Origin: a virus
Lineage: Duplodnaviria > Caudoviricetes
Reading direction: 5' to 3' (one strand)
Length of the DNA stretch: 64,000 bases
IMG/VR virus record: IMGVR_UViG_3300046522_000316
Location: 128,001-192,000 of that record
Shown here: positions 1-64,000 of the stretch, in pieces
Numbering within the stretch: the first letter of the stretch is position 1
Layout of the letters: every line of letters begins with the position of its first letter
The notes under the pieces: model-generated
What the model saw: only the letters and a program-made list of their open reading frames with translations
Databases searched by the model: none
Told to the model about the DNA's origin: nothing
Made by a program: the position numbers and the translations under genes

Positions 1-99
1 AATACACTCGCTGAATATGTCGGCGTTTACCGGGAAGCGTTCATGCGTTTTGTGCAATACATCGGTGGTGTACTGACTGCACATAAGGAGTTTGCTTAA
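1..99 (+). CDS. 3' end of upstream CDS (truncated by window edge)
   Basis: Frame 1 is open from base 1 (NTLAEYVGVY...HKEFA) to TAA at 97-99, which overlaps the next ATG (TAATG). Confidence 0.6.
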   Translation, partial: NTLAEYVGVYREAFMRFVQYIGGVLTAHKEFA

Positions 100-452
100 T
101 GGATGTGAAAGTCCACCTCAAGGACATGGAAGCAGACGCGCTGACCCTGTGGAAAGTGGATGCTCCGATTACCTACAAGCGCCAGATTATGAAAGAGCTT
201 TACAATCTGATCCGGCTGCAACCAAACCAAACTGACGTGCGCCTTTTTAATGATCTGAAGCGCACGTGCTACAACGTGACACGCGTCGAATTTGACTGTG
301 CATTGGCCTCGCTGAAATATTTCGATGTGATCGGGATTCATCCCGTACCACTGGCAGAAGGCGATGTTTTCCACGTCAACCGGAAACGCCGCAGTGTCCC
401 GCTTTGGAGAAAATACTTAAAACAACTTGGGGCCGCTTCCGTGGCATCGTAG
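99..452 (+). CDS. hypothetical protein, directly upstream of helicase
   Basis: 117-aa ORF, coupled to the upstream stop, 10 nt before dnaB. No motif recognised. Confidence 0.75.
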   Translation: MDVKVHLKDMEADALTLWKVDAPITYKRQIMKELYNLIRLQPNQTDVRLFNDLKRTCYNVTRVEFDCALASLKYFDVIGIHPVPLAEGDVFHVNRKRRSVPLWRKYLKQLGAASVAS

Positions 453-462
453 TAGGTAAACT

Positions 463-1980
463 ATGCAGATTCACAGTCAGACCGCTGAACTCCGGGCGTT
501 GCTAACAGTAACGACCAAAAAGATGAACGAAGAACAGCGAACACTGTGGCTCGGCAAACTCAACAAGGATCATTTCTTCACGCCGGTGATGCGACAAGCT
601 TTCGAGCGAATCACATCGCTGGCGCGGAAGCGTTTCCAAATCGTCAGCTGGAAAAGTCTGATTGAAGACCCAAGCCTCGACGAAGACATTCGCGATATCT
701 TGTCAGAAACCAAGGAAAAACCTTGTCTCAAGAAATCGCAAATGCGGGAGACGCTGGAAACTCTTGAAGAGTTCCGCAAAATTCGAGTCATGCGAGACGT
801 TGCGAATCTTATTTATGAATCGCTCGAAGGCACGGCAGTTGATGCTGAAAACCTTCTGAACCGCGTCCAGCAGAACATTACGAAAGCCACCGCCGCTAAG
901 CATCAAGACATTTCTTTTCTGCGCTTCGGTAAGGATGCAAACAGTCGCGAAGTAACCGACCGTATCTGTCGTAACGAAACCATGCCCCGGATTAAAACGG
1001 GCATGGCCGCTTACGATTTGGCGAACGGCGGGTTTCCGGATTCTGGTGTGGTGTTTCTGGCCGCAACAACTTCCGGTGGTAAATCGACAGTCGCGATGAA
1101 CATCGCGCTGCACATGTTTTTGAATGAAAAGCTTAGCGTTTTCCGCGTCTCTCTCGAAATGCAGGAGATTCAAGAAACGCAGCGGATGTATTCCCACTTA
1201 ACCGGCATTCCGCTCAAGCGGTTCAAGCATGCCGTGTTGACCGAGGAAGACAAACGCAAAATCCGCAAGGTCGAAAAGGATCTTGCAAAGCATGGTGAAA
1301 AGCACGGTATCCACCAGACGATCCACTGCCCGAAAGGCGGATTGTCGATGGAAGAAACTTTGCAACTCGCCAAGCCGTTCGGCTACAAAATCATCGTGAT
1401 CGACTACATCGGTTTGTTGAACGAAGACAGCGGCAAAGATCAGTGGAAATCGCTGATGGATGCGGCGCGTATCGCGAAGAACTACACGCAAGAAACTGGC
1501 GCCCTCGTTATCCTGCTTGCACAGTTGGATGACGAAAAAGAAAGCATGCGTTATTCCAAAGGTATGAAGGAACACGCCGACGTTGTAATCCAGTGGAACT
1601 ATACCCGTCCGGAAAGTCGCGAAGTGCGCCTGATTCCAATGTTCGTTTCCAAAGACCGGGACGGTGAAACAAACTTCGGTTACGACCTCGAAGAACGTTT
1701 CGATATCATGACTGTATTTAACCCCGGCACGCAAAACGGCGGATCGGGTGGAGGAAACCTTGAGTTCGAAGATGACGACGGAGACAAAAAGCCGAAAAAG
1801 AAAAAGCTTAAAGACGGGTCAAGCAAAAAGCTCAAAGACTCCGACGACAAGCCGAAAAAGCTCAAGAAAAAAGGAACCAAGTCACTCAAAGAAGAACTCA
1901 ACCCCGGTAAAAAGAAAAAGAAATCTAAATCCAGCCCCAAATCCATCGGGTATGACGATGGGCCTGCCGCGCTCTCTTGA
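463..1980 (+). CDS. dnaB: DnaB-like replicative helicase with Lys-rich C-terminal tail
   Basis: Walker A FLAATTSGGKST, SLEM motif, Walker B IIVIDYIGLL, LLAQL, YSKGMKEHAD and Arg-finger KDRDG. The N-terminal helical domain is DnaB-like. Confidence 0.92.
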   Translation: MQIHSQTAELRALLTVTTKKMNEEQRTLWLGKLNKDHFFTPVMRQAFERITSLARKRFQIVSWKSLIEDPSLDEDIRDILSETKEKPCLKKSQMRETLETLEEFRKIRVMRDVANLIYESLEGTAVDAENLLNRVQQNITKATAAKHQDISFLRFGKDANSREVTDRICRNETMPRIKTGMAAYDLANGGFPDSGVVFLAATTSGGKSTVAMNIALHMFLNEKLSVFRVSLEMQEIQETQRMYSHLTGIPLKRFKHAVLTEEDKRKIRKVEKDLAKHGEKHGIHQTIHCPKGGLSMEETLQLAKPFGYKIIVIDYIGLLNEDSGKDQWKSLMDAARIAKNYTQETGALVILLAQLDDEKESMRYSKGMKEHADVVIQWNYTRPESREVRLIPMFVSKDRDGETNFGYDLEERFDIMTVFNPGTQNGGSGGGNLEFEDDDGDKKPKKKKLKDGSSKKLKDSDDKPKKLKKKGTKSLKEELNPGKKKKKSKSSPKSIGYDDGPAALS

Positions 1981-2707
1981 TAAGCTCACACGCGGCGAAC
2001 ACATCGACATTGTTGCAGGCAACACCCGCATAGGAACCCATGACGTTTTTCCAACGAAAAATGTTTTCCTTGTCGAACATCGACCGGTGCCAAACGGAGT
2101 CTTCCGTGCTGACCCGACCATCCCGCCATGGCGTTATGCAGACGCACTTGCCATGGACGTTCCATACGATGCCCCGCGCACTCGCCACGAAAATATTCAC
2201 TACTACGAAGAAAAAGAATCTCCGCTCGCAATGAACGAGTTCGAGGTTCCTGACTCTGAATTAGTGGATTTCAATTCGGAAGCATCGCGGGAACTGGAAC
2301 GCTACAAAAAACTCTTTTATAAAAACGCCGCGTCTCTCAGTGCTTTGCACGATGCGGCGGAATATGTTGAGGCTGCTTTGAGTAGCGGCCTCGATATCGA
2401 ACTCGACATGGACTTGGCGTTGCTCAACGCCTTTGTCCCGCTGTCCCGGCTCGACGCAATCGCAACCATGGCGCGTTCCACTTCTTTGACCGGAACGCAG
2501 CAAGAATCCTACATCGAAAAAGTCACTGCATTCCTTGCTGAAAAAACTGTCCACGCTCTCGATAAATACGACGCGGGTGTGGCTGCACGCAAGGGATTCG
2601 AACATGCTAAGGAACTGTATGCACGCGTACTTACGAAAGAACAGCAAACTACGCAGAATGCCGATCATCCGCAAACGATGTGGGGCATCCGAGGTACACG
2701 CAAATAA
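1952..2707 (+). CDS. hypothetical protein upstream of terL (terminase small subunit is possible but unsupported)
   Basis: The ORF track gives 1748-2707, which overlaps dnaB heavily. ATG 1952 (or 1958) is the more plausible start. The stop overlaps the terL ATG. Confidence 0.7.
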   Translation: MTMGLPRSLDKLTRGEHIDIVAGNTRIGTHDVFPTKNVFLVEHRPVPNGVFRADPTIPPWRYADALAMDVPYDAPRTRHENIHYYEEKESPLAMNEFEVPDSELVDFNSEASRELERYKKLFYKNAASLSALHDAAEYVEAALSSGLDIELDMDLALLNAFVPLSRLDAIATMARSTSLTGTQQESYIEKVTAFLAEKTVHALDKYDAGVAARKGFEHAKELYARVLTKEQQTTQNADHPQTMWGIRGTRK

Positions 2708-5607
2708 TGAAGATGAAGAAATCGAAAGGGGGCTTATTAGTCCCCGACAAGCGCATCATGGTGGCGCAGGATAATCCGTTCGATTACCTTCTGAATTTGA
2801 AGGAACACGGACGGGTTCCCGCCCACGATGACATTGAACACATGGGCAAGTCCGCCGCATCCATGATTACAAGTCTGGATGTGGATTCGGAAATCAATAT
2901 TTCGAAAACCATCCGCGAATTGATGGACTCGAAAGTTGTAATCCCGAAGGACATGAAAATCGACGACGGCGATTTGCCAGTCGCGAAAAACTTTTACGAA
3001 TGGGTCACGCAAGACAAATTCGGCACCATCGGTGATGAACGTCCATTCCTCGAACAATTGATTTGGGGCCTGATCGGATTCAACGACGTTTGTTATCAGT
3101 GTTCCGATATGCAGTGGTTGTTGCACGACCACAAAGTTGACGACACGTATTCAAAACTCGAACGGAAAGTCGCGCTGCTGGAAGAGGGCGTGTGTCCTCA
3201 CTGTCACCGTGGGCGCTCTGAAGCCGTCAACGCGGGCGTGATGCCGTACTACAACGAACTGGCAATCAACGCCGGGCAGCGTTGCGTAATCGGCAGCACA
3301 CCAGTTCTATCGCAGCATGGCCTGCTGCATATCGACGAAGTTTATCCGGGGGCACCAAACGGATTTACTGAATTCGAAACACCAATTCACAACGGCCAAC
3401 AATTTGAAACCACGTCGCATTATTTCGTCGCTGAGCCAGAAATGGTTTATCGGGTTAATACTGCACGTGGTTTTGCTGTTACTGGCACAGCTGATCACCC
3501 TATCGACACGGAATTTGGTTTCGTGAAAATTGGTGAACTGGTGCCGAACACGCAGCTGGAAATTCACTACGGCCAAAGGATCTTCGGCCAAGGTGTGTTG
3601 CGTGATGCTCGCCAAATGGGCAGCAACTTTTTCAATACAATTCTTCCGCTGCGAATACGCACATCGTGCGAAGCGGATGTAATCAAATTTCTGCAAGGCC
3701 TCTTCCGCGAAGCGCGGCGCGTATTTGTGGGCACCGAAGCCCTACGCGACGTTAGCGCACTTCTCCTGAATGCTGGTTATCCTCACACGATTGACGGCCC
3801 AGCAATTCAACTCGAAAACGCCACGTTCGAAAATCTGAAAACAGATGCTTGGACTTCCGGCACATTCACCGATCAAATCACAGAAATTTCTGAGTTCGGC
3901 GTTCTTCCTACCTACGATTTCACTCTGCCGGAAACGCACCAGTTCATCACTGGCGGTATTCTTTCGCACAACTCCGGTAAATCCCACACCGTGGGCACGT
4001 ATCTAGCGCCCTATCACTTGCACCGATTGCTGAAGCTGCAAAAGCCTGCGCAGTTCTACGGCCTGTCGCGTACCACGATGCTGCAAGGCACGTTCGCGGC
4101 CCTGACCTACACGCAAGCAAAGGATACTTTGTGGACGCCGTTCTATGGCGCGCTCATTGAGTCCGCATGGTTCAAGCAATACCACGGGATGCTCAAGCAT
4201 TACGAAAACGTTTATGGCGAACGTCTTTTCAAACTGACGGATACCTTCGTTGACTACCGCGTTCGGGGACTCCAATATCACCCGATGGGGCCAGACAAGC
4301 GGGTAATGCGGGGACGTACTCGCGTCTTTTTCTCAATCGACGAAATTGCATACTTCGACGCTGAAAAAGATAGTGGCAAAGTGAAAATCAACGCCTACGA
4401 AGTTTACGATGCATTGGCGAACAGCTTGCTTACCGTGCGCGGTGCGGCTGAACAGTTGATTCAACGTGGCTTCGACGACGTGCTAAGTGCCTACGCGATG
4501 AACGTAAGTTCTCCGACCGCAAAAAACGACATGATTCACGTGCTGTTGGATCGTGCGAAAGAATCCCAATCCATTTACGGGATTCACAGGCCAACGTGGG
4601 AAGTAAACCCGAACTTCAAACGCACTTCCAAAGTTATTGTCGATGCATACCGCAAAGATCCGGAATCTGCTGAAAAGAACTTTGGCGCAAACCCTCCGCT
4701 TATTGCAAACCCATTCCTCGCGAACCATAAATTCATCATGGATACCGAGGACACGACAAGAAAGAATCCGATTCGACTTGTCACGCGTTTCAAGAACAGC
4801 AAGAAACTCGGCCAGTCGCAGATGTACGCGGAAATCGCGAAAATCAAGAAGTGTGGTCGGCCTTCCATTCTGGCTATTGACGCCGGGGAAAAAGACAACA
4901 GCTTTTCGATGTGCGGCGGCACCCTCGACGAAGACTTTAATTTAAACGTAGACCTTGTTTGCGAAATCATTCCACTGCCCGGCTATCGGATCAACTTTTC
5001 GATGGTTTATTCGGAAGTGATATTGCCAATCATGCAGGCACGTAACGTAAAGGTGTTGCTGGCTGACCGCTGGAACTCCCGAACGTTTTTGAGTGATGCG
5101 GAAGGCGATATGGGTGATCCGGACGACGATTCGGACACACCGAGTTTTATTGCTAAACAATACAGCCTGAAATACGTGGACATGGTGGGCGTCAGAACAC
5201 GAATGGAACAGGGCCAAGTCCGCTTACCCAAATCCGAAATCAAGGTTAACACTTTGATCGACGCAATTGATTCAAACTACCGTGAGTTCTACCACGAAAA
5301 ACCAGTGGCTCATTTGTACAAACAGATGTTTACCATTCGCGACCAATTAAAAGGTGTTGGTAAAGGCGATGGGTATACCGATGATAACTGGCGAGCGATG
5401 GCCCTGCTGTTGTGGGGTTTGATGGAAGAGGAATTTATGGCTCTGCTTATGGCGGAACCTATCAACATGACTCTAGCGCGCCCTAACGCATTGGCTGCTT
5501 CGAAACTTGGCGCAGGCGGTGGCGGATCGGTTGGCAATGGTGGCGGGGGCCTGACCACACAAAACGGCGCACCACTCATGATCATGAGTTCCGGTCGCGG
5601 TCGTTAA
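2707..5607 (+). CDS. terL: terminase large subunit, intein-containing
   Basis: After removing the intein, Walker A reads AINAGQR/SGKS. Walker B FFSIDEIAYF; C-terminal RNase H-like nuclease ILAIDAGEKD...YTDDNWRA. Start taken at ATG 2707 overlapping the upstream TAA. Confidence 0.92.
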   Translation: MKMKKSKGGLLVPDKRIMVAQDNPFDYLLNLKEHGRVPAHDDIEHMGKSAASMITSLDVDSEINISKTIRELMDSKVVIPKDMKIDDGDLPVAKNFYEWVTQDKFGTIGDERPFLEQLIWGLIGFNDVCYQCSDMQWLLHDHKVDDTYSKLERKVALLEEGVCPHCHRGRSEAVNAGVMPYYNELAINAGQRCVIGSTPVLSQHGLLHIDEVYPGAPNGFTEFETPIHNGQQFETTSHYFVAEPEMVYRVNTARGFAVTGTADHPIDTEFGFVKIGELVPNTQLEIHYGQRIFGQGVLRDARQMGSNFFNTILPLRIRTSCEADVIKFLQGLFREARRVFVGTEALRDVSALLLNAGYPHTIDGPAIQLENATFENLKTDAWTSGTFTDQITEISEFGVLPTYDFTLPETHQFITGGILSHNSGKSHTVGTYLAPYHLHRLLKLQKPAQFYGLSRTTMLQGTFAALTYTQAKDTLWTPFYGALIESAWFKQYHGMLKHYENVYGERLFKLTDTFVDYRVRGLQYHPMGPDKRVMRGRTRVFFSIDEIAYFDAEKDSGKVKINAYEVYDALANSLLTVRGAAEQLIQRGFDDVLSAYAMNVSSPTAKNDMIHVLLDRAKESQSIYGIHRPTWEVNPNFKRTSKVIVDAYRKDPESAEKNFGANPPLIANPFLANHKFIMDTEDTTRKNPIRLVTRFKNSKKLGQSQMYAEIAKIKKCGRPSILAIDAGEKDNSFSMCGGTLDEDFNLNVDLVCEIIPLPGYRINFSMVYSEVILPIMQARNVKVLLADRWNSRTFLSDAEGDMGDPDDDSDTPSFIAKQYSLKYVDMVGVRTRMEQGQVRLPKSEIKVNTLIDAIDSNYREFYHEKPVAHLYKQMFTIRDQLKGVGKGDGYTDDNWRAMALLLWGLMEEEFMALLMAEPINMTLARPNALAASKLGAGGGGSVGNGGGGLTTQNGAPLMIMSSGRGR
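3283..3972 (+). mobile_element. intein (230 aa) with degenerate LAGLIDADG remnant, in terL
   Basis: Block A CVIGSTPVLSQHG, block B TGTADHP (TxxH), block F TYDFTLPETHQF, terminal ILSHN followed by Ser at +1. Confidence 0.93.
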
Positions 5608-5610
5608 ATA

Positions 5611-5646
5611 CGGCGCTCCATTTGGGGCGCTGTTTACTTTCTTTTT
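5611..5646 (+). terminator. intrinsic terminator after terL
   Basis: Stem CGGCGCTCC-attt-GGGGCGCTG followed by TTTACTTTCTTTTT. Confidence 0.75.
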
Positions 5647-5699
5647 GCTGGTGACTATTATGAAAACTTTGCATCCCAAGATTTTCGAGGAATTCCCTA

Positions 5700-6716
5700 A
5701 TGTCACTAAACCTGACGCAGTTCAAATGGTTTCAGTATGACGAAAAAGCGGCGGAACTGGTTTTCGATCAGGATCGCCACAACGAAGACTACGTGCTGGA
5801 ACTTCACCCCGGAAATATCTACGGTGTAAAGAAACGCGCACATGGCATTTTCGTCGTACACAAAAACAGTCCTGATATTCAGTTCTCGCTGAACGATCAG
5901 GAATACACGCGCATCGTTATGCATTCCAAGGGCTGGTCTGGAAAGATCAAGCGCCAAGAAGTGAAAGCGGGCGTCGGTGGACTCGACAAACCCGTAACCG
6001 AACTGCCTGCCGGTTGGGTTCGGATGGACGTTGATAGCTCCAACCTCAACACCGTTATTTACGACAAGAAACGAAAAGTTTTGTACGTTGCATTCCACAA
6101 CGGCGCGTCGTGGGCCTACGAGAATGTTTCGCTGAAAGAATACAAGGAAATGGAAGCCGCTGAATCGCGTGGCCGTTTCTTTATTTACCGAATCAAATAC
6201 GTGAAGCCTCAATACAAACTGGGGAACAACTTCGACCAACCGCCATACGACGTTGAGAAAACCAGCCCGAGCATTATGGTTCCGAATCCAGCCGAGAAAA
6301 ATAAACCGGTGGAAGAAAAATCTGTAAAGGAACCTAAGAAGACTGCGAAAAAACCGGCTGCAAAACCGGGTCACGCAGCTTTGAAAATTCCGAAGGGCGC
6401 ACTCGATACGTGGATGGGTTCTGAGGAAGGTTCGTTCGAGGATCACCACGTCGGCAATAAGCCACCTGATCACCACGTTTTTAAAATCTTGCAAAGCGGC
6501 AAGATCGAAAAAGAAGCTGACGTTTTCGCCCTGTTGAAATCCCTGAAGAACAGTTCGTTTGTGGCGGCAGATAAGCGCGCATTTAACACCGCCGCTAAAT
6601 CGCTGCTGTCGATTACCGACGAATATCCTTTCTCGGAAGCAGGCGTGAAAGAGTATCGCGCAGCACGCAACACGATTCTGGATATGATCAAGAAATCCGC
6701 ACTCAATTTTATGTAG
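5700..6716 (+). CDS. KTSC-domain protein
   Basis: Central segment VDSSNLNTVIYDKKRKVLYVAFHNGASWAYENVSLKEYKEMEAAESRGRFF fits the KTSC consensus (SS.I..vgYD....L.V.F..G..Y.Y..V....y..l..A.S.G.ff). Confidence 0.8.
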   Translation: MSLNLTQFKWFQYDEKAAELVFDQDRHNEDYVLELHPGNIYGVKKRAHGIFVVHKNSPDIQFSLNDQEYTRIVMHSKGWSGKIKRQEVKAGVGGLDKPVTELPAGWVRMDVDSSNLNTVIYDKKRKVLYVAFHNGASWAYENVSLKEYKEMEAAESRGRFFIYRIKYVKPQYKLGNNFDQPPYDVEKTSPSIMVPNPAEKNKPVEEKSVKEPKKTAKKPAAKPGHAALKIPKGALDTWMGSEEGSFEDHHVGNKPPDHHVFKILQSGKIEKEADVFALLKSLKNSSFVAADKRAFNTAAKSLLSITDEYPFSEAGVKEYRAARNTILDMIKKSALNFM

Positions 6717-6723
6717 GAAGAAA

Positions 6724-7362
6724 ATGCCAATCCTAGCCGATGCACTGGTTGAGCCAATCAAAGAAGACGAAGGCCGTTATTTGCAGATGATTGCAGACGG
6801 CGACCTTGAAGAGTCCGAGCCATTTGGTTTTATGGGAATCGGATACAAACTTTACGTGGGCACTGATCGTTACGTTCCGGGCCTGTCGAACTGTCGGTTG
6901 GTCGTCCTGTTCAAAGGCGAAGATTGTGTTTATTCCTGCTATTTCAAAATGGCGGAAAACCAATACTTCGGAAATCGCGTGGTGCAGGTTGAGGTTCGGC
7001 AGTCTCCATCGTTGCCGGGCCTTGCGCGTTCCATGATGCGCAATTATTTCCTGCGTTTTTATGATTCGATTCGCACGGATCTTTCAAGCACACCGCAAGG
7101 CCGCAATATGTGGCAGCAGTTCTACACGGATTATCGGAAAGCCGGTGACGTGTATTTTTATCAAGGGTTGGTAAATATCGACCTGCGCAAATCGGACGGG
7201 TCGAATAATCAAGATGCATCCTGTCCAGAGGTGGTAACTCACTTGCGCGCCATGCGCAACGCCTGCACCGTACTGCGTGAAGGGATGTGGCACGACAATA
7301 AAGAGGGTAACGTTATTGTTATCTACGCATCCAACAAACCTCTATGGACAAAAGATCAATGA
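6724..7362 (+). CDS. hypothetical protein, possible divergent GNAT-like fold
   Basis: VVQVEVRQSPSLPGLARSMM...IRTDLSSTPQGRNMW resembles the phage GNAT-like pattern G.A..l....l.SD..qT..G..lW. Inference only. Confidence 0.55.
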   Translation: MPILADALVEPIKEDEGRYLQMIADGDLEESEPFGFMGIGYKLYVGTDRYVPGLSNCRLVVLFKGEDCVYSCYFKMAENQYFGNRVVQVEVRQSPSLPGLARSMMRNYFLRFYDSIRTDLSSTPQGRNMWQQFYTDYRKAGDVYFYQGLVNIDLRKSDGSNNQDASCPEVVTHLRAMRNACTVLREGMWHDNKEGNVIVIYASNKPLWTKDQ

Positions 7363-9299
7363 AACTACGAAAAACGAACCGGGTTCCAATCGGTCAAGCG
7401 CCAGCTAATCGCGCCCCGCAAGCGATGGGTACTGCAAAGCAGTATTACCCGAAAACCAATCAGCAAAAGATTGACGATTATCTGGCAACGGCAGGCAGCG
7501 GCGGCAACGCGCAAATGTCTCAGATGCCGATTGAAATCGACATTGATCCGATGCTGAAAGATATCGTGTTTTCCGAAGACCTTGAACAGAAAAAACTGGT
7601 CATGCGGATTTACACGGACATGTATTACAACGATTCCATCGGCGGTTCCATTGTCGATATCAAATCGCAGCTGATGTTCTCCGACTTCACCATTTCCGGA
7701 ATCATGGATCGCCGGGTGATGGATGATTTCATGGAAAACGTTGATCGTCTGGATATCCGCAACCTGATGCCCGACGTGGCAATCGACTACAACGTAAAAG
7801 GCGGTTTCATCGGATCGCTTTTGTACAACGAAAAATCGCAAGTGTTCTCGCGGATCATGCCGCACGCGTATGAAAACACAAAGATCGACATGCTGCCTTT
7901 CCACGGCACCGATCCGCTGATCACTGTAGCGTTTCCCGAATACATCCGGGCGACCATGGCTTCCGATAGTCCGCGTGTAAAAGCACTGCGTGAATTCCTC
8001 GGCGCCGACGTGATGAAACAGCTTTCGAACGAAGCGTTAGAACTCGACCAGAAATCCACCGTTTACGTTCCGCGCCGTTCCGGTTCCAGTTCAACGGGCA
8101 CCAGTTATTACCGTCGAATCATGCCGTGGTATTTGCTGGAGAAAAACCTTTTCCGTGGCACGTTGGTACGAAGTGCAATGCGTCAAAAGGGTATTCTGCA
8201 CGTAACGCTCGACGGCGCTGGCGAATGGGAACCAACACTGGCCGACATGCAGGCCGTGATGGATATGTTCATGAACGCCGATGCTGACCCGGTAGGCGCC
8301 GTGGTTGCAACGCGTGGCGGTATTTCCACTGAGGAAATTCGTGACCCACAAGGCGGTTGGACAATCTTCGATAACAAAGATGCAATCGACTCGATTAAAA
8401 TGAAAGCACTCGGTATTTCCGATGCATTCCTTTCGGGTGACGCGACTTATGCGAACGGCGATACTTCGACCTCTTTCTTTATCGACGCAATTCGTACCGA
8501 ACGTGATTGGCTGACCCGCAAGACTTTGTACAGCCGCATTTTCCCGATGATTTCCGCGTTGAAAGGCTACACGCTGAACCGCGACGGGAAATTGATTACT
8601 CGCGGTAACAGCCTCGACAAACTCGATCCAATGGGCAGTTTCGAACGACTCAACGACGGCACCCGTTTGTTGATTCCGACGATCCATTGGGAAAAGACTT
8701 TGCAGCCTGAAGGCGATCAGCAATACATGGATATGCTGCAAGCCATGTCGGATAAAGGCGTACCGGTTCCACTGCGCGTTATGGCGGCAGCTGGTGGCCT
8801 GAACCTTGACCGTTTGTTGGCCGGTCAGGATTCCGATTTGTTGGCGCAAGAATCGCTTTATCAATACCAAAAGAAAATCAAAGATTTGAAAAAGAAATAC
8901 GGTATTGATGACGCTGGCGATATGGGCGGCGGTGGCATGGGCGGTGGCGGTTTCGCTTCTACTGCATCCAGCTACGATCAGCAATTGATGCACATGGCCC
9001 GCACTAATCCCGGTTTGTTCGAAGCATTCCGCGCACAGGCACAATCCATTTATAACCAGAACCTCGACAATACGCATTCCGATGTATTGGCCCGCAACAA
9101 TGGTCAAATCGTTGGTTTGGCGAATCGCGAATTCGGTGAAATGGGCGATGCTTACGGCTATTCGCATGACGGCAAAAAGAAACATTTGACCAATCAAAAG
9201 TTGGCGAAAGAACGTCAGAACGAAAAGATCGTTAAATTCCTTCGGGATCGTGATGCTCGTACCGGCGTCGGTGCAAAGCGTTCGCGCACTCGTTTGTAA
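7359..9299 (+). CDS. portal protein
   Basis: 646-aa helical protein two genes after terL. ALGISDAFLSGDATYAN resembles the portal core. Start ATG 7359 overlaps the upstream TGA. Confidence 0.75.
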   Translation: MKLRKTNRVPIGQAPANRAPQAMGTAKQYYPKTNQQKIDDYLATAGSGGNAQMSQMPIEIDIDPMLKDIVFSEDLEQKKLVMRIYTDMYYNDSIGGSIVDIKSQLMFSDFTISGIMDRRVMDDFMENVDRLDIRNLMPDVAIDYNVKGGFIGSLLYNEKSQVFSRIMPHAYENTKIDMLPFHGTDPLITVAFPEYIRATMASDSPRVKALREFLGADVMKQLSNEALELDQKSTVYVPRRSGSSSTGTSYYRRIMPWYLLEKNLFRGTLVRSAMRQKGILHVTLDGAGEWEPTLADMQAVMDMFMNADADPVGAVVATRGGISTEEIRDPQGGWTIFDNKDAIDSIKMKALGISDAFLSGDATYANGDTSTSFFIDAIRTERDWLTRKTLYSRIFPMISALKGYTLNRDGKLITRGNSLDKLDPMGSFERLNDGTRLLIPTIHWEKTLQPEGDQQYMDMLQAMSDKGVPVPLRVMAAAGGLNLDRLLAGQDSDLLAQESLYQYQKKIKDLKKKYGIDDAGDMGGGGMGGGGFASTASSYDQQLMHMARTNPGLFEAFRAQAQSIYNQNLDNTHSDVLARNNGQIVGLANREFGEMGDAYGYSHDGKKKHLTNQKLAKERQNEKIVKFLRDRDARTGVGAKRSRTRL

Positions 9300-9320
9300 T
9301 TTATTCATAGCAGCCAAAAA

Positions 9321-9334
9321 CTGTAAATAATGTA
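9321..9334 (+). promoter_or_regulatory. candidate phage promoter element CTGTAAATAATGTA
   Basis: An exact 14-bp copy occurs at 37051-37064 on the minus strand. Both copies are intergenic and upstream of a gene. The core resembles T4 late TATAAATA. Confidence 0.55.
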
Positions 9335-9446
9335 CAAGGAGTTGAGAAACGTTCGACACTAGCCAGACCAAAGGGTTGGGGATCGGGTAACGACGCTACG
9401 GGCTTAGCTGGCCATTACATGATAGTCGTTGCCCACTTGACCGATA

Positions 9447-9860
9447 ATGATATGTGGAACGTTCTCTCAATTTCTCCTTTGTTCAGGCAAAGGTGGTACA
9501 ACCCAACCGCGCCCTGTGAGCAATTGCACGGCGCGGTTTTTTCGTTTCTGGAGCCGAAATATGTGGGACGAATTAACACACGAAGAACAACTGAATTTTC
9601 TGATTGAATTGTGCGGAACATCTAGCGGATATCCGACGATTGATCACGAACTGGTTTTCCTGTGCGAAGCGGTATTGAATACCAAACAGCGCCGGGAATA
9701 CGTGGATCACATGAGCGGCACAATTGCCGATCACACCTATCGCCGGATTGATCCTGAACACCCGGACGCCGCGACTCAGTATTACTTCAACATGATGCAC
9801 GCTGCTGTTGAATTGCGTGCGAAAATGATTTGGTGTGCTGCAACAGGGAACGAACCGTAA
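9447..9860 (+). CDS. hypothetical protein
   Basis: 137-aa ORF; its stop overlaps the spike ATG. Confidence 0.7.
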   Translation: MICGTFSQFLLCSGKGGTTQPRPVSNCTARFFRFWSRNMWDELTHEEQLNFLIELCGTSSGYPTIDHELVFLCEAVLNTKQRREYVDHMSGTIADHTYRRIDPEHPDAATQYYFNMMHAAVELRAKMIWCAATGNEP

Positions 9861-10636
9861 TGGCTGGTTCACCGATTAACTCGACAAAGCATTTGCAACG
9901 TCAGGGCCTCGATTCGAAAATCATTCACGCGGGCGTTGTGGTGGATAACCTCGACCCGCGAAAGAATTGCCGTGTGCGTGTGCGTATTCCCGGTATTTTC
10001 CCTGACACAATCCCCGACAATCATTTGCCGTGGGCATTGCCAATGAATCAGGACTACACGACCGACGACGATAAGCCGACGCGTTCCGGATTCCAGAACG
10101 TTCCTCCAGTCGGTGCAAAGGTTGGTGTGCGCTTCCCTAAAGGCGATCCACACAAGCCGGAATTAGCGCCGTATCCCGGTGATAAAAAGACGATTTCTTC
10201 GATTGCAAATACCAACTATCCGTTCCGCATGGTTATGGAATTGGAGAACGGTTGCGCAATCGTGGCCGACAAGAAAACGAACGAAGTATTCGTCACCAAT
10301 CCGGGCGATGCGCACTTTGTTTTCCTCGGTGATTACAGCAAAACAATCGTTGGTTCCTGCACCGAAATCATCACTGGATCGAAAGGCGATGTGCCCGGTT
10401 ATTTGACCAATGCCAGCAATACCAAAATCAGCGAGATTCAAGAAAAGTCGGCTGGTGGTGTGAGCAAAGGCAAAGGCAATAAATTCGAAAAGATCACCGG
10501 CAATTACACGCTGGAAATCGGTGGCAATCGCACGGTGAAAGTGAACGGCAATGACCAATTAACTGTTGGCCGTAACCGTGATGAAAAAGTCGGCGGCAAC
10601 CACAAAATTCAATCCTCCCGTTCTGATACGAACTGA
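9860..10636 (+). CDS. baseplate central spike, gp5/VgrG-like (OB-fold plus beta-helix, no lysozyme)
   Basis: HAGVVVDNLDPRKNCRVRVRIPG...LPWALP is a gp5 OB-fold N-terminus. The C-terminus has 8-residue beta-helix repeats (GNYTLEIG GNRTVKVN GNDQLTVG RNRDEKVG GNHKIQS). Start ATG 9860. Confidence 0.85.
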   Translation: MAGSPINSTKHLQRQGLDSKIIHAGVVVDNLDPRKNCRVRVRIPGIFPDTIPDNHLPWALPMNQDYTTDDDKPTRSGFQNVPPVGAKVGVRFPKGDPHKPELAPYPGDKKTISSIANTNYPFRMVMELENGCAIVADKKTNEVFVTNPGDAHFVFLGDYSKTIVGSCTEIITGSKGDVPGYLTNASNTKISEIQEKSAGGVSKGKGNKFEKITGNYTLEIGGNRTVKVNGNDQLTVGRNRDEKVGGNHKIQSSRSDTN

Positions 10637-10644
10637 GGCCCACT

Positions 10645-11265
10645 ATGCCAACTCCAATTGCTTCGCGATTCACGCGCACAGGCGATACCTATCTGCTGGA
10701 AGATACCGATCTGGCCGGTGGTTATCGCAGCGTTTCAACAATTGCAGCACGCGACAATATTCCGCTTAGCGCCCGGCGTATCGGTATGGCCGTTTATTGC
10801 ATTGCGGATAAAACCGAATATTTGCTGCTGAATGCGTTGACCAATGCAAGCTGGTCACAACGCCCGTTGTTCAGCGGCAAGGCCCATGCTGTGGCACAGG
10901 TTGTGGCGGTCAATCCATTGCAGCAATACACGCCGCTGACGTTTGAACAATACGCAATGGCAAAGGTGCGCGAATGGTTTAACGGCCTACCGGCTGCAAA
11001 TCGCGTACTGAATAAACCGATCTATTATTTCAAGATCGTTTGTGGAACAGGCACTGCTTCGCTGGCAGCTGGAACCATTCTCCCGCCGCCTGCTGAATAC
11101 ATCGGTGACGCGACTTTCATTTACGACAATGCGGCCAATACGCTTCCGGTAATTCTGGATAATGCGGCATTGGTTTGTATTTCGAAAACGTTGGTGCCAC
11201 TCGGTGACGCAGTAATTCGGGCGATGGACGAATACGCCGACCGTAAAGCAGCGGAGAACCCTTAA
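10645..11265 (+). CDS. structural/fibre-associated protein, N-terminus paralogous to 11803-12630
   Basis: RFTRTGDTYLLEDTDLAGGYRSV...RDNIP...RRIGM aligns with RFVKTGDFFLLVDTDLRGGFRIV...RDAIP...RKQGM. Confidence 0.7.
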   Translation: MPTPIASRFTRTGDTYLLEDTDLAGGYRSVSTIAARDNIPLSARRIGMAVYCIADKTEYLLLNALTNASWSQRPLFSGKAHAVAQVVAVNPLQQYTPLTFEQYAMAKVREWFNGLPAANRVLNKPIYYFKIVCGTGTASLAAGTILPPPAEYIGDATFIYDNAANTLPVILDNAALVCISKTLVPLGDAVIRAMDEYADRKAAENP

Positions 11266-11444
11266 TGGCAAACGTTGAATACACGCGCACGTTTCTTTCT
11301 GGTGAATTGCTGGCAGGTAATCGCCGTTCCGATCCCCACGGCGTGCGTTGGATTAAAGAACCAATTCCTACACAACAAAAACACAAGATGACTCGACAGG
11401 TTGGGCGTTACCTTTCTGATGACCCATCAACCTATTTGAAATAA
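11265..11444 (+). CDS. small hypothetical protein (59 aa), absent from the ORF track
   Basis: ATG overlaps the upstream TAA (TAATG). Reads MANVEYTRTFLSGELLAGNRR...STYLK; the stop runs into a terminator. Confidence 0.65.
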   Translation: MANVEYTRTFLSGELLAGNRRSDPHGVRWIKEPIPTQQKHKMTRQVGRYLSDDPSTYLK

Positions 11445-11465
11445 CCCACTTAATCGTGGGTTTTT
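11443..11465 (+). terminator. intrinsic terminator
   Basis: AACCCAC-ttaatc-GTGGGTT followed by a T-run. Confidence 0.7.
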
Positions 11466-11477
11466 GTGTTTTCCCGC

Positions 11478-11486
11478 TAATTTAAT
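11478..11486 (+). promoter_or_regulatory. candidate late-promoter motif TAATTTAA
   Basis: Lies just after a terminator and just before ATG 11496. Recurs at 43822, 51789 and 61647. Confidence 0.45.
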
Positions 11487-11495
11487 GGTAAGTTT

Positions 11496-11813
11496 ATGAC
11501 TAAACTATTCGAACCACGTGTGCTTGGTGCAGGCATTACAATTGAGGAAAAGCCAACGCAGCCAAACCATGGCGCTCGGCTGGTGGACGTTCAGAGCTAT
11601 GCCACGATTACGAAGGCGACACTGACCAACGTATTAGAGGTGTTGATTCCTGTTCGTTCTCCGGATTATATCGTTCAGTGTTTTGATCAAACGAAACATA
11701 TCTTTTATCCGGATAGTGTCCAAGAAGTCGGAGAGAATATCGAGATTAAATTCCTCGAACCTCAATCCGGCGAAGTAAGGGTGCTGTTCGTCGGAGGCGA
11801 CAGTGGCGACTAA
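11496..11813 (+). CDS. hypothetical protein (fibre module)
   Basis: 105-aa ORF in the structural cluster, overlapping the next gene. Confidence 0.7.
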   Translation: MTKLFEPRVLGAGITIEEKPTQPNHGARLVDVQSYATITKATLTNVLEVLIPVRSPDYIVQCFDQTKHIFYPDSVQEVGENIEIKFLEPQSGEVRVLFVGGDSGD

Positions 11814-12630
11814 TATTTCGCAACGGTTTGTAAAAACCGGTGACTTTTTTCTGTTGGTGGATACTGACCTTCGCGGTGGTTTCCGGATTGTAAGCAGCTT
11901 GACCGAACGGGACGCAATTCCGATTCAAGCGCGTAAACAAGGCATGATGGTTCGCGTAATTGAGGCGACCGGAATCACTAACTGGGAACTGGGTTTCGGG
12001 AAACCGATTACCAACGCCGGTTGGGTTGAAGCGAGTCTCGGCGGCAAAGGGGATTATATTCCAATTGCTGGCGGTGCCCTCGAAGGCGAAATCAAAGCGA
12101 ACGAATTCGGTTCGGTAAATTTCAATGACACGTTGAAAATGGAATCGCTCGACGGGAATTTGCAGATGACGCGAATGACCCCGCAGGCACAGGATGATCC
12201 CGAACCGCGTGGCATGCTGACCTTCAACAACGGTCGTGAAAACACCGTCGAAATCAATACCGAAATCGGGCAAATGGTTTGCAAAACCGAAGTGGCGCTG
12301 TCGTCTGATCGCACACTGAAAACCGAAATCACGCGTATTGAAGGCGCGGTGAAAAAGATCCGCCGTTTGTACGGCTACACGTTCAAGAAAGTCGGCGCAG
12401 GTAATCGCCTGTTCATGGGCCTGATTGCGCAGGAAGTAAAACAGATTATGCCGGAAGCCGTGACCAACACCACGGACGGCAAACTGGCTGTGTTCTACGG
12501 ATCGCTGGCCGGTGTATTTGTCGAAGCTTTCCACGAAATCGACGACCGCCTGAAAGCAATCGAAAAATCGGTTGAAGAAATTCGTTTGCATCTTGACCTC
12601 GATAAGAGCGACGAAAGCGATGGGGTGTGA
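11803..12630 (+). CDS. short tail-fibre protein with C-terminal intramolecular chaperone (peptidase S74) domain
   Basis: SSDRTLKTEI...IRRLYGYTF...GLIAQEVKQIMPEAV...YGSLAGVFVEAFHEI plus a terminal coiled coil is the S74 autocleaving chaperone pattern. Confidence 0.85.
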   Translation: MATNISQRFVKTGDFFLLVDTDLRGGFRIVSSLTERDAIPIQARKQGMMVRVIEATGITNWELGFGKPITNAGWVEASLGGKGDYIPIAGGALEGEIKANEFGSVNFNDTLKMESLDGNLQMTRMTPQAQDDPEPRGMLTFNNGRENTVEINTEIGQMVCKTEVALSSDRTLKTEITRIEGAVKKIRRLYGYTFKKVGAGNRLFMGLIAQEVKQIMPEAVTNTTDGKLAVFYGSLAGVFVEAFHEIDDRLKAIEKSVEEIRLHLDLDKSDESDGV

Positions 12631-13078
12631 ATACGGCCCCAGCCCAATTTTTACGGTCGTTGCTTCGGAGATTCCTAACTCGGGCAAACGACCAGACACA
12701 CCGAAACCAGAAATAAACGAAGTGGGCGAATCGGCATGCGTTACCGGGCTTTCCAGTCTGGCACAGCGCCTGACGCAGGATATTCTTGTGGCCCATGAGC
12801 GCGTGCATTACGGATTTCCAATGCCGCAATTTCTTTTGCTCGCCCATGAATCGGAATTCGATCATCCAGACTTGGCGATTGCACAGCAGCTGCACCAATA
12901 TGTGGAATTTCGGGATATCACAATCGGTTATCCGCTGTCGATCAATGCGTATTTGTATATCACTGATCCAGCGGCTTACGGATTGCCACGCGGCTTAACT
13001 GAGGAAGAGGTTCTGAATAGTTTTCTTCGGAATTCTGTGCGGATTACCTACATCGTCAAGAATACGGATTTAAAATAA
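12620..13078 (+). CDS. hypothetical protein
   Basis: ATG 12620 chosen within the 12572-13078 ORF; its stop overlaps the next ATG. Confidence 0.65.
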   Translation: MGCEYGPSPIFTVVASEIPNSGKRPDTPKPEINEVGESACVTGLSSLAQRLTQDILVAHERVHYGFPMPQFLLLAHESEFDHPDLAIAQQLHQYVEFRDITIGYPLSINAYLYITDPAAYGLPRGLTEEEVLNSFLRNSVRITYIVKNTDLK

Positions 13079-14403
13079 TGGCAAACTATCGCTACATGGG
13101 TGAGCGTGACCTCGAATACACGGACGCCAGCGACGAATATGATCTGCATTTTGTGCAAGGTGATTTGTTCACCATGTACCGCCACGGGCAGGTCTACATC
13201 GTTCAGCATTCCGACGCACCTGAAGTTATTTTCAAACTGAAACTGAAGCAGGGCAATGACCTGCACAACATGAGCGAAGAGCTTTTGTCGGTCGAAACCG
13301 ATCCGGACAATCCGCCGTACATGTTGTTCAAACCGTCGTTCGAAATGATGCCGTTGCTTTACGATTATTTCAACCGCACTTATTTCAACAACGAATGCCC
13401 GGTTGTGAAATTCCGCAAGACTACGAAAAGCACTGTGTGGGGAATGGCGCAGCTGGAATGGCTCGGTAAAAAACCGGTTTACACGTTCTTCGTGAATGAA
13501 AGCGCAATGATCGACCGCGTGCTGTTCTCGAATACCGTTCTGCACGAACAGATTCACCTTCGTAACTTCGCGAAGGGTTACAAGTTGATGGACATTGATC
13601 CAAGTTCGTCGAAGGATTATTTGCACGATGACCACGGCCCCCATTTCCAAGACGAAATGCGCCGCCTGAATGCGAAAGGCTTCCACATTCTGCTGGCCGC
13701 AACACACGAAGAATTCAAACGTGATGCAACGGAAGAATTCTACGCAATTGTTGCGCAGGAAACAGCGGGCGCTCGCGTCATGTCATGGAACGCGTGGTAC
13801 ACGGCGAAAGAACTTACCGCCGATGACGCCGAACGTCTGGCCGGGCAGCTGAAGGAAATCAACCCGCATGCGGAATACACGATTAAACTGATCAAGACAA
13901 AAGATCGGAACGTGACGCACGCGACCCACATCAAAGGAACGAAAACGTTTACCGATTCGACTTTGAAAAAGAAAATCCAAGGCGATATCGACCTGCGCAT
14001 GGCCGAGGTTTTGTACACGACCTATTTGCGTCCGTCGATTGCTGTGGAATTGCCTGATTACAAAGACGTGCCGGATCTGTACGCGTTGCCGCTGGATAAC
14101 TTCTACAAATCCATGCGTAGCTACACCGATGACCGAATGGTGTTGCGCGCAAAATGGATGAAGTTTCCGGGCAAGCTTTTGAGTTCCCAAATCGACAAGA
14201 AGTTCAGCACCTTGATTGGTCGCATGGGCCGGGACTCAATCCACGATGACGACGTGGTGAACATCCTGAACGATATCCGCGCAGCGTATGCGGATCGTTT
14301 TTCGTACCAACAATATGTGGACGCCATGCATGCGTTCATCAAGAAATATGATCGCAAAGGCCTGCTTGCAGAGTACGCCAAAATTATGCGACTGATTGCG
14401 TGA
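13078..14403 (+). CDS. SprT-like zinc metalloprotease
   Basis: LYDYFNRTYF...WGMA...TVLHEQIHL (HExxH)...DHGPHFQDEMRRLN is the SprT/Wss1-type signature. Confidence 0.85.
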   Translation: MANYRYMGERDLEYTDASDEYDLHFVQGDLFTMYRHGQVYIVQHSDAPEVIFKLKLKQGNDLHNMSEELLSVETDPDNPPYMLFKPSFEMMPLLYDYFNRTYFNNECPVVKFRKTTKSTVWGMAQLEWLGKKPVYTFFVNESAMIDRVLFSNTVLHEQIHLRNFAKGYKLMDIDPSSSKDYLHDDHGPHFQDEMRRLNAKGFHILLAATHEEFKRDATEEFYAIVAQETAGARVMSWNAWYTAKELTADDAERLAGQLKEINPHAEYTIKLIKTKDRNVTHATHIKGTKTFTDSTLKKKIQGDIDLRMAEVLYTTYLRPSIAVELPDYKDVPDLYALPLDNFYKSMRSYTDDRMVLRAKWMKFPGKLLSSQIDKKFSTLIGRMGRDSIHDDDVVNILNDIRAAYADRFSYQQYVDAMHAFIKKYDRKGLLAEYAKIMRLIA

Positions 14404-14419
14404 CAAAAGGGGATTGACG

Positions 14420-14995
14420 GTGGCTTACACAAAGCGACGTAGAAGCAGCACGAAACAATCGCGTGCCAAAAAGGCATACGAAAAGAAAACAGCCCTTCCG
14501 GAAACAACAGTGAAAATGTCCCGCAGTGATATCACCAGCGCGCTTATGCAGGCGCTGACTTATTACTACGTGAAGAAAACCTGTTCGGTTCACAAAGAAG
14601 TGGGCGTGGTGCCATGGGGCCGGTCGCGACTTGATGCATTGGTTATCGACTATCCCGGCAATTTCCACGGGGTTGAAATCAAAAGCTGCTTGGCAGATTT
14701 CCGCGCTGATAAAAAATGGCGTGATTATTTGCCACACGTGAACAAGATGTATTTCTTGTTTGCACCGTCAATCACTCAATCGCGGTGCTATCCGGAAATT
14801 CGCGCAGAACTGAAAGCAGAGGGTGTGGGCATTCTGGTTCTGAGCGAAACCACCGGGCGTATTTCGTGCAGTCAGAAAGCGAAGCATCGGCCTGTCGCAA
14901 TCACTGCAAAATTTCGCATGTATCGCAAACTGGCTTGGCTCGCGGGTGACGCTAAGCACACCATTACCAGAACGCAGCGGGTGTTTTTGAAATGA
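14420..14995 (+). CDS. mmcB: MmcB-family PD-(D/E)xK nuclease
   Basis: RLDALVI...GVEIKSCLADFRADKKWRDYLPHVNKMYF matches the MmcB pattern EIKSS.ADF..D.KW..Y. GTG start at 14420 follows AAGGGGA; ATG 14396 is the alternative. Confidence 0.8.
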   Translation: MAYTKRRRSSTKQSRAKKAYEKKTALPETTVKMSRSDITSALMQALTYYYVKKTCSVHKEVGVVPWGRSRLDALVIDYPGNFHGVEIKSCLADFRADKKWRDYLPHVNKMYFLFAPSITQSRCYPEIRAELKAEGVGILVLSETTGRISCSQKAKHRPVAITAKFRMYRKLAWLAGDAKHTITRTQRVFLK

Positions 14996-15603
14996 TCGGG
15001 AAATTTATTGCACTGGAATCCATCGAAGCAGCCGGTAAAGGAACTGCCTCGATTTACGTTGGTGATCATGCAAAGAAACGCGGGTTGGAAATGATCTTTA
15101 CCCGTGAGCCGGGCGGCACTCCATTTGCTGAAGCGATCCGCACGCTAATGCTTGATAACGAAGGGAAAATTCCCGCGTTGTGTCAACCTTTCCTGTCGTA
15201 TGCTTCCCGCATTCAACATACCGAACATTTGATTCGTCCGGCGCTGGAACGTGGCGCGCACGTTTTCAGTGAACGTTATTACTGGTCAGCACTCGCTTAC
15301 CAAACGCGCACCTGTGATCAGACGTGGGCCATTCACGAAATGTGTTCGGAACATTTGATCAAACCTGATCTGACAATTCTGTTGGATCTGCCGCCAGAAG
15401 TCAGCTTCCAGCGTATGCACGAATCCCGCGTTGCAAAGGGAATCGCTCTCGATGAATTCGAGAAAAAACCTTTGTCTTATTTCGCTGAAGTGCGTGAGGC
15501 CTACCACAATCTGATTGATGATTCGTGGGTTGTGATCGACGCACAGCAACCCCTTGAAGAGGTGCAGCGCCAAGTATTGGCACTGATCGACCGAACGGTG
15601 TAA
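14992..15603 (+). CDS. tmk: thymidylate (dTMP) kinase
   Basis: FIALESIEAAGKGT P-loop, TREPGGTPFAEAIR, SERYYWSALAYQ, PDLTILLDLPPEV and IDAQQPLEEV. Confidence 0.92.
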   Translation: MIGKFIALESIEAAGKGTASIYVGDHAKKRGLEMIFTREPGGTPFAEAIRTLMLDNEGKIPALCQPFLSYASRIQHTEHLIRPALERGAHVFSERYYWSALAYQTRTCDQTWAIHEMCSEHLIKPDLTILLDLPPEVSFQRMHESRVAKGIALDEFEKKPLSYFAEVREAYHNLIDDSWVVIDAQQPLEEVQRQVLALIDRTV

Positions 15604-15605
15604 AA

Positions 15606-16031
15606 ATGAAAATGATGCTCGCATTAGCGGCCAGTGGTAAAAAGTATTTGTCGGGCGGGCTGATGATTCGGTTGGCCCGGAACTACCCGGATATTCGCGA
15701 CCTCGGTAATCGCCTGCTGCGTCTGCCCATTATCCCGCGTGGGAATTTCGTTCCCAAATTGCCTAAAGGTGATGACCACCTGATCAAGTTTGCAGAACAG
15801 AATAAGTTCTCGCTTTATTACGGTTATCGCGTGTACAAAAACGCAGAAGGCAAAGACCAAATGGAATCTTTGCTGATGTGCGTGGACGACAAGGGCCGCG
15901 TAGTTGAAACCGAAGAAAGCCGGTTGGATAACACGTCGAGTTATGTAGGAATGCGTATCCCGACTGACGATATCAAAAGCCGTCGCTACGCCAACAAATT
16001 CAACCGGATGGATTACCTAAAGGCCCAATGA
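15606..16031 (+). CDS. hypothetical protein with N-terminal tag (MKMMLALAAS)
   Basis: First member of the tagged gene run. Confidence 0.8.
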   Translation: MKMMLALAASGKKYLSGGLMIRLARNYPDIRDLGNRLLRLPIIPRGNFVPKLPKGDDHLIKFAEQNKFSLYYGYRVYKNAEGKDQMESLLMCVDDKGRVVETEESRLDNTSSYVGMRIPTDDIKSRRYANKFNRMDYLKAQ

Positions 16032-17713
16032 TGGAAATGACAATTGCAGCCTCAGTATCGCCGCCCGGTGCAGCGGATGCGTTCATTAAACTTTTGATCG
16101 CGATTTACAAGGCGCCCGAATTCGACTACGGTACGAATTTTCAAACGAAATTGAAGAAGTGGAACGAACAAGCGCAGCCGTTCCTTGAGCAGTACGCGAT
16201 CAAGCGCACCTTTGCCAAAACTTTGTCGATGTTGGTCAATGGCGAAGACGTATCGAACGAGAAATATTCGATCATCGTGAAGGGCTGTTTCGACTCCCTG
16301 AAAAAGAAAAAGAAATCGTTCGATAAAGACAAAGGTTTGTCCAAGCTGCAATTGAGTTTCCTGAATGACGTGCGTCTGGCCTACAACGGATCGTCGGGTG
16401 CGGGTAATCGCATCATGCAGAACGTTGGCTATTTCAAAGATTCGCATATCAGCAAAATGTTTTTGCACGAAGGCGAACACGTTGACACTTCGGTGCAGCA
16501 ATCGCTTTATGATCGCCTCGAAGAACACGTGAAAACTCACGGCAAAGTGAAGGGCCACGTGATGCCGAATACCACGCTTGAGAAATGGCGTGATAAGGCG
16601 AAAGAAGTGGGCGGCAACCTGACGGAACACCAAGACTATTTGGACATGCGCCGCCAGCGTAAAGCCATCGCAGATAAAGCGATTGCGAATATAGTTCGGG
16701 CATCCGGTGAACACATTGTGGACGTGGACGTAATCCGCGAACAAATGAACGGCGTGCAGCACGATATTCCTGATTGGTTCGTCGGCAAGATCGACGACAA
16801 AGGGAATTACTTCACCACTGACGGTTTGCAACTGCTGAATAAACCGATTGGTGAAGGTTCGATGAACCCGAATTACAAAGCGGGATCGACCGTTTACTAC
16901 TGCCAGTACAAAGCACCATTTGCTGCAAATCTTTCGAACGTCTACACGATTGCAGCCCGTACCGAAGGCCGCGTGCAGTCTTTTAACGTCGTGCAAAACA
17001 TGCTGCCCGATGTGACGAAGTATGTGAAAAAATGGTTGCCTGATTTGGCTAAGGGGCCGGGATCGTTGCGTGGTGTTGCTGCTGCCGTTTGTGAGACGAT
17101 TTACCAGACAAGTGCGCGCATCGGTTCGACCCGTGGCAACACAGCCGGGGAAACGACCTACGGCATTTCTACGCTGCTGCGCAAACACATTCTGTTCAAT
17201 GATCAACGTGCGATTTTCAAGTACATCGGCAAGAAAGGCGGTGCGCAGAAACACGTGATCAAATTCGAAGATCAGCGGACGCAAATGCTGCATGCTGCAC
17301 TTGACGAATTCCTGTACGAGAAAAAGCCAGCGGAATATGTTTTCACTTTCCGTGGCAAACCTCTATCGAACAGCCAAGTGAACGGCTACCTGCGTGACCT
17401 CGGATTTCCTGAAGGTTTCAGCATTCACAAATTCCGTAAGCTGCGCGGTACAGCGATGGCGAAATTGCTGATGGACAAATGCCCGTTTGGTGCCCGCGCC
17501 CGCGATGCTGACGTAAACAAATGGATCGAAACGCAGTGTTTGAAAATCGGTAAGGAACTCGGTCATTTGGCCGGGGAGAAAGTGACGGCCACCACGGCAA
17601 TCGCGAACTATATCGACCCTTCGGTATTCCTGCCGGTCTACGAAAAAACGAACACGCGTCCAAACTCCAAAATCCAAAAAGCGATTGACCTCGCTACGAA
17701 GAGTGCAGAATAA
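16028..17713 (+). CDS. DNA topoisomerase IB with N-terminal tag and long N-terminal extension
   Basis: Catalytic pentad in order: R (SARIG), K (YIGKKG), R (HKFRK), H (LGH), Y (ANYIDP). TYGISTLLRKHI matches poxviral/bacterial Topo IB. Confidence 0.9.
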   Translation: MMEMTIAASVSPPGAADAFIKLLIAIYKAPEFDYGTNFQTKLKKWNEQAQPFLEQYAIKRTFAKTLSMLVNGEDVSNEKYSIIVKGCFDSLKKKKKSFDKDKGLSKLQLSFLNDVRLAYNGSSGAGNRIMQNVGYFKDSHISKMFLHEGEHVDTSVQQSLYDRLEEHVKTHGKVKGHVMPNTTLEKWRDKAKEVGGNLTEHQDYLDMRRQRKAIADKAIANIVRASGEHIVDVDVIREQMNGVQHDIPDWFVGKIDDKGNYFTTDGLQLLNKPIGEGSMNPNYKAGSTVYYCQYKAPFAANLSNVYTIAARTEGRVQSFNVVQNMLPDVTKYVKKWLPDLAKGPGSLRGVAAAVCETIYQTSARIGSTRGNTAGETTYGISTLLRKHILFNDQRAIFKYIGKKGGAQKHVIKFEDQRTQMLHAALDEFLYEKKPAEYVFTFRGKPLSNSQVNGYLRDLGFPEGFSIHKFRKLRGTAMAKLLMDKCPFGARARDADVNKWIETQCLKIGKELGHLAGEKVTATTAIANYIDPSVFLPVYEKTNTRPNSKIQKAIDLATKSAE

Positions 17714-17715
17714 AT

Positions 17716-18000
17716 ATGGAAATGATGCTGGCAGTTGCCAACGAAAATCGCAACCCTGTTTCGGTAGACAAATTGCCGAAAGGTTCCAAGGTCACTCATT
17801 TTGTGCTGTATCACGAAGGCACTTTTAACATCTTGGGGCGTGGTCGTGCCGCTACCGCCAAACAGGCGACAAAACAAATGGATCGCCTTATGTCGCTGGG
17901 GATGAAAGCGGATCTTGCGCTTTACGCAGAAGACGGCGACCGCACGGTTTTGCTGCGCGAAACGTATATCCTGAAACGTACCGGCCCTGAGAAGGTTTAA
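17716..18000 (+). CDS. hypothetical tagged protein (MEMMLAVAN)
   Basis: 94-aa ORF carrying the tag. Confidence 0.8.
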   Translation: MEMMLAVANENRNPVSVDKLPKGSKVTHFVLYHEGTFNILGRGRAATAKQATKQMDRLMSLGMKADLALYAEDGDRTVLLRETYILKRTGPEKV

Positions 18001-18003
18001 CAA

Positions 18004-18375
18004 ATGGAATTGCTGATCGCTGTTGCGTCGAACAAAATCGACAAAGGGAATTTGATTCCCGCCGATACGAAAATCCAAGCGTATTCGATCCACGACAACC
18101 ATTCGGAAAAATATCTGAACGCTGGTTCGCATGCGCCGTGCAGTGCGGCCCAAGCGCTGAAGAAAATCAAAGAATTCACCAAACAATACGGCGGCGTCAC
18201 CGTGCTGTTCGACCTGCTGGAACCTAGCGGGCGTACCATCCGCGCCAAGCGTTCTTATTCGATGAATTATGGCGATTTGATTCAGCCGTATCGCGGTACG
18301 GAAACCATCCTGCAAGATGTTATGGCACCAACGCCGAAACCTACGAATCAGGCAAAGAAAGTTCGTCACATTTAA
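18004..18375 (+). CDS. hypothetical tagged protein (MELLIAVAS)
   Basis: 123-aa ORF carrying the tag. Confidence 0.8.
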   Translation: MELLIAVASNKIDKGNLIPADTKIQAYSIHDNHSEKYLNAGSHAPCSAAQALKKIKEFTKQYGGVTVLFDLLEPSGRTIRAKRSYSMNYGDLIQPYRGTETILQDVMAPTPKPTNQAKKVRHI

Positions 18376-18394
18376 TAAAAAGAGCGTGGGACAA

Positions 18395-18700
18395 ATGGAC
18401 GTATACGAAAGCGGTGTTTGTATTGGTCAGCGCGGCGAACAAGGCCCGGAAGGCCCACGCGGCCCCTGTGGCCCTACTTGCAAGGGGCCTGAGTGCGGCT
18501 GTGGCAGTGTGTGCGGGCCTATTGGTCAGCATGGCTTTCCGGGTGCAGATTGGAACGATGGAAAGGGAGGTGATCGTGGAATTCCCGGCCCCGACTACGG
18601 CGGCGATAACGCTGGCCCATCGAAGAAAGAAGCTCACGCTATGCCGTGGTATGTCGCACACGTAATGCGGCAAACGCGCCGTCAACAACGGGTGAATTAA
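18395..18700 (+). CDS. small Cys-rich collagen-like protein (untagged)
   Basis: [17 protein letters not shown]...CGPIGQHGFPG Gly-X-Y runs. Start ATG 18395. Confidence 0.65.
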   Translation: MDVYESGVCIGQRGEQGPEGPRGPCGPTCKGPECGCGSVCGPIGQHGFPGADWNDGKGGDRGIPGPDYGGDNAGPSKKEAHAMPWYVAHVMRQTRRQQRVN

Positions 18701-19129
18701 ATGGAAGTGAATATCGCATTAGGTGCGAGTCCGAATCAGGTTTATTTGTTCTTCGATAAACTGCGTCTGCGCGGATTCGAATTGAGTGAATCCAAATACG
18801 GGCACCCGAAAGCCATCCGCAAATATTACGACTTGTCCGGGCATTACAAATGTTCGGTAAATGTCGGCACCTACAAATTCGGTGAAGGTGCAGGCTGGTA
18901 CGAATACACAGTGTGGGTTGAATCTGCTGTGAAAGACGCAGTGACCGGCGAGCCTGTGGCAGCGGAAGAACTGAAAAACGGTTATTCGTTTACCACGCAG
19001 GACAACGAACGCATTACGCTTTTCACTTATTTCCTCGACTCGATTCTGACGCAGCCTGAATGCGTTGGCCTACCAACTCCGCTTGCCGTGGATGAAGTCC
19101 GCGAAGGCGAATATCGGATTAAATTTTAA
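18701..19129 (+). CDS. hypothetical tagged protein (MEVNIALGAS)
   Basis: 142-aa ORF carrying the tag. Confidence 0.8.
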   Translation: MEVNIALGASPNQVYLFFDKLRLRGFELSESKYGHPKAIRKYYDLSGHYKCSVNVGTYKFGEGAGWYEYTVWVESAVKDAVTGEPVAAEELKNGYSFTTQDNERITLFTYFLDSILTQPECVGLPTPLAVDEVREGEYRIKF

Positions 19130-19395
19130 TGGAAATTCAAATGGCTTTGGCCGCGAATAAAAAGCTGGTTCCAACCGGCACCACCATGGCAGGTTTCGAG
19201 ATTCAAAAAGACGGTAGCCCCATGATGACCATCGGCGGCAAATCCACTTGGCCGAGGATCGAAACGCAATTGGCACAGCACATTAAACTGGTCGGTGACG
19301 TGCATCTGGTGATCTGGATTCGCGACAAAAACGGCGACATGACCACGACCAAAACCCTTTACGGCCTCGACGGCGATCAAGTGGTGGAAAAATAA
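19129..19395 (+). CDS. hypothetical tagged protein (MEIQMALAAN)
   Basis: 88-aa ORF carrying the tag. Confidence 0.8.
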   Translation: MEIQMALAANKKLVPTGTTMAGFEIQKDGSPMMTIGGKSTWPRIETQLAQHIKLVGDVHLVIWIRDKNGDMTTTKTLYGLDGDQVVEK

Positions 19396-19827
19396 ATGAA
19401 AATGGAAATCGCAACCGCTGCTGAACCGACAATGCTGCCGAGCCGCTACGCCATTGGCGAGCCTGTGTTTTTTCACCCGGCAATTCACGACTTCACGCCG
19501 GAACAAATCCAGAAAAACGCACTGAAAGCCAAAATCATGGGCGTGCGTTTCACCAAAGAAAAAGTGCTGTACGAATTGGCGTTGGATACCGCACTTGATC
19601 CGGGGCCTGCCGAATATTACGAAGCAATTCCACTGGCTGACGTGGATTCGTATTTCGTGCTGAACGCAGCCGATGCAATGGACGGCGACCGTTTGCTGGC
19701 CGACGTTTCCTACATGGCGACTGGCTCCAGCAAAACCCGTACACCACAAGAAATCCGCAAGTTCGCTCAATTCTTTTTGGCGGTTGCGGCTGACCTTCCC
19801 GAACTGCGTAAAGAACAGGGCAAATAA
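19396..19827 (+). CDS. hypothetical tagged protein (MKMEIATAAE)
   Basis: 143-aa ORF carrying a tag variant. Confidence 0.8.
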   Translation: MKMEIATAAEPTMLPSRYAIGEPVFFHPAIHDFTPEQIQKNALKAKIMGVRFTKEKVLYELALDTALDPGPAEYYEAIPLADVDSYFVLNAADAMDGDRLLADVSYMATGSSKTRTPQEIRKFAQFFLAVAADLPELRKEQGK

Positions 19828-19829
19828 AA

Positions 19830-20219
19830 ATGGAAGTGATGATCGCCCTCGGGGCCTCAATTAAAGTCAGTGACCGGGGCGAACATTTCGGTAAAGAATT
19901 TCGTTCCGAACACGGTTACATCTGCGTGAAAACAGGCGGGCAATTCTCGCCATGCAAACACAGCGTAACCGATTACGTGGTTAACGAAGAATCACGCGGA
20001 CAGGGCCACGGTGATTTCCTGCTGAAGGGAATTGTGCGCACGTATAAATCGGATATCGGCGGGCAGGTTAGCAGCATTGCCAGCCTGCACGTGTTCTACA
20101 AAAACGGGTTCCGACCAGCACTCAAACTCGATGCAACTTTGGAAGAGACGAAAAAGCTTTTCAAAGATGAATGGGGTAGCCTGCTGATGGTTTATAAACC
20201 GGCGAAGGATTTCACTTAA
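19830..20219 (+). CDS. GNAT acetyltransferase, tagged (MEVMIALGAS)
   Basis: Motif A YVVNEESRGQGHGDFLL and motif B ASLHVFYKNGF. Confidence 0.8.
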   Translation: MEVMIALGASIKVSDRGEHFGKEFRSEHGYICVKTGGQFSPCKHSVTDYVVNEESRGQGHGDFLLKGIVRTYKSDIGGQVSSIASLHVFYKNGFRPALKLDATLEETKKLFKDEWGSLLMVYKPAKDFT

Positions 20220-21136
20220 TGGAAATGCAATTGGCGTTGGCCGGGAGTTCCGTACTCTATCATTTGATCCCGATGGAATACGCAATTGAAGCAATGCAAA
20301 AAGACCGCTTCCGGCTGATGCCAACCAACGAAGGCGTCGAGTCTGAATTCGGGGATGCTCAATATTTCCTGAGCCTTGCACGTTCGAAACTTTCCGATTA
20401 TTTCATCAAAGAAGCTGGCTCGACGCACGTCATTTTCGTGCTGGACGGCCAGAAGCTGAACGCGAATTACCAAATCAAAGCGGTCGATTATTGGGCGAGC
20501 CAAAAGCACGTTTCCAACGACGAAAAAGAAGACCGCCTGTTCGCAAACAAAATGTACATTCCGTGCATTCGATACATCAAAGAAATCCATTTCATGAAAG
20601 AAAGCGGCAAGTACAAGGAAAACGAATCGTTAACCTTGGCGCTGCTGGCAAAACGCAACAAGATCCAGCTGTTCCAGTACGACGATCAAAAGGCATTTGT
20701 GCGGCTTGATAAACGCAAGACAATCAAGCTGGAAGTTTCCAACATTAAGAAAAAGAAATTCGGTAAGAACGAATGGACGCCCGGCCCGGACTACACGCTA
20801 GAAGCGTGGTATGTCGCATCGCAAATCGTGTTCAAGGGTGACAAGCCGCATTACACGCAATTCATGGCCGGGGCCAAGCACAAAGAAGAACGCAAGGCCC
20901 GCGAACGTGTGGCCCGCGATATTCGAAACCTGATTAAATATCGGGATGTAGAAGCGGGGCCTGTGCGTGACTTCAATCAGTTGGCGGGGTTCCTCAAAGA
21001 TCCGCACGACGCCGAATTTCTGGAAAAGATCAAGCGTGTGAAACGTCGCCTGAAGACCGACACCAAAGGATTTCTTGATTACGTGCGCAAGCGCTGGATG
21101 ACTCAAGAAGAAAAAGAAATGCACGGCTTGGAGTAA
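20219..21136 (+). CDS. probable ADP-ribosyltransferase-fold protein, tagged (MEMQLALAGS)
   Basis: LYH, FLSLARS and EKEDRL appear in the order and spacing of the ART triad (H/R, SxS, ExE). Confidence 0.55.
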   Translation: MEMQLALAGSSVLYHLIPMEYAIEAMQKDRFRLMPTNEGVESEFGDAQYFLSLARSKLSDYFIKEAGSTHVIFVLDGQKLNANYQIKAVDYWASQKHVSNDEKEDRLFANKMYIPCIRYIKEIHFMKESGKYKENESLTLALLAKRNKIQLFQYDDQKAFVRLDKRKTIKLEVSNIKKKKFGKNEWTPGPDYTLEAWYVASQIVFKGDKPHYTQFMAGAKHKEERKARERVARDIRNLIKYRDVEAGPVRDFNQLAGFLKDPHDAEFLEKIKRVKRRLKTDTKGFLDYVRKRWMTQEEKEMHGLE

Positions 21137-21140
21137 ACGC

Positions 21141-22952
21141 ATGGAAATGCAATTGGCTGTGGCCGCAGTACGACTTAGTGTTGCGCGCCCATTCGTAAAG
21201 GGCTGGAATAAAAACGGAATCGGTGTGAAAGCCGTCCGTAAATTCCTGCCTAAAAATAGCAAAGGTTATCGGCTGTATATGCCGATCAAGAAAACGAAGG
21301 CCGACCGCGTAGTGGTGCCACATGCGGTGTTCCACGCAATCCACGAAGCCGGTTACAGCATCGAAGATTACATCAACGGAATCGCGGTGGCTCCGGACGG
21401 TAAACGTCGCGTGCGTATCGGCAAGATTTTGCGCGATGCAGAAGCCATTAAAGAATTCGCAAACGATCCGCAACGTTCGGCCCACAAAGACGAATACACC
21501 TGCGTGATTTCTGCGCATCCTTACGATGTGATCGGAATGTCTACCGGGCGCCGTTGGGATAAGACGACCTGCATGCGCTTAGCAACGCCTGAGAACAAAG
21601 GTGACGCAGGCGAGAAGGCCGTAGAATTCATGCCGGGCACCGTTGCGGAAGGCACGTTGGTTGCCTACGTGATCAGCCCCAAAGATAAAAACATCAACAA
21701 GCCTCACGCTCGCCTGTTGATCAAACCGTACAAGAAAGCCGACGATCAATCTTTCGTTTATTTCAAAGTCGAAACCGCTGTTTACGGCCAGCCTATTCCC
21801 GGTTTTAAACGCACTGTTGAAAACTGGTTGAAGCGTGTGAACAAAGGCGCGCAGGCCGGTATCTACAAGCTGCACAACAGCGTGCATATCGACGGCTCTG
21901 ATGATAAGCGCACGGCGATCATCGCGGATTACGAAACGATCAAAGATAAAGACAATTTCATTCTGAAAAATATGTACCCGGCTGGCGGGCCGAAAGTCTG
22001 GCTGACCGCCGACAAACGTTGGTTGCCCGACATGCTGCGCATCACCACCGACATTCACAATCTGGAAGAAATTCTGAATGCTGCGCGTGGCCTCAACATG
22101 GGCGCGAAAAAGATCGGTGCGATTTACGATCAGGTTATTCCTGCTGACGATCTGCGCAATTACGATCTGGCCGAATTCCTGATGGGCACGCATGCACAGG
22201 AATTGTTCGAAACCAGTAAACACCTTGGTGATGCTGCGCACGAACAATTCGCGTGGAACGAAGACGAAGAACCTACCAACGCCGGTCATGCAATGAAATA
22301 CGGCCTGTACGATTCGCGCTGGCTGGCGAACGTTGACGATATCAGCACCGACCTTTTGCGGCAGGCTGCGCAGAAGTTTATTTATGGCGCTTACCACTGG
22401 ACGAAAGAACTGCAAGATTCTCGGACGCCGGGCGCTGAAAAGATTCGTCTGTATTTCGCATTTGTTTCGCACGGACTTCTGGCCGACACTGGCTGGCTCA
22501 CTCCGCGTGTGAAAATCCAGAACCTGAAAGACTTCGTGAAGAAATCGAAAATTCCTGCCGGTTGGGATGAAAAGATTGTGGACATTGTGCGGTCGTTTGA
22601 CTGGCACCCGAATTTCCGCAACTCGACCTCGAATAATCTTCAGGGTGAAGCCTGCGTGCTGAATGCGGCGCCGGACTGGGCAGCTGTGTTCCCTGAATGG
22701 ATTCCCGAAGCGCGTAAATACCTGAGCGAAAAAGCGGTTGGTGTTCTGGCTAAAATGGCGAAGCACAACAAAGCAATTCGCGAACAGTTGGTCTACTGGG
22801 CCTACGCGCAAAACCGCGATGCACTTTCCAACGGATACCACTGGTTCACCACACGTAAAAACGTGCGTGATTTTATTCACCGCGTAGCTGAATCCAAAGG
22901 CGATGGCGAAGCCGAAGTATTCGCCCAACGCATTCTGTCCCTACAGAGTTAA
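21141..22952 (+). CDS. tagged paralogue 1 of the HPYD-GMST family (603 aa)
   Basis: Shares a ~250-aa N-terminal domain with the next two genes (VISAHPYDVIGMSTGRRWD..CMR, EGTLVAY, YGQPIPG). Confidence 0.85.
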   Translation: MEMQLAVAAVRLSVARPFVKGWNKNGIGVKAVRKFLPKNSKGYRLYMPIKKTKADRVVVPHAVFHAIHEAGYSIEDYINGIAVAPDGKRRVRIGKILRDAEAIKEFANDPQRSAHKDEYTCVISAHPYDVIGMSTGRRWDKTTCMRLATPENKGDAGEKAVEFMPGTVAEGTLVAYVISPKDKNINKPHARLLIKPYKKADDQSFVYFKVETAVYGQPIPGFKRTVENWLKRVNKGAQAGIYKLHNSVHIDGSDDKRTAIIADYETIKDKDNFILKNMYPAGGPKVWLTADKRWLPDMLRITTDIHNLEEILNAARGLNMGAKKIGAIYDQVIPADDLRNYDLAEFLMGTHAQELFETSKHLGDAAHEQFAWNEDEEPTNAGHAMKYGLYDSRWLANVDDISTDLLRQAAQKFIYGAYHWTKELQDSRTPGAEKIRLYFAFVSHGLLADTGWLTPRVKIQNLKDFVKKSKIPAGWDEKIVDIVRSFDWHPNFRNSTSNNLQGEACVLNAAPDWAAVFPEWIPEARKYLSEKAVGVLAKMAKHNKAIREQLVYWAYAQNRDALSNGYHWFTTRKNVRDFIHRVAESKGDGEAEVFAQRILSLQS

Positions 22953-22956
22953 ACAA

Positions 22957-25716
22957 ATGAAATTAGAAATGGCATTGGCCGCCGTGTCCATGAAAACGGC
23001 ACTGAAATATCGCCGCAATTGGGATCGCAATGCACCGATTGTGAAGCTGTTGCAATCCATGATGCCGTTCGGGCCGGGCAAGAAAGGGTATCGCCTGTAT
23101 TTCGATATCGGTGTGAACCATAAAGCGCACTTCACGGTTCCCCCGGCTGTGCGTTCGGCCCTGCAAAAAGCAGGCTATGCACCAACCGATTATCTGGCGA
23201 AGAAATGCGTCAAGATCGGTGACAAAGAACAGAAGAACGTTTTCAATATCGGCAAAGTAATTGCGAAAGATCCACACGCAAAAGCGGCGTTCGATAACGA
23301 TCCACAATTGCAGAACACCAAACAGGGTGCGTTGCAGGTCGTGATCAGCTGTCACCCGTATGACGTAATCGGTATGAGTACCGGGCGTGCGTGGGACAAA
23401 ATGTCGTGCATGCGCCTTGCTGATGGCGAACACCGTCTCGATCCCGGTTCGAACTCGCATTACGTGCGCAACGACGTTTCGGAAGGCACCTTGGTTGCCT
23501 ACGTTGTCGGCGCCGATGATTCGAATATTCAGCAACCGAAAGCACGCTGCTTGCTGAAGCCTTTCTACAACGAAAAAGGCGAAGTGCTTTATCGTCGTGA
23601 AACCCGCATTTACGGCAACCCGGTTCCCGGTTTCGATATTATTCTTTCGCGTTTTCTGCGTAAGATTAATGCGCACCTTCCGGAAGGCACGTTCCAAATG
23701 GCTAAGGGCCTTTACAACGACGGCATGGGCGATTACACGTACCACAAACCGAGCCATGACGATAACCTGTCGATTGAAGACGTGACGCTTGATCCTGCGC
23801 ACGCCGTGCAATACGTGCAGCAGCAAGTGAAAGCCATGGAAGATCATGCTTTCCGTGATGATCATATCGACAATATCATCACCTTCCTGAACAACGATGA
23901 AATTCAAAGTCGTTTGAAAGAAACGCAAATTGATGAAATCGTCGAAACCCTCAAAGGCGTGAAGGCCGCAGTTAACGGCATTCATTTGCTGGCCTACAAA
24001 GACCAGCCTTTGAGTACGGTGCTGGCCGAAGTCGGTCGCCGCATTGGTTCGTTCGAGAAAACGAAAGGCTTCACGAAAGAAATTCTGGCTGGTCTGGATG
24101 ACGACCGTGTTCACAACCTTTCGCACGGTGGGGGCAATCCCGTAATCGAAGCGCTTAGCCGCGTGGAAGATTTGAACGATTATGAACTGCGTGATAATTC
24201 CCGCATTTTCAAAATGATCCTCACTGGCAAAACTCCAGTGCCTTCGAAAGAAGAATTGGAAAACTTGCCGAATTGCGCACGCATTTTGAATACCGCTGCG
24301 CACGCTGCCCGCCACATGACGATGCTCAATGATGATTCGATGCAGAAAGGTGCATACGCAATTATCGACCTTGGAATTGATGTGGAAAACGCAATCTGGC
24401 TCGGCCCGGATGCAGCTGACATGATGTACGCAACTGGCGGCATTAATCTTTTCCTCGGTTATGTGATGGATAACGTCGGCAAACTGAGTTCGGATGCGTT
24501 GTGGGCCGCTGACCCTGCCGTAACCGCATTGGCGCTCGCGAATCGCCGGGTGTTCCGCTTCCTTGATAAACAGGAAGATCGCCAAATTGCATTCATGATG
24601 GATCATGTGAAAATGGAACAGGTTAAATATCTGATCCTGAATCCGAGTAAAGAACAACTTTTCAAAGACAACAAAGCGGCGCTCATTAAATACCTCGACG
24701 ATAACGAGGAAGTTATTCCGTCGATCCTCGGCAATGGTTGGGAACCGCAGTACGTGAAAAACTTGGCGAATCTCCATTTGCCAGCCGTAATGCATTTGAC
24801 CGAAAGCGATGGCATTTTCACTTCGGGACTAGCCGATACGATGCAGGGGATTATCCCGGCACTTATGGCATGGGACGGCCCGAAACTGGAACCGCTGACC
24901 ACCGATATCGAAAACGCATTGCAGATTATTGTGCAGGCCGGGAACCTTCTGGATAAACCGTTGCATTTGGAACGGAAAATCGACGAAGAACAATTCGAAA
25001 TTCGCGATATCACGGATGTTTCCGACAACTACGTGCAACGCGCTGGCGCCAATCGCTACACCCGCATTAAATCGTTCCCTGAATTGCTGTATAAACTGGA
25101 TTTCAACGGCGAACGTGCGGACATTACCCATTCGACCGAACTCATGGAACATTTGGGCGGCGATGCATTCGGTTGGGTTCCTACCGAGAAGCTTCCGGGC
25201 GAAGTTCGCGGCATGCTGAAACTGGTTCGTGAAATGGATTTAGATCCTGCAATTGATGCGCTCTACAGCCTGATCAACGCCACGCGTTTGCTTCCATTGG
25301 AAGAGGTGGATGCGGGCGTTGAACGACGCATGAATGATCGTGAAATTTTCATGCCCGACGATGACGTATTGGACGAAGACGCTTACGAAGAGGCGGATGC
25401 CGCCTACAATGAAATTCGTCAATCAATTGAAGATGAAATCATTGAGAACAATTACAAAACCCTTCGCCTCAATCGCAAGCTGTTGGAAGCGTTGGAAAAA
25501 GTGAAAGACTTCGTGGGCTACGACGAAGACGTTGATTATTTCGATGACGATGCACCACTCGCCACATTCGCCACCGATTTGACGAACGTTTCCGAAGACG
25601 ATTACGCTGACAATGAAGACCGCGTGCGTGATTTGCGGGCTGAGTTGAAAAGCGAATGCGAAAGCCGTCCGAACGAACAGCAGGAAATGGAAGACGACGC
25701 TGGTTTCAGCGAATAA
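22957..25716 (+). CDS. tagged paralogue 2 of the HPYD-GMST family (919 aa, acidic tail)
   Basis: Start ATG 22957 (MKLEMALAAV). VISCHPYDVIGMSTGRAWDKMSCMR, EGTLVAY, YGNPVPG. Confidence 0.85.
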   Translation: MKLEMALAAVSMKTALKYRRNWDRNAPIVKLLQSMMPFGPGKKGYRLYFDIGVNHKAHFTVPPAVRSALQKAGYAPTDYLAKKCVKIGDKEQKNVFNIGKVIAKDPHAKAAFDNDPQLQNTKQGALQVVISCHPYDVIGMSTGRAWDKMSCMRLADGEHRLDPGSNSHYVRNDVSEGTLVAYVVGADDSNIQQPKARCLLKPFYNEKGEVLYRRETRIYGNPVPGFDIILSRFLRKINAHLPEGTFQMAKGLYNDGMGDYTYHKPSHDDNLSIEDVTLDPAHAVQYVQQQVKAMEDHAFRDDHIDNIITFLNNDEIQSRLKETQIDEIVETLKGVKAAVNGIHLLAYKDQPLSTVLAEVGRRIGSFEKTKGFTKEILAGLDDDRVHNLSHGGGNPVIEALSRVEDLNDYELRDNSRIFKMILTGKTPVPSKEELENLPNCARILNTAAHAARHMTMLNDDSMQKGAYAIIDLGIDVENAIWLGPDAADMMYATGGINLFLGYVMDNVGKLSSDALWAADPAVTALALANRRVFRFLDKQEDRQIAFMMDHVKMEQVKYLILNPSKEQLFKDNKAALIKYLDDNEEVIPSILGNGWEPQYVKNLANLHLPAVMHLTESDGIFTSGLADTMQGIIPALMAWDGPKLEPLTTDIENALQIIVQAGNLLDKPLHLERKIDEEQFEIRDITDVSDNYVQRAGANRYTRIKSFPELLYKLDFNGERADITHSTELMEHLGGDAFGWVPTEKLPGEVRGMLKLVREMDLDPAIDALYSLINATRLLPLEEVDAGVERRMNDREIFMPDDDVLDEDAYEEADAAYNEIRQSIEDEIIENNYKTLRLNRKLLEALEKVKDFVGYDEDVDYFDDDAPLATFATDLTNVSEDDYADNEDRVRDLRAELKSECESRPNEQQEMEDDAGFSE

Positions 25717-25741
25717 AAACAGTAATTTTATAGTATGTTAC

Positions 25742-25777
25742 GCCGGGAAGGTTTAGGCTGACCCGGCTTTCTTTTTT
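25742..25777 (+). terminator. possible terminator between paralogues 2 and 3
   Basis: GCCGGG-N14-CCCGGC followed by TTTCTTTTTT. Confidence 0.55.
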
Positions 25778-25791
25778 ATGGATCAAAAAAC

Positions 25792-28455
25792 ATGCTAATT
25801 GACTTGGCTTTCCTCGGTACAGCAGCGGTTTCAATGCGTAGTGCTTTGAAATACCGCCGCAATTGGGATAAGAACGGGCCGACCGTTCAACTGCTTCGCA
25901 AATTCATGCCGCGTGGTTCCAAAGGGTTTCGCGTTTATGTTCCCATTGGTCACGCACAAGTTACGAACAACGTGGTCATTCCGTTGCCAGTTCGTTTGGC
26001 CGTTCGCAAAGCCGGTTTCCGCATCACTGATTACCGGGCGAAACGCTGCGTTAAGCTGAACGATAAAGATCAGAAAAACGTATTCAATATCGGTAAGGTT
26101 ATTTCGAAAGATTCCGTGGCTAAGGCCGCATTCGACAATGACCCGCAATTGCAGAACAGTTCTACCTCCGAATTCACAATGGTTATTTCCTGTCACCCAT
26201 ACGACATTATCGGTATGTCCACTGGCCGTGATTGGGATGAAACCAGCTGCATGCGCATGGGCGATTATCGCGACGATTACAGCGATGGTTCCAACGTCAG
26301 TTATTTGAAACACGACGTGGCCGAAGGAACGTTGGTTGTTTACGCCGTGCGCTCTGATGATCCAAATATCACGAAACCGTTGGGTCGTTGCCTGTTGAAA
26401 CCTTTCCTGCGTGATGACGGATCGGGTTCTATTTTCTACCGTCGTGAAACCGATGTTTATGGCAACCCGGTTCCCGGTCTGGCTGAAACGTTGGCGCGCT
26501 TCCTGCGCAAATTGAATGCCGGTGTTCCTGCCGGGATTTATAAGCTCAACGAAAAGCTTTACAACGACGGCCTTGTACCGCGTGCAGAGAACGATGGTTC
26601 TTCCGAAGGGCCAACCGTTGACTGGGCAGTGGTTGACGATCAGCAGAAGCTGAAAGAACGCCCGGAAATGTTTGCAGATTTTGCGAACTATTTGATGAAA
26701 CGAAACGCGGAAGGAATCACCGACACCAGTGTGGTGATCAACATCCTGATCGACCATGCAAAAACGATCAACGCACGTTTCGTTAAACCAGCGGCCCGCG
26801 TACTTGCCAATCCGAAATTCGCTGCTGCATTCCTTGAACATGCTGCGTCTTCTTTCTCGGATTCCGATTCGGATAGCATCGCTAAATTCATGGCATCGCC
26901 TGAGTTCCGCCGTGCGCTGTTGCTGGCTGAACGCGAAGCAGAAGAGGCGCCGGATACCTACCGTTCGCTTTCGTTCCTGAGTCCGAAAAACGCACATCGT
27001 TATTTCGTGCGTGAAGTAAAAGACAATCCGGACAATTACAACTATGCGGCAATCAGCTACGCGTGCGGCACCGTTGACCTGTTGCCGGACGATGTTGAAT
27101 CCATTCCAGAACTGCACAAACTCGTATTTAAATATGCGGAATTGATTCGCGAAAGTTCTGTGTTTGGTTCGACTGCCTATCAGGAATCGGCACACCGCGT
27201 GCTGTCTACGGTTGAGCCGTACAAAGGCGATTACACGGAAGCGGAAATTCAGGATATCGCGGTAACGTTGGCCGGTGACAAAAAGACTTATCGCGCAATC
27301 ATCGCGTGGTTTATCAATTCCACCAGCGCAAACGACATTGTGACCTCTGATCTGCTGGCCGGTTTCATTCGCGAAGCCCGTTTCCGTTGGGCGCTGCGTG
27401 ATCGTCGGATGCGTAAACGAATTCTCGGCCTGAAAAACATTTCTGCAACAGCGCAAGAAATGGTTGTGCGGTCTATCGACGAACTGATGGACAACCACGA
27501 CGCACAGGATGCAGCCAGCATTCAACGTGACCTGATTGCCCATATGCGCCGTGGTGGTTTCGACTGCCTGACTGCGAAGATGTATATGCGCATTTTGGGT
27601 AACGCACCGCAGCTGTTTAAATCCATCTGGTATTCGCAGGAAAACGAACTCAATGCCAATCTGGTCGAAGAGCTTCTGACCCGGCCTTCGATGTTGAGCA
27701 ACTGCGTTCGTGAGAATCCAGATGCTGTGCCGCAAAACGAATTCCAGAAGAATATTTTCCGTGTGGCGAAAACGTTCGTGGTTGTAATCGGGGAACCAAC
27801 CGAGGAAGACAAAAAGATCGGCGTTGTCGATCCGGACGTAATGAAAATTCTGGTTAAATTCGGTGGTGGAATGCGTGCCCTTGGGCATTACATTATCAAC
27901 CTCGCGGATTACCCGGACTTGCTGAACGGTTCGACCTACGTTGGCGCCGGTATTTTCCCGCTGGATTTGATCGGTGAAGACAACGGCCACAAGTTCCTTG
28001 AATCGCTGCGAGAAAAAGATATCGACGCAACGCAAACCCTGTTGAAAGCTGTAGCGCACGATTTCGCGCAAATGGGTTTGTACGCGGGCGCAGCTACCCG
28101 GCAGAATCGCGTTCTCAGTAATGCCGGTGCCCCTAGCGGTATTGCAACGATGGCGAAATCCCCGCCAGAATTCGCGGTCGCGGCCCAAGGGCGTTACGTT
28201 GCGGCAATTCAGAAGGTGAACAGTTTTATCGAAAACTTCCCGGTAAACGGGACTATCGAAGACTGGGAAAAACTTCTGCCTCTGATGGATATGGAACATC
28301 TGCCAGCCTTCAACGAAATGGTGGACGGCATGCTGGATAATCAGCGGCAAGTTCAACAGACCGCGCAGATGTTTGCGATGTTTGCCCAAGGCGAAACGAA
28401 AGAGGCATTGAAGGCCGCGCTTCCGCCTGACTGGCTCACGATAAAGGATTTGTAA
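25792..28455 (+). CDS. tagged paralogue 3 of the HPYD-GMST family (887 aa)
   Basis: MLIDLAFLGTAAVSMRSALKYRRNW; VISCHPYDIIGMSTGRDWDETSCMR, EGTLVVY, YGNPVPG. Confidence 0.85.
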   Translation: MLIDLAFLGTAAVSMRSALKYRRNWDKNGPTVQLLRKFMPRGSKGFRVYVPIGHAQVTNNVVIPLPVRLAVRKAGFRITDYRAKRCVKLNDKDQKNVFNIGKVISKDSVAKAAFDNDPQLQNSSTSEFTMVISCHPYDIIGMSTGRDWDETSCMRMGDYRDDYSDGSNVSYLKHDVAEGTLVVYAVRSDDPNITKPLGRCLLKPFLRDDGSGSIFYRRETDVYGNPVPGLAETLARFLRKLNAGVPAGIYKLNEKLYNDGLVPRAENDGSSEGPTVDWAVVDDQQKLKERPEMFADFANYLMKRNAEGITDTSVVINILIDHAKTINARFVKPAARVLANPKFAAAFLEHAASSFSDSDSDSIAKFMASPEFRRALLLAEREAEEAPDTYRSLSFLSPKNAHRYFVREVKDNPDNYNYAAISYACGTVDLLPDDVESIPELHKLVFKYAELIRESSVFGSTAYQESAHRVLSTVEPYKGDYTEAEIQDIAVTLAGDKKTYRAIIAWFINSTSANDIVTSDLLAGFIREARFRWALRDRRMRKRILGLKNISATAQEMVVRSIDELMDNHDAQDAASIQRDLIAHMRRGGFDCLTAKMYMRILGNAPQLFKSIWYSQENELNANLVEELLTRPSMLSNCVRENPDAVPQNEFQKNIFRVAKTFVVVIGEPTEEDKKIGVVDPDVMKILVKFGGGMRALGHYIINLADYPDLLNGSTYVGAGIFPLDLIGEDNGHKFLESLREKDIDATQTLLKAVAHDFAQMGLYAGAATRQNRVLSNAGAPSGIATMAKSPPEFAVAAQGRYVAAIQKVNSFIENFPVNGTIEDWEKLLPLMDMEHLPAFNEMVDGMLDNQRQVQQTAQMFAMFAQGETKEALKAALPPDWLTIKDL

Positions 28456-28881
28456 ATGGAACTTTTTATTGCACTAGCTGCCGAGGATGTGAGCGCACGG
28501 ATTTCTGACGGTGTGCGTTCCATTCTGAAAAAGTCGTACAGTTCGTTGTTTGCCAATGTGTTCGTGCGGGTTTTCGATATTGATGATCGGCACAAATCTG
28601 ATATCAAAATCGTTCGTGAAATGGCGAAAGAATTTGCACCGGTTTGGGTTACTGTCGAGAACGCACAGCACGATATCGTGACGTTTGTTTTCGCGGTGCC
28701 TACGCTGGCGCCTGTGCTGCACATTCCGAATCCGCCGCTGGCCTACGTGATCCACAACGAAAAAGTCGAGCAATTCAAACTCGAACCACGCGTTGTACAG
28801 GTTCGCGGTGCTGACTACGCAATCGCTGCTGCTGTCGCACGCCGGGCACCGAACTTTATCGAAATTGGAGTGAGCAAATAA
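28456..28881 (+). CDS. hypothetical tagged protein (MELFIALAAE)
   Basis: 141-aa ORF carrying the tag. Confidence 0.8.
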   Translation: MELFIALAAEDVSARISDGVRSILKKSYSSLFANVFVRVFDIDDRHKSDIKIVREMAKEFAPVWVTVENAQHDIVTFVFAVPTLAPVLHIPNPPLAYVIHNEKVEQFKLEPRVVQVRGADYAIAAAVARRAPNFIEIGVSK

Positions 28882-29105
28882 TGGAAATGATCCTCTCGCT
28901 TGCGCGGGCTGGATCGGCGGAACGGTGGGATGCAATTCCAGAAGTACGGTTCGACCGTGCGAAGGAAGGGCACTCACTGAATGCGTCCGGCAAACTCACA
29001 AAAAAGCGCCGCAGAAAACGCCTGAAAAGCGGACTGATCGACACGCCTCTAAAGGGCGCAGAGAAACGGCAAATGGATATTCAGGACACGGTTAGATGCC
29101 CGTGA
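28881..29105 (+). CDS. small basic tagged protein (MEMILSLARA)
   Basis: 74-aa ORF with a tag variant and a KKRRRKRLK stretch. Confidence 0.7.
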   Translation: MEMILSLARAGSAERWDAIPEVRFDRAKEGHSLNASGKLTKKRRRKRLKSGLIDTPLKGAEKRQMDIQDTVRCP

Positions 29106-29112
29106 GGTAGAT

Positions 29113-29376
29113 ATGCCAAAGCTAACAATTAAAGGTCGTGCCAAACAATCGGATGGCGTGCAAAAACCTGAACACGATGGCGCTCGCATTTTACGTTGGG
29201 AAGACGACGACAAAATGATGCACGATGTACCGAAGGCTAAAAAAGCTTCGTTGCTGAAAGATCGCACGCGTTCCGGGCAGCAAGGCGCCATGGCTTTCCC
29301 GCACGATTACATCGACAAAATGCACGTGTCCAAATCGAACTGGTTGGGCCGTCGTGAACGGGGACGCCAACGATGA
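29113..29376 (+). CDS. hypothetical basic protein
   Basis: 87-aa ORF preceded by GAGG. Confidence 0.7.
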   Translation: MPKLTIKGRAKQSDGVQKPEHDGARILRWEDDDKMMHDVPKAKKASLLKDRTRSGQQGAMAFPHDYIDKMHVSKSNWLGRRERGRQR

Positions 29377-29999
29377 CCGAGATTACGATTGACGGGTGGG
29401 CCTGCGACAACGAAGACAAAGAACCAGTCGAATCGACCGGGCGTCTTCGTGATATTTTCGGTGATCCTTTTAAAGATTTCCGCGAAATGCAGGACGCGAA
29501 GAAAAAGAATCAGTGGCAAGAAATCGAAATTGATTTGAATCCAGAAGTGAACCCGCTGTCGCCCGAAGGTTTCGACCAGACGTTTCAGCAGGTTGCGCAG
29601 GCCACGAAACCGCGACCGAAAGGGATTGGTGAAGACTGGTTCCGTTCGTTGCTGCGCAAAGGCCTTCAGAACGCGCAGGCCAACAAAGAACGCAACGCAC
29701 TGGCAACCGCTAGCGATCCAACTGGAAAGCAGCAGCACGGCGACCACAAGGCCGATGGCAAGTTGGCACGCACGGCGAAAGTGGCACAAGACCACAAGAT
29801 GAAAAAGCAGCAAGCTTTGCGGGATCTGCAAAAGCGTTTGGCAACCGTCAACAGCAAACGCCCGAAAGATCCAACGAAGGTAAAAGCGTGGTCGGATCGT
29901 CGCCAAGCGCTGGTGAAAAAGATTGCAGAAAAACGTGAGTCGATGCGTTTCTCTGACAAGCGTGTGGCTGGTCTACGGGAGGAACGCCGTGGAAATTGA
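29373..29999 (+). CDS. hypothetical protein with basic helical C-terminus
   Basis: 208-aa ORF, ATGA overlap with the upstream gene. Confidence 0.7.
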   Translation: MTEITIDGWACDNEDKEPVESTGRLRDIFGDPFKDFREMQDAKKKNQWQEIEIDLNPEVNPLSPEGFDQTFQQVAQATKPRPKGIGEDWFRSLLRKGLQNAQANKERNALATASDPTGKQQHGDHKADGKLARTAKVAQDHKMKKQQALRDLQKRLATVNSKRPKDPTKVKAWSDRRQALVKKIAEKRESMRFSDKRVAGLREERRGN

Positions 30000-30375
30000 A
30001 ATGGATTTTCAGAAACCGAATGGACTCGAATTAAGCACGCTGCACAATTTGGGGCAGATGCTTATCGAGTACATGCCGGACTGGTCGCCAAATTATATGC
30101 GCTGTGATTCGCCTGTCGATCTTCGGGGTTTCTTCCTGAATGGCAAAATGTTCACCCGCGCAACGTATCAGTTTTCCAAATACGGAAATGAATTCTTTAT
30201 TCACGTGGACTTCCGCGACACCGTGGAAATTTATGTGGTTCAGAAAAAGGTCGGGGAAGTTATCCGGCGCAAACTTTACACTGTGGATAGGCCGGATAGC
30301 CTGAAACTTTTCCGCATCATTACAGACGAATTGGAGACGGCTACTAATGCCTATCAAGAAAGCGAAGCCAATTAA
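29989..30375 (+). CDS. hypothetical protein
   Basis: GTG 29989 follows GGGAGGA (within the 29923-30375 ORF). Confidence 0.7.
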   Translation: MEIEMDFQKPNGLELSTLHNLGQMLIEYMPDWSPNYMRCDSPVDLRGFFLNGKMFTRATYQFSKYGNEFFIHVDFRDTVEIYVVQKKVGEVIRRKLYTVDRPDSLKLFRIITDELETATNAYQESEAN

Positions 30376-30787
30376 AAAGTCCAGCACCAAGTCTGGCAAG
30401 AAAGCAAAAGTCAGTGCGGTTGCAACGCGGGCGCGTAAGCTGGGCCTGACTTCGCACGGTTATGGTCGGTGGGGTAAAAACGGGCGTATCACGCACCGTA
30501 CCGCTGGCAATAAATTGGTCGAAGTTAAAGACAGCAAACACAACCGGGTAATGACTCGCGAAGGCAAAAGCAAAGCCAGTACCTTGCTTGCAAAAATGAG
30601 CGCCGACTACACGCAGAAAGCCGTGAAAATCAAAATGGCACTCAAGAAGGCAGAAGGCCGCGACGACAAAGAACAGGTTTCCCATCTGAAACAGTTGCTC
30701 GCCAAAGCTCAGAAAGAAATGGAAAAGGCGCGTGAGCGTACTTTGAAACTGCATGGCCGTCCGAAGAAACAAGCGGGCGCCGCGTAA
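30347..30787 (+). CDS. Lys-rich basic protein (possible DNA-binding core protein)
   Basis: MPIKKAKPIKKSSTKSGKKAK..., very basic throughout. Last gene before the convergent terminator. Confidence 0.7.
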   Translation: MPIKKAKPIKKSSTKSGKKAKVSAVATRARKLGLTSHGYGRWGKNGRITHRTAGNKLVEVKDSKHNRVMTREGKSKASTLLAKMSADYTQKAVKIKMALKKAEGRDDKEQVSHLKQLLAKAQKEMEKARERTLKLHGRPKKQAGAA

Positions 30788-30801
30788 ATTGACCACAAAC
30801 A

Positions 30802-30845
30802 AAAAAGCCCCCGAATCCAATGCGGAAACGGGGGCTTTTTCTTTT
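30802..30845. terminator. bidirectional terminator between convergent units
   Basis: AAAAAGCCCCCG-loop-CGGGGGCTTTTT, with an A-run on the left and a T-run on the right. Confidence 0.85.
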
Positions 30846-30848
30846 CTG

Positions 30849-31085
30849 TTACATGCTGAACAGTACGTTGCGGTCTAGGTCGTGTTTATCGCAGAACACT
30901 TGGGCTTCCCGTTCTGCATTAGCTGCTTCTGATGCGGTGTAGATACCAGATGCAGCGCGACGGGCCGCTAGTTCTGCCTGTAGATAATCCGTCATGAATA
31001 CCGCCAGCTTAACGGATGCGCCGTGGCAGATTTCAACGCCTTCAGCGGCCAATACACGGGCGATTGCGTCTTCTAGGTCGTTCAT
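30849..31085 (-). CDS. small hypothetical protein, stand-alone gene
   Basis: ATG 31085 (MNDLEDAIARVLAAEG...) has AGGA upstream. The ORF-track start at 31160 runs through its promoter. Confidence 0.7.
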   Translation of the reverse strand: MNDLEDAIARVLAAEGVEICHGASVKLAVFMTDYLQAELAARRAASGIYTASEAANAEREAQVFCDKHDLDRNVLFSM

Positions 31086-31126
31086 TGTGGGGCTTCCTGA
31101 GTTGTGAAAGAGCGGGTGAAGGCCCA

Positions 31127-31156
31127 AAGGTATCAAAGGCCCGGCCTGCAAGTCAA
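31127..31156 (-). promoter_or_regulatory. sigma70-like promoter TTGACT-N18-TACCTT with TGn extension
   Basis: On the minus strand, -35 at 31156-31151 and -10 at 31132-31127 preceded by TGA. Sits immediately downstream of a terminator. Confidence 0.55.
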
Positions 31157-31165
31157 CCACAAACG

Positions 31166-31201
31166 AAAAAGCCCCGCAGGCACAAGGCTTTACGGGGCTT
31201 T
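31166..31201 (-). terminator. intrinsic terminator of the minus-strand operon
   Basis: AAAGCCCCG-loop-CGGGGCTTT; the T-run on the minus strand is at 31170-31166. Confidence 0.8.
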
Positions 31202-31203
31202 GA

Positions 31204-31506
31204 TTACTCGACGATCAGCGCAGTTTTTTCAGCGAGCCTGATATAACACTCGACGCCGCGACTGCTGCCCGTCGAATGAATATACATGTGCAACGCATTC
31301 ATATGTTTCGGGAGGCCGTGTTCATTCCCCAAGAAAATATAATTGCTGAAATCTTCGTGAGGAATCCACTCGCTGACCAGACGTTTTAGTTCCGCTTCCA
31401 TTTCTGGCGTGCTGCGAAACGTCAATTTCGACCGGCCCCACAAATGCTTAAACGACGGGCCGAGTTTTCCACCTTCGAGAATTTGATGCATGGGCAACAA
31501 TTCCAT
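31204..31506 (-). CDS. hypothetical protein
   Basis: 100-aa ORF, AGGAGG upstream on the minus strand. Confidence 0.75.
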   Translation of the reverse strand: MELLPMHQILEGGKLGPSFKHLWGRSKLTFRSTPEMEAELKRLVSEWIPHEDFSNYIFLGNEHGLPKHMNALHMYIHSTGSSRGVECYIRLAEKTALIVE

Positions 31507-31514
31507 GACGCCTC

Positions 31515-31820
31515 CTAGATCGGGTAATTACCGCAGCAACTGACAATCAGGGTCTGGCCGTTTTTATCGCCGCTGGTGATAATCACGTCGTTGTTACGCA
31601 GGCCGTGAGAACCAGTCGCCAAGTTACGGAAATCGTCTTCACCGAATGCTTTGCAGTTGTCGAACTGCTTTGTGAATTCTGCGCGTGCGTCGAGACGTGT
31701 GCTAACCAACATCTGCACATCTGGAATACGCGCAATATAACCGCGAAACAGTTCCTCGATTTCGTCGAAGCTCATGGCGCCCATCTGGAAAAAGCATTGA
31801 TACGTGTCGATCTTTTTCAC
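31515..31820 (-). CDS. hypothetical protein
   Basis: 101-aa ORF, GTG start overlapping the folA stop. Confidence 0.7.
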   Translation of the reverse strand: MKKIDTYQCFFQMGAMSFDEIEELFRGYIARIPDVQMLVSTRLDARAEFTKQFDNCKAFGEDDFRNLATGSHGLRNNDVIITSGDKNGQTLIVSCCGNYPI

Positions 31821-32332
31821 ATCAAATACTCGTTGACCGTGTAGCGTTCATGTTCCGCAACGTTTTTCCATTCCAGCCGGTTGACCATGATGTGGTGGAA
31901 GAACGACGGGTGTACTTTCGCATCACATTCGAACGTATCTTGAATGTGCGTCACGCGGACTTTATCCGCCCGTGGCAATGCGTCCTGAATCAGGCGCACA
32001 CCGCCGATAACCCACGCCCATTCCAGATTGGATGCTTCACACAAAACGATTGCGATTTGAATTGCTTCCGCAAGCGAACGTGCAACGTGGAAATCCGCAC
32101 GGCCTTCAGGAACCACGAAGCTTTCACCGGGTGCAGAAGTGACCACGATATGCGGGCGACCGGGAAGCATACGCCCATCGAAAGATTCCCACGTCTTGCG
32201 GCCCATGATCATTGGCAGGCCCATCGTCTGATCTTTGAACTGCTGCAAATCCCCCGGAAAGTGCCATGGCATTTTACCGTCTTTGCCGATACCGCCCTCT
32301 TCGTCACACGCGAAAATAATACCGAGTTTCAT
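31817..32332 (-). CDS. folA: dihydrofolate reductase
   Basis: IFACDEEGGIGKDGKMPWHFPGDLQQFKDQTMG..MIMGRKTWESF...LPGRPHIVVT...WVIGG...THIQDTFECD. Confidence 0.95.
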   Translation of the reverse strand: MKLGIIFACDEEGGIGKDGKMPWHFPGDLQQFKDQTMGLPMIMGRKTWESFDGRMLPGRPHIVVTSAPGESFVVPEGRADFHVARSLAEAIQIAIVLCEASNLEWAWVIGGVRLIQDALPRADKVRVTHIQDTFECDAKVHPSFFHHIMVNRLEWKNVAEHERYTVNEYLM

Positions 32333-32616
32333 TTCAGAATCTCCGGATTGAATTGACCCACGAAAATGTCACCGGCATGCTGATTGATCGGGCGCTTTAC
32401 ACGCACGTGCAGCATACCGCGTTGGACATTGGCCGGTGTGGATTTTGGAACTTCGAAGTTATCCGAAATATTCTTCCGGAAATGTTCGACGTTCACAGGC
32501 GCACCACTGACCTCGACCACGAAGTGTTTCGAATCACACATAGCGCGCAGGAAAGCGACAGATGCGTCGATTACTGGCTGCTTAGGATTCTTGAACGGGT
32601 TGTGGTGGTCGCTCAT
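32329..32616 (-). CDS. hypothetical protein
   Basis: 95-aa ORF with ATGA overlaps on both sides. Confidence 0.7.
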   Translation of the reverse strand: MSDHHNPFKNPKQPVIDASVAFLRAMCDSKHFVVEVSGAPVNVEHFRKNISDNFEVPKSTPANVQRGMLHVRVKRPINQHAGDIFVGQFNPEILK

Positions 32617-32921
32617 GCCGCAGCCTGAACCTTACGGCGCTTGGACTTCGGCACCGTGATGTACGCAGTTTCCCAATAGCTGCTGATCTTTTTGTAATCT
32701 TCCGGAACGTTTTCAGCAGTGAGGAAACGCATCGGATTATCGCCGCAGAAATGTTTGATTTCTTCGGTGTACGAAGTCTTCGCTTGGGCCAGACGTGGCG
32801 CGCAGGTTTCGATCAACGTATCGAGTTGCATTGCTTCACCCGCGTCAGCACCTTCGAGCCAGTCAGTGTGGCCGATGGCTAAGGCACGTTTGGTTTTGTC
32901 GCAGATAAGGTAAATTTTCAC
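32613..32921 (-). CDS. hypothetical protein
   Basis: 102-aa ORF, coupled overlaps. Confidence 0.7.
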   Translation of the reverse strand: MKIYLICDKTKRALAIGHTDWLEGADAGEAMQLDTLIETCAPRLAQAKTSYTEEIKHFCGDNPMRFLTAENVPEDYKKISSYWETAYITVPKSKRRKVQAAA

Positions 32922-33250
32922 TGGAATTTCTCCAAGATGTTCAGAGCTTGGCGATTCACGGCGGTGATCAGGCGAATCGGTGCGCCGGTTTTGAAAGCGA
33001 TGCTCGGATTGAAAACCGGCAGGCCTTTGAAGTAGCCGACGTGGCCTTCTTCCAGCGATTCAGCTTCGAAATAAACGTGGTTCTGCATTTCCTTGAACAG
33101 AGGAGAAATACGGCAAATCACGATTGCCTTCACCGGCATATCGGGCTTGTCCAATTGCTCGGCGTCGGGCAGTGCGTAGGCCTGTGTCCAACCGTTGGTG
33201 TGTTCGTAGAGACGGTCGGAAATGTGGCACGGCATCGCGTAATGTTTCAT
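32918..33250 (-). CDS. hypothetical protein with one GHxGxxxxxPV module
   Basis: EEGHVGYFKGLPVF resembles NGHLGWYKSIPVY of 33516-34223. Confidence 0.7.
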   Translation of the reverse strand: MKHYAMPCHISDRLYEHTNGWTQAYALPDAEQLDKPDMPVKAIVICRISPLFKEMQNHVYFEAESLEEGHVGYFKGLPVFNPSIAFKTGAPIRLITAVNRQALNILEKFQ

Positions 33251-33253
33251 GAT

Positions 33254-33514
33254 TTACTCCAGTGTGATTTTGCGTTCGTTTTGAAACGTGATTGATGTTT
33301 TTGCACAGCCCGTAACGATCCGGGTTTTGCCGAGATTAAAACTGGGCTGTGACAGCATGTGCTTTTTCTGGATCAACTGAAAGCAGCCCTTGGGCCAGAC
33401 GTTCAGACTCAACAGGATTTCTTCGTAGTCCGCCGAAAGCTCAACTTCAAGCGGACAGAAAATATAGTGCAGCAGAAATTCTTTACGCTTTTTGTCGAAC
33501 AGTTCGGCGTCCAA
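33254..33514 (-). CDS. hypothetical protein
   Basis: 86-aa ORF in the operon. Confidence 0.65.
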   Translation of the reverse strand: MDAELFDKKRKEFLLHYIFCPLEVELSADYEEILLSLNVWPKGCFQLIQKKHMLSQPSFNLGKTRIVTGCAKTSITFQNERKITLE

Positions 33515-33515
33515 T

Positions 33516-34223
33516 TTATACGTCCTGTGGTTTTGGCGGTTGGGCCATCTGCCATTTGTAGTAAACGGCGATTTGGTCGGTGTGGTCGATCATGCGGCGG
33601 TGCATGAAAGAATCGGTATAAACCGGAATGCTTTTGTACCAGCCGAGGTGCCCATTGAAGTGCTTTTCAATGTCCGGCTCACGGCGCATTTCCCAAACTT
33701 CGTTGTTCATCGCCTCGTTAAATTCCGGCACCAAACGCGCAGGGATCAGGATAAGTTCCGGACGGCTTGCAGATTTGAACAGCAGTTCGCTCCACTGGTC
33801 GCCCTTCACTACGCAGTATTTCGCGCAGTCAACTTTCGCCGCGTAATACGGTGTGCGTTGGTATTCCAGTTGACGACTGAACTTGCCGCCCCACTGACCG
33901 AAAATGATTGGCGCACCGCGCACATAGGAGCGCTTCGGATCAGCGTAAACATCCGAAAAGATTTCAACCGAATTCACGGTGCCGATGAAACCACCTTCGC
34001 GGTTTTCGGGAGTCATTGGCGCCAGCTGAATGCAGGTTGTTTCCTTTTCCCACTTCACCAGCAAATCCATGTACGGCGCTGGCAGCAGAACGTAGGTTGC
34101 ATTCGACGACATGTCGAGAAACAGCCCCAAAGATTCGTGATTGTCTTTCGCGAAAAACGTTTGCCCATCACGTGGCAAATCCCAGTGGTTGAAAATATCT
34201 TCGACCGCTACATCATTATTCAC
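33516..34223 (-). CDS. hypothetical protein with two internal repeats resembling a capsid A-domain segment
   Basis: YVLLPAPY...GGFIGTVNSVEIFSDVY and LILIPARL...NGHLGWYKSIPVYTDSF. Confidence 0.7.
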   Translation of the reverse strand: MNNDVAVEDIFNHWDLPRDGQTFFAKDNHESLGLFLDMSSNATYVLLPAPYMDLLVKWEKETTCIQLAPMTPENREGGFIGTVNSVEIFSDVYADPKRSYVRGAPIIFGQWGGKFSRQLEYQRTPYYAAKVDCAKYCVVKGDQWSELLFKSASRPELILIPARLVPEFNEAMNNEVWEMRREPDIEKHFNGHLGWYKSIPVYTDSFMHRRMIDHTDQIAVYYKWQMAQPPKPQDV

Positions 34224-34235
34224 AGTATTTGTTCC

Positions 34236-34679
34236 TTACAGAAAGTAATCGGAAAGGCGGGCCTGTGACTGGCGCATTTCCACCTTGTGTGGCGTCGGGT
34301 CATTCCAACACGTTGTGAGAAATACATCCCACATTTTCATCATCGTGTCGATCATCGCTTGTGGGCTACCACGATCCGAATAACGCTTGTGGTAATCCGC
34401 TTTCAGGTCGGCACTCGGGTAGAACAAAACGAATGGGATTTGCTCACTCCACAAACCCACACGCAGGTTCAACCACGTAGGCAGCAGCACAGTGACACCC
34501 GGAATTTTCAGAGCCGTTCGAATCCGCTCAATGTATTGCGGAATATCGTCTTTCAACTCCGGCAAATCGAGGTCAACAAACGATAGGTTATTCTGCGTCA
34601 GTCTTGATTTACCAACGCCGGGAAAACCGCAGATAACGCGCACGCCTTCGGGCATCCTGTATTTGTCATGGGCTGTCAT
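34236..34679 (-). CDS. small P-loop (nucleotide kinase-like) protein
   Basis: RVICGFPGVGKS Walker A near the N-terminus, followed by VDLD. Confidence 0.7.
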   Translation of the reverse strand: MTAHDKYRMPEGVRVICGFPGVGKSRLTQNNLSFVDLDLPELKDDIPQYIERIRTALKIPGVTVLLPTWLNLRVGLWSEQIPFVLFYPSADLKADYHKRYSDRGSPQAMIDTMMKMWDVFLTTCWNDPTPHKVEMRQSQARLSDYFL

Positions 34680-35200
34680 TCTTGCAGAGGCTCCCCGTCG
34701 TAATCTTGAAGTGGTGTTTTAGCAGCGACCGGTTGTGTCGGAATATCTTCGTCTGGCGCCATTTCACGCGCAAACAAATCCATGGCGTACCAAACCATCA
34801 TGTAATATTCGCTGTCTTTATATTCGTCGCCATCGTAAACGCGGCGGTGGGCGTCGTCGTGAACTTCTTTCCATTCATACAGGAAACGCCCGGTGGCCCC
34901 GGCAAACATTTCGTCGATGATTTGCGCCATCGTCCGCTGCATGTGGTATGCCTTCGGAATATTCGCAGTCAGCAGCTTTTTATCGAAGTTTGCGAACGCT
35001 ACAAACTCGGGCAATACGCGGTCGTAAAACTGCACGATCCAACCCATGCTTTCGAGCATTTCCTGCCATGCCCAAATGTCGTTGGTGAACTCGCCACAAT
35101 CACCGCGTGCCAGCCAACGCTTTTTAAAATCAGCGTTGAATTCATCCCGTGTTTTCTGTGCGCGCTCTTCCTCTGACGGGAATTCGGATACGTTGGTCAT
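34676..35200 (-). CDS. hypothetical protein
   Basis: 174-aa ORF, coupled overlaps. Confidence 0.7.
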   Translation of the reverse strand: MTNVSEFPSEEERAQKTRDEFNADFKKRWLARGDCGEFTNDIWAWQEMLESMGWIVQFYDRVLPEFVAFANFDKKLLTANIPKAYHMQRTMAQIIDEMFAGATGRFLYEWKEVHDDAHRRVYDGDEYKDSEYYMMVWYAMDLFAREMAPDEDIPTQPVAAKTPLQDYDGEPLQE

Positions 35201-35592
35201 GCAAGCACCGTCGCCGTTTGATTGGTTGGATAAATCACCGCGACTTTCTGGAACTTGTCCGGTGTGTATTGTGGGTCAGGCCGCATAACGGTGCCGGAAC
35301 AAATGCAGGCACACGCCGTTTTATCGTCAGGCATATTAACCATCATGCAATCGGGACTGCCCTGCTCACGCAATTGAAACAGCGTCATGTAACTGACTGC
35401 CAACAGGCGCCCGTTTTGCTGCGCAGTTTCGAACGCGGCGGGCCACAAAGTATCGTAGTCGAATTTCATGAAATGTTCTTTCATCGCACGCAATTCATCA
35501 CGTTTCATATCGTGACGACCGCACACCAGCGTCAGGCCCAACGCCAAGTGTTCCAGCGGAACTTCCCGTGGCATTTCTACGTGTGGAATCAT
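35197..35592 (-). CDS. hypothetical protein
   Basis: ATG 35592 (MIPHVEMPREV...) lies 5 nt after the thyA stop. The ORF-track start at 35922 lies inside thyA. Confidence 0.65.
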   Translation of the reverse strand: MIPHVEMPREVPLEHLALGLTLVCGRHDMKRDELRAMKEHFMKFDYDTLWPAAFETAQQNGRLLAVSYMTLFQLREQGSPDCMMVNMPDDKTACACICSGTVMRPDPQYTPDKFQKVAVIYPTNQTATVLA

Positions 35593-35597
35593 CGTGA

Positions 35598-36998
35598 TTA
35601 ATTTCCTGCAATTGGCGCTTTGATTGTGTCGTAGGATTCGTAACCGACCAGTTCGATATCTTCGACTTTGATACCACGAATCGAATCGACGGGGCCGCAA
35701 TTGATTTTCAGCTTCGGCGCCTTGTGGATAATCGGACGTTGCAACTGTTTTGCGACTGCATCCATGTGGTTCAGGTAAATGTGCGCATCGCCTTCCGTTA
35801 CGTGGAAGAAACGAGCGGTCAGGCCGTGCGCGTGCGCCAGCATTTCGGTAAGCATTGCGTACTGCGCAACGTTGAACGGCATGCCGAGGAAAATATCGTT
35901 CGAACGCATGAACAATTTGCAATCGAGGAAATGTTTCCCGTCTTTGTCAGTAACCGAACTGACGTTCCACTGGGCCAGCGTGTGGCATGGCGGCAATTGC
36001 ATTTCGTCCAACTGCGCAACGTTCCAGCCGGTCAGGATAATGCGACGACCTGCAATGTGTTTGTCGAGTTTCCCTTGGTGGAAAAGCACTTCGTTTTTGA
36101 TTGCTTCTTCAACCAGTTTAATCTGGTCGATTTCGCGGCGGATTGCTACGTGCCCACGACCGTTTTCAAAACCTGTATGAGAGAAACCACGCGAACCGTA
36201 TTTTTCCCACGCATTGTCGTAAAGTTCACTGGCCGGAATAAAACGAATGTCTTCCCATGCGCACCACTGCTTGCCGTACAGCGGCCCCAAATAACCGTCA
36301 CTCAACGCGTTTTCCGGAATGCCCCAGTTATTGAGTTTCATATCCAGTGCATCAAGCTGATCCGCAGTAGCTGCCGAGCTATCCAGCGTGAAATAGATTT
36401 CCGGATCTTTGAACGTGGACGGAACAGAAGGGACGCCCAAATCACGAAGGAATTGTCGAGCCGACAATAGCTGGCCTGACGTACAAAAATTCAAACGCTC
36501 CAACGTATCCAGTTTGCGACCTTCGTAAACCTCGGTGCCGGGCTTAACGTTGCCGTCCCAAATATTTACGTTCATTTCTTTCAGCGATTTCAGGTCGCAT
36601 TTGCCTTCGAGCATCCAGCGAATGGTTTCCTTTTTCATCGTAAGGAACATGAGACGCTTGCCGGTAATTGCCGGGAAATTTACACGCAAATCGAACTTCA
36701 GATTCACGTCACCGAATGCAGACATGGTTCCGATTTTGGTACGGTCTACGCGGCGCTCGCCGGTTTCCATAATGAAACGCAGCCAGTCGTTGTACTGATG
36801 GTCGAACGGGTTGTCTTCGAAGCTGACCTGTTCGCCACCGACGTACAGCAATTTTTCGATAGTGGTGTGTTTGATTTCACGCGGGCGACCGTCAGCCATC
36901 GTCTGATCACCAAAATCAATCGCATATTCTTTGCCTACGACGGTGTAGCCCTTTTGTTCGAAGGCTTCGACGGAGAGTTTCTGCTTACCGATGTTCAT
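35598..36998 (-). CDS. thyA: thymidylate synthase with large insertions (466 aa)
   Basis: DRTKIGT, FDLRVNFPAITGK, NIWD, LGPLYGKQW, RRIILTGWN, LPPCH, RSNDIFLGMPFN and GDAHIYLNH. AAGGAG upstream. Confidence 0.93.
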   Translation of the reverse strand: MNIGKQKLSVEAFEQKGYTVVGKEYAIDFGDQTMADGRPREIKHTTIEKLLYVGGEQVSFEDNPFDHQYNDWLRFIMETGERRVDRTKIGTMSAFGDVNLKFDLRVNFPAITGKRLMFLTMKKETIRWMLEGKCDLKSLKEMNVNIWDGNVKPGTEVYEGRKLDTLERLNFCTSGQLLSARQFLRDLGVPSVPSTFKDPEIYFTLDSSAATADQLDALDMKLNNWGIPENALSDGYLGPLYGKQWCAWEDIRFIPASELYDNAWEKYGSRGFSHTGFENGRGHVAIRREIDQIKLVEEAIKNEVLFHQGKLDKHIAGRRIILTGWNVAQLDEMQLPPCHTLAQWNVSSVTDKDGKHFLDCKLFMRSNDIFLGMPFNVAQYAMLTEMLAHAHGLTARFFHVTEGDAHIYLNHMDAVAKQLQRPIIHKAPKLKINCGPVDSIRGIKVEDIELVGYESYDTIKAPIAGN

Positions 36999-37050
36999 AA
37001 CAACTCCTTTAAAAAGGCATTAATTGCCTGTTGTGCGTAATTTACTTATA

Positions 37051-37064
37051 TACATTATTTACAG
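37051..37064 (-). promoter_or_regulatory. candidate phage promoter element CTGTAAATAATGTA (second copy)
   Basis: Identical to 9321-9334. Lies in the AT-rich divergent gap and points at thyA. Confidence 0.55.
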
Positions 37065-37090
37065 TATTCCATGCACTGGGGGAACCACAC

Positions 37091-37384
37091 ATGGGCCAAC
37101 CTAACGTTCGTATCAATACTGACCTTTCCAGCGGTCACGGCTGCTGGCCTCCTACGTTGCCGATTCAGGCGTCAATGAACGTCTTCTGCAATGGGCTGGC
37201 TGAAGTGCGCGTAGGCGATGCGTACATGGTTCACCTTTGCCCCGGTAAAGGCGCACACCAAGGCAAGGCATTAACCGGCGCCACAAAAACATTCACCAAC
37301 GGCAAATTGGTTCACACCGTGGGCGGCGCTATTGATTGCGGCGACTTCGCGCAGAACGGTAGCCCTAACGTTTTCTCGGGATAA
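37091..37384 (+). CDS. PAAR-domain spike tip (gp5.4-like)
   Basis: DLSSGHGCWPP...SMNVFCNGLAEVRVGD...H...TFTNGKLVHTVG..IDCGD...GSPNVF. Start ATG 37091. Confidence 0.88.
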   Translation: MGQPNVRINTDLSSGHGCWPPTLPIQASMNVFCNGLAEVRVGDAYMVHLCPGKGAHQGKALTGATKTFTNGKLVHTVGGAIDCGDFAQNGSPNVFSG

Positions 37385-37387
37385 ATC

Positions 37388-37774
37388 ATGGTTGATAAAA
37401 CATATCGGTTCTCGGACGTAAGTCTGTACGCCGAACAAATGCAAAACGCTTTGGTATTTGACGAAGATTCCGTCAACCAAAACATCCTGATGATTCTGGC
37501 TACACCGATTCGCAGCGCATGGTTTAACCCGTCGATTGGTTGCTTGATTCCTGAATACCTTTTTGATCCGGTGGACGAATTCACCGCTGACAAAATCAAA
37601 GACGAAATCATTAGCGTATTGCCGCGCAATTTTGAAACCCGTGTGATTGTTACCGGGTGCATTGTTGTGCCGATGCCTGATGATGGGCTGTTCTACGTCA
37701 CCATCCAATACGATGCGCCCGACCTGAACAAAACCAAAATCGTTTTCAACTTTAACTTGGGCCGGACATTATGA
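37388..37774 (+). CDS. baseplate wedge subunit, gp25-like
   Basis: DEDSVNQNILMILATPIRSAWFNPSIGCLIPEYLFDP matches the gpW/gp25 pattern. Confidence 0.85.
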   Translation: MVDKTYRFSDVSLYAEQMQNALVFDEDSVNQNILMILATPIRSAWFNPSIGCLIPEYLFDPVDEFTADKIKDEIISVLPRNFETRVIVTGCIVVPMPDDGLFYVTIQYDAPDLNKTKIVFNFNLGRTL

Positions 37775-39234
37775 GTGAACGTGACGCTTTTCCTACATCG
37801 GTCGTTGACCTCGACGAATCTGCACTTTTCTTTGCAGAAAAATTGCGTGAAACAGGCGTGTGGGATGACATGCTGCCGACAAACGTTGGCGCATTCATTC
37901 AGCGTATTTTCGCGGGTTCTGCTGTCGGCCATCAACACGGTATCCACACCGCCGCACGTAACGCGTTTTTCGGAACTGCGCAGCGTGATTCCTCGATCTA
38001 TGCATTGACTCGCGGCCACGGTGTTTTCATGGAACGTCGGGCCGGTGCGTCGGTGACTGTGCGCATGCGTAACGGTTATCCGAACACAATGTTTGTGCCG
38101 CCATTCAGCCAGCACGTTGTGGACAGCACACCGTTTTATAATCCGGCGCAATATTACGTTGTTTCCGGACAGACCACCGATATCATCCTGACGCAGGGCG
38201 TTATCAAAACCAAAACGTTCGACCTCGACGCAATTCCAAATCTCGACCTGTTTGAATTCTTGATGGGTGAACCGGGTTTCAATGTCAGCACCGATCTTTA
38301 TGTGACGACCACTGATAAAAACACTGGCAACACCCGCACGTGGGAACCAACGGAACGCGGCCTGTACGAATACACGGCTGACGATTACGTTTATTTCCAT
38401 AGCACTACGGCCAGCGGCGACGTGTCGTTGATTTTCGGTACTGGTGAATACGGCGCGAAATTGCCGACTAAATCCACGCTGACAATTCGCTACGTTGTGA
38501 ACGAAGGCACGAAGCACAATGCGAAACTGCCGGGCATTCGTACCAGCTACATCGCCAGCCCAATGATTCAGGGCGAAACGCTGGAAACCACCAGTGGCGG
38601 CGCCGATCCGAAAACAGCAGCGTACTACCGCACTTATGCGCCGGTTCTTTACCGCGCAAAAGACAAGTGGATTTCCGTTGAAGAAATTGCGGCGGGTATT
38701 CGGAAATATCCGGGCGTTGCTGACTGCGCAGTTTTGGGCCAGCGCGATATTGCACCAGAAGATAAAACGTGGATGAACACAATCCGCGTTTGTGTGCTTC
38801 CGGAAAACACCGATAACTGGGGCGGATCGAATCCAAATCCTAAATCGGCAAGCTGGCAACAATTCGTCACGTGGCTGCAACCGAAACTGCATGGCTCGCT
38901 CGAAGTGCAGGCGTGGAACCCTAGCCAAGTGCTGGTGAAAGTTCAGGTGCAAATTGCGTTCTTCAGCTGGGCCGCACCGAACGTAGAAAACCTGATGCAA
39001 CAAATCGAAGAACGTATTTACGCACTGTTCAAAAAACGTCACGGAATTCTCAAACGTCGCGTGTCGAAATCCGACATTGAAAAGGCCTGCCGTCTGCCGA
39101 CCGGTGAAGTGGATTACATCGAAGTTCTGTCGCCAATTGAGCGGTCGATTGTTTTGGAAGATCCGACTTCCTATTGCGTGTTGGCTGAAAAGCCTTTGCT
39201 GATTCCTGTGATTTCGGAGCGTGTGGATGAATAA
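37771..39234 (+). CDS. baseplate wedge subunit, gp6/baseplate J-like
   Basis: AFFGTAQRDSSIYALTRGHG, LIFGTGEYGAKLP...TIRYVVNEG, GGADP...YRAKDKWIS..E...YPGVAD. Confidence 0.85.
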   Translation: MSERDAFPTSVVDLDESALFFAEKLRETGVWDDMLPTNVGAFIQRIFAGSAVGHQHGIHTAARNAFFGTAQRDSSIYALTRGHGVFMERRAGASVTVRMRNGYPNTMFVPPFSQHVVDSTPFYNPAQYYVVSGQTTDIILTQGVIKTKTFDLDAIPNLDLFEFLMGEPGFNVSTDLYVTTTDKNTGNTRTWEPTERGLYEYTADDYVYFHSTTASGDVSLIFGTGEYGAKLPTKSTLTIRYVVNEGTKHNAKLPGIRTSYIASPMIQGETLETTSGGADPKTAAYYRTYAPVLYRAKDKWISVEEIAAGIRKYPGVADCAVLGQRDIAPEDKTWMNTIRVCVLPENTDNWGGSNPNPKSASWQQFVTWLQPKLHGSLEVQAWNPSQVLVKVQVQIAFFSWAAPNVENLMQQIEERIYALFKKRHGILKRRVSKSDIEKACRLPTGEVDYIEVLSPIERSIVLEDPTSYCVLAEKPLLIPVISERVDE

Positions 39235-42200
39235 GATTGATTTTTCCGAATTGGATGTTGAATTCATCCGTTCGGAACCATTGTGGGGCGCCTTTCTCGA
39301 AGCCGTGCAGGAATTCCTGACGGCGCAAGTTCGTGACCCGTTGTCGCAGGTAATGGATATTCGCGATATCAAGGCCACGACGCCGCTTGTGTTTGTTAAA
39401 CAGGCGTTGAAAGACCTCGGAATTACCCTGCCGCCTGATATGATTGTTGACCCGGAACGTTTGTACAATTCCATGTACATGATTCCGCTTCTGCACCAAG
39501 TCACCGGCCTCGAATCTGCCACGCGAATGATTGCCTATATCTTGGGCCGTCGCGTGGTTTCGCGTGACCTCTACACCGAGGATTATATTTCGTTTTATGA
39601 GGAACCGTTGGGCGCGCTGCGTATCGACGGCGGCACGTGGTACAAAACAACGCACATCAATCTGGAAATGCAGAAAGTTCCTGCTGACCAGCGCATTACT
39701 TTGCCCACCGGCACAACGCTGAAGGATCGCTTCCTTTCGGCGTTTTTCTCGTTGGCGCCCGTGAACCTCGTTATCGACCAATTCTTTTTCAGTATTGAAA
39801 TCGAAAACATGGATGATTTCGCGATTCAGGGTGTGGTGTATCGCCAGCCAATGCGCCGCCTGATTTGTGATGCGGATTATTCGTTGGATAATGCTGTGTT
39901 TGCAATCGACGGCCCGGACACAGTGAACACCGGGGAATCGGCAAGCTATCGCCTGATCACCAAGGGTCAAGAATTCGAATCGAACGAATGGACTTCTACG
40001 CATCCCGGTTTGGTTTCGGTTAAACAGGGATTCGCTACGTTCTCCGGATTCCAACAGGATACTTTGATTACTTTGCAGGCCACCATTCGCGGCCAGATCG
40101 TCACCAAAAACGTGACAGTTAAAATGGGCATGCAAGATATTCGAATGCTGGTTATCGACGGCCCGGATGAAATCCTTTCGACACAATCCGGCGATTATCG
40201 TGTGGTGGTTTATCACTCGACGGGCAACGACGTTATTCCGGTTGACCTGAAAGTTTTGAGTCCCTACGCGTATTTCGTGGGCAGCACTTTGCACGGTCGC
40301 AACCTGACCGAGGATCAAGAAGTTTTGGTCAGTTGCAAAGTTGTAATCAATGGCATTTCTTACGCCGCTTCCAAACACGTGAAAATGCGTTTCGTTGATC
40401 CGAATGTGCATTTGGTTGGCCTCACTATTTCCGGTGCAAACCGTTTGAAAGAGGGATCAGCTTCGCAGCTTTATGCGACTGCGTTTTTCTCTGACGGTTC
40501 GAGCGCCGATGTATTGTCTAACTGGGGTTCGAGTTCGCCTGTCGTTGCAATTGATAACGGGCTAGCTTCGACGATGTTGGTAAACGGCGAAACCGATGTG
40601 GAAATCACCGCTGAATATGGTTTCCGTCAAATCGTAATGACCGCGCAGCACGAAGCCACGGTTTATCCGGAATTCCTGCAACAGGCGAGTCTTTCGATCA
40701 TTGGCCCAACGCTCGTTAGCGAAATGGAACGTGCGCAATATACCTGTCTGGCAATTATGTCTGACGGCACTTCGACCACCGTTGTTCCTGAATGGTTTGT
40801 AACGGAATTTCAAATCAGTCCTACCGGTGTTTTCACAGCCGGTTATGTTGACGATCAAATCAACATGGAAGTGCGCGCACAATACGGCGGAATGACTCAA
40901 GTTCTTCCGATCACCGTAGAGCGCCCACCGGTCACGCTGCAACAATTGCTGATCGTTGGCCCCGACACGGTGAAAGAAGGGAATATCAACCGCTACGAAG
41001 CCTACGCGCAATACACTGACGGCCACATTAAACCAATCGAACCTATTTGGGCACTCAATCCAGTAATCGAATGGGCTGATTTGATCGAAGGCGAATTGCT
41101 CATTGGCCCGCCTGAAGAACCGCTGATCAATATGCAGGTTTCGTATGCGGAAGGTTCGCGGATTTATCAGCAGACAAAAACAATTGTTTGCATCGGTGCA
41201 ACAAACAGCATTCAAGGCCTGATGATCACAGGCCCGAACGAAGTAAATGCACTGGATCGAATTGTTCTCACGGCAACCGCGATGTATGAGGATGGTTCTT
41301 TTGCAACGGTGCATCCGCAGTGGGAAGTTTTCACGCTCGACGTTAACGCGGAATTCGTTGCTGCTGACATTGCAGGTTATGGCGTCGTTACCGGGCGCAA
41401 TGTTGATTTCGATATGCCTGTGACAATCCGTGCGACCTATTTCCAAGAAACCGCAGAATATACGGTGCTGGTGAAATATGTTGCGGTGAAAGGCCCCGAC
41501 GTTCCGGTCAGCAGTCGCATTATCGGTAACGCAGTTATTTATTCGACGCAAATTGCATCGTTTAGTCAGGCAATTCTGTTTAAACAATGCACGAATGAAT
41601 TGCTCGTTTCTTCAGATTGGACTGTCGATAATACGAACGTCGTCGTTGATGAAAACGGATTCGTTACCTGCAAACTCAATCAGGATATGACGTTCACAAT
41701 TACTGCCGTTTGGTCGTGTGGTGGATACACCGTTACGGATTCCATGGCGGTGACAGTTGTCCCGGTTGATGCTGCATATATCGGCCTCGGAATTACTGGC
41801 CCCGACACGATTCAAATCGGGGTAAAAGAACGTTACTCGGCTGAAGCGTACACGCCTGATTCCGGTATCGTTGCGGGCCAAGGTGTGCCAGTCACGCCGA
41901 AATGGCAAATCATTACGGACGCGTTGAATATTCACATGTTCGATGATGGTCAGGTGATGGTGCAAAACGCCGTAGTGAATCAGACGTTCACAATCAGCGG
42001 TGAATTCCAGTTCGAAAACACGATTGTAACCGGAACAAAAACGGTGCGTGTGTTGGGCAGCGGGCCGATCTATTGCACAGGCCAAGAAGAAACCGTAGAT
42101 TTCTCTACGTTGTTCTCCAAATCTATCATGATTTCCGAACAAGCTTTCCGCGATGATTTCGTGGGTTACGGTTACATGATGGTGCCAACTGTTTTCGGTG

Positions 42201-42376
42201 CCGTGAAGTTTTACGACGCGGTGACAAATACCGAAGGCGGATGGGGCGGGCCTGATGGTTCGAATATTCCAGCCATTCACAAAGAAACAACCAATGGCGT
42301 CGAAGTCAGCTGGTACGTGTATCGCACAATCGGTCACGACCTCGGCCAGAAGTCCTACAGGATTACATTCGGATGA
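39227..42376 (+). CDS. baseplate wedge subunit (gp7-like N-terminus) with ~8 tandem Ig-like repeats
   Basis: Follows the gp6-like gene. Repeats h.I.GP..h......Y.......DG occur from ~39900 to 42060. Start ATG 39227. Confidence 0.7.
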   Translation: MNKIDFSELDVEFIRSEPLWGAFLEAVQEFLTAQVRDPLSQVMDIRDIKATTPLVFVKQALKDLGITLPPDMIVDPERLYNSMYMIPLLHQVTGLESATRMIAYILGRRVVSRDLYTEDYISFYEEPLGALRIDGGTWYKTTHINLEMQKVPADQRITLPTGTTLKDRFLSAFFSLAPVNLVIDQFFFSIEIENMDDFAIQGVVYRQPMRRLICDADYSLDNAVFAIDGPDTVNTGESASYRLITKGQEFESNEWTSTHPGLVSVKQGFATFSGFQQDTLITLQATIRGQIVTKNVTVKMGMQDIRMLVIDGPDEILSTQSGDYRVVVYHSTGNDVIPVDLKVLSPYAYFVGSTLHGRNLTEDQEVLVSCKVVINGISYAASKHVKMRFVDPNVHLVGLTISGANRLKEGSASQLYATAFFSDGSSADVLSNWGSSSPVVAIDNGLASTMLVNGETDVEITAEYGFRQIVMTAQHEATVYPEFLQQASLSIIGPTLVSEMERAQYTCLAIMSDGTSTTVVPEWFVTEFQISPTGVFTAGYVDDQINMEVRAQYGGMTQVLPITVERPPVTLQQLLIVGPDTVKEGNINRYEAYAQYTDGHIKPIEPIWALNPVIEWADLIEGELLIGPPEEPLINMQVSYAEGSRIYQQTKTIVCIGATNSIQGLMITGPNEVNALDRIVLTATAMYEDGSFATVHPQWEVFTLDVNAEFVAADIAGYGVVTGRNVDFDMPVTIRATYFQETAEYTVLVKYVAVKGPDVPVSSRIIGNAVIYSTQIASFSQAILFKQCTNELLVSSDWTVDNTNVVVDENGFVTCKLNQDMTFTITAVWSCGGYTVTDSMAVTVVPVDAAYIGLGITGPDTIQIGVKERYSAEAYTPDSGIVAGQGVPVTPKWQIITDALNIHMFDDGQVMVQNAVVNQTFTISGEFQFENTIVTGTKTVRVLGSGPIYCTGQEETVDFSTLFSKSIMISEQAFRDDFVGYGYMMVPTVFGAVKFYDAVTNTEGGWGGPDGSNIPAIHKETTNGVEVSWYVYRTIGHDLGQKSYRITFG

Positions 42377-43824
42377 TTGCAAATACTCCAAATCTTCGGT
42401 TTGTTAAACCGTTGTCGAAATATATGCAGCTGCGCATTCGAATGTTTGGGCGCCAGCGCTTCGCAAAAACCTATTCGGTAACGGGTTCTAACCTGAATAC
42501 CGTAACGCTGCCATTCACGCCGTGGTCTACGCAAACGCTTGAGATTTATTTGGATAGCGTGCGCGTTCTTTCCGGTTATAACGTAAACGGGGCGGTGGTT
42601 AGTTTCACACCGCCTTTGGCTGGTCGTCTCGAATTTATCGACGATGACGAATTTGTGGATATGGGCCTGAAATGGTTGCCCGTTCCATTGCCAAATCTTT
42701 TGCAATCGAATGACACTCAAAACACCGCATACGGCACGGATCGCCGCGAAGGTCAGCAGGTTGCAACGCACGCACAACCGGTATGCATTACACAGGGCGC
42801 ATTAGGTTTTGCGCGCCCCAGTCCGGATAATGATCAGCTGCTTTATTGCCCGTATTACGGGATGTATGGCCGCGATTCGATTACCTACGCAATTAAAACG
42901 GATCTTGGGCAGTTGTCCGATTTCCGTTGTATTGATATTCGCGTGCGTGACCCGAATTATATTCCGGTGTTGCGTCTGGCATGCATTAGTGCCGTGAGTA
43001 GTCCTGTGCAGGTCGATGGAAACCTAAAGGACATTGTGCCGAACGGGTTCTATCAAATCTACGCGGATATTCCTACAGGCAGTGGAATTCAATTGCCGAA
43101 CAAGGATGGCAATGGCCCACGCGAATATCATTTCGTTATTCAGGGCGCGGATGAAAACGGCGATTGGTTTGAGCCTGAAGAATACTTCGATCCGGGCACG
43201 TTTGAAATCATTGCAGAAACTCAAAAGGGATTCACTGTTACCTTTATCGGGAACGCAGAGGATTACGGGTTTCCAAACGCCACACGCGTCTCGGTAATGA
43301 CGGAATTCGACGGTGAAGAACTGCCGATTAAACTGAAATACATGGACACGGAATTGTTGTCGGTGAAAATCGCCAGCAATAAACCGATTCCAATTGAAAG
43401 CCTGCCAATCAGTGTGGCCGATCCGTTGATTGAACTGGATAATGGCGGGGCCGTGGACGCTGATTGGATTTACAACGACGATTGGATTTCTGATACCGGA
43501 ATTAACCTCGATATGTTGTGGGAAAACCCGGTGTTCGAAGAGCGTGACGTTTCTGTCACCATGTCGTTCGGCATTCAATTCAATAAATACAATCCGCAAA
43601 CGCAGCTGCCGACAATGCCCGTTCCGTATTCCAAGACTGTGACCGGGAAATTCATTACGGCAGAAACCGTTGCAAATAACGAAGTTGTCCAACCAGAAGA
43701 TACCCAAGAAACGCTGCTTACTGGCCTGTTTTGGGAAACCTCGAATCAGTTCTCTCCGGTGTACGAAGGAAATCTCGTATTGAATTCGACATTCGATTGG
43801 CAGATTGTGGTTGCGACTCCATAA
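42373..43824 (+). CDS. structural protein (baseplate/fibre region)
   Basis: 483-aa beta-rich ORF, ATGA overlap with the upstream gene. Confidence 0.7.
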   Translation: MIANTPNLRFVKPLSKYMQLRIRMFGRQRFAKTYSVTGSNLNTVTLPFTPWSTQTLEIYLDSVRVLSGYNVNGAVVSFTPPLAGRLEFIDDDEFVDMGLKWLPVPLPNLLQSNDTQNTAYGTDRREGQQVATHAQPVCITQGALGFARPSPDNDQLLYCPYYGMYGRDSITYAIKTDLGQLSDFRCIDIRVRDPNYIPVLRLACISAVSSPVQVDGNLKDIVPNGFYQIYADIPTGSGIQLPNKDGNGPREYHFVIQGADENGDWFEPEEYFDPGTFEIIAETQKGFTVTFIGNAEDYGFPNATRVSVMTEFDGEELPIKLKYMDTELLSVKIASNKPIPIESLPISVADPLIELDNGGAVDADWIYNDDWISDTGINLDMLWENPVFEERDVSVTMSFGIQFNKYNPQTQLPTMPVPYSKTVTGKFITAETVANNEVVQPEDTQETLLTGLFWETSNQFSPVYEGNLVLNSTFDWQIVVATP

Positions 43825-43884
43825 TTTAAAGGGAAAGGGCATTCTTAAACGGATGCCCAAACTCTTTATAAAGCGGGGAAACAA

Positions 43885-44127
43885 ATGACTGAATTCATCA
43901 ATCCGCTGACCGTATTGCGTCAGCAGAAAGAAGCCAAAGAACAACAAATCGCCGTCGCTTCTGCCGCAGAAATGGAAGCGCAGGAATTGGCTACGGCCAG
44001 CGCGTTGACGAACGTTGATCCGTCGATGTGCCCTAAATGCGGTCGTAGCATGGGGTTCGGTTTTTTGTTTGATCGTACCCGTGTTTACTACTGTGATGTT
44101 GATCGCGTTTCGCAGCCGATGGAATGA
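43885..44127 (+). CDS. small protein with CPKC...C Zn-ribbon-like C-terminus
   Basis: MCPKCGRSMG...YYCDVD. The N-terminal half contains IAVASA and LATASA. Confidence 0.7.
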   Translation: MTEFINPLTVLRQQKEAKEQQIAVASAAEMEAQELATASALTNVDPSMCPKCGRSMGFGFLFDRTRVYYCDVDRVSQPME

Positions 44128-44132
44128 ATTAA

Positions 44133-46448
44133 ATGACTGATAAGCTGGTTTTACTCGACGCCGGGGAGCAGGCGCTAAATAACGCTAGCGCCGGTGGCAT
44201 TCTGATCAAACCTGCATCGTTCCGTATGGGCGATTCGGATTTGTACGCCGCCAGTACCCAACACACTGATATCGTCGGCAACTTCATTTGTGGTGGAACA
44301 ATTCACCACGTAGAAACTTTGAGTGCCCGCGTTTGCCGTTTTGTTTTGACCATTGATACCCGGCTGCTGACTGCGCCGACCGAAGTAAAAGAAGTCGTTG
44401 TTTTCTTCGAAGGAAATGTCGCTTTTGGCCGTGCTGTTTTTGCCGAAGCTTATATCCTGAATCCAAACGAACCTACTCGCCTTTCTGTTGTGCTGGCAAC
44501 CAGCCGCGCAGACCTGACCACAATTAATGTGAGCGTCGGGGAATATGAGTCGATTCCAAGCACTGCATTTCTTTACCGCTTGCCATCCCCTGCACAAACG
44601 GATTTCGCCGCTATTTCTGTATTGAATGGCAAACGAAATCCTGACGGCACATCCAGCCCTGTAATCGCAACGCGGTACGGGGCAGGTTCGTTTCAGTGGG
44701 GTTTCACCGATCACAATCGGGTATTTAATGGCAAGCCAACTTCTGCCACCAGCACCACGTTTAAAATCAGTAGCTCGTTGCAATGGGCCGCTGACGAACA
44801 GGTAATTGTTCACGTTGTGGCTGGCAGTGGTGAAGGACAAACGCGGCGTTATCGCTGGAACGCAGGCGCGCAAGAATTCCGCGATCCCGATGCACAAGCG
44901 TTGCCGAATTTGGCGAATTCCACGATTGGTATTTGGAAACTGATCACCAGCACCACAAGTGGAAGCGGTGGCCCCGGTGATAGCAATCTGGTTATTCCGC
45001 CAACCACGGAAATTCCGCAAGATTGGGTACTCACTCCCGGTTCTGACGGAACGCTGGTTTGGCAACCGCCGAAAGCTGCTTCGCGTATTATTTCCACGCT
45101 TTACACCGGGCCTTCCAAGCTCGACGTAAACGCCCTGAACTTTATGGGCACTGGCGACATTGCGCGTTATACCACTGGTGAATTGGTCGCAGAAAACGCG
45201 AACTACATTTACCCGGCTGTTGGTTTGACCACGCAGCACCGTTCGGCTTTCCAATTGTCTGCGTCGGAACTGGAATTCGCGGAGAATATTCCGTCGAGTG
45301 TTCCAATTGATTTGCGTATTTTCACCAAGTCGCCTTCGACCGGTACGCGTGCAGTTTTCACCACGTTGGAATTCGTCGGTGACGGGTTGCAAGTTGAATA
45401 CGATCTTGGGCAAACGGTAGAAAGCAATTCGCACGTGTTTGCGTTCGTGCAATCTACGCTGCAACCGATCACCACTTACAGCATTGATCAAACGACCAAT
45501 AAGCTGCGCATGGTGGCCCCGGTTGAAGCCGGTTTGGATATTGAATTCAAACTGCTTTCGTACATTCAGGAAACCGGCTACAGCACGCGGATCGTCACGA
45601 AGACTTACAGCATTCAGGGCGAGACTTATTTCCTGAAATTGCCTACCAGTCCGCAGTCTATCGAACAGGTTTTTGTTAGCCAGTCCGGTGCGCACATTCA
45701 TGAGAAAAACTTCAGCCTGATCGACGATGCGTTGGTGTTTACCGCAACACTCGAACCTGACGTAGAAGTTGAAGTGATGGTATTCGAAAATATCCAAAGC
45801 CAAGGATCGGAACAGACCGGTTTGAACGGCATTGTGATTGACGGATATGTTTCGCACAAAAACCTCACGTTGTTGCGTCACAATGCGCCGCCTGTAGAGC
45901 TTCCAATTCCAGCGCCGAAAATCGCGGTTGGTGATGGCCTGACCATCGACAATTCGACCGGCACTGCAATGATTTCTTTGAACGAAGATGCATTTCCAGC
46001 GCTGCGCAAATCGCGTTCGTGGTCGGTCGAGCAATCGTTTAAAGTGGCGAGCGGTGCAGCCGCACAAACCATTACCCTGACGCAGGGCCAAGCGTCGATG
46101 TACGTTGTGCATGTGGATTTCAGCGCGAAACTCGGCCCCGGTTATCAGAGTGCAGAAGGAACAGAAAATATCGAGTTTGTTGTCGGTGTTCGTTCCACGC
46201 AATCTGTTGAACCTGATTTCGGTCGTCAGATTCGCGGTACAGGCACAGCCGGTGTGATTGCCAACAACGCGAAGGGCGGCACGGCTTACGCCAACTCCAG
46301 CTTTACGCAAATCTTTAAAATTGACCCGGCGAATCACAGCGCAGACACAATCGACCTCGTTGCAAAAATGCGCGTGAATAATGCGAACACTGCACAATTT
46401 GGTGTGCTGCTTTCGATCAACCTGAACATTATCGAGATTCCAATATGA
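44133..46448 (+). CDS. baseplate-anchored tail fibre protein (tail-collar fibre-like N-terminus)
   Basis: LLDAGEQALNNASAGGILIKPASFRMGD resembles the DUF3751-type fibre attachment domain. Three internal beta repeats follow. Confidence 0.65.
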   Translation: MTDKLVLLDAGEQALNNASAGGILIKPASFRMGDSDLYAASTQHTDIVGNFICGGTIHHVETLSARVCRFVLTIDTRLLTAPTEVKEVVVFFEGNVAFGRAVFAEAYILNPNEPTRLSVVLATSRADLTTINVSVGEYESIPSTAFLYRLPSPAQTDFAAISVLNGKRNPDGTSSPVIATRYGAGSFQWGFTDHNRVFNGKPTSATSTTFKISSSLQWAADEQVIVHVVAGSGEGQTRRYRWNAGAQEFRDPDAQALPNLANSTIGIWKLITSTTSGSGGPGDSNLVIPPTTEIPQDWVLTPGSDGTLVWQPPKAASRIISTLYTGPSKLDVNALNFMGTGDIARYTTGELVAENANYIYPAVGLTTQHRSAFQLSASELEFAENIPSSVPIDLRIFTKSPSTGTRAVFTTLEFVGDGLQVEYDLGQTVESNSHVFAFVQSTLQPITTYSIDQTTNKLRMVAPVEAGLDIEFKLLSYIQETGYSTRIVTKTYSIQGETYFLKLPTSPQSIEQVFVSQSGAHIHEKNFSLIDDALVFTATLEPDVEVEVMVFENIQSQGSEQTGLNGIVIDGYVSHKNLTLLRHNAPPVELPIPAPKIAVGDGLTIDNSTGTAMISLNEDAFPALRKSRSWSVEQSFKVASGAAAQTITLTQGQASMYVVHVDFSAKLGPGYQSAEGTENIEFVVGVRSTQSVEPDFGRQIRGTGTAGVIANNAKGGTAYANSSFTQIFKIDPANHSADTIDLVAKMRVNNANTAQFGVLLSINLNIIEIPI

Positions 46449-46864
46449 GGCACTGGGTCGTCAACGGCGCTTTGCGAAAAGGTGATTGTGTAGAAGGTGG
46501 CGTGGAAATCAGCGAAGAAACATATCGTTATTTCCTCGACAATTATGAGCTTCTCACAATCGAAGTCGTAGACGGCAAGGTGCGCACCCGTGTTGATATG
46601 GTTGCGTATCGGCGGGCCGCGCTTGCGAAGCTTGAAAACGTGAATTACATCGTCGTGGACAACCGGAAATATTTCGACGATGAACTTCCGTATTTGAGTG
46701 GGGATTATTTCCTGCGCAGCGGTGGCCCTTGCCTACTCACAAAGGAACAGATGATTAAAAAGGTGACGGAAAGGAATCGTGATTACACCATGCGGCGTTC
46801 GGGCATCCAAACTGCTAAAACGCCTGAAGAGGTGGATGGGTATCTGATATGTCGAATGAATTAA
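46445..46864 (+). CDS. hypothetical protein (possible fibre assembly chaperone)
   Basis: 139-aa ORF directly after the fibre gene. Confidence 0.6.
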   Translation: MRHWVVNGALRKGDCVEGGVEISEETYRYFLDNYELLTIEVVDGKVRTRVDMVAYRRAALAKLENVNYIVVDNRKYFDDELPYLSGDYFLRSGGPCLLTKEQMIKKVTERNRDYTMRRSGIQTAKTPEEVDGYLICRMN

Positions 46865-47649
46865 CGATTGCGGTACTGGATAATAAATCGGTAGCGGTTC
46901 CAATCGGTAGAACAGTCCTGACGAACATCAAACGTCAGAACTCGCTGAAAGTTCAAAGTGCAATGACCGGCACTGAAGTTGTGGCCCCGAATTACACGGG
47001 CATCGACGCACCCGGTTACGACGGCGAACAGGCATACCGAACCGATGCCGATGTGGTTTATTTCGATACACCGGTTGACCGTGACGCGCTGCGTGTTGCG
47101 GAAATTGTCTTCGATGACAAAACTGGCGTGCTGACTTTTTATCGCAAAAACGGATCGCATTTCGAAGTAACTTCTTTTCTGCGTCAAATTGATTTCGGTG
47201 TTGGCCCATCGGGCACGCGTGGTGATCCGGGGAAAGACGGCACTATTGGCGACGACGGAATTGATGGAAAAGATGGTGATGCGGGATGCGCCGGATTGCA
47301 GGGAATTGAAGGGCGCCCCGGCCCTATCGGTGATCCGGGGAAAGAGGGCGAAGTGGGCAGCGCCGGGCCGTATGGTGCATTAGGCCCCACTGGCCCACGC
47401 GGTGATATTGGCGCAATGGGTGTGCCCGGTTTCGAAGGTAAACGCGGATTGTGTGGATTCAGTTGTCCAACTACTTCGCGTGGCCCGTGCGGCCCTCAAG
47501 GTAAAACCATGAACGGTTATGTTCAGACCGGCCCTTATCCGAAAAATAACGATTTGATTTGGGCTGCTGCTGAAGACTGCATGGAACCACGTTGCCCCGC
47601 AACCTTTGACCTGACCGACGTAGGCACCCGACCAGTGTCGTATGTGTAA
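46849..47649 (+). CDS. collagen-like fibre protein 1
   Basis: Gly-X-Y run GPSGTRGDPGKDG...GCAG...GFEGKRGLCG, preceded by the FDDKTGVLTF..KNG module. Confidence 0.85.
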   Translation: MSNELTIAVLDNKSVAVPIGRTVLTNIKRQNSLKVQSAMTGTEVVAPNYTGIDAPGYDGEQAYRTDADVVYFDTPVDRDALRVAEIVFDDKTGVLTFYRKNGSHFEVTSFLRQIDFGVGPSGTRGDPGKDGTIGDDGIDGKDGDAGCAGLQGIEGRPGPIGDPGKEGEVGSAGPYGALGPTGPRGDIGAMGVPGFEGKRGLCGFSCPTTSRGPCGPQGKTMNGYVQTGPYPKNNDLIWAAAEDCMEPRCPATFDLTDVGTRPVSYV

Positions 47650-47668
47650 CGAATTGAAGGGATAAAAA

Positions 47669-50167
47669 ATGAAAGATTGCAGTTCGTTACCGGTCATTGC
47701 GCCCCAGTCGGTTCCCGTGCGAAAAATCATCGCACAGTGCGGCGAATGGATTACGCTTTGTGGTAAAGGAAAACACCAGATTTCCTATTTCCTCGGATTG
47801 CTGCAAGGGCCAGTAACCATCTGGTTTCAACGCGAAAGTATCGAGGATGAAATCTACGTTTATCAGAACGGGGAAATCATTGCAGCGGCGCCACTGAAAA
47901 CCGAAAGCGGTTCGTTCACGTTTGATTATTCGCCACTCGACGAAAAGCCGGGTAACGATGAAATCATTCTGACCCACGAAGGTGCAACAGTCGGCGCACG
48001 GGCGCATATCCATTTTCTGTGCCCTGTTGATCCATGCTTGCCGCCAGTTGTGGCCGAACCGAACCCGGTTGAAACTACGCTGATTTGCGGCAAGTCGTGG
48101 CACCAAGCGGGATACGTTAAACGCAACACAATTTTGCTCGGTGATAAACCGGGGCGCGTCGATATTATTTGGTCGGTTGTAGGTAATGGATTGGTGCAGG
48201 TTTTCCAAGACAAAACTTTGCTGCTGACCATGACGCCGGATCGCGAAGCTTTGACCAGTTTCGAATACGATCCTGAACTCGGTGACGTTTATGTGTTGAC
48301 CCAAGGAACGGGCGCAGTGGATTACATTTTCACGTGTCCTTTCAAAGAAGAAACACCAGAAATTCCGAGTTTCGAATTCGTTTGTGATGCGACCGAAGAC
48401 TACGTTTTCAACGCACCGCAATTAACCGAATTGAAGCTGCCTGTCTTGATCGGCACCATTGATTTTCGTGTGCTGCTGGTGGAAACGGCGCAGCTAACGT
48501 TCTCGCAAAACAACGTTCCGTTTTATGTTGTGAGCGGGCACGCGGGGGAAGTAAATTTCTCCTACGATTACAATCCGGATAAAGGCAAAGTCACGGTTAA
48601 CGCCGAGGGCTACGGACAAATCGCGATGTTTGCGAAATGCCCATACAACGCGCCCGATCCTGACCCGGTTGATATCGACGCAGAATGTGGAACCACGCTG
48701 AACACGTATCCCGGTTATTCGAATATCACGATGGATATGGACGCAATTAGCGGCCAAACAATTCTCGACCTGATCGTCACGGAAACAACGATTGAAGTTA
48801 TTCACACGGGCACCAGTCGATTCATCACAGAATCCGGCAGCTATCCGATGCAGTATGACCGTTCGGTTCCCCTGATTATCAAAGCACGCGGAAACGATTT
48901 CCAAATGCGCTTGAGTTGCCCGGTTCGCACGCCTGTTACAGGCACCATTGATTGCGGCGTAATTCGCAACTTCGATTCCTATTCGAATATCACTGTTCGT
49001 TACGGATCGACCGCAGGCAATACCACGATTACCACCAGCCAAGATGTGTCAGTTTATCGCGATAATGTTTTGGTCGGATTTGGGCGTGACGTTACGTTCT
49101 TTTATCCGGGCACTGGTACGGTTCTCGTTAAGTGCGATGTTCTCGACGAATACCTGACGATTTCCGCAACGTGTCCAGCGGTGAAAACCCTGCCGTGTGG
49201 TGATCAGTTTGTGCAGTTCAACGCGGGTGACATTATCGACCTCGCATTTAATACGCCGCTTATTCGTGGGCATGTTGATGTGTCGATTCAAGTCACCGGT
49301 AACGTGAGCGCGGTTTTCCGTCTCGGTTCGACTGACGTTCACACCAGCACCGTGACCGAAACGTTTACGAATATCTGGAACACTGCAAACGGCCTTCGGG
49401 TTGTCAGCAGCGGCACCGGGACATTCAAACTTTTCGTGAAGTGTGCGGTTCCGATTTATATCGTGAGCGAAGAAACGAAAACCGAGAAAGTTGATTGCCA
49501 GCCGGGCGAGACTGCCGGTGGTGTTCCGGGCGGTAATACGTTCGTGACCGCAACGTGGAAAGTAATCACTTATTCAGACGGTTCGGTTGTGACAACGACC
49601 AAAACTTACGACGGTGTTTGTATGCCTCAAACAGCAGTTCCAATTCGTGCCCCGCGCTGGGGTGTGGCGATGTTTGCAAACCGTTTGTTTACCGGTGGCC
49701 CTATCGCCGCAGAAATCACGACAGAAGAGCAATCGTATGGCGTGGTCGCAAATCCAAGTCCTAGCGGGCGCAATTACACGCATTGGACGGGCATTCAACA
49801 ATTCGCTGATCAGGTGATGACCAACACGTTCGCGATTACTCCGGAAACTCCGGGGATTATCGAACCGACAATTACCGTAGACGATTTCGTTTACGTGATG
49901 TGGGATAAACGCGCAGGCACCAAGCTGAAAATCATCAACCTCGGCAACAATTTCGAGGTGGAATTCGAAGGCATCTTGTGGCGCAACGATCTTCTCGGTA
50001 ACTACGAAGGATTGCCCGGATATAATCCAAATCTTCCGATCTATTTGACCGTGCAGTATGACGACGGAACGGGTGTTCGCGACTGGATTATTGTTCGGCA
50101 GGAAACCACGACGCTGCCTGAATTCAGCCCACGGACTGATCGCTATTCCATTCAATACGTGCCGTAG
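47669..50167 (+). CDS. Cys-bracketed repeat fibre/adhesin protein (six modules)
   Basis: Six ~80-90 aa beta modules, each opening with CG/CD and closing with CP/CA. Confidence 0.75.
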
Positions 50168-50175
50168 GAATTCAC

Positions 50176-51201
50176 ATGACAGGATTAACAAGAATCCCGA
50201 CGTACATGATTCGTGCGAAGGGCGAGAAAGATTCCAGTATTCTCGAAGTAAAAAACGAAAGGCTTTCGGCAACTGCGCCATCCGATGCAGACGTAACAGA
50301 AATCGAATCCGCGATTTACGATGAAACTCAGGGCACGCTTACTTTTCGTTTTTATAACGGACAGGAAATGCGTGTTCCGGGTTTCCCGGTTCCTTCGAAA
50401 ATTCCAGCTGGCCCAACAGGCCCGCAGGGACTCGCAGGCATTGACGGAAAGAACGGAAAAGATGGGCGCGATGGTGCAGTGGGCAGCGCAGGTTGTGCAG
50501 GGCCTCAAGGTGTAATTGGTCAAACGGGGCCAAAAGGTGAAACCGGTCGTACTGGTCAACCCGGCCCCGCTGGCCCAACTGGCCCGCAAGGCCCACAGGG
50601 ATTGCAAGGCCCATTAGGCCCCACCGGCCCGCAAGGCCCACAGGGGCCACAAGGCCCACGCGGTGAACAAGGCCCGCAAGGTCGCCCCGGCCCGAAAGGC
50701 CCTGAAGGTTTTATGCACATTGTGGTTTCTACCGCAGAACCGGAAGAAAAAGATCGCGTCGATGGTTTGTTGTGGGTGAATCCTGCAATTGATTATTTGT
50801 GCGGTGTTTATAATCCTCCGGTTTGTCCGGAACCAGAACCGTGCCCGCCGCTCGCATTTAAAGAGCAAACTTTCCAACTGAATGCGACTGTCGGAAAATC
50901 CAGCAACGTGCATTATCTCGGCCCGAATCCCGGTGTTGTGAAAATCACGTATGCAACTGCAAACGCAGATGCGCCGGGTGATCCAGCTGGTGGTTATGTT
51001 GGCAATCGGATTGATGTTCGCCATCGCGGAATCGTGGTCGCAACGAACGGTGCAAACGAAATTGTTTTCCGCAATACTCCGAAAACTTTCGAGTTTGCCT
51101 ACGAGCCGTCGAACGGTAACGAATTCATCACGGTGGAAATGTCGCACAGCGATTCGAATTCCGATTGGTGGTCGTACAAAATCAGCGGCCCTACTTTGTA
51201 A
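50176..51201 (+). CDS. collagen-like fibre protein 2
   Basis: LTRIP N-terminus, [13 protein letters not shown] module, long GPQ/GPT run and a C-terminal beta module. Confidence 0.85.
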
Positions 51202-51219
51202 AAATATTCAGGGTGATTT

Positions 51220-51735
51220 ATGACCGAGCTTACGCGGATGCCCGTTTCGATGTTGCACGCCCGTGGAAAAACTGGCGGCAATCTCAAAAACACGGGCACG
51301 AAAGTTCAAGTCGCAACAGAAGCTGAAAATGCGGTTCCTTCCCTTGTGGCGGGTACGCTGAATCAGAACGGTTTGTTGCGCTTGAGAATGTCGGACGGAA
51401 CCTACGTCGAAGTTGATGGTTTTTATACAGCGAATTCAATCATTCAAGGCCCTGCTGGCCCGCGTGGTTTCGGTGGTGAAAACGGTCGTGACGGAACGAA
51501 CGGACGCGATGGGGAACAAGGCGCAACAGGTTGCCAAGGGCCAGCTGGCCCACGCGGTGATACTGGCCCGGAAGGCCCACGCGGCCCACAAGGTATTCAA
51601 GGCCCACCGGGGCCGAAAGGTGAACCGGGGCCACGTGGTTCTGACGGTTTTGTTCAGGTGTTTATCCAATCCGCCGATCCATCGGCAATGGAAGGTACGA
51701 CTGTGAAAGCTGGCGCACTTTGGGTGAAACCTTAA
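51220..51735 (+). CDS. collagen-like fibre protein 3
   Basis: LTRMP N-terminus, Gly-X-Y run containing GCQG, C-terminal ALWVKP. Confidence 0.85.
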
Positions 51736-51752
51736 TCGGAAATATGCAGTAA

Positions 51753-51779
51753 AAAGGCTCCTTTAATGGGGCCTTTATT
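51753..51779 (+). terminator. intrinsic terminator
   Basis: AAAGGCTCC-tttaat-GGGGCCTTT followed by ATT. Confidence 0.65.
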
Positions 51780-51831
51780 GTTTCTAAGTAATTTAAATAC
51801 AGAAACTAAAATTGATGGTGGAACTGTTACT

Positions 51832-54800
51832 ATGAGCGAATTAACCATCAGGTCGCCAAATGGCGCGTGGGTTGACATTTGCGCCAGCGAATGGAAAGTT
51901 CTGCAAGACGACGGTACGTGGAAAGAAATTGATCCCGTGAATGATTTGCGCGTTCGTCACGGTTCAAACGATTATTGGCTGCAAATCAATTGTGATCAGG
52001 ACGCGGCTTATTGCCCACCAGAACAATTGGCTGATTGCTGGCCCGGTTACAGCGGCAATTTCGACAGTTCCGAATTCAAACCCGGTGGCCCGACTGGTTA
52101 TTTGGTTTGCGATTGCGACGGACTCAATTGCAAAACGTACACCGGCCACACACCGAGTTATAACGTAAAAGGCGGTCGGTTTATTTCGACCAGTCCTGTC
52201 GTTGAAAAAACAATTGCACAATCGTTGCCGACTACCCTGTTTGGTTCGGAAGCAGAAATCACTGAAGTTTTGGTTTACGCCGGTACACGCAGCGGTCATA
52301 TCGAAGTGTCGCTGCTTGAACTTGATACAGGTGTTCGTGTCCGCGTTTACAACGATTGCATTTTGCTCGGAGATTCCGACGTAAGCGGCGATTATTTCAA
52401 CGTCTTTTTCAACACTGAGCCACCAGAAACAAATGAGGATGATTGCGGCGATCCAATTCCTGCAAACAATTTCCTCACGGTTCGCGTTGACGCACCAGCC
52501 GGTTCGCGCTGGCGTGTAAAACTTGGCGATGTAAACGTCGATCAAATCACAAGTTTTCAACGGCCTGCCCCGTGCTTCGGTACGTTTGGCCCTAACCTGC
52601 CTTGCTTCGTCAACGATGAAAACTATTTGTTGCCGGGTGAAGCTGTTTACGAAAACGTGCATTATTTGCCAACCACTGGCCGCGTCGATATCGACCTGAC
52701 TGTGAACGGTATTGATCCGGTTCATTTCCAAGTGTTTTACAACGGCGGCCTGATCGGTGATTTGGTTACGAATAACACGCCGCAATTAACGCAGGTTGCA
52801 GCAACCCTGACGTTCAACCATAACGTGGTTGGTGGCGATAACTTCGTGGTCATTCGCTACACGGCACCGCGTCAATACAACGATTGGCATTATTCGATTT
52901 TCTGCCCCGGTATGCGCGGCTCGCGAATCAACATGATGGAATGCATGGGTGTACCTGATCCCGTGCCTTACGACGTTCTCTGTCGGCCCCTGAATGATTC
53001 GCTTGATCCATACCACGCAATCGTCAGCCGTGGCGCCCACACCGCAGATATTTATTACAACTACGCGGGTAAAGCTCGCGGCGATATCGTGGTGGAATAT
53101 TTCGCGACGGATGCTGTGCAATTGTTGTTTTATCAAGGCAGTTATCCGAACGAAACTTTGCTGGCTGGTACGGTTTCCACGATCAGCGGACACAATCGTT
53201 TTTACTTCCGTTTCGAACCACAAAACGGATCGGTTGTTCACGTTCGCGTTATCGGCCCGTGCTGCCCGGATTGGGCGTTCACAATGTCGTGCCCGGTTCC
53301 GCCTCCTGTTCTCAATATTCAGGATGCAGAAATTGTTCGCGGATCGAAAGGCCAAACTTCGTATCTGTGTTTTGACGTAGTTTTGGAGAATAAAACTCCG
53401 CGTCGTACCACGTTCAATTGGGACACAACGCCACTCACTGCAATCGTTTCGAATGACGGATCTTGCAGCGTTACCGAAACCGTTCCGAATTCGCCGTTCT
53501 GCAATATCTTGGCGACAGGTTCCGGCGTCGAAGCAGGTTCCACAAACGATACGTGGATTGGTTATTCGTGCTACCGAATTCGTTCGAGTTTGCATAGCCC
53601 GAACTGCGCGGTTGGCGGTCAGTATTACGTTGTCGAAACCGAAATTGAATTGCCGTATTCGGGCACGTACACAATGGTCGGATGTGCGGACGATAACATG
53701 GTCGTTTATCTCGATTGTGTTCCGAAAATGTCTGCGCCTTCGTGGGAATATCCGGTATCGGCTGCAATCTCGGCAAACGCTGGATGGCAAACGCTTTCCA
53801 TCATGTATCAAAACGTCCCGAACTGCACACCGGGTTGGGCGAAACTGGTAATCCTGAATAGCGCGGGTCAGGTTGTTTTTGCGACCAGTCCTTATACGCA
53901 TTTGTGGCGTTCGAAAGTCGGCGGCATCACTGCGAACCCGCCACCGTTGAGCATTACTTACGGCGCGGACTACAACAAAGTTTTGGGCAGCGGTGCAATC
54001 GAAGCCTGTAATCTTTCGACACGTATTTGTGTTCCAGTTTGCGGCACGGATCTAATGGGGCCAGACGTAACCTTTTTGCTTTCGTTGAAAGATTTGACGA
54101 CCGCAGAGCCGGGGAAAATGTCTGCAATCGGCACCATTAAAAACCCGAACCATTTTGAGTGCAGTCAGAATCCGTTGGATGCGGTTTCTGGATATGGCCT
54201 GAACACTTATATCAACCGTGGCGCATACAACATGTACACGGGCGACCTGCTGACCTACGGATCGGGTCAGAAAATCATGGAAGCCGATATCAACATTCCG
54301 GCGTCTGGACTTTATACGTTTTTCTTCCACGGAATGGACAACGCAGTTCTGACAATGGATTGCCAAACCATCGCTACGGTTAGCGGTGCGAATGGTGGTG
54401 TTCGTGCATGGGCGCCAGCGAATAAAGGTTTCCGGAAATTCGCAATTCAGTACGCCATGAACGCATCGAATAGTGCGCGTGCAGGTTACGCAGCACTTGT
54501 GATTATGGATACGCAAAATCGCGTTGTTTACGCGTCGAATCCTGCACACTGGCGCGGCAAAGTTTTGAGCGCAGGCACTCCACCAAGCTGCAACCAATTC
54601 CCGAATACCTGCAACATGACGCCAGCCGGTGGTGCTGCACAATTCGGTGGCGATGCTGGTGTGGGTTATGGAGCGGTTGCAATTTATTCGACGTTGCACG
54701 CTCCACGCTGTGCAGTTGCGAACACGTTCTACACATTGGAACAGCGACTGACATTCCCGGTATCCGGCAATTATATTTTCCGTGGTACGGGCGACGACAC

Positions 54801-55419
54801 GATTGATATTTATGTTGATTGTGCGCTGGCGTTTAGCGGCACGCTCTCAGGTGTTTCGCAAGCTGGTTTTTATGTCGCAGCCGGTAGCCATCTGGTAACA
54901 GTGTCGTACAAAAACATTCCGAACTGCACACCGGGTTATGTGATTTTCGCGATCATTAAACCGGACGGAAATGCAATGTACGCATCGACTCCGGGCGGTT
55001 GGACTTCTGCTGTCGGTTCGTTGAATGGTTTGGGTGTGCCGCTATACAACACGGTTTATCAAGGCCGTTTGATGACGCACATTTCGCCTTCCATTGCATC
55101 GGGCGGGCCTAACTACAATTGGTGGTCGGCTGAACGGGATATCACAATTCCGGCAGACGGAAACTATTACATTGTGGGCGCAGCGGATGATCAGCTAGGC
55201 GTTTATATCGGTTGCCAAGGGCGTGGCATCGGCGGGCAGATTTTCCCGTTGAAAGCAGGCCCGCAAAAAATGCAAATCCGTTGCTACAACTTGAAATCGA
55301 AGAATCCGAACTATTTCTGGTTCACGCTTTATAACTCGGCGGGGCAAGTTGTCTACGACAGCAGCGCAGCCGGTTGGAAAGGCAAATGGACGGATCTGGA
55401 TTTCTCTGGATTGAGCTAA
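51832..55419 (+). CDS. Cys-rich multidomain adhesin with split Calx-beta and four PA14-like domains
   Basis: Start ATG 51832 (the 51766 ATG lies inside the terminator). Four P.SG.Y.h.g.(A/G)DD-type motifs. Confidence 0.75.
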   Translation: MSELTIRSPNGAWVDICASEWKVLQDDGTWKEIDPVNDLRVRHGSNDYWLQINCDQDAAYCPPEQLADCWPGYSGNFDSSEFKPGGPTGYLVCDCDGLNCKTYTGHTPSYNVKGGRFISTSPVVEKTIAQSLPTTLFGSEAEITEVLVYAGTRSGHIEVSLLELDTGVRVRVYNDCILLGDSDVSGDYFNVFFNTEPPETNEDDCGDPIPANNFLTVRVDAPAGSRWRVKLGDVNVDQITSFQRPAPCFGTFGPNLPCFVNDENYLLPGEAVYENVHYLPTTGRVDIDLTVNGIDPVHFQVFYNGGLIGDLVTNNTPQLTQVAATLTFNHNVVGGDNFVVIRYTAPRQYNDWHYSIFCPGMRGSRINMMECMGVPDPVPYDVLCRPLNDSLDPYHAIVSRGAHTADIYYNYAGKARGDIVVEYFATDAVQLLFYQGSYPNETLLAGTVSTISGHNRFYFRFEPQNGSVVHVRVIGPCCPDWAFTMSCPVPPPVLNIQDAEIVRGSKGQTSYLCFDVVLENKTPRRTTFNWDTTPLTAIVSNDGSCSVTETVPNSPFCNILATGSGVEAGSTNDTWIGYSCYRIRSSLHSPNCAVGGQYYVVETEIELPYSGTYTMVGCADDNMVVYLDCVPKMSAPSWEYPVSAAISANAGWQTLSIMYQNVPNCTPGWAKLVILNSAGQVVFATSPYTHLWRSKVGGITANPPPLSITYGADYNKVLGSGAIEACNLSTRICVPVCGTDLMGPDVTFLLSLKDLTTAEPGKMSAIGTIKNPNHFECSQNPLDAVSGYGLNTYINRGAYNMYTGDLLTYGSGQKIMEADINIPASGLYTFFFHGMDNAVLTMDCQTIATVSGANGGVRAWAPANKGFRKFAIQYAMNASNSARAGYAALVIMDTQNRVVYASNPAHWRGKVLSAGTPPSCNQFPNTCNMTPAGGAAQFGGDAGVGYGAVAIYSTLHAPRCAVANTFYTLEQRLTFPVSGNYIFRGTGDDTIDIYVDCALAFSGTLSGVSQAGFYVAAGSHLVTVSYKNIPNCTPGYVIFAIIKPDGNAMYASTPGGWTSAVGSLNGLGVPLYNTVYQGRLMTHISPSIASGGPNYNWWSAERDITIPADGNYYIVGAADDQLGVYIGCQGRGIGGQIFPLKAGPQKMQIRCYNLKSKNPNYFWFTLYNSAGQVVYDSSAAGWKGKWTDLDFSGLS

Positions 55420-55430
55420 GGTGAAAATAC

Positions 55431-57467
<2,037 letters not shown>

Positions 57468-57472
57468 TGACG

Positions 57473-57502
57473 AAAAGGGGCCTATTTTTTGGCCCCTTTT
57501 TT
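57473..57502 (+). terminator. intrinsic terminator
   Basis: AAAAGGGGCC-tatttttt-GGCCCCTTTTTT. Confidence 0.8.
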
Positions 57503-57512
57503 GGAGTTTTTT

Positions 57513-60500
57513 ATGGCAGTGATTAAACTAAACGGCACGGCGCTCGCCTCTTCGCAATGGAACGATTTCGGAACCATTGCAGCAATTAACGACGGCAACA
57601 ACGCAACCGGTTGGTCTGGTGGTGGCGTTGGTGTTACGACCGACTGGGCCGCAATTCAATTTGCAGGCGCAGAAAAAGCAAAACAAGTAGACGCCTATTT
57701 CTATTCGTGGGGCAACACGATTGTAATCGGCTATTCGAATACTGCACCAACTTCGAAAGCAAGTTTTACCGTCGTCAGAACAATTGATGTTCGCGTAGAT
57801 CAGAATGATGACCTCGGTGTACCGTGGGCGCGACTGACAAAAAACACGATTATTTTGCCGGGTGATTCTGCTGGTGTGTATTGGGGTATTTATACCAACG
57901 ACGTAGGGCCGGGCAGACTCGGATTTAACGGCGGTGGCCTCGACCGCGCACGCATCATGGAATTGAATTTCTACAAAGATGACGTGATTGTTCCAGCACT
58001 GCCAGCCGGGCCAAATCCGAAACCACCGGTCACAACACCGACCAGCCCATTTGCAACAACGCCCGGTGGTTGGACACGAACTGAAATTGCTGCAAATGGA
58101 ACTGGCACGTTCACACCGGGCATTGATACGACGCTTATTGTTGTCGGCCTACAGGGCGCGGGTGCGGGCGGTCGGCCAAACGTTTCTGTAACCGGTCAAA
58201 CAACGCTGAATGATTCCACATTAAACGGCGGCGATACTTTTATTTCCAATGCAAATGGAGTTATTGCAAATGCTCCGGGCGCTATCGGAAATGTTCTTCC
58301 TTTTCCTGCGAAATTTGCGGGAAATTTGGGAACGCCTTGTGATTGGTTGCGGGCAATTGATAACAGCGCTCGCGCAGGTGGAACAACGGCAGTCGGATCT
58401 AACACCGGCACAGGCGGTGGGCAATCCTTAACAAGCGGCGTGGCGGGTGCAGCACTTACGCTCGCTGTGCAATATACAAACGGCCCGGTTACAGCGACCA
58501 CGACATTTACGGGAGCCGCTGCACTTCCGTTTACGCCGACTTATGTAAATGCGAGCCGCGTTTCCGGAACAGGTTTAACGACCTCGAACGGCTTGGCGCC
58601 ATCCGCTGGAAATCCAACAACGGGTTCCATCGAATTCGCATTTAAAGCGTATGCAGGCCAACAATTCACCGTCAACACCATTGCAATTGCGCCAGCGGGA
58701 GCCTGTACGCTCACGTATTATTTGAACGGCGTCGCAAAAGGAACAATTGTACAATCGGTGGGTAACGCAGTTCCTGTAGTTTTCACGGCTGAAGTTGACG
58801 GCACGCAAACCGTTAAATTCGAACTGATTATTACCGCAACAACAGGCACCGTTCCATTCCTCCGCATTTCGACTATGACGGTGGTTGGCGTAGGTCAGGC
58901 GGGTGCGCAGTCTGGTGCATCTGGTCGCGCATCGACGTTTATGTTTTTGCCGGAAACTTTCACTTATACCGTTGGTAAAGGCGGTGTAGGTCAACCCGGT
59001 GGTCAGGCTGTAAACGCAACGCATAACGGCACGCGTGGTTCTGGTGGCGGCGTGGGCGGTAACGGCGGCGATGGTGTAATCGTTATTTACGAATACAAAT
59101 CTCCATTGCCTTTGGAAAAAGCACCCCAACCGCTTTTCCCGAATTACAACGTAGCACTGGCCTCTGAAGTTTTGGCAGCATACCGCACAAACTATTTCGG
59201 TAGCTCTTCGAACGCTGCGGGTTTGGGTTGGAAAACTGCCACTTCTTTTACGCATAAACTTCGACCGCGCACGAAAAACGTTATTGCTCTTTTAACTGGC
59301 CCCGGTGGTCAGTGGCGCAGTCCGACACCTATTCTTTCTCCCGATCAATCGTTGCATACGGTTCTTACCAGCGGCACGCTCGTTAATACGGCGGAATCTG
59401 GCTGGACTGGTCAAACGTTTGGTGGTTCCACTGCGAATGGCGGCGTCGGCGGAATTATGCAGGACGGCGACAACGTTCTGTTTGCGGGACGCGGTACAAC
59501 GGGTCAGGGTACAGGCGGTTCTGATCAAAACCCCTCGGTTATTGCTGGCGGTTATGGTACTGGTGCGCAATCCAGTTATTTGTCGTTGGGCGGTGGCGGT
59601 TGTGGTGGTTACGGTCTGGTAATTATTCCAGCCTCACAATTTCCTGCTGATCGCACGTTGCAATTGCAGGTCGGTAACACCAACACGTCGGCGGGTGCAG
59701 GTGCAATTTTCCTGTACGAAACTGAATCGGATAACACGCCGTTTATTACGCAATTGGCGGAAGAAATTCTGTTCCAAAGCGGAATTGCAGCAACCGTAAC
59801 AACGCAGACCGCTGAACAGGTTTTGCTGAAGCAAACTAGCGCCGGTTCGAACATTTCGCAAACGTCGGAAAATATTCTCTACAAAGAATCCGACAGCACG
59901 AACAATATGCAAGTTTCGCACGCGCATATGGCGTTTGTTGTTGATGCCGACGATCCTGCCACGACCGTTACGCAGAACTCCGAAAACATTCTGTACCGTC
60001 AAGGCCCTGCATCGACATTTGTTTCGGTTGCAGCAGAAAACGTATTTATGCGCACGGGCACCCTGCCGTTTCGCATTAGCAGCACAGTGGAAATGGTTTT
60101 CGCCGCTGAATTGCCTTCCGTTTTCTGGTTGAATTTCGGCACCATTCAATATCCGTTGATTCGTAAATCCTACGATTCACAAATTGGCCGTGCAACCTCG
60201 GTTCAACCGGGCGCGTATATTCAATTGGAATCGCCGCACATGGATGGCACGACGCTGGTTGTTAACGGCGTGGAAGTGGGATTGAGTTCACCGGTTTCGA
60301 ATAACGATCAAATCCTTGTTCGCGGCGGCGTTACCAACTTTTTCCAAACGGAAATGAACGTCTACACCTACTACACGAAGAACGGACAAATCGCCCGTGA
60401 ATTGGTAGGTCAATGGAAATTCACACGTGAGCCGCTGACGCCAACAATCAGCCGCAAATACAGCGTGCCTTACACGAATACACAATGGATTAAAACCGGC

Positions 60501-61649
60501 GCCAATTATGGATTCGGCAATAATATTCCGTTGTGGACGCGTGCCCTTTCTGCAATCGGTGCAACATTGTCCGCGTTGTTTAGCAAAGCAATGACCAGCA
60601 TTTTCAGCGGAAATGGTGCGGTGGTTAGTCAGAATAATCACGATACATTCGCCGGGCCGACAGCAGAATTTACACAGGCTGATGCTGCCTATGCTGAAGG
60701 CGCAAAATCCATGATCACAAAAGCTCAAGAAGTTTTGGGCGAACAGATTGGTGGTGCTGGCGCAGCTGCCCCGCATGTAAATCTTCAGGCGTGGGATGGA
60801 TACACTCAAATGATTCCGGGCGCAGAGCCTGTAACCATGCTCGAATTTGAGCGAGTGCAGCAACACATTGACCATTACGAAAACACAGATTTCGTTGGCG
60901 ATATGCACGCAGGTTTCGGCGTGTGGACAGCCATTGATTATCTGACCGGCAACCCTGTCGGATTCGGAAAGGTCGCAAAAGAATACGAATATAACGCTGT
61001 CGGAAAATCCTATTCTTCTGAACAGGAATATACCGCGATCTATAACAGCGGCACGGGCAAACCGTTCTCGATGGGCTTCATTGGAACAATTGCCTATTCG
61101 GTTCTGGCTGGCGTTTCGTACACCAAAAACTCCGGCATTGGCACCGGCAATTGGTTGATGCCCGAAGGACAGGCTGATATTGCGCGGGCCGGTTTCGGTT
61201 TCGTGACAATGAATAGTGCAGAGCGTGCAATTGCGCATCCGCATTTGGCTGATCGTGGTGTTGAACGAAACGGCGAAATGAATCAGGGGTATTTTGAAAC
61301 CAGTCCGATTATGCACATTGTTGGGTTTGGATCGTTTGAACAATCGGTTGTAAAATCTTCGGTTAATTCCGGAACGTTTGTTCAGGGCGTTATCCACACA
61401 CGGCAATATTCGGCACTGGCAAACCTGACTGCCTATCGACCGGCAGAAGCAATTAGTGGGCGCGACAAAGCATCGTTGTACATGGGCTTCGATACGTTGC
61501 AGGATGTTCAAGATTTCACCGAACAGTATTCCGGCGTAACGACTCTGGCCGCGTACAATGGCTATGTCTACAACCTTGCAGTAGATAAATCGTTTGTTTG
61601 CGAAATCTATTTCAACGGCCCTATTTCCGGTCTTATTCAAGGTGGTTAA
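57513..61649 (+). CDS. large Gly-rich fibre protein (1378 aa)
   Basis: Start ATG 57513 after GGAG. Discoidin-like N-terminus (AINDGNNATGW...WAAIQF), two Gly-rich domains (GAGAGG...GGDGVIVIYEY and GPGG...GAGAIFLYE) and seven ~18-aa repeats. Confidence 0.75.
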   Translation: MAVIKLNGTALASSQWNDFGTIAAINDGNNATGWSGGGVGVTTDWAAIQFAGAEKAKQVDAYFYSWGNTIVIGYSNTAPTSKASFTVVRTIDVRVDQNDDLGVPWARLTKNTIILPGDSAGVYWGIYTNDVGPGRLGFNGGGLDRARIMELNFYKDDVIVPALPAGPNPKPPVTTPTSPFATTPGGWTRTEIAANGTGTFTPGIDTTLIVVGLQGAGAGGRPNVSVTGQTTLNDSTLNGGDTFISNANGVIANAPGAIGNVLPFPAKFAGNLGTPCDWLRAIDNSARAGGTTAVGSNTGTGGGQSLTSGVAGAALTLAVQYTNGPVTATTTFTGAAALPFTPTYVNASRVSGTGLTTSNGLAPSAGNPTTGSIEFAFKAYAGQQFTVNTIAIAPAGACTLTYYLNGVAKGTIVQSVGNAVPVVFTAEVDGTQTVKFELIITATTGTVPFLRISTMTVVGVGQAGAQSGASGRASTFMFLPETFTYTVGKGGVGQPGGQAVNATHNGTRGSGGGVGGNGGDGVIVIYEYKSPLPLEKAPQPLFPNYNVALASEVLAAYRTNYFGSSSNAAGLGWKTATSFTHKLRPRTKNVIALLTGPGGQWRSPTPILSPDQSLHTVLTSGTLVNTAESGWTGQTFGGSTANGGVGGIMQDGDNVLFAGRGTTGQGTGGSDQNPSVIAGGYGTGAQSSYLSLGGGGCGGYGLVIIPASQFPADRTLQLQVGNTNTSAGAGAIFLYETESDNTPFITQLAEEILFQSGIAATVTTQTAEQVLLKQTSAGSNISQTSENILYKESDSTNNMQVSHAHMAFVVDADDPATTVTQNSENILYRQGPASTFVSVAAENVFMRTGTLPFRISSTVEMVFAAELPSVFWLNFGTIQYPLIRKSYDSQIGRATSVQPGAYIQLESPHMDGTTLVVNGVEVGLSSPVSNNDQILVRGGVTNFFQTEMNVYTYYTKNGQIARELVGQWKFTREPLTPTISRKYSVPYTNTQWIKTGANYGFGNNIPLWTRALSAIGATLSALFSKAMTSIFSGNGAVVSQNNHDTFAGPTAEFTQADAAYAEGAKSMITKAQEVLGEQIGGAGAAAPHVNLQAWDGYTQMIPGAEPVTMLEFERVQQHIDHYENTDFVGDMHAGFGVWTAIDYLTGNPVGFGKVAKEYEYNAVGKSYSSEQEYTAIYNSGTGKPFSMGFIGTIAYSVLAGVSYTKNSGIGTGNWLMPEGQADIARAGFGFVTMNSAERAIAHPHLADRGVERNGEMNQGYFETSPIMHIVGFGSFEQSVVKSSVNSGTFVQGVIHTRQYSALANLTAYRPAEAISGRDKASLYMGFDTLQDVQDFTEQYSGVTTLAAYNGYVYNLAVDKSFVCEIYFNGPISGLIQGG

Positions 61650-61675
61650 TTTAATAGAAACGTTGGAGAACTCAC

Positions 61676-62098
61676 ATGGCGCTTACACCAGTAAAAAAGC
61701 TAAGTGAAGTCGGCAACCGAGTACGCAAGAATTTCGAATTGAAAACCTTGCTACTCGCCCCCAACGCTTCTGAATCTTTTGTGATTGATAGCGGTTCGTC
61801 CGCTATCGTCCAAAGGCTGGAAGTTAGTGGGCCGTGCGTGGTTGAAGTTTTCGGAACAGAAACACACAATCCGATCATTGATAAAACCCCGTATAAGTTT
61901 GTCGCCGTCGCTGGCCATCTTGTGGATGATGGCTCAACAACCCTTCGGGATGGAACCGTAATCAAATCGCGGCAATATTCGATTTTTGTGAATTTGGAAA
62001 ACCCGATCCGCCCGCAGGTGTACGGTCAAATCACGAACTCGCAGCCGGTCGCAGCCAGTATCACAATTAAACTTATGTACCTGACCGTCGAGGATTAA
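61676..62098 (+). CDS. hypothetical structural protein
   Basis: 140-aa ORF with GGAG upstream. Confidence 0.75.
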   Translation: MALTPVKKLSEVGNRVRKNFELKTLLLAPNASESFVIDSGSSAIVQRLEVSGPCVVEVFGTETHNPIIDKTPYKFVAVAGHLVDDGSTTLRDGTVIKSRQYSIFVNLENPIRPQVYGQITNSQPVAASITIKLMYLTVED

Positions 62099-62100
62099 AA

Positions 62101-63261
62101 ATGGGTATCGCACTTCTGAAAGAAGGATTCACCACGTCGGGCGCTGTCACGCTCGAAGTGATTGATAAAATGCTGGCGAATGGTTTTAAACCCATTTTCC
62201 CAGTTGATGGAACGAATGCCTACGTCAAACCAACCGGCGCAACCGCCGAGAAATTCATCGTGATTTTGGAAGCCGGGCCGACTGTTGACCCGTTGAATCC
62301 ATTGGTTCCGGTACAGGGCGTTCCTAACCAACCGTGGCGCGTTGCTTTCCACGTAACCGATAACGCAACGATGGGTGTTTTTGTCGGTTCTGCGCCTGCA
62401 CTTCCTGCAAGCGGCCAGCTGCCATTTACCACGGCTTCCGTAACCGAAACCACTACCACCACAACCCGCATCGTCGGCGCGAAAGGTATTGTTGGTGCGG
62501 ATTACACGCCGCCGAAAGTAAGCCAGCAAGCAAACCTGCCGTACTTCGTTGACGCCGCAGCTTTCGCCCCACACTGGAACCAAAAAACGGAAGGTTTCAT
62601 TAACCGCCGTACAAAAGTTTGGGTAGGTGCTGTCACCAATAGCGCAGTCGCACAAACTGAAACCGCGCCGGTTTATCCAGCCGATCCAGCGAAAGACGTT
62701 TCCGCAACTTTCCCGATGACGTATTACCTCGCGATTACTGATCGCGGTTTCTACCTGTCGATTTGGGAAGGTTCGGCTGCTGACATGAACGGTTCCAACT
62801 TTTCGTGGGTTCTGGTTCAGCGTCCGGTCAAGCGTGACACTGGTCTGGTTGTCACCGAAGGTAAAGCACCGGTTTTCTGCGTTAGTTCCGTGGGCAACGA
62901 AATCAATCGTTTCATCGTTCGCGAAGTTGACGTAACCGATGCGTCCGCGATTATCAGTGCCACCGAAGATTCGAAAGACGGCACCGCAATTATCAACGAC
63001 AAAAAACAAGTCGGTGTTTCCGAAAATAACCAGTACATCGTTAACTATCCGTCGCGCCTGAATACTCCGCGCTACGCATACACCTACGAACTAGACATGA
63101 TCGGTTACGCATCGGCTACCGTGATTTCCGGCACCACGGAAGTTCCGCAAACCCTGTACGGTGAAGCAACGCCGCGTACTTACATCGGCATGCATTCCAA
63201 CCTGCCAGCAAACAACGGCATGCGCATTGTCGCCCTGAAGAAAGGCGCGGGCATCGCGTAA
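62101..63261 (+). CDS. structural protein, paralogue A (candidate hair/whisker subunit)
   Basis: Colinear with the 63274 gene: LEA..TVDPLN...QPWRV, FPMTY.L.IT.RG..L.IWE, SWV..QRPV.R..G.....GKAPVFCV.S. Confidence 0.75.
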   Translation: MGIALLKEGFTTSGAVTLEVIDKMLANGFKPIFPVDGTNAYVKPTGATAEKFIVILEAGPTVDPLNPLVPVQGVPNQPWRVAFHVTDNATMGVFVGSAPALPASGQLPFTTASVTETTTTTTRIVGAKGIVGADYTPPKVSQQANLPYFVDAAAFAPHWNQKTEGFINRRTKVWVGAVTNSAVAQTETAPVYPADPAKDVSATFPMTYYLAITDRGFYLSIWEGSAADMNGSNFSWVLVQRPVKRDTGLVVTEGKAPVFCVSSVGNEINRFIVREVDVTDASAIISATEDSKDGTAIINDKKQVGVSENNQYIVNYPSRLNTPRYAYTYELDMIGYASATVISGTTEVPQTLYGEATPRTYIGMHSNLPANNGMRIVALKKGAGIA

Positions 63262-63273
63262 GGAGAGAAATAA

Positions 63274-64000
63274 ATGGCAGTTTCCGGATTTTATGTTCGC
63301 CGCAGCGGTTACACGCACGTTGGCGAATTGATGTTGGCAGTAATCAACGACCTGACCACGAATGGTTTTGTCGCACGTTTTCCAGCCGCTTGGGTTCCAC
63401 CAGTTGACGTGCCGGGCCGTTCCGCTTTCAAAGTTACTTTGGAAGCAAGCGAAACCGTTGACCCGCTGAATGCTACCGCGTTGCAAAATAAACAACCGTG
63501 GCGCGTTCAGATTCAGGTTTTCGACAAACACACCGCAGGCTTTACCGCAGGTTCGCAGCAATCTTTGCGCACCGATGGTTCGGCCAGCTACGGCACCCAA
63601 GGCACCACCACGAAAACCCTGAAAGGCCCGCTCGGTGCGGTCGGCGGTTACTACACGAAAAACCCTGCTGATATCGCGACGTTTGCACCAGACCCAACCA
63701 AACCGGCAGAAGGTTTTATCAACCGTAGTTCCCGCGTGCTGTTGGGCGCTGTCGATTTGTCCGATAGTTTCCCAATGACTTATTCGCTTTCGATCACTCC
63801 GCGTGGCGTGTCGTTGTGCATTTGGGAAGACTACGTTTCTGACAGCGGCGCCACCGCCGTTTCGTGGGTTGTGATTCAGCGCCCGGTTGCACGTGAAAAC
63901 GGCCAAATCGTTATCACAGGTAAAGCGCCGGTCTTCTGCGTTTACAGCACGAACGGAACCATTAACCGTTTTGTCGTGCGTGAAGCTGACGTGCTGCGCC
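63274..64000 (+). CDS. structural protein, paralogue B (truncated by window edge, absent from the ORF track)
   Basis: ATG 63274 after AAGGAG; frame open to the end of the window (MAVSGFYVRRSGYTHVGEL...). Confidence 0.8.
   Translation, partial: MAVSGFYVRRSGYTHVGELMLAVINDLTTNGFVARFPAAWVPPVDVPGRSAFKVTLEASETVDPLNATALQNKQPWRVQIQVFDKHTAGFTAGSQQSLRTDGSASYGTQGTTTKTLKGPLGAVGGYYTKNPADIATFAPDPTKPAEGFINRSSRVLLGAVDLSDSFPMTYSLSITPRGVSLCIWEDYVSDSGATAVSWVVIQRPVARENGQIVITGKAPVFCVYSTNGTINRFVVREADVLR

Follow-up and report, generated by a model that had tools for sequence, protein, structure and literature searches.

The region from 15606 to 29105 raises the question of why a row of genes for otherwise unrelated proteins should begin with one and the same short peptide. 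In this study, the whole stretch of DNA that was analysed (64 kb, hereafter the window) was identified as coming from a jumbo phage related to the Pseudomonas phage Lu11. Thirteen of its + strand genes in this region share the N-terminus M-(E/K)-h-x-h-A-(L/V/T)-(A/G), h being hydrophobic, and a fourteenth, at 25792, carries a longer variant. The probable answer, as read from the sequence, is that this N-terminus serves as a cleavable propeptide for capsid targeting, marking proteins for the prohead of this Lu11-like jumbo phage; the tag most likely marks head-loaded proteins because the peptide ends in the apparent cut sequence of the head-maturation protease. The features of the locus are as follows, a slash marking the putative cut and G002 being a complete metagenomic relative.

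9321..9336, + strand: candidate middle/late promoter motif, a match to the 'putative middle/late promoter' of the Lu11 record, CTGTAAAT-N7-A
15606..16031, + strand: tagged protein, 141 aa, MKMMLALA/AS; orthologue of Lu11_0196 and PaBG gp86
16031..17713, + strand: tagged type IB topoisomerase, 560 aa, MEMTIAAS...; a start at 16028 adds one Met
17716..18000, + strand: tagged protein, 94 aa, MEMMLAVA/NE; orthologue of Lu11_0198
18004..18375, + strand: tagged protein, 123 aa, MELLIAVA/SN; no Lu11 or G002 homologue, therefore variable cargo
18392..18700, + strand: untagged collagen-like (G-x-y) gene within the cluster; homologue of Lu11_0199
18701..19129, + strand: tagged protein, 142 aa, MEVNIALG/AS; no Lu11 or G002 homologue
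19129..19395, + strand: tagged protein, 88 aa, MEIQMALA/AN; assigned by its tag match
19396..19827, + strand: tagged protein, 143 aa, MKMEIATA/AE; the Lu11 orthologue, Lu11_0203, is without the tag
19830..20219, + strand: tagged small GNAT-like protein, 129 aa, MEVMIALG/AS; present in G002, not in Lu11
20219..21136, + strand: tagged protein, 305 aa, MEMQLALA/GS; predicted N-terminal ADP-ribosyltransferase-fold domain and C-terminal helical domain
21141..22952, + strand: tagged large protein, 603 aa, MEMQLAVA/AV; first of three paralogues
22957..25716, + strand: tagged large paralogue, 919 aa, MKLEMALA/AV; acidic C-terminus
25792..28455, + strand: large paralogue, 887 aa, long tag MLIDLAFLGTA/AVS, from comparison with the tags of homologues
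28456..28881, + strand: tagged protein, 141 aa, MELFIALA/AE; orthologue of Lu11_0210
28881..29105, + strand: tagged basic protein, 74 aa, MEMILSLA/RA; orthologue of Lu11_0211

A position matrix was built from the 13 tag N-termini and scored on each Met of the window, in all six reading frames. The top 13 scores (16.9-26.2) were the 13 tagged starts themselves, and the next one, 7.9, less than half of any of these, fell within an ORF. The preliminary description had listed fourteen N-termini and had considered the motif missing from flanking genes; all fourteen were found in place, and none of the flanking genes carries the tag. The gene at 25792 (MLIDLAFLGTAAVS) lies outside the eight-residue pattern. 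This long tag type, 11-17 residues in length, is also found in Lu11_0209, PaBG gp83, Erwinia phage Alexandra and Dickeya phage JA29, as well as in P0057, P0070, P0081 and P0092. Two starts needed attention: the topoisomerase may begin at 16028 (MMEM...), as had been described, but its tag is in register only from 16031 (MEM...), and the longest ORF of the 919-aa protein runs from 22903, with the tag-consistent start, 22957, being that of its database homologues.

A scan of related phages by such a matrix, which had been proposed beforehand, recovered the syntenic cluster of Lu11, an independent genome, when the window-derived matrix was used, together with Lu11_0068 (which adjoins the head genes), Lu11_0077 and Lu11_0213, and again picked out the tag cluster in G002. 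The short N-terminal peptide is common to otherwise unrelated proteins in 14 genes of the window and in 10-13 each of Lu11 and G002. No common family was found among the tagged bodies in Pfam or PHROGs, in agreement with the earlier view that they are mostly unrelated. The tag appears to stand outside the fold, as residues 1-8 of the 305-aa protein and 1-6 of the 603-aa protein have pLDDT below 50 in models that are otherwise confident. The A-x-A-[SA] core is a low-information motif (about 0.6 per 1000 aa genome-wide), and the tagged bodies hold 3 internal sites against 1.7 expected in 4153 aa, which is chance level; no depletion of internal sites was seen in these 4153 aa. Literature searches yielded no account of the tag, nor any of the specificity of cleavage in phages of the Lu11 group.

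With reference to the individual genes, 11 of the 14 cargo proteins belong to no family in Pfam, PHROGs or NCBIfam, and the product of 15606..16031 is one of these. The topoisomerase gene (16031-17713) reached 46 bits with the Pfam model Topoisom_I (PF01028; cut-off 23.7, E 5.3e-12) and also matched phrog_23460 (E 8e-259), and its PaBG orthologue adjoins the head module. The untagged gene at 18392..18700, whose start was inferred from alignment with its orthologue Lu11_0199, matched Pfam Collagen below the cut-off (E 0.0024), and the matches of 19830-20219 to Acetyltransf_1 (16.9 bits against 20.7) and Acetyltransf_7 (E about 0.008 for each) were both below cut-off as well. The product of 19396..19827 shares 47% identity with Lu11_0203 over residues 16-138, and Lu11_0203 has a stop three codons upstream of its start, with no tag in between. 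The promoter motif, built from 19 annotated Lu11 sites, has 2 matches in the window against 0.39 expected; upstream of the tag cluster, 9321..9336 is the one copy on the + strand, and Lu11 has a copy at the syntenic place, 147952. Scanning the cluster for sigma-70 promoters and terminators gave nothing informative, promoter-like sites being rarer than in shuffles.

The product of 20219-21136 had no sequence family match in Pfam or NCBIfam, yet it is predicted to have an ADP-ribosyltransferase (ART) fold of the DarT/Tpt1-like kind. Its AF2 model (pLDDT 83, residues 1-8 disordered) gave DarT (7omw) as the best Foldseek match, with E 7e-4, probability 1.0 and TM 0.45 by target, and almost all of the top 30 matches were ART-fold proteins, including Tpt1/KptA, Arr and the A chains of cholera and pertussis toxins. 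In 26 homologues, Y14-H15, S52, R55 and E102-x-E104 are invariant. The 603-aa protein (21141..22952) consists of a conserved N-domain of about 250 aa and a variable C-terminus (AF2 pLDDT 86, residues 1-6 disordered). For this N-domain, shared with the large paralogues, GNAT-like matches were weak at most (Foldseek E at least 0.09; VIA Z 5.8), and the AlphaFold DB clusters yielded uncharacterised proteins only.

Evidence on the capsid, scaffold and protease was drawn from the relatives Lu11, HRDY3, G002, PaBG, JA29 and Alexandra. The nearest record, G001, is a fragment of 56 kb that lacks head genes. The major head proteins of Lu11 and HRDY3 (phrog_2522) carry Q-(V/I)-A-T-A-S-S at residues 66-73, and the capsid protein of PaBG loses about 20% of its mass during maturation (PMC7412058). 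The core of the tag, h-A-x-A followed by S, A or G, is the same motif that stands at about residue 70 of the relatives' major capsid protein, the expected maturation site. In the acidic scaffold-like protein, A-x-A-[SAGT] occurs 20 times in Lu11, 25 times in HRDY3 and 17 times in PaBG; shuffles give 4-6, and in none of 1000 was the observed count reached. The protease of HRDY3 and G002 bears a motif site of its own near the N-terminus. This protease family has no match in Pfam and no sequence match in the PDB, and hhalign detected no similarity (probability 0.2) to the gp21-type proteases of the phages RsoM2USA and Atu_ph07. By eye, its order N-x-N-G-(D/R) ... E-H ... S-x-G resembles gp21/HK97-type serine proteases, a putative likeness.

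The code varies with the lineage. In Dickeya phage JA29 and Erwinia phage Alexandra, S-x-S (21 and 17, respectively, against about 4) and not A-x-A is the motif enriched in the scaffold; V-S-E-S and H-S-T-S stand at the aligned place in their capsid proteins, and the clustered genes begin with M-x-h-x-h-S-h-S. Six-frame counts of Ala-type and Ser-type tags were 11 and 0 in the window, 13 and 2 in Lu11, 11 and 0 in G002, and 0 and 10 in JA29. These comparisons support an apparent joint switch of the tags and the head-protein motifs, from Ala-x-Ala to Ser-x-Ser, in the Dickeya/Erwinia relatives. Furthermore, where the large paralogues have homologues in RsoM2USA, Atu_ph07 and metagenomes, these start with peptides whose h-x-E ending directly precedes the conserved body. 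Peptidase_S77 (PF03420, T4 gp21-type) was found in RsoM2USA and Atu_ph07 (E 2.5e-30 and 2.4e-22, respectively) and not in Lu11, JA29 or Alexandra, which supports the view that one cargo domain bears different tags, seemingly according to the protease class of the phage.

Published mass spectrometry of other phages places homologous proteins in virions. Homologues of the 603-aa protein are present in Atu_ph07, as gp394 (mass match 55.10 kDa, 18 unique peptides, 41% coverage, in one of those virion lists that hold many proteins, possibly with contaminants among them), and in RsoM2USA, where ORF132 accounts for one band among the ten seen in virions by Coomassie staining. The long-tagged PaBG gp83 corresponds to virion band 9, as an exact monoisotopic mass establishes; the listed mass is the theoretical full-length mass and therefore carries no information on cleavage. 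No tie to the tags was found for the PaBG virion proteins gp191, gp261 and gp263. Four independent comparative lines, namely the shared capsid motif with its enrichment in the scaffold, the Ala to Ser co-variation, the swap to h-x-E tags alongside a gp21-type protease and the three virion detections, support the original proposal of a head address and processing label which resembles the T4 capsid-targeting sequence (CTS) and differs from it. That proposal had placed the cut after A-x-A-(A/S); alignment with the T4-type homologues puts the position one residue earlier, and cleavage would fall after the second Ala, residue 8.

The codons bear on what is being conserved. The tags at 20219 and 21141 are indeed identical at 22 of 24 nt, as had been pointed out, but this is not clearly above what near-identical peptides and codon usage would give; when every pair of tags is compared, identical residues are encoded by identical codons 43% of the time, where 37% would be expected, and therefore the sequence does not show the tag spreading as a DNA cassette. 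At the conserved Ala and Leu positions the synonymous codons vary freely (GCA, GCT, GCC and GCG at position 6; five codons for Leu), and selection evidently acts on the tag peptide, the Ala and Leu codons all being used. This tells against the conserved start being an mRNA-level element, that is, a translation-initiation enhancer or coupling signal for packed genes without a Shine-Dalgarno (SD) sequence, an explanation to which we give hardly any credence. Most tagged genes do begin 0-4 nt after the previous stop, with SD-like sequence weak or absent, and the second codon is mostly GAA or AAA; the untagged genes of the window are, however, just as poor in SD motifs, the same peptide motif lies inside the proteins of capsid and scaffold, and a joint switch with these from Ala to Ser in other lineages is not to be expected of an RNA signal. 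That the tag serves in export or as a lipoprotein signal, or as a recognition tag in the cytoplasm (degron, chaperone) with no link to the capsid, is highly improbable too. Even though A-x-A with a small residue after it is reminiscent of the rule for signal peptidase I, a tag of 8 residues with mostly Glu at position 2 has neither the hydrophobic core of 10-15 residues nor the positive n-region of a Sec/Tat signal, and only one protein of one relative, Lu11_0213 with its lipobox-like L-A-V-A-C, has a Cys. The cargo, moreover, consists of nucleic-acid enzymes, and such a signal or degron would leave unexplained both the enrichment of the motif in capsid and scaffold and the swap of tags with protease class.

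Closer to our own reading is the view that the tag is a processing site alone and no address, the protease activating or trimming proteins which enter the head by means of their other parts. We regard this as unlikely. A prohead protease works inside the prohead, so that its substrate must already be there, and with unrelated bodies no shared alternative targeting element is visible. That the tag core is the putative cleavage motif would suit processing alone, but the tags, unlike the internal scaffold sites, are fixed at eight residues from Met1, with a hydrophobic position 3 and a charged position 2. Likewise, there is no sequence sign of scaffold binding, and most SPN3US head proteins are packaged without a cleaved propeptide (PMC10052503), whereas the equivalent 10-residue peptide of T4 is sufficient for targeting (PMC9026906). 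We infer that the tag itself does the targeting, beyond being processed.

As a capsid-targeting propeptide, the tag would work in the following manner. The cluster would be expressed together with the late genes, and the tag would bring each protein into the scaffold core, where the head-maturation protease, of the phrog_18299 family and not of the T4 gp21 family, would cut it after the second Ala. The same enzyme would also trim the major capsid protein near residue 70-72 and make many cuts in the acidic scaffold-like protein. The cargo, comprising the type IB topoisomerase, the ART-fold protein, the GNAT-like protein, the three large multidomain proteins and the small proteins, would stay intact in the head beside the DNA because it has only the one N-terminal site, and would probably be delivered to the next host by ejection. 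Several jumbo-phage lineages may perhaps use short, interchangeable N-terminal address codes of this kind (h-x-E, h-A-x-A, h-S-x-S) co-evolving with prohead-protease specificity, a generalisation which we put forward tentatively.

Comparatively, the nearest known system is that of T4, in which a CTS or propeptide of 7-19 residues marks the internal proteins IPI-III and Alt, which are unrelated, dispensable and hypervariable head-internal proteins (Mullaney and Black 1996; reviewed in PMC9026906). The two are alike in having a short N-terminal peptide on otherwise unrelated proteins, in a tag that ends in a cleavage motif (putative here) also present in the capsid protein and in a multiply cut scaffold, and in an ADP-ribosyltransferase (here, a fold) among the cargo; homologues of the window's large proteins in gp21-encoding jumbo phages even bear T4-type tags at the same position. 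They differ in the code, which here is h-A-x-A followed by A, S or G (h-S-x-S in the sister lineages) as against L/I-x-E in T4, and in the protease, since Lu11, JA29 and Alexandra are without Peptidase_S77 and their own protease family is without a Pfam model. Fourteen tagged genes in one array and a second, longer tag type are further differences. In phiKZ, 201phi2-1 and SPN3US, the head and ejection propeptides are cut by gp175/gp245 after (S/A/G)-x-E, and in SPN3US some 80% of the head proteins undergo no cleavage (PMC10052503). These phages likewise have a jumbo-phage head with many packaged proteins, and the preference of their motif for Ala at P3, Val at P4 and Ser at P1' parallels V-A-T-A/S apart from P1, which is Glu there but Ala or Ser here. 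Most of their propeptides are long, at 111-254 residues, and no short tag is shared among them. Herpesvirus assemblin sites, (V/L/I)-x-A/S, and the A-x-A of signal peptidase I also have a small residue at the cut and at P3, although the tag is without the n- and h-regions of signal peptidase I substrates. The Dar antirestriction proteins of phage P1 enter the capsid as the head forms and are delivered along with the DNA to counter defences; their loading follows a hierarchy of specific proteins, unlike one common short tag.

If our reading is true, the head-packaged and probably injected proteome of these phages would be readable from sequence alone, in a clade which is widespread and almost unannotated, including Lu11, HRDY3, PaBG, the Dickeya/Erwinia phages and many metagenomic genomes of about 300 kb. 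The tags point to prohead proteases that would cut after Ala or Ser and not Glu, and the three tags on one cargo domain, each according to the resident protease, offer direct comparative evidence of modular tags co-evolving with the protease. An eight-residue tag could also load enzymes or reporters into phage heads other than that of T4. The presence of the ART fold and of topoisomerase IB in the cargo hints at new activities that would act just as the DNA enters; a DarT/Tpt1-like ART, a topoisomerase IB and three proteins of 600-900 aa would then be delivered before gene expression, countering the defences of the host.

All fourteen plus-strand genes at 15606-29105 that the preliminary description had credited with a common N-terminal peptide (the tag) are present and begin as it described. 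The consensus claimed for all of them stands for thirteen, which open with the eight residues M-(E/K)-h-x-h-A-(L/V/T)-(A/G) followed by A, S, G or N (h, hydrophobic; x, any residue), and fails for the fourteenth, gene 25792, which has the longer start MLIDLAFLGTAAVS. When a position matrix built from the thirteen tags was scanned at every Met in the six frames of the window, its best 13 matches were the 13 tagged genes, with scores of 16.9-26.2, and the next score was 7.9. The tag array is real, and chance falls far short of explaining it. The tagged genes are packed end to end, the majority starting 0-4 nt past the preceding stop.

In patches, the window is about 78% identical to Lu11, a Pseudomonas jumbo phage of 280.5 kb, and to phage HRDY3, and further relatives are complete metagenomic genomes of about 300 kb. 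The syntenic block Lu11_0196-0211 bears a more uniform tag, MKIQLAVA followed by A, G or S. Scanning related phages with the matrix, as the preliminary description had proposed, placed the tags mainly in this syntenic cluster: over the whole Lu11 genome the top matches were the block, with others at Lu11_0068 (adjoining the head genes), Lu11_0077 and Lu11_0213, and the complete metagenomic relative G002 gave a like outcome. Gene content of the block varies: four genes of the window lack a homologue in Lu11, which holds three paralogues of the gene for the 305-aa protein (20219-21136). The tag itself was gained or lost among orthologues when the window, Lu11 and PaBG were compared. Gene 19396 is tagged and its orthologue Lu11_0203 is untagged, having a stop codon three codons upstream of its start and no tag between. 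The following window gene is untagged, and its PaBG orthologue, the SprT-like gp89, is tagged (MELAIAS):

13078-14403, plus strand, SprT-like metallopeptidase with an N-terminal KMPT-N domain (PF20294, E 9e-10)

Lu11_0077 is also a tagged protein with a KMPT-N domain, immediately after the tag. Lu11_0213 begins MKIMLAVAC, a tag plus Cys that is lipobox-like, and its window orthologue (29373-29999, plus strand) begins MTEITIDGWAC, as though the tag had decayed or been replaced. An untagged Cys-rich, collagen-like protein with G-x-y repeats (18392-18700, plus strand) lies in the middle of the array and is kept as Lu11_0199.

The Lu11 head module comprises a major head protein (phrog_2522), a head maturation protease (phrog_18299), a virion structural protein and a 634-aa acidic protein annotated as 'ATPase', probably wrongly, which looks like a scaffold. 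This scaffold-like gene is a single gene of 634-662 aa in Lu11, PaBG, JA29 and Alexandra and two adjacent 'ATPase' CDSs in HRDY3 (4230-6205 of its locus L008), either because the gene is split there or because sequencing or annotation was interrupted in the acidic repeat. The Lu11 and HRDY3 major head proteins read Q-(V/I)-A-T-A-S-S at residues 66-73, and maturation of the PaBG capsid protein removes about 20% of its mass (PMC7412058), or some 73 of its 364-368 residues. In the scaffold-like protein A-x-A-[SAGT] occurs 20 times in Lu11, 25 times in HRDY3 and 17 times in PaBG, versus 4-6 times in composition-preserving shuffles, of which 0/1000 reached the observed count. The first 25 residues of the head maturation proteases include the motif typical of their lineage, which suggests self-processing:

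HRDY3 (locus L008), 2257-3147, protease with the N-terminal motif Q-I-A-I-A-S-A
G002, 245881-246768, protease with the N-terminal motif E-I-A-T-A-A
JA29 (locus L009), 2185-3003, protease with the N-terminal motif S-V-E-S

Since the motif recurs in the capsid protein, the scaffold and the protease, the tag core h-A-x-A matches what the prohead protease would be expected to recognize. Within the tagged bodies it stands at chance level (3 versus 1.7 expected in 4153 aa); the scaffold would thus be cut at many sites, and the cargo would be trimmed once and then kept. The protease family also shows a conserved C-S-I-C-G ... C-x-H-T cluster, which looks like a zinc site. An 80-aa protein of the baseplate/tail module (43885-44127, plus strand; Lu11 182131-182355) has two copies of the putative cleavage motif, Q-I-A-V-A-S-A and L-A-T-A-S-A, both kept in Lu11 and G002, where shuffles expect 0.04-0.06; the protein could be a further protease substrate or a small factor resembling a scaffold.

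Dickeya phage JA29 and Erwinia phage Alexandra have been placed in the same group as the Lu11-type phages (PMC7412058), and their head module is like that of Lu11. In their scaffolds S-x-S is over-represented (21 and 17 versus about 4; 0/1000 shuffles), with no A-x-A enrichment seen in the same shuffle comparison, and at the aligned place their capsid proteins have V-S-E-S and H-S-T-S. Correspondingly, clustered genes of these phages begin M-x-h-x-h-S-h-S. A six-frame count over each ATG with 60 or more open codons behind it gave 11 Ala-type and 0 Ser-type tags in the window, 13 and 2 in Lu11, 11 and 0 in G002, and 0 and 10 in JA29. There is also a longer type of tag, which reads M-x-L-I-K-I-x-L ... 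V-x-S-x-S-A in Alexandra and MLIKINLLEAVAAKA in PaBG gp83 and in both cases ends in the lineage-specific core.

Three large window proteins (603, 919 and 887 aa) have in common an N-domain of about 250 aa, whose conserved body start is A-[LV]-x-x-S-x-x-R-P-x-V-K-x-W. The residues just before this start fall into four classes among 109 database homologues, namely Ala-type, Ser-type, Gly variants and h-x-E endings. Among the homologues with h-x-E endings are ORF132 of Ralstonia phage RsoM2USA and gp394 of Agrobacterium phage Atu_ph07, and both phages encode a Peptidase_S77, the family of the T4 prohead protease gp21; a search for Peptidase_S77 in Lu11, JA29 and Alexandra found none. T4 gp21 cleaves after L/I-x-E, and for packaging in T4 the 10-residue capsid targeting sequence suffices (PMC9026906). 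By aligning h-x-E↓A-L-K-P-S with M-E-M-Q-L-A-V-A-A-V-R-L-S, we infer that the cut would fall after the second Ala, residue 8, with Ala at P1 and P3, a hydrophobic residue at P4 and A/S/G at P1'. Such a site would parallel the V-A-x-E↓S preferred by SPN3US gp245 (PMC10052503), except at P1.

Homologues of the tagged proteins are found in virions. Atu_ph07 gp394, which we recognized from its mass of 55.10 kDa and from those of the products of three neighbouring genes, was detected there by 18 unique peptides at 41% coverage (PMC6102473 Table S5), and RsoM2USA ORF132 is one of 10 Coomassie-visible virion bands (PMC8504454). PaBG gp83, with its long tag, is virion band 9, its table mass of 35,127.30 exactly equalling the monoisotopic mass of the ORF. 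Near the Atu_ph07 portal (locus L061, 158000-172000), the virion proteins gp199, gp200, gp205, gp206 and gp213 have N-terminal peptides ending in h-x-E, in the manner of a T4 targeting sequence. Of these, gp200 is annotated as topoisomerase IV subunit A, and this virion topoisomerase parallels the tagged topoisomerase IB of the window. The tagged cargo and the promoter motifs of the window include:

16031-17713, plus strand, tagged type IB topoisomerase (PF01028, E 5e-12)
19830-20219, plus strand, tagged, weakly GNAT-like protein (weak match)
20219-21136, plus strand, tagged 305-aa protein with an ADP-ribosyltransferase-fold domain and a helical domain (predicted structure, pLDDT 83)
9321-9336, plus strand, exact copy of the Lu11-type 'putative middle/late promoter' motif CTGTAAATAATGTA, ahead of the long plus-strand block
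37049-37064, minus strand, exact copy of the Lu11-type late promoter motif CTGTAAATAATGTA, adjoining the minus-strand block ending at 36998

The PaBG orthologue of the topoisomerase adjoins head genes. The best structural matches of the 305-aa protein are DarT, Tpt1/KptA, Arr and toxin A chains, and its family has the invariant residues Y-H, S-x-x-R and E-x-E. The N-domain of the large paralogues gave a well-folded model (pLDDT 86), with only weak, GNAT-like structural matches. Both models leave the tag disordered, which fits an extension lying outside the fold. The copy at 9321 is the sole plus-strand occurrence of the promoter motif upstream of the tagged cluster.

Could the tag act as a start signal at the mRNA level? 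Codon choice varies freely at its conserved Ala and Leu positions, and tag pairs use the same codon at same-residue positions in 43% of cases versus the 37% that codon usage predicts, so that selection acts on the peptide rather than the RNA. As the motif is also present inside capsid and scaffold proteins, a start signal is highly improbable. Because codon sharing is so near expectation, the 22/24-nt identity of two neighbouring tags, from which spread as a DNA cassette had been proposed, is no evidence for such spread. A secretion signal is likewise highly improbable, given how short the tag is and what residues it is made of.

The serious rival makes the tag a cleavage site only and not an address. 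We consider this unlikely, though less so than a start signal, as internal sites have neither the fixed length of eight residues nor the conserved hydrophobic residue at position 3 nor the charge at position 2, and the T4 precedent also counts against it. The tag is probably a cleavable capsid-targeting propeptide like the T4 sequence, with packaging, targeting and ejection of the window proteins as predictions. The main reading of the preliminary description, a T4-like but different head label, is thus upheld by the identity of the motif in head proteins, the co-variation, the tag swap and the homologues in virions. Literature searches returned no description of this tag system. In contrast to the T4 capsid targeting sequence, the Lu11-type system would use a different code and a different, unclassified protease family, and the sequence comparisons clearly point to co-evolution of tag and protease across lineages.

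Follow-up and report, generated by a model that had tools for sequence, protein, structure and literature searches.

A jumbo phage akin to Lu11 and HRDY3, both phages of Pseudomonas, has a gene for a genuine type IB topoisomerase (Topo IB). The enzyme begins with a short peptide tag common to about 13 genes of one block and continues with a helical domain that is a constant part of its family. The tag is real and modular, and it acts at the level of the peptide. Judged by its residues the enzyme looks catalytically competent, and we put at roughly even the chances that it is an active, tagged member of a jumbo-phage family which is loaded in the head and injected with the genome. The DNA analysed, called the window here, is 64,000 nucleotides long. 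The initial annotation had placed the open reading frame at 16028-17713 on the plus strand, and these coordinates proved exact. The gene and the parts of its product are:

16028..17713, plus strand: Topo IB gene, complete, 561 aa plus stop
16028..16063, plus strand: tag and linker, residues 1-12, MMEMTIAASVSP; disordered in the model, the tag being kept in orthologues
16064..16711, plus strand: all-alpha, family-specific N-domain, residues 13-228, 11 helices, pI 9.4 (AF2)
16712..16945, plus strand: canonical Topo IB N-terminal beta domain, residues 229-306 (AF2 strands 230-305; VIA)
16946..17710, plus strand: Topo IB catalytic domain, residues 307-561 (PF01028, PDB profile, VIA)

The protein reaches 46 bits (E 5e-12) in its match to the Pfam family PF01028 (Topoisom_I), for which the cut-off is 23.7, and its orthologues in Lu11, HRDY3 and PaBG likewise score above this cut-off. 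When a profile built from 20 homologues is compared with the PDB, the best match among solved structures is the TopIB of D. radiodurans (2f4q; E 1.7e-13); an archaeal enzyme (6z01; E 2e-12) and that of variola virus (2h7f; E 1.6e-5) are also found. The AF2 model of the full protein (pLDDT 83.8) contains the two-domain clamp fold, comprised of an N-terminal beta domain and a C-terminal catalytic domain, and VIA aligns the model with human Topo I over 282 residues (Z 19.5, rmsd 3.5 A), with the bacterial structure 3m4a (Z 17.5) and with variola 2h7f (Z 16.9). The initial identification of the protein as a type IB topoisomerase is thus borne out by the Pfam match, the profile matches in the PDB and the fold (Z 17-19.5). 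The R-K-R-H-Y pentad that had been read from the sequence is also correct: 20 sequences of 26-93% identity all have R364, K402, R470, H513 and Y528. In the alignment to 2f4q the first four correspond to R137, K174, R239 and N280 of D. radiodurans, and Y528 falls in the Tyr region. Their codons are located as follows:

17117..17119, plus strand: R364, the first catalytic Arg, which aligns with D. radiodurans R137
17231..17233, plus strand: K402, the catalytic Lys in GKKG (alignment)
17426..17437, plus strand: H467-K-F-R470, containing the second catalytic Arg, R470 (alignment)
17564..17566, plus strand: H513, the catalytic His in LGH (alignment)
17609..17611, plus strand: Y528, the nucleophile Tyr in ANYIDP (alignment, profile)

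The catalytic positions of D. radiodurans Topo IB (2f4q/3m4a) align one to one with those of the phage enzyme, although the bacterial protein has 346 aa with no extra N-domain and carries Asn in place of H513 and Lys in place of H467. The poxvirus enzyme (vaccinia/variola, 314 aa; 2h7f/3igc) possesses the same R-K-R-H-Y pentad, and residues 37-314 of its chain align with residues 272-560 of the model at the Z of 16.9 given earlier. The two are 12-16% identical, however, and the poxvirus protein is without the helical N-domain.

A further histidine, H467, lies three residues before R470 and is also invariant. The resulting HxxR is reminiscent of recombinases, the bacterial and archaeal Topo IB chains in our alignments having KxxR at this place. 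Counted with the pentad, H467 makes a recombinase-type R-K-H-R-H-Y hexad, and the protein could accordingly be read as a site-specific tyrosine recombinase or resolvase, acting on concatemers or genome ends, rather than as a topoisomerase that relaxes DNA. The Xer and Cre catalytic domains align with the model at Z 11-13, and there is a weak match to the Phage_integrase family (PF00589; E 1.2e-5), which at 25.7 bits fails the Pfam cut-off of 27.1. Both measures are higher for Topo IB, being 46 as against 25.7 bits and Z 17-19.5 as against 13 at most. The N-terminal part of the protein aligns to the beta domain specific to Topo IB, and the tyrosine stands in an NYIDP motif as it does in archaeal Topo IB. 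Furthermore, the genome of PaBG is reported to be circularly permuted (PMC7412058), so that it would have no special ends. We regard a recombinase as very unlikely.

The topoisomerase belongs to a family of jumbo-phage proteins which extends well beyond its nearest relatives. phrog_23460 matches the full protein, helical N-domain included (residues 6-559; E 8e-259), and most of thirty homologues align over 89-100% of the query. Lu11_0197, HRDY3 XDJ15083, PaBG gp84, phiRSL1 ORF108 and the Motura protein are 541-562 aa in length and have the same succession of helical, beta and catalytic domains. The protein of the window is 78-81% identical to those of Lu11 and HRDY3, to whose genes it is ~78% identical as DNA, and 39% identical to that of PaBG. 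The gene family is already annotated, as ‘topoisomerase IB’ in phiRSL1, ‘putative topoisomerase I’ in Lu11, ‘DNA topoisomerase I’ in PaBG and ‘topoisomerase’ in Motura. Such enzymes are indeed as uncommon in tailed phages as the initial annotation held, since 21 of 50,697 phage records match, and all 21 are genomes of 190-314 kb. The GenBank annotations of these relatives mention neither the N-domain nor the tag, and a search of the literature found no paper describing either of them and none on HRDY3 or on the virion proteome of Lu11. It appears that neither the helical N-domain, as a module conserved in the family, nor the tag and the way in which it co-varies across lineages has been described before. 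According to one proposal the Topo IB of bacteria stems from viral enzymes of a group still undiscovered (PMC2647321), and the existence in bacteria of a viral lineage of Topo IB is relevant to it whatever the tag may do.

The N-terminal extension was at first thought to comprise about 300 aa with no recognizable motif. This description stands for residues 13-228 (about 215 aa), which remain unmatched, but not for residues 229-306. Topo I structures align with the protein from a point near residue 229 or 260, and these residues are therefore an ordinary Topo IB beta domain; the stretch aligned with them begins near residue 333 in human Topo I and at residue 37 in the variola enzyme. In the AF2 model residues 1-10 are disordered (pLDDT 32), helices occupy residues 15-226, the beta domain residues 230-305 and the catalytic domain residues 308-557. 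Structure prediction and a fold search, which had been suggested for the extension, gave a model of residues 13-228 alone with a pLDDT of 81 and no convincing fold match. The best Foldseek match in the PDB has an E of 1.4, and the best VIA match among 48,161 chains (Z 6.3) concerns only the hairpin 147-230 and is within the noise for helical models. Pfam contains no match to the domain. The eukaryotic Topo I DNA-binding fragment, PF02919, was considered and rejected: its ESM Atlas score of 0.87-0.89 is below the trust level, hmmscan of 21 N-domains gave no match with E up to 10, and residues 13-228 were left unaligned by every Topo I structure.

The helical domain is confined almost entirely to this family of enzymes. 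A phmmer search of 1.8 billion representatives yielded 26 matches, essentially all of them 540-600-aa proteins of the same family, and no short relative lacking further domains was present among proteins of 30-307 aa. The proteins of phiRSL1 and Motura had been aligned by tblastn only from residue 185-200 onward, but comparison of profiles by hhalign shows the domain to be shared with the N-terminus of phiRSL1 ORF108 (probability 98%, E 2e-13) and with that of the Motura topoisomerase (98.9%, E 2e-17). These two proteins have the same N-domain and no tag; therefore, the enzyme and its extension predate the tag and are independent of it, and the helical domain belongs to the enzyme and not to the tag. 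Its function is most likely the binding of DNA or of a partner. Regardless of the tag, it is new as an accessory module attached to an otherwise minimal Topo IB.

The order of genes is that of Lu11 and HRDY3, passing from baseplate-like genes through those for the SprT-like protein, the MmcB-like protein and dTMP kinase (Tmk) to the topoisomerase, and the tagged genes occupy a single run around the last of these:

2680-5607 of the window: large terminase
7344-9299 of the window: portal
13078..15603, plus strand: upstream neighbours, namely a KMPT-N/SprT-like metalloprotease (HEQIH), an MmcB-like nuclease and dTMP kinase (Pfam, synteny)
15606..16031, plus strand: tagged gene just upstream, 141 aa, MKMMLALAAS, its translation coupled to that of the topoisomerase; syntenic in PaBG (gp86)
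17716..28881, plus strand: downstream run of tagged genes with 11 further tagged starts, the context of the tag

The consensus of the tag is M-E/K-h-x-L/I-A-h-A/G, and it is a short N-terminal peptide common to clustered proteins that are otherwise unrelated. The initial annotation was right to include the topoisomerase, which begins with M(M)EMTIAAS and conforms to the common 9-mer; the first ATG of its gene overlaps, as ATGA, with the TGA stop of the gene before it, and a second ATG in frame at 16031 gives the consensus start MEM. The strictest DNA pattern misses this tag because position 8 is S instead of the A/G of the consensus. With that pattern, a degenerate one for M-[EK]-h-x-h-A-x-[AG], there are 11 sites where 0.04 are expected, and all 11 are gene starts on the plus strand between 15606 and 28456. 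In Lu11 and in HRDY3 eight of nine sites are clustered. A relaxed peptide regex, which takes in the topoisomerase, matches 41 of 542 gene starts as against five of 2656 interior Met residues (17 loci).

The modular nature of the tag is apparent from the proteins that carry it and from those that do not. The linker that follows it varies in length, and orthologues have indels directly behind the tag. Related SprT-like proteases exist both with and without it: the KMPT-N domain begins at residue 1 in the untagged protein of the window, whereas in Lu11 and L034 the tagged paralogues have it from residue 13-14 onward. The Topo IBs of phiRSL1 and Motura have neither a tag nor tagged neighbours. DnaB, the terminase and the portal of the phage are untagged, as is its type IIA topoisomerase, which is encoded elsewhere in the genome. 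A Sec or lipoprotein signal peptide was considered and, on inspection, rejected, the hydrophobic run being only 5-6 residues long, with no lipobox Cys and with DNA enzymes as the cargo.

Tagged genes are spaced by 0-4 nt or overlap from stop to start, mostly lack a clear Shine–Dalgarno sequence and almost always have GAA or AAA as codon 2. The tag might on these grounds be a feature of the nucleic acid or of translation initiation in coupled genes, which would make it uninformative about the destination of the proteins. However, positions 5-9 are conserved as amino acids while being encoded by 4-9 different codons each (six at position 5, four for the Ala at position 6 and nine at position 7), the type of residue shifts coordinately from A to S between lineages, and the SprT-like, MmcB-like and Tmk genes are just as tightly coupled and yet untagged. 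We consider such an origin of the tag even less probable than a recombinase, and the two together would account for a small share of the possibilities. Exact copies of the phage promoter motif CTGTAAATA are found only at 9321 (plus strand) and 37064 (minus strand), with none directly upstream of the tagged block.

The form of the tag depends on the lineage, and the N-terminus of the topoisomerase shifts in the same way as the tags around it:

Window phage: neighbour tags MEMxLALA; topoisomerase MEMTIAAS
Lu11: neighbour tags MKIQLAVA; topoisomerase MNVHIAVAA
L029, L032, L033, L034 and L041: neighbour tags M-K-I-L-I-S-L-S; topoisomerase MIISISAVS, MLVSLS, MLISLSRVN
PaBG: neighbour tags less clear; topoisomerase MHTSLSAVQ

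The Lu11 clade thus has tags of the LALA/IAVA type and the distant lineages have the ISLS type. The fit is imperfect, as L018 has a topoisomerase tag of the S type amid neighbours of the A type. Acquisition of the tag by Topo IB in the Lu11/PaBG lineage is the best explanation. Three of the tags end in A-x-E; most do not.

What such a peptide might do is suggested by phage T4, whose internal proteins IPI-III and Alt are diverse, fast-evolving and clustered and have a conserved short N-terminal CTS (PMC3012670). The tagged block, known here from sequence, resembles the CTS set of T4 in combining a short common peptide with diverse enzymes and hypervariable proteins, although the T4 CTS and the tag have no similarity in sequence. 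Most of the block is not conserved in PaBG and therefore looks like hypervariable cargo. We infer from this likeness that the tag most likely directs proteins to the capsid or acts as a propeptide in the manner of the T4 CTS, and that a few copies of the topoisomerase would thereby be built into the prohead. These would enter the cell along with the ~300-kb genome and then relieve torsional stress during entry and the first transcription, Topo IB being an ATP-independent swivel whose 3'-phosphotyrosyl intermediate would form at Y528. A broader version, in which a 9-12-residue, beta-strand-like tag would load the head with Topo IB and, in some lineages, with the SprT-like protease, an ADP-ribosyltransferase-like enzyme and a GNAT, all to be injected, falls slightly short of even odds.

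Poxvirus Topo IB is packaged in the virion and aids early transcription. Were head loading true of the phage enzyme, it would be the first topoisomerase of a bacterial virus to be delivered by the virion and a convergent counterpart of the poxvirus virion enzyme, and the peptide would offer a portable signal for encapsidation that is not part of the T4 system. As a head-loading signal, the tag would point to management of the topology of the large genome at entry and would provide a simple means of packaging foreign proteins into the heads of jumbo phages.

The suggestion that the enzyme is pre-loaded and injected, made in the initial annotation, has fared unevenly. It is favoured by the competent-looking enzyme, by a tag acting at the peptide level on a diverse block and by the untagged state of the type IIA topoisomerase, of DnaB, of the terminase and of the portal; the untagged orthologues of phiRSL1 and Motura and the missing enzyme among the visible virion proteins of PaBG speak against it. 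Fourteen Coomassie-visible proteins have been described from that virion, gp83 included, and gp84, the Topo IB, is not one of them, the method being an insensitive one (PMC7412058 Table 1). The gene for gp83 adjoins that of the topoisomerase, and gp83 fits head loading in being abundant in the virion, strongly basic and tag-like at its N-terminus; it has no homologue in Lu11, the window or related loci. The Lu11 orthologue of another PaBG virion protein, gp202, has no tag near its start. Searches with Pfam for prohead proteases of families S78 and S77 gave no match in Lu11, HRDY3 or PaBG, the S77 search being uninformative because the control genomes were blank as well. No cleavage motif was found in the tag. 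The head-module genes of Lu11 are matched in Pfam and PHROGs only as ‘virion structural protein’ and ‘ATPase’, and one tagged gene of this phage, Lu11_0077, adjoins a DNA ligase gene and not head genes.

The enzyme may instead be a purely intracellular swivel for the replication and transcription of a very large genome, with the SprT-like and MmcB-like proteins clearing trapped adducts of topoisomerase and DNA and the tag serving some other end, such as the timing of turnover, localization to a phage factory or association with a partner. This is a serious contender, though we think it somewhat less probable than delivery with the genome. Part of the evidence for it is the arrangement of the genes. 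Those for the SprT-like protein, the MmcB-like protein and dTMP kinase keep their synteny in Lu11, HRDY3 and PaBG; together with p141 and Topo IB they are syntenic between the window and PaBG, although the two Topo IBs are 39% identical. MmcB-like or SprT-like genes are close to Topo IB in L028, L029 and L034 as well, those of the MmcB-like kind being counted in favour of an intracellular role. Synteny with these genes also fits a part in DNA metabolism or adduct repair. The untagged Topo IB genes of phiRSL1 and Motura sit among metabolic genes, which suggests that the ancestral role was intracellular. The absence of the enzyme from the abundant virion proteins of PaBG agrees with this too.

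Against a purely intracellular swivel is the presence of the untagged type IIA topoisomerase elsewhere in the genome. The tag is also common to diverse, fast-turnover genes missing from PaBG, which resemble a set of cargo more than a replication complex. Moreover, several lineages have SprT-like paralogues that bear the tag, and the synteny of the protease with Topo IB therefore fits delivery of the two together equally well.

The type IB topoisomerase carries, besides its catalytic pentad, an invariant histidine (H467 of H467-K-F-R470; window 17426-17437) three residues ahead of the second catalytic arginine. This gives an HxxR motif like that of the tyrosine recombinases and completes an R-K-H-R-H-Y hexad. 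In the aligned Topo IBs of bacteria and archaea, lysine takes the place of H467.

Among the KMPT-N/SprT-like metalloproteases both tagged and untagged forms exist, and in the tagged proteins the KMPT-N domain is displaced by exactly 12-13 residues.

KMPT-N/SprT-like metalloproteases
Window 13078-14403
Lu11 JQ768459 48427-49704 (L071:15428-16705), minus strand
Related phage locus L034:3857-5497

PaBG gp89, which starts MELAIASD, and the protein at L023:6925 in another related locus, which starts MSISLSAAD, look to be tagged as well.

A tag-like motif, L-A-L-S-S-[SA]-T-G-E, is found at residues about 29-38 of the major capsid proteins (MCPs) of Lu11 and PaBG (gp80), within an N-terminal region that is presumably cleaved off at maturation. 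It is similar to the tag core, LALA[AG]S, and the two could represent a common scaffold or protease recognition element, or the likeness could be a coincidence. A possible scaffold or protease candidate is Lu11_0067 (PaBG gp82), annotated as ‘ATPase’ or ‘ribosomal-like’, which contains an acidic low-complexity stretch and is encoded immediately upstream of the genes for a structural protein and the MCP; the tagged Lu11_0068 (120 aa) adjoins it on the upstream side.

Genes in Lu11 and PaBG
Lu11 JQ768459 37456-38550, minus strand, MCP
Lu11 JQ768459 39347-41251, minus strand, Lu11_0067 (PaBG gp82), protein of 633-643 aa
PaBG KF147891 54998-55960, minus strand, gp83

PaBG gp83, an abundant virion protein (PMC7412058, Table 1), is very rich in Lys/Arg, and its gene lies directly downstream of the Topo IB gene. 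No homologue was found in Lu11, the window or the related loci. Its N-terminus, MLIKINLLEAVAAKA, resembles the extended tags of two of these loci, MKINLLESSSA (L032) and MKINLNIRSESA (L041).

Within the tagged block, a small ORF without the tag (window 18317-18700, plus strand) encodes collagen-like G-x-y repeats; it is kept in Lu11 (Lu11_0199) and HRDY3. Directly after a 59-aa gene ending at 11444, the sequence AACCCAC...GTGGGTT can form a strong hairpin and runs into a stretch of T, as in a terminator (window 11443-11462, plus strand); it may mark the end of a transcription unit beginning at the CTGTAAATA motif at 9321.

Follow-up and report, generated by a model that had tools for sequence, protein, structure and literature searches.

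A leader-tagged phage protein with a predicted ADP-ribosyltransferase fold, a putative head-packaged and injected enzyme analogous to T4 Alt

The window analysed here is a stretch of 64,000 nucleotides from a virus of the class Caudoviricetes (IMG/VR record IMGVR_UViG_3300046522_000316, positions 128,001 to 192,000). In this window, a census of N-terminal tags found 14 to 15 consecutive open reading frames on the plus strand (15606-29105) that start with the pattern M-[EK]-[MVIL]-x-[ILM]-A-x-[AG]. One of them, at 20219-21136 (+), encodes a protein of 305 aa, read from the sequence between an ATG at 20219 and a TAA at 21134-21136. The original prediction had described this protein as tagged at its N-terminus and as carrying LYH, FLSLARS and EKEDRL in the order of the active-site motifs of an ADP-ribosyltransferase (ART). 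The tag is real, being common to these consecutive ORFs, and the three motifs were confirmed in that order at residues 13-15, 50-56 and 102-107. The features of the locus are the following.

15606 to 29105, plus strand: block of tagged genes, a candidate arsenal of injected effectors, which holds the ART gene.
19830 to 20219, plus strand: tagged gene for a GNAT-like protein of 129 aa, upstream of the ART gene and translationally coupled to it.
20205 to 20209, plus strand: ribosome-binding site AAGGA, 9 nt 5' of the ATG, read from the sequence.
20219 to 20245, plus strand: N-terminal leader MEMQLALAG, residues 1-9, from the tag census.
20246 to 20713, plus strand: predicted ART-fold catalytic domain, residues about 10-165, from the model and the structural matches.
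20255 to 20263, plus strand: strand-1 motif L-Y-H, residues 13-15, with H15 as the presumed NAD-binding His from its conservation.
20366 to 20386, plus strand: F-L-S-L-A-R-S, residues 50-56, closing strand 2, with invariant S52 and R55.
20486 to 20521, plus strand: D-Y-W after strand 4, then a variable loop of low confidence (residues about 93-101).
20522 to 20539, plus strand: E-K-E-D-R-L, residues 102-107, at the start of strand 5, with E102-x-E104 as the presumed catalytic pair.
20714 to 20785, plus strand: Lys-rich linker, residues 166-189, poorly ordered (pLDDT 61-71).
20786 to 21136, plus strand: C-terminal all-alpha domain, residues 190-305, and stop codon, modelled separately.

The start of the ART gene shares one base with the stop of the upstream tagged gene (TAATG at 20217-20221), which itself gives sub-threshold Pfam matches (E about 0.008) to Acetyltransf_1 and Acetyltransf_7. 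Compared with a copy of 90.7% nucleotide identity, the ART gene displays a dN/dS of 0.057 and is under strong purifying selection. Because of this ratio, the ribosome-binding site and the translational coupling, we consider the gene to be real. No paralogue of it was detected in the window. Its orthologue in Lu11 is Lu11_0206, where the ART domain has three paralogues; Alishewanella phages carry it in up to five places. All phage homologues bear the annotation "hypothetical", and the members of the family come almost wholly from metagenomes or jumbo phages.

The AlphaFold (AF2) model of the protein (m97a54ab7a259; pLDDT 82.6) shows a disordered leader (residues 1-8 with pLDDT below 50), followed by a domain with predicted strands at residues 12-18, 49-54, 70-76, 85-90, 103-109, 120-126 and 150-154. 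In this model, the three motifs fall on strand 1, where strand 2 ends and where strand 5 begins after a flexible loop. These are the places of the active-site residues in ARTs. Among solved structures, VIA-align ranks the C-lobe of yeast Tpt1 first (Z 11.0, rmsd 2.5 A, 111 of 120 residues), and DarT structures match at Z 9.7, 9.3, 8.8 and 8.4 over 140-148 residues. CC0527/DUF952 matches at Z 6.9, toxins of the SopF, Tre, pertussis, LT, Scabin and diphtheria types at Z 4-5.5, and the NADase Tne2 at Z 3.8. Almost all of the top matches are ARTs, and they stand above background. With Foldseek against the PDB, DarT comes out on top (E 7e-4), and the probability is 1.00 for both DarT and Tpt1. The neighbours found in AFDB, in the ESM Atlas and with a protein language model include DarT, DUF952, DUF2971, PARP, Arr and Tox-ART-HYD1; viral fold matches include DarT-like proteins of the ORF28 type from baculoviruses and iridoviruses. 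From this model, it is almost certain that residues about 10-165 adopt the split beta-sheet fold of ARTs. The ART fold proposed for residues 11-130 in the original prediction is supported by the structure comparison, in which Tpt1 (Z 11.0) and DarT (Z 8.4-9.7) lead; the domain extends further than proposed, to about residue 165.

Sequence profiles gave little. Pfam and PHROG searches of the protein returned no meaningful match, the only one being Glyco_hydro_39_C (E 0.05), which we dismissed as chance. Profile searches of PDB sequences with the family gave no match, and no relatives of the protein were found by a profile search of contigs from 185k species genomes. The PF14487 profile did not match in any control genome. 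Marginal Pfam matches were obtained in a few members of the family, with Tox-ART-HYD1 in 6 out of 70 and PARP at E 5.8e-4. The proposed membership of the ART superfamily rests on the predicted structure and on the positions of the motifs.

At 50% identity, the family falls into at least 1080 clusters (E<=1e-3), from which 180 diverse representatives were aligned. In this alignment S52, E102, E104 and R106 are conserved at 100%, R55 at 99% and D105 at 97%, and residue 15 is a His in 96% and an Arg in 3% of the representatives. At this strand-1 position of ARTs, Arg is the classical alternative to His. These seven positions are the most conserved columns of the family. The D-Y-W that follows strand 4 is also well represented (D 81%, Y 93%, W 86%), and the loop between it and strand 5 varies in length among relatives and is poorly modelled (residues 91-100, pLDDT 53). 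This loop (about 93-101) is a candidate substrate-recognition element of the ARTT type. The central motif had first been read as SxS; the alignment gives S-x-x-R-S instead, S52 and R55 being invariant, and no contiguous S-T-S. The residue signature of the superfamily (His/Arg on strand 1, Ser/Tyr on strand 2, Glu/Asp/Gln on strand 5) is present by sequence position, the equivalence with known ARTs being drawn from predicted strands and motif positions. Such conservation of the three motifs goes well beyond chance. Together, the model and the conserved motifs make it likely that the protein is a catalytically active user of NAD+.

We then compared this protein with known ART systems. Tpt1/KptA (PF01885; 7yw4, 7yw2, 9ld3), the best structural match, has a similar strand-1 signature (L-Y-H-x-T here), a Ser at the end of strand 2, a compact core and a short loop before strand 5. 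However, PF01885 matches neither our protein nor Lu11. Moreover, the domain starts at residue 10 and has no N-terminal RNA-binding lobe, which in Tpt1 bears catalytic residues, and strand 5, hydrophobic in the H-H-h clade of Tpt1 (PMC9503650), carries an invariant E-x-E-D-R here. DarT1 and DarT2 (PF14487; 7omw, 7yk3, 8baq) share with our protein the strand-1 His, an essential Arg near positions 51-55 and a [Q/E]-x-E before strand 5, DarT2 using R51 and Q158-x-E160 (PMC11281641). On the other hand, PF14487 has no match in the ART protein or in 70 relatives at E<=1, the motif is E-x-E and not Q-x-E, and the loop has about 10 residues where the ARTT loop of DarT has 44. No DarG/Macro partner was found in Lu11, and, unlike the toxin of a toxin-antitoxin pair, the protein comes from a phage, carries a leader tag and has an additional helical domain.

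T4 Alt also has a short N-terminal propeptide on an ART, which is produced along with the head proteins, packaged and ejected (PMC9026906, PMC5512222), as we propose here, and it likewise uses an E-x-E catalytic motif. In contrast with the R-S-E clade of T4 Alt and VIP2, strand 1 carries a His instead of an Arg, and the central motif is S-x-x-R-S instead of S-T-S. The R-S-E toxins match at Z<=5.5, with no Pfam match and no sequence similarity, and the leader sequence differs from that of Alt. The analogy with Alt made in the original prediction was therefore kept for the logic of deployment and for the E-x-E, but not as family membership, given the strand-1 His, the missing Pfam match and the proximity to Tpt1 and DarT. 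ART-PolyVal (PF18760), which is N4-like and related to Tox-ART-HYD2, is encoded in the same tagged block in relatives. ART-PolyVal is associated with GNAT and has an H-Y-D active site (PMC5512222), unlike the H / S-x-x-R / E-x-E of our family. When the two family alignments were compared with hhalign, the probability was 0.66%, which is not significant, although LYHxT was paired with VYHGT. Membership of DarT, Tpt1/KptA, Alt/VIP2 and ART-PolyVal was thus rejected, in each case by profile and by motif or architecture, and the N4-like, PART, ORF28 and p0068-like ART families were excluded by their phage distribution.

The C-terminal domain was modelled with high confidence (ma1978cf2e371; pLDDT 93.2) and is basic (pI 9.6), like the whole ART family (median pI 9.4-9.6). 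A fold search with this domain gave a best Z of 3.8 in the PDB, nothing in AFDB and only E>0.8 with Foldseek. It is a candidate module for target recognition or for retention in the head.

The genomic context of the leader was investigated in relatives. The leader pattern has 15 matches in the complete genome of Lu11, 12 of which lie inside a 16-kb syntenic block, and the syntenic blocks of Lu11 and of metagenomic relatives bear the same leaders. In the relatives, the same leader also precedes ART-PolyVal genes of this block, and the ART-PolyVal family was defined from injected polyvalent proteins (PMC5512222). Across the family, the ART domain comes directly after a short leader in 129 out of 150 representatives; 72 of these leaders are of the T4-like phi-x-E capsid-targeting type, and most of the distant members have a T4-like capsid-targeting leader in this position. 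Giant multidomain proteins contain the ART domain as well, together with LysM and SLT, GNAT, ASCH or ART-PolyVal domains, an architecture typical of injected polyvalent effectors. For example, the 1708-aa protein P0043 has this ART domain and ART-PolyVal as separate domains. As for the GNAT of the window, comparison led us to reject it as a specific relative of the GNATs fused to the ART domain, and the GNAT-ART link holds at the superfamily level only.

In T4, a capsid targeting sequence of 10 residues is enough for packaging into the head, and Alt is a packaged and ejected ART (PMC9026906). Like the T4 internal proteins of this type, the protein has a short, putative N-terminal targeting peptide shared with other proteins. 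The leader and the gene block, read by analogy with T4, make packaging in the head and injection reasonably probable. The paper on the PaBG virion proteome mentions no homologue of the protein (PMC7412058). Furthermore, the leader MEMQLALAG lacks the Glu at which prohead proteases of the T4 and phiKZ types cut, and Lu11 gave no match to Peptidase_S78 or to Peptidase_S77, the latter result being uninformative since the S77 control gave no match either. With no such Glu and no S77 or S78 match in Lu11, processing of the leader, and even packaging, are putative.

The best reading is a head-packaged and injected mono-ART, analogous to T4 Alt and outside the Alt family. We slightly favour, as a whole, an active ART that would be packaged and injected, its target class being left open. 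In this scenario, the two-domain protein would be produced alongside the products of its leader-tagged neighbours in the block, and its hydrophobic leader (residues 1-9) would steer it into the assembling phage head. NAD+ would be held by H15 on strand 1 and by S52 and R55 after strand 2; E104, with the help of E102, would polarise the nicotinamide-ribose bond so that ADP-ribose passes to the acceptor, as suggested by fold and conservation. The C-terminal domain (190-305), helical and basic, probably picks the target or holds the protein with the packaged DNA. Upon infection, the enzyme would be delivered along with the genome and, drawing on the NAD+ of the host, would mono-ADP-ribosylate one of its macromolecules ahead of any phage gene expression.

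The original prediction had left the target open between a host protein, nucleic acid and a defence component, and this view still stands. A protein acceptor is our tentative first choice, with arginine of host proteins as the preferred class, because both Glu of the E-x-E are invariant, as in arginine-specific ARTs. E-x-E rather than Q-x-E is associated with arginine-specific ARTC enzymes (PMC11281641), and a GNAT next to an ART is typical of polyvalent effectors that modify proteins (PMC5512222). The nucleic-acid-acting nearest folds (Tpt1 and DarT), the basic character of the family and the ASCH fusion argue against a protein target.

A nucleic-acid acceptor is nearly as likely, although it too falls short of an even chance. 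It could be a base of host ssDNA, as for DarT, or a phosphate or 2'-OH end of RNA or DNA, as for Tpt1, PARP10 and RhsP2; in one variant, the phage would modify its own incoming genome and mask it from restriction. The four best structural matches are ARTs acting on nucleic acids (Tpt1, Z 11.0; DarT, Z 8.4-9.7), and the ORF28-type DarT-like proteins of baculoviruses and iridoviruses appear among the viral fold matches. The invariant R55 has a sequence position like that of DarT2 R51, which contacts thymine (PMC11281641). In addition, a fusion with the RNA-associated ASCH domain exists. The protein is basic throughout, but a high pI is also common in head-internal proteins. The motif points the other way, as Q-x-E is found in DarT1, DarT2, pierisin, ScARP and Scabin, against 100% of E-x-E here, and both the 44-residue ARTT loop of DarT and the N-terminal RNA lobe of Tpt1 are missing. 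Lu11, searched for Macro, ARH, NAPRTase and KptA, gave no match, and would therefore have no Macro or ARH hydrolase to guard its own nucleic acid. A bolder and rather unlikely version makes the protein the founding member of a large clade of ARTs, so far without a name, that are delivered from the head and modify nucleic acid (DNA or RNA of the host, or the entering phage genome itself) at the moment of injection. Its active site would be chimeric, with a strand-1 His like that of PARP, DarT and Tpt1 and a strand-5 E-x-E-D-R of the arginine type. If true, no injected ART acting on nucleic acid would have preceded it, and jumbo and T4-like phages would have a new principle of host takeover or anti-restriction.

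It is less probable still that the ART is not packaged, the leader serving translation efficiency, targeting to the membrane or nucleoid, or control of degradation. The enzyme would then act inside the infected cell, like T4 ModA and ModB. The leader without a recognisable protease site and the lack of a match to known prohead protease families in Lu11 are consistent with this explanation. However, two unrelated types of leader are found across the family at exactly one junction, just before the ART domain, one of them fitting the T4 capsid-targeting pattern; the ART domain is found inside polyvalent-type proteins with cell-wall lytic domains; and the tagged block-mates include ART-PolyVal. 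These observations argue for the packaged ART.

A glycohydrolase or phosphorylase of NAD+, which would cut host NAD+ or destroy NAD-derived immune signals on entry, is improbable. Some ART-fold proteins are indeed NADases, such as Tne2 (Z 3.8), and some phage ARTs may be NADases (Iyer et al. 2022, PMC9503650). Nevertheless, the NADase ARTs are far down the list of structural matches, and the invariant E-x-E-D-R, the DYW/ARTT-like loop and the conserved extra domain suggest recognition of an acceptor. The loss of NAD+ would also harm a phage of 280 kb, Lu11 having no NadV-type salvage. Finally, a catalytically dead ART fold serving as a basic internal head protein or DNA-condensing protein would fit the basic character and the richness in paralogues noted above for Lu11 and the Alishewanella phages, both usual for internal proteins. 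It is very improbable, as one would not expect a purely structural protein to keep its polar active-site residues (H, S, R, E, E, D, R) absolutely conserved in more than 1000 clusters.

Among packaged ARTs, T4 Alt is known so far and polyvalent proteins are predicted. This family differs in being large and unseen by Pfam and PHROGs, and in lying beside Tpt1 and DarT in predicted structure with an E-x-E of the arginine type. If active, its members would add a major class of enzymes modifying the host in the first minute, and genes of which some phages have as many as five copies would gain a function. The family also offers a natural experiment, with one catalytic domain coupled to two unrelated head-targeting leaders, and the Lu11-type leader can thereby be tested directly as a new capsid-targeting sequence with which to deliver proteins.

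The window comes from a jumbo phage whose relatives include Pseudomonas phage Lu11 (280 kb) and HRDY3, at about 77% nucleotide identity over conserved genes. The GC content of the genome is 50.5%, and rhizosphere and soil metagenomes of several studies contain near-identical DNA. The gene of interest, its ribosome-binding site and their surroundings are as follows:
13078-15603, + strand: KMPT-N and SprT-like metallopeptidase (E 9e-10 and 1e-4), MmcB-like nuclease (E 4e-11) and thymidylate kinase (E 1e-37)
16028-17713, + strand: tagged protein with a type IB topoisomerase/tyrosine-recombinase catalytic domain, 561 aa (PF01028, E 5e-12; phrog_23460, E 8e-259)
18317-18700, + strand: small ORF with collagen-like G-x-y repeats, inside the tagged block, carrying no tag
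19830-20219, + strand: tagged GNAT-like gene, directly upstream of the ART gene (E ~0.008, below cut-off)
20205-20209, + strand: ribosome-binding site AAGGA of the ART gene, a good match
20219-21136, + strand: ORF of the putative ADP-ribosyltransferase (ART) gene, 305 aa
21141-28455, + strand: three large tagged paralogues (603, ~919 and 887 aa), downstream of the ART gene
21579-22928 and 22963-24795, - strand: very long ORFs (449 and 610 aa) antisense to the tagged paralogues
Lu11 159756-160208 (locus L036): tagged ART-PolyVal-like gene filling the slot directly upstream of the ART gene (E 3.6e-5, below cut-off)

The TAA of the upstream gene overlaps the ATG of the ART gene. Compared with a copy 90.7% identical in nucleotides, its dN/dS is 0.057; the gene is therefore real and under purifying selection. 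The Lu11 orthologue (Lu11_0206) and all other phage homologues examined are annotated as "hypothetical protein".

The AlphaFold2 model of the protein (25-sequence alignment) has a pLDDT of 82.6. It shows a disordered stretch (residues 1-8), seven strands with helices between them (10-165), a Lys-rich linker and an all-alpha domain (190-305). We compared this structure exhaustively with 48,161 PDB representatives. The top match was the NAD lobe of yeast Tpt1 (Z 11.0, rmsd 2.5 Å, 111/120 residues), followed by four DarT structures (Z 9.7, 9.3, 8.8 and 8.4), mouse Tpt1 (Z 7.5), CC0527/DUF952 (Z 6.9) and KptA (Z 6.8). A long series of ART toxins came at Z 4-5.5, among them the ARF1 complex of a Salmonella NAD-binding effector (7dn9), TreTu, AvrPphF, TreX, Scabin, pertussis toxin, PltA, CARDS, LT, CteC and diphtheria toxin. 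Foldseek agreed, ranking DarT first (E 7e-4, probability 1.00), and the neighbours in AFDB clusters, ESM Atlas and a protein-language-model search were DarT, DUF952, DUF2971, PARP, Arr and Tox-ART-HYD1. The ART fold proposed in the original prediction is thus supported by a predicted structure closest to Tpt1 and DarT, with ART toxins next.

In the model, H15 lies on strand 1 (12-18), S52 at the end of strand 2 (49-54) with R55 just beyond, and E102-x-E104 at the start of strand 5 (103-109), after a low-confidence loop of variable length in the alignment. With residues matched by topology, this predicted placement is the canonical ART active-site layout. On the same topological basis, R55 and E102-x-E104 closely parallel the active residues R51 and Q158-x-E160 of DarT2 (PMC11281641).

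An exhaustive HMMER search recovered 1080 clusters of relatives (50% identity) at E<=1e-3, of which 370 pass E<=1e-10. Conservation was counted on the ART domain aligned from 180 of these sequences. Conservation reached >=96% solely at H15 (96%, with Arg in 3%), S52 (100%), R55 (99%), G77 (97%), E102, E104 and R106 (100% each), D105 (97%) and Y154 (98%); D90-Y91-W92 reached 81-93%. LYH (13-15), FLSLARS (50-56) and EKEDRL (102-107), all found as first described, are therefore exactly the signature of the family. The central motif, initially called SxS, is in place, its family form in the 180 sequences being S-x-x-R-S and not S-T-S.

Neither Pfam nor PHROG models matched the ART protein, and sequence searches of the PDB with the family returned no matches. 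Against Pfam, 70 relatives gave marginal matches only, to Tox-ART-HYD1 in 6 (best E 0.02) and to PARP in one (E 5.8e-4). Profile-profile comparison with ART-PolyVal was not significant (0.66%), and identity with that family was rejected on its active site, H-Y-D (PMC5512222). DarT was rejected on the lack of a profile match, on E-x-E instead of Q-x-E and on the lack of a Macro partner in Lu11; its loop has 44 residues, versus about 10 in the ART family. Tpt1/KptA was rejected since the N-terminal RNA lobe is missing from the family and its strand-5 site reads E-x-E, a position that is hydrophobic in the H-H-h clade, and Alt/VIP2 since strand 1 carries His, not Arg. The frequent viral ART families of Iyer et al. 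are N4-like, PART, ORF28, p0068-like, Alt/VIP2 and Mod (PMC9503650). The phages carrying our family infect Pseudomonas, Vibrio, Dickeya, Rhizobium, Alishewanella, Salicola and Microcystis, with only one enterobacterial case (Salmonella). This distribution does not fit those families as that paper describes them. Judged against these named families, ours would be a new and unnamed one on a theme already known, that of virion-delivered ARTs. Its main appeal is its size, its chimeric active site and a new leader open to testing.

Fourteen to fifteen consecutive + strand genes (15606-29105) begin with M-[EK]-[MVIL]-x-[ILM]-A-x-[AG]. In the complete Lu11 genome, 12/15 matches to this pattern fall inside the syntenic 16-kb block, which contains three paralogues of the ART family. 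The Lu11 ART-PolyVal-like gene occupies the slot of the GNAT-like gene in the window, and in L003, another locus compared, this slot is taken by a tagged protein that weakly matches ATLF (lethal-factor-like peptidase). From sequence comparison, the slot looks like a site of cassette-like effector turnover behind a constant leader. Two metagenomic relatives have clear ART-PolyVal genes with the leader inside the block; the polyvalent proteins from which ART-PolyVal was defined are predicted to be injected (PMC5512222).

Among 150 family representatives, the ART domain directly follows a short leader in 129, the equivalent of Tyr14 being at median position 15. T4-like leaders (phi-x-E, e.g. MKSFKQFLSE|G) account for 72 of these 129, and hydrophobic Ala/Ser leaders, as in the window, for about 25. 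On an unrooted FastTree phylogeny of leader-less domains, with leader types assigned by rough regex, we counted at least 6 changes of leader type versus 22.9 +/- 1.6 with shuffled labels. Leaders are therefore mostly lineage-specific, yet exchanged. In 18/150 representatives the domain is internal to larger proteins, and its fusion partners include LysM+SLT, GNAT, ASCH, DUF5661 and ART-PolyVal. In T4, ten N-terminal residues are enough to direct proteins to the head, and the T4 ART Alt, which has a short propeptide, is packaged and ejected (PMC9026906). Because of the block context, the family leaders, the fusions and this precedent, the tag is best read, by analogy, as a head-packaging signal. 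The window leader lacks the Glu needed by T4- and phiKZ-type prohead proteases. In Lu11 we found no S78 protease and no S77 match, the S77 positive control being also silent.

On the model and the T4 analogy, we read the ART protein as an active mono-ART that the leader would load into the phage head and that would be released, together with the DNA, into the host. Its target may be protein or nucleic acid. The invariant E-x-E, the T4 Alt precedent and the GNAT company point to protein (arginine); the nearest structural relatives, the resemblance of R55 to DarT R51, the basic charge and the ASCH fusion point to nucleic acid. Indiscriminate DNA modification is disfavoured, as no Macro or ARH hydrolase by which the phage could protect its own genome was found in Lu11. 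We consider it less likely that the protein is an NADase, that it is a dead structural protein or that it is an ART left unpackaged in the cytoplasm.

The C-terminal domain, modelled alone, has seven helices (pLDDT 93.2) and no fold match (best Z 3.8 in the structural comparison; Foldseek E>0.8). Its pI is 9.6, and that of the ART domain 9.0 (family medians 9.6 for the C-terminal part and 9.4 for the ART domain). Being basic, and kept in part of the family but replaced in other members, it would suit a target-selection or retention module.

Three metagenomic relatives (P0098, P0105 and P0161; 1126-1573 aa) combine an internal ART domain with a HIPIP-like Cys-rich domain and an N-terminal H-x-G-H nucleotidyltransferase-like motif (CTP_transf_like, E only 0.03). 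The N-terminus may be an NMNAT-like module supplying the fused ART with NAD.

Within the block, the tagged 561-aa topoisomerase-like protein is also kept in Lu11 and HRDY3; for a tailed phage it would be unusual to package a Topo IB. The three large paralogues share an N-terminal region (…LKYRRNWD…/…VKGWNKNG…), match no Pfam or PHROG model and have equivalents in Lu11 and in L004, a further locus compared. The collagen-like ORF has a Lu11 counterpart (MDIYENGVCIGHADEPGERGPAGVAG…). The antisense ORFs, unsupported as genes, are probably a codon-usage by-product in a genome of this GC content. The metallopeptidase, nuclease and thymidylate kinase genes lie just upstream of the block and none is tagged. 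Far from the Lu11 block, an ORF at 41321-41683 (-) starts with the leader pattern (MKVYLAIAAS…) and could be a further tagged gene that does not belong to the arsenal.
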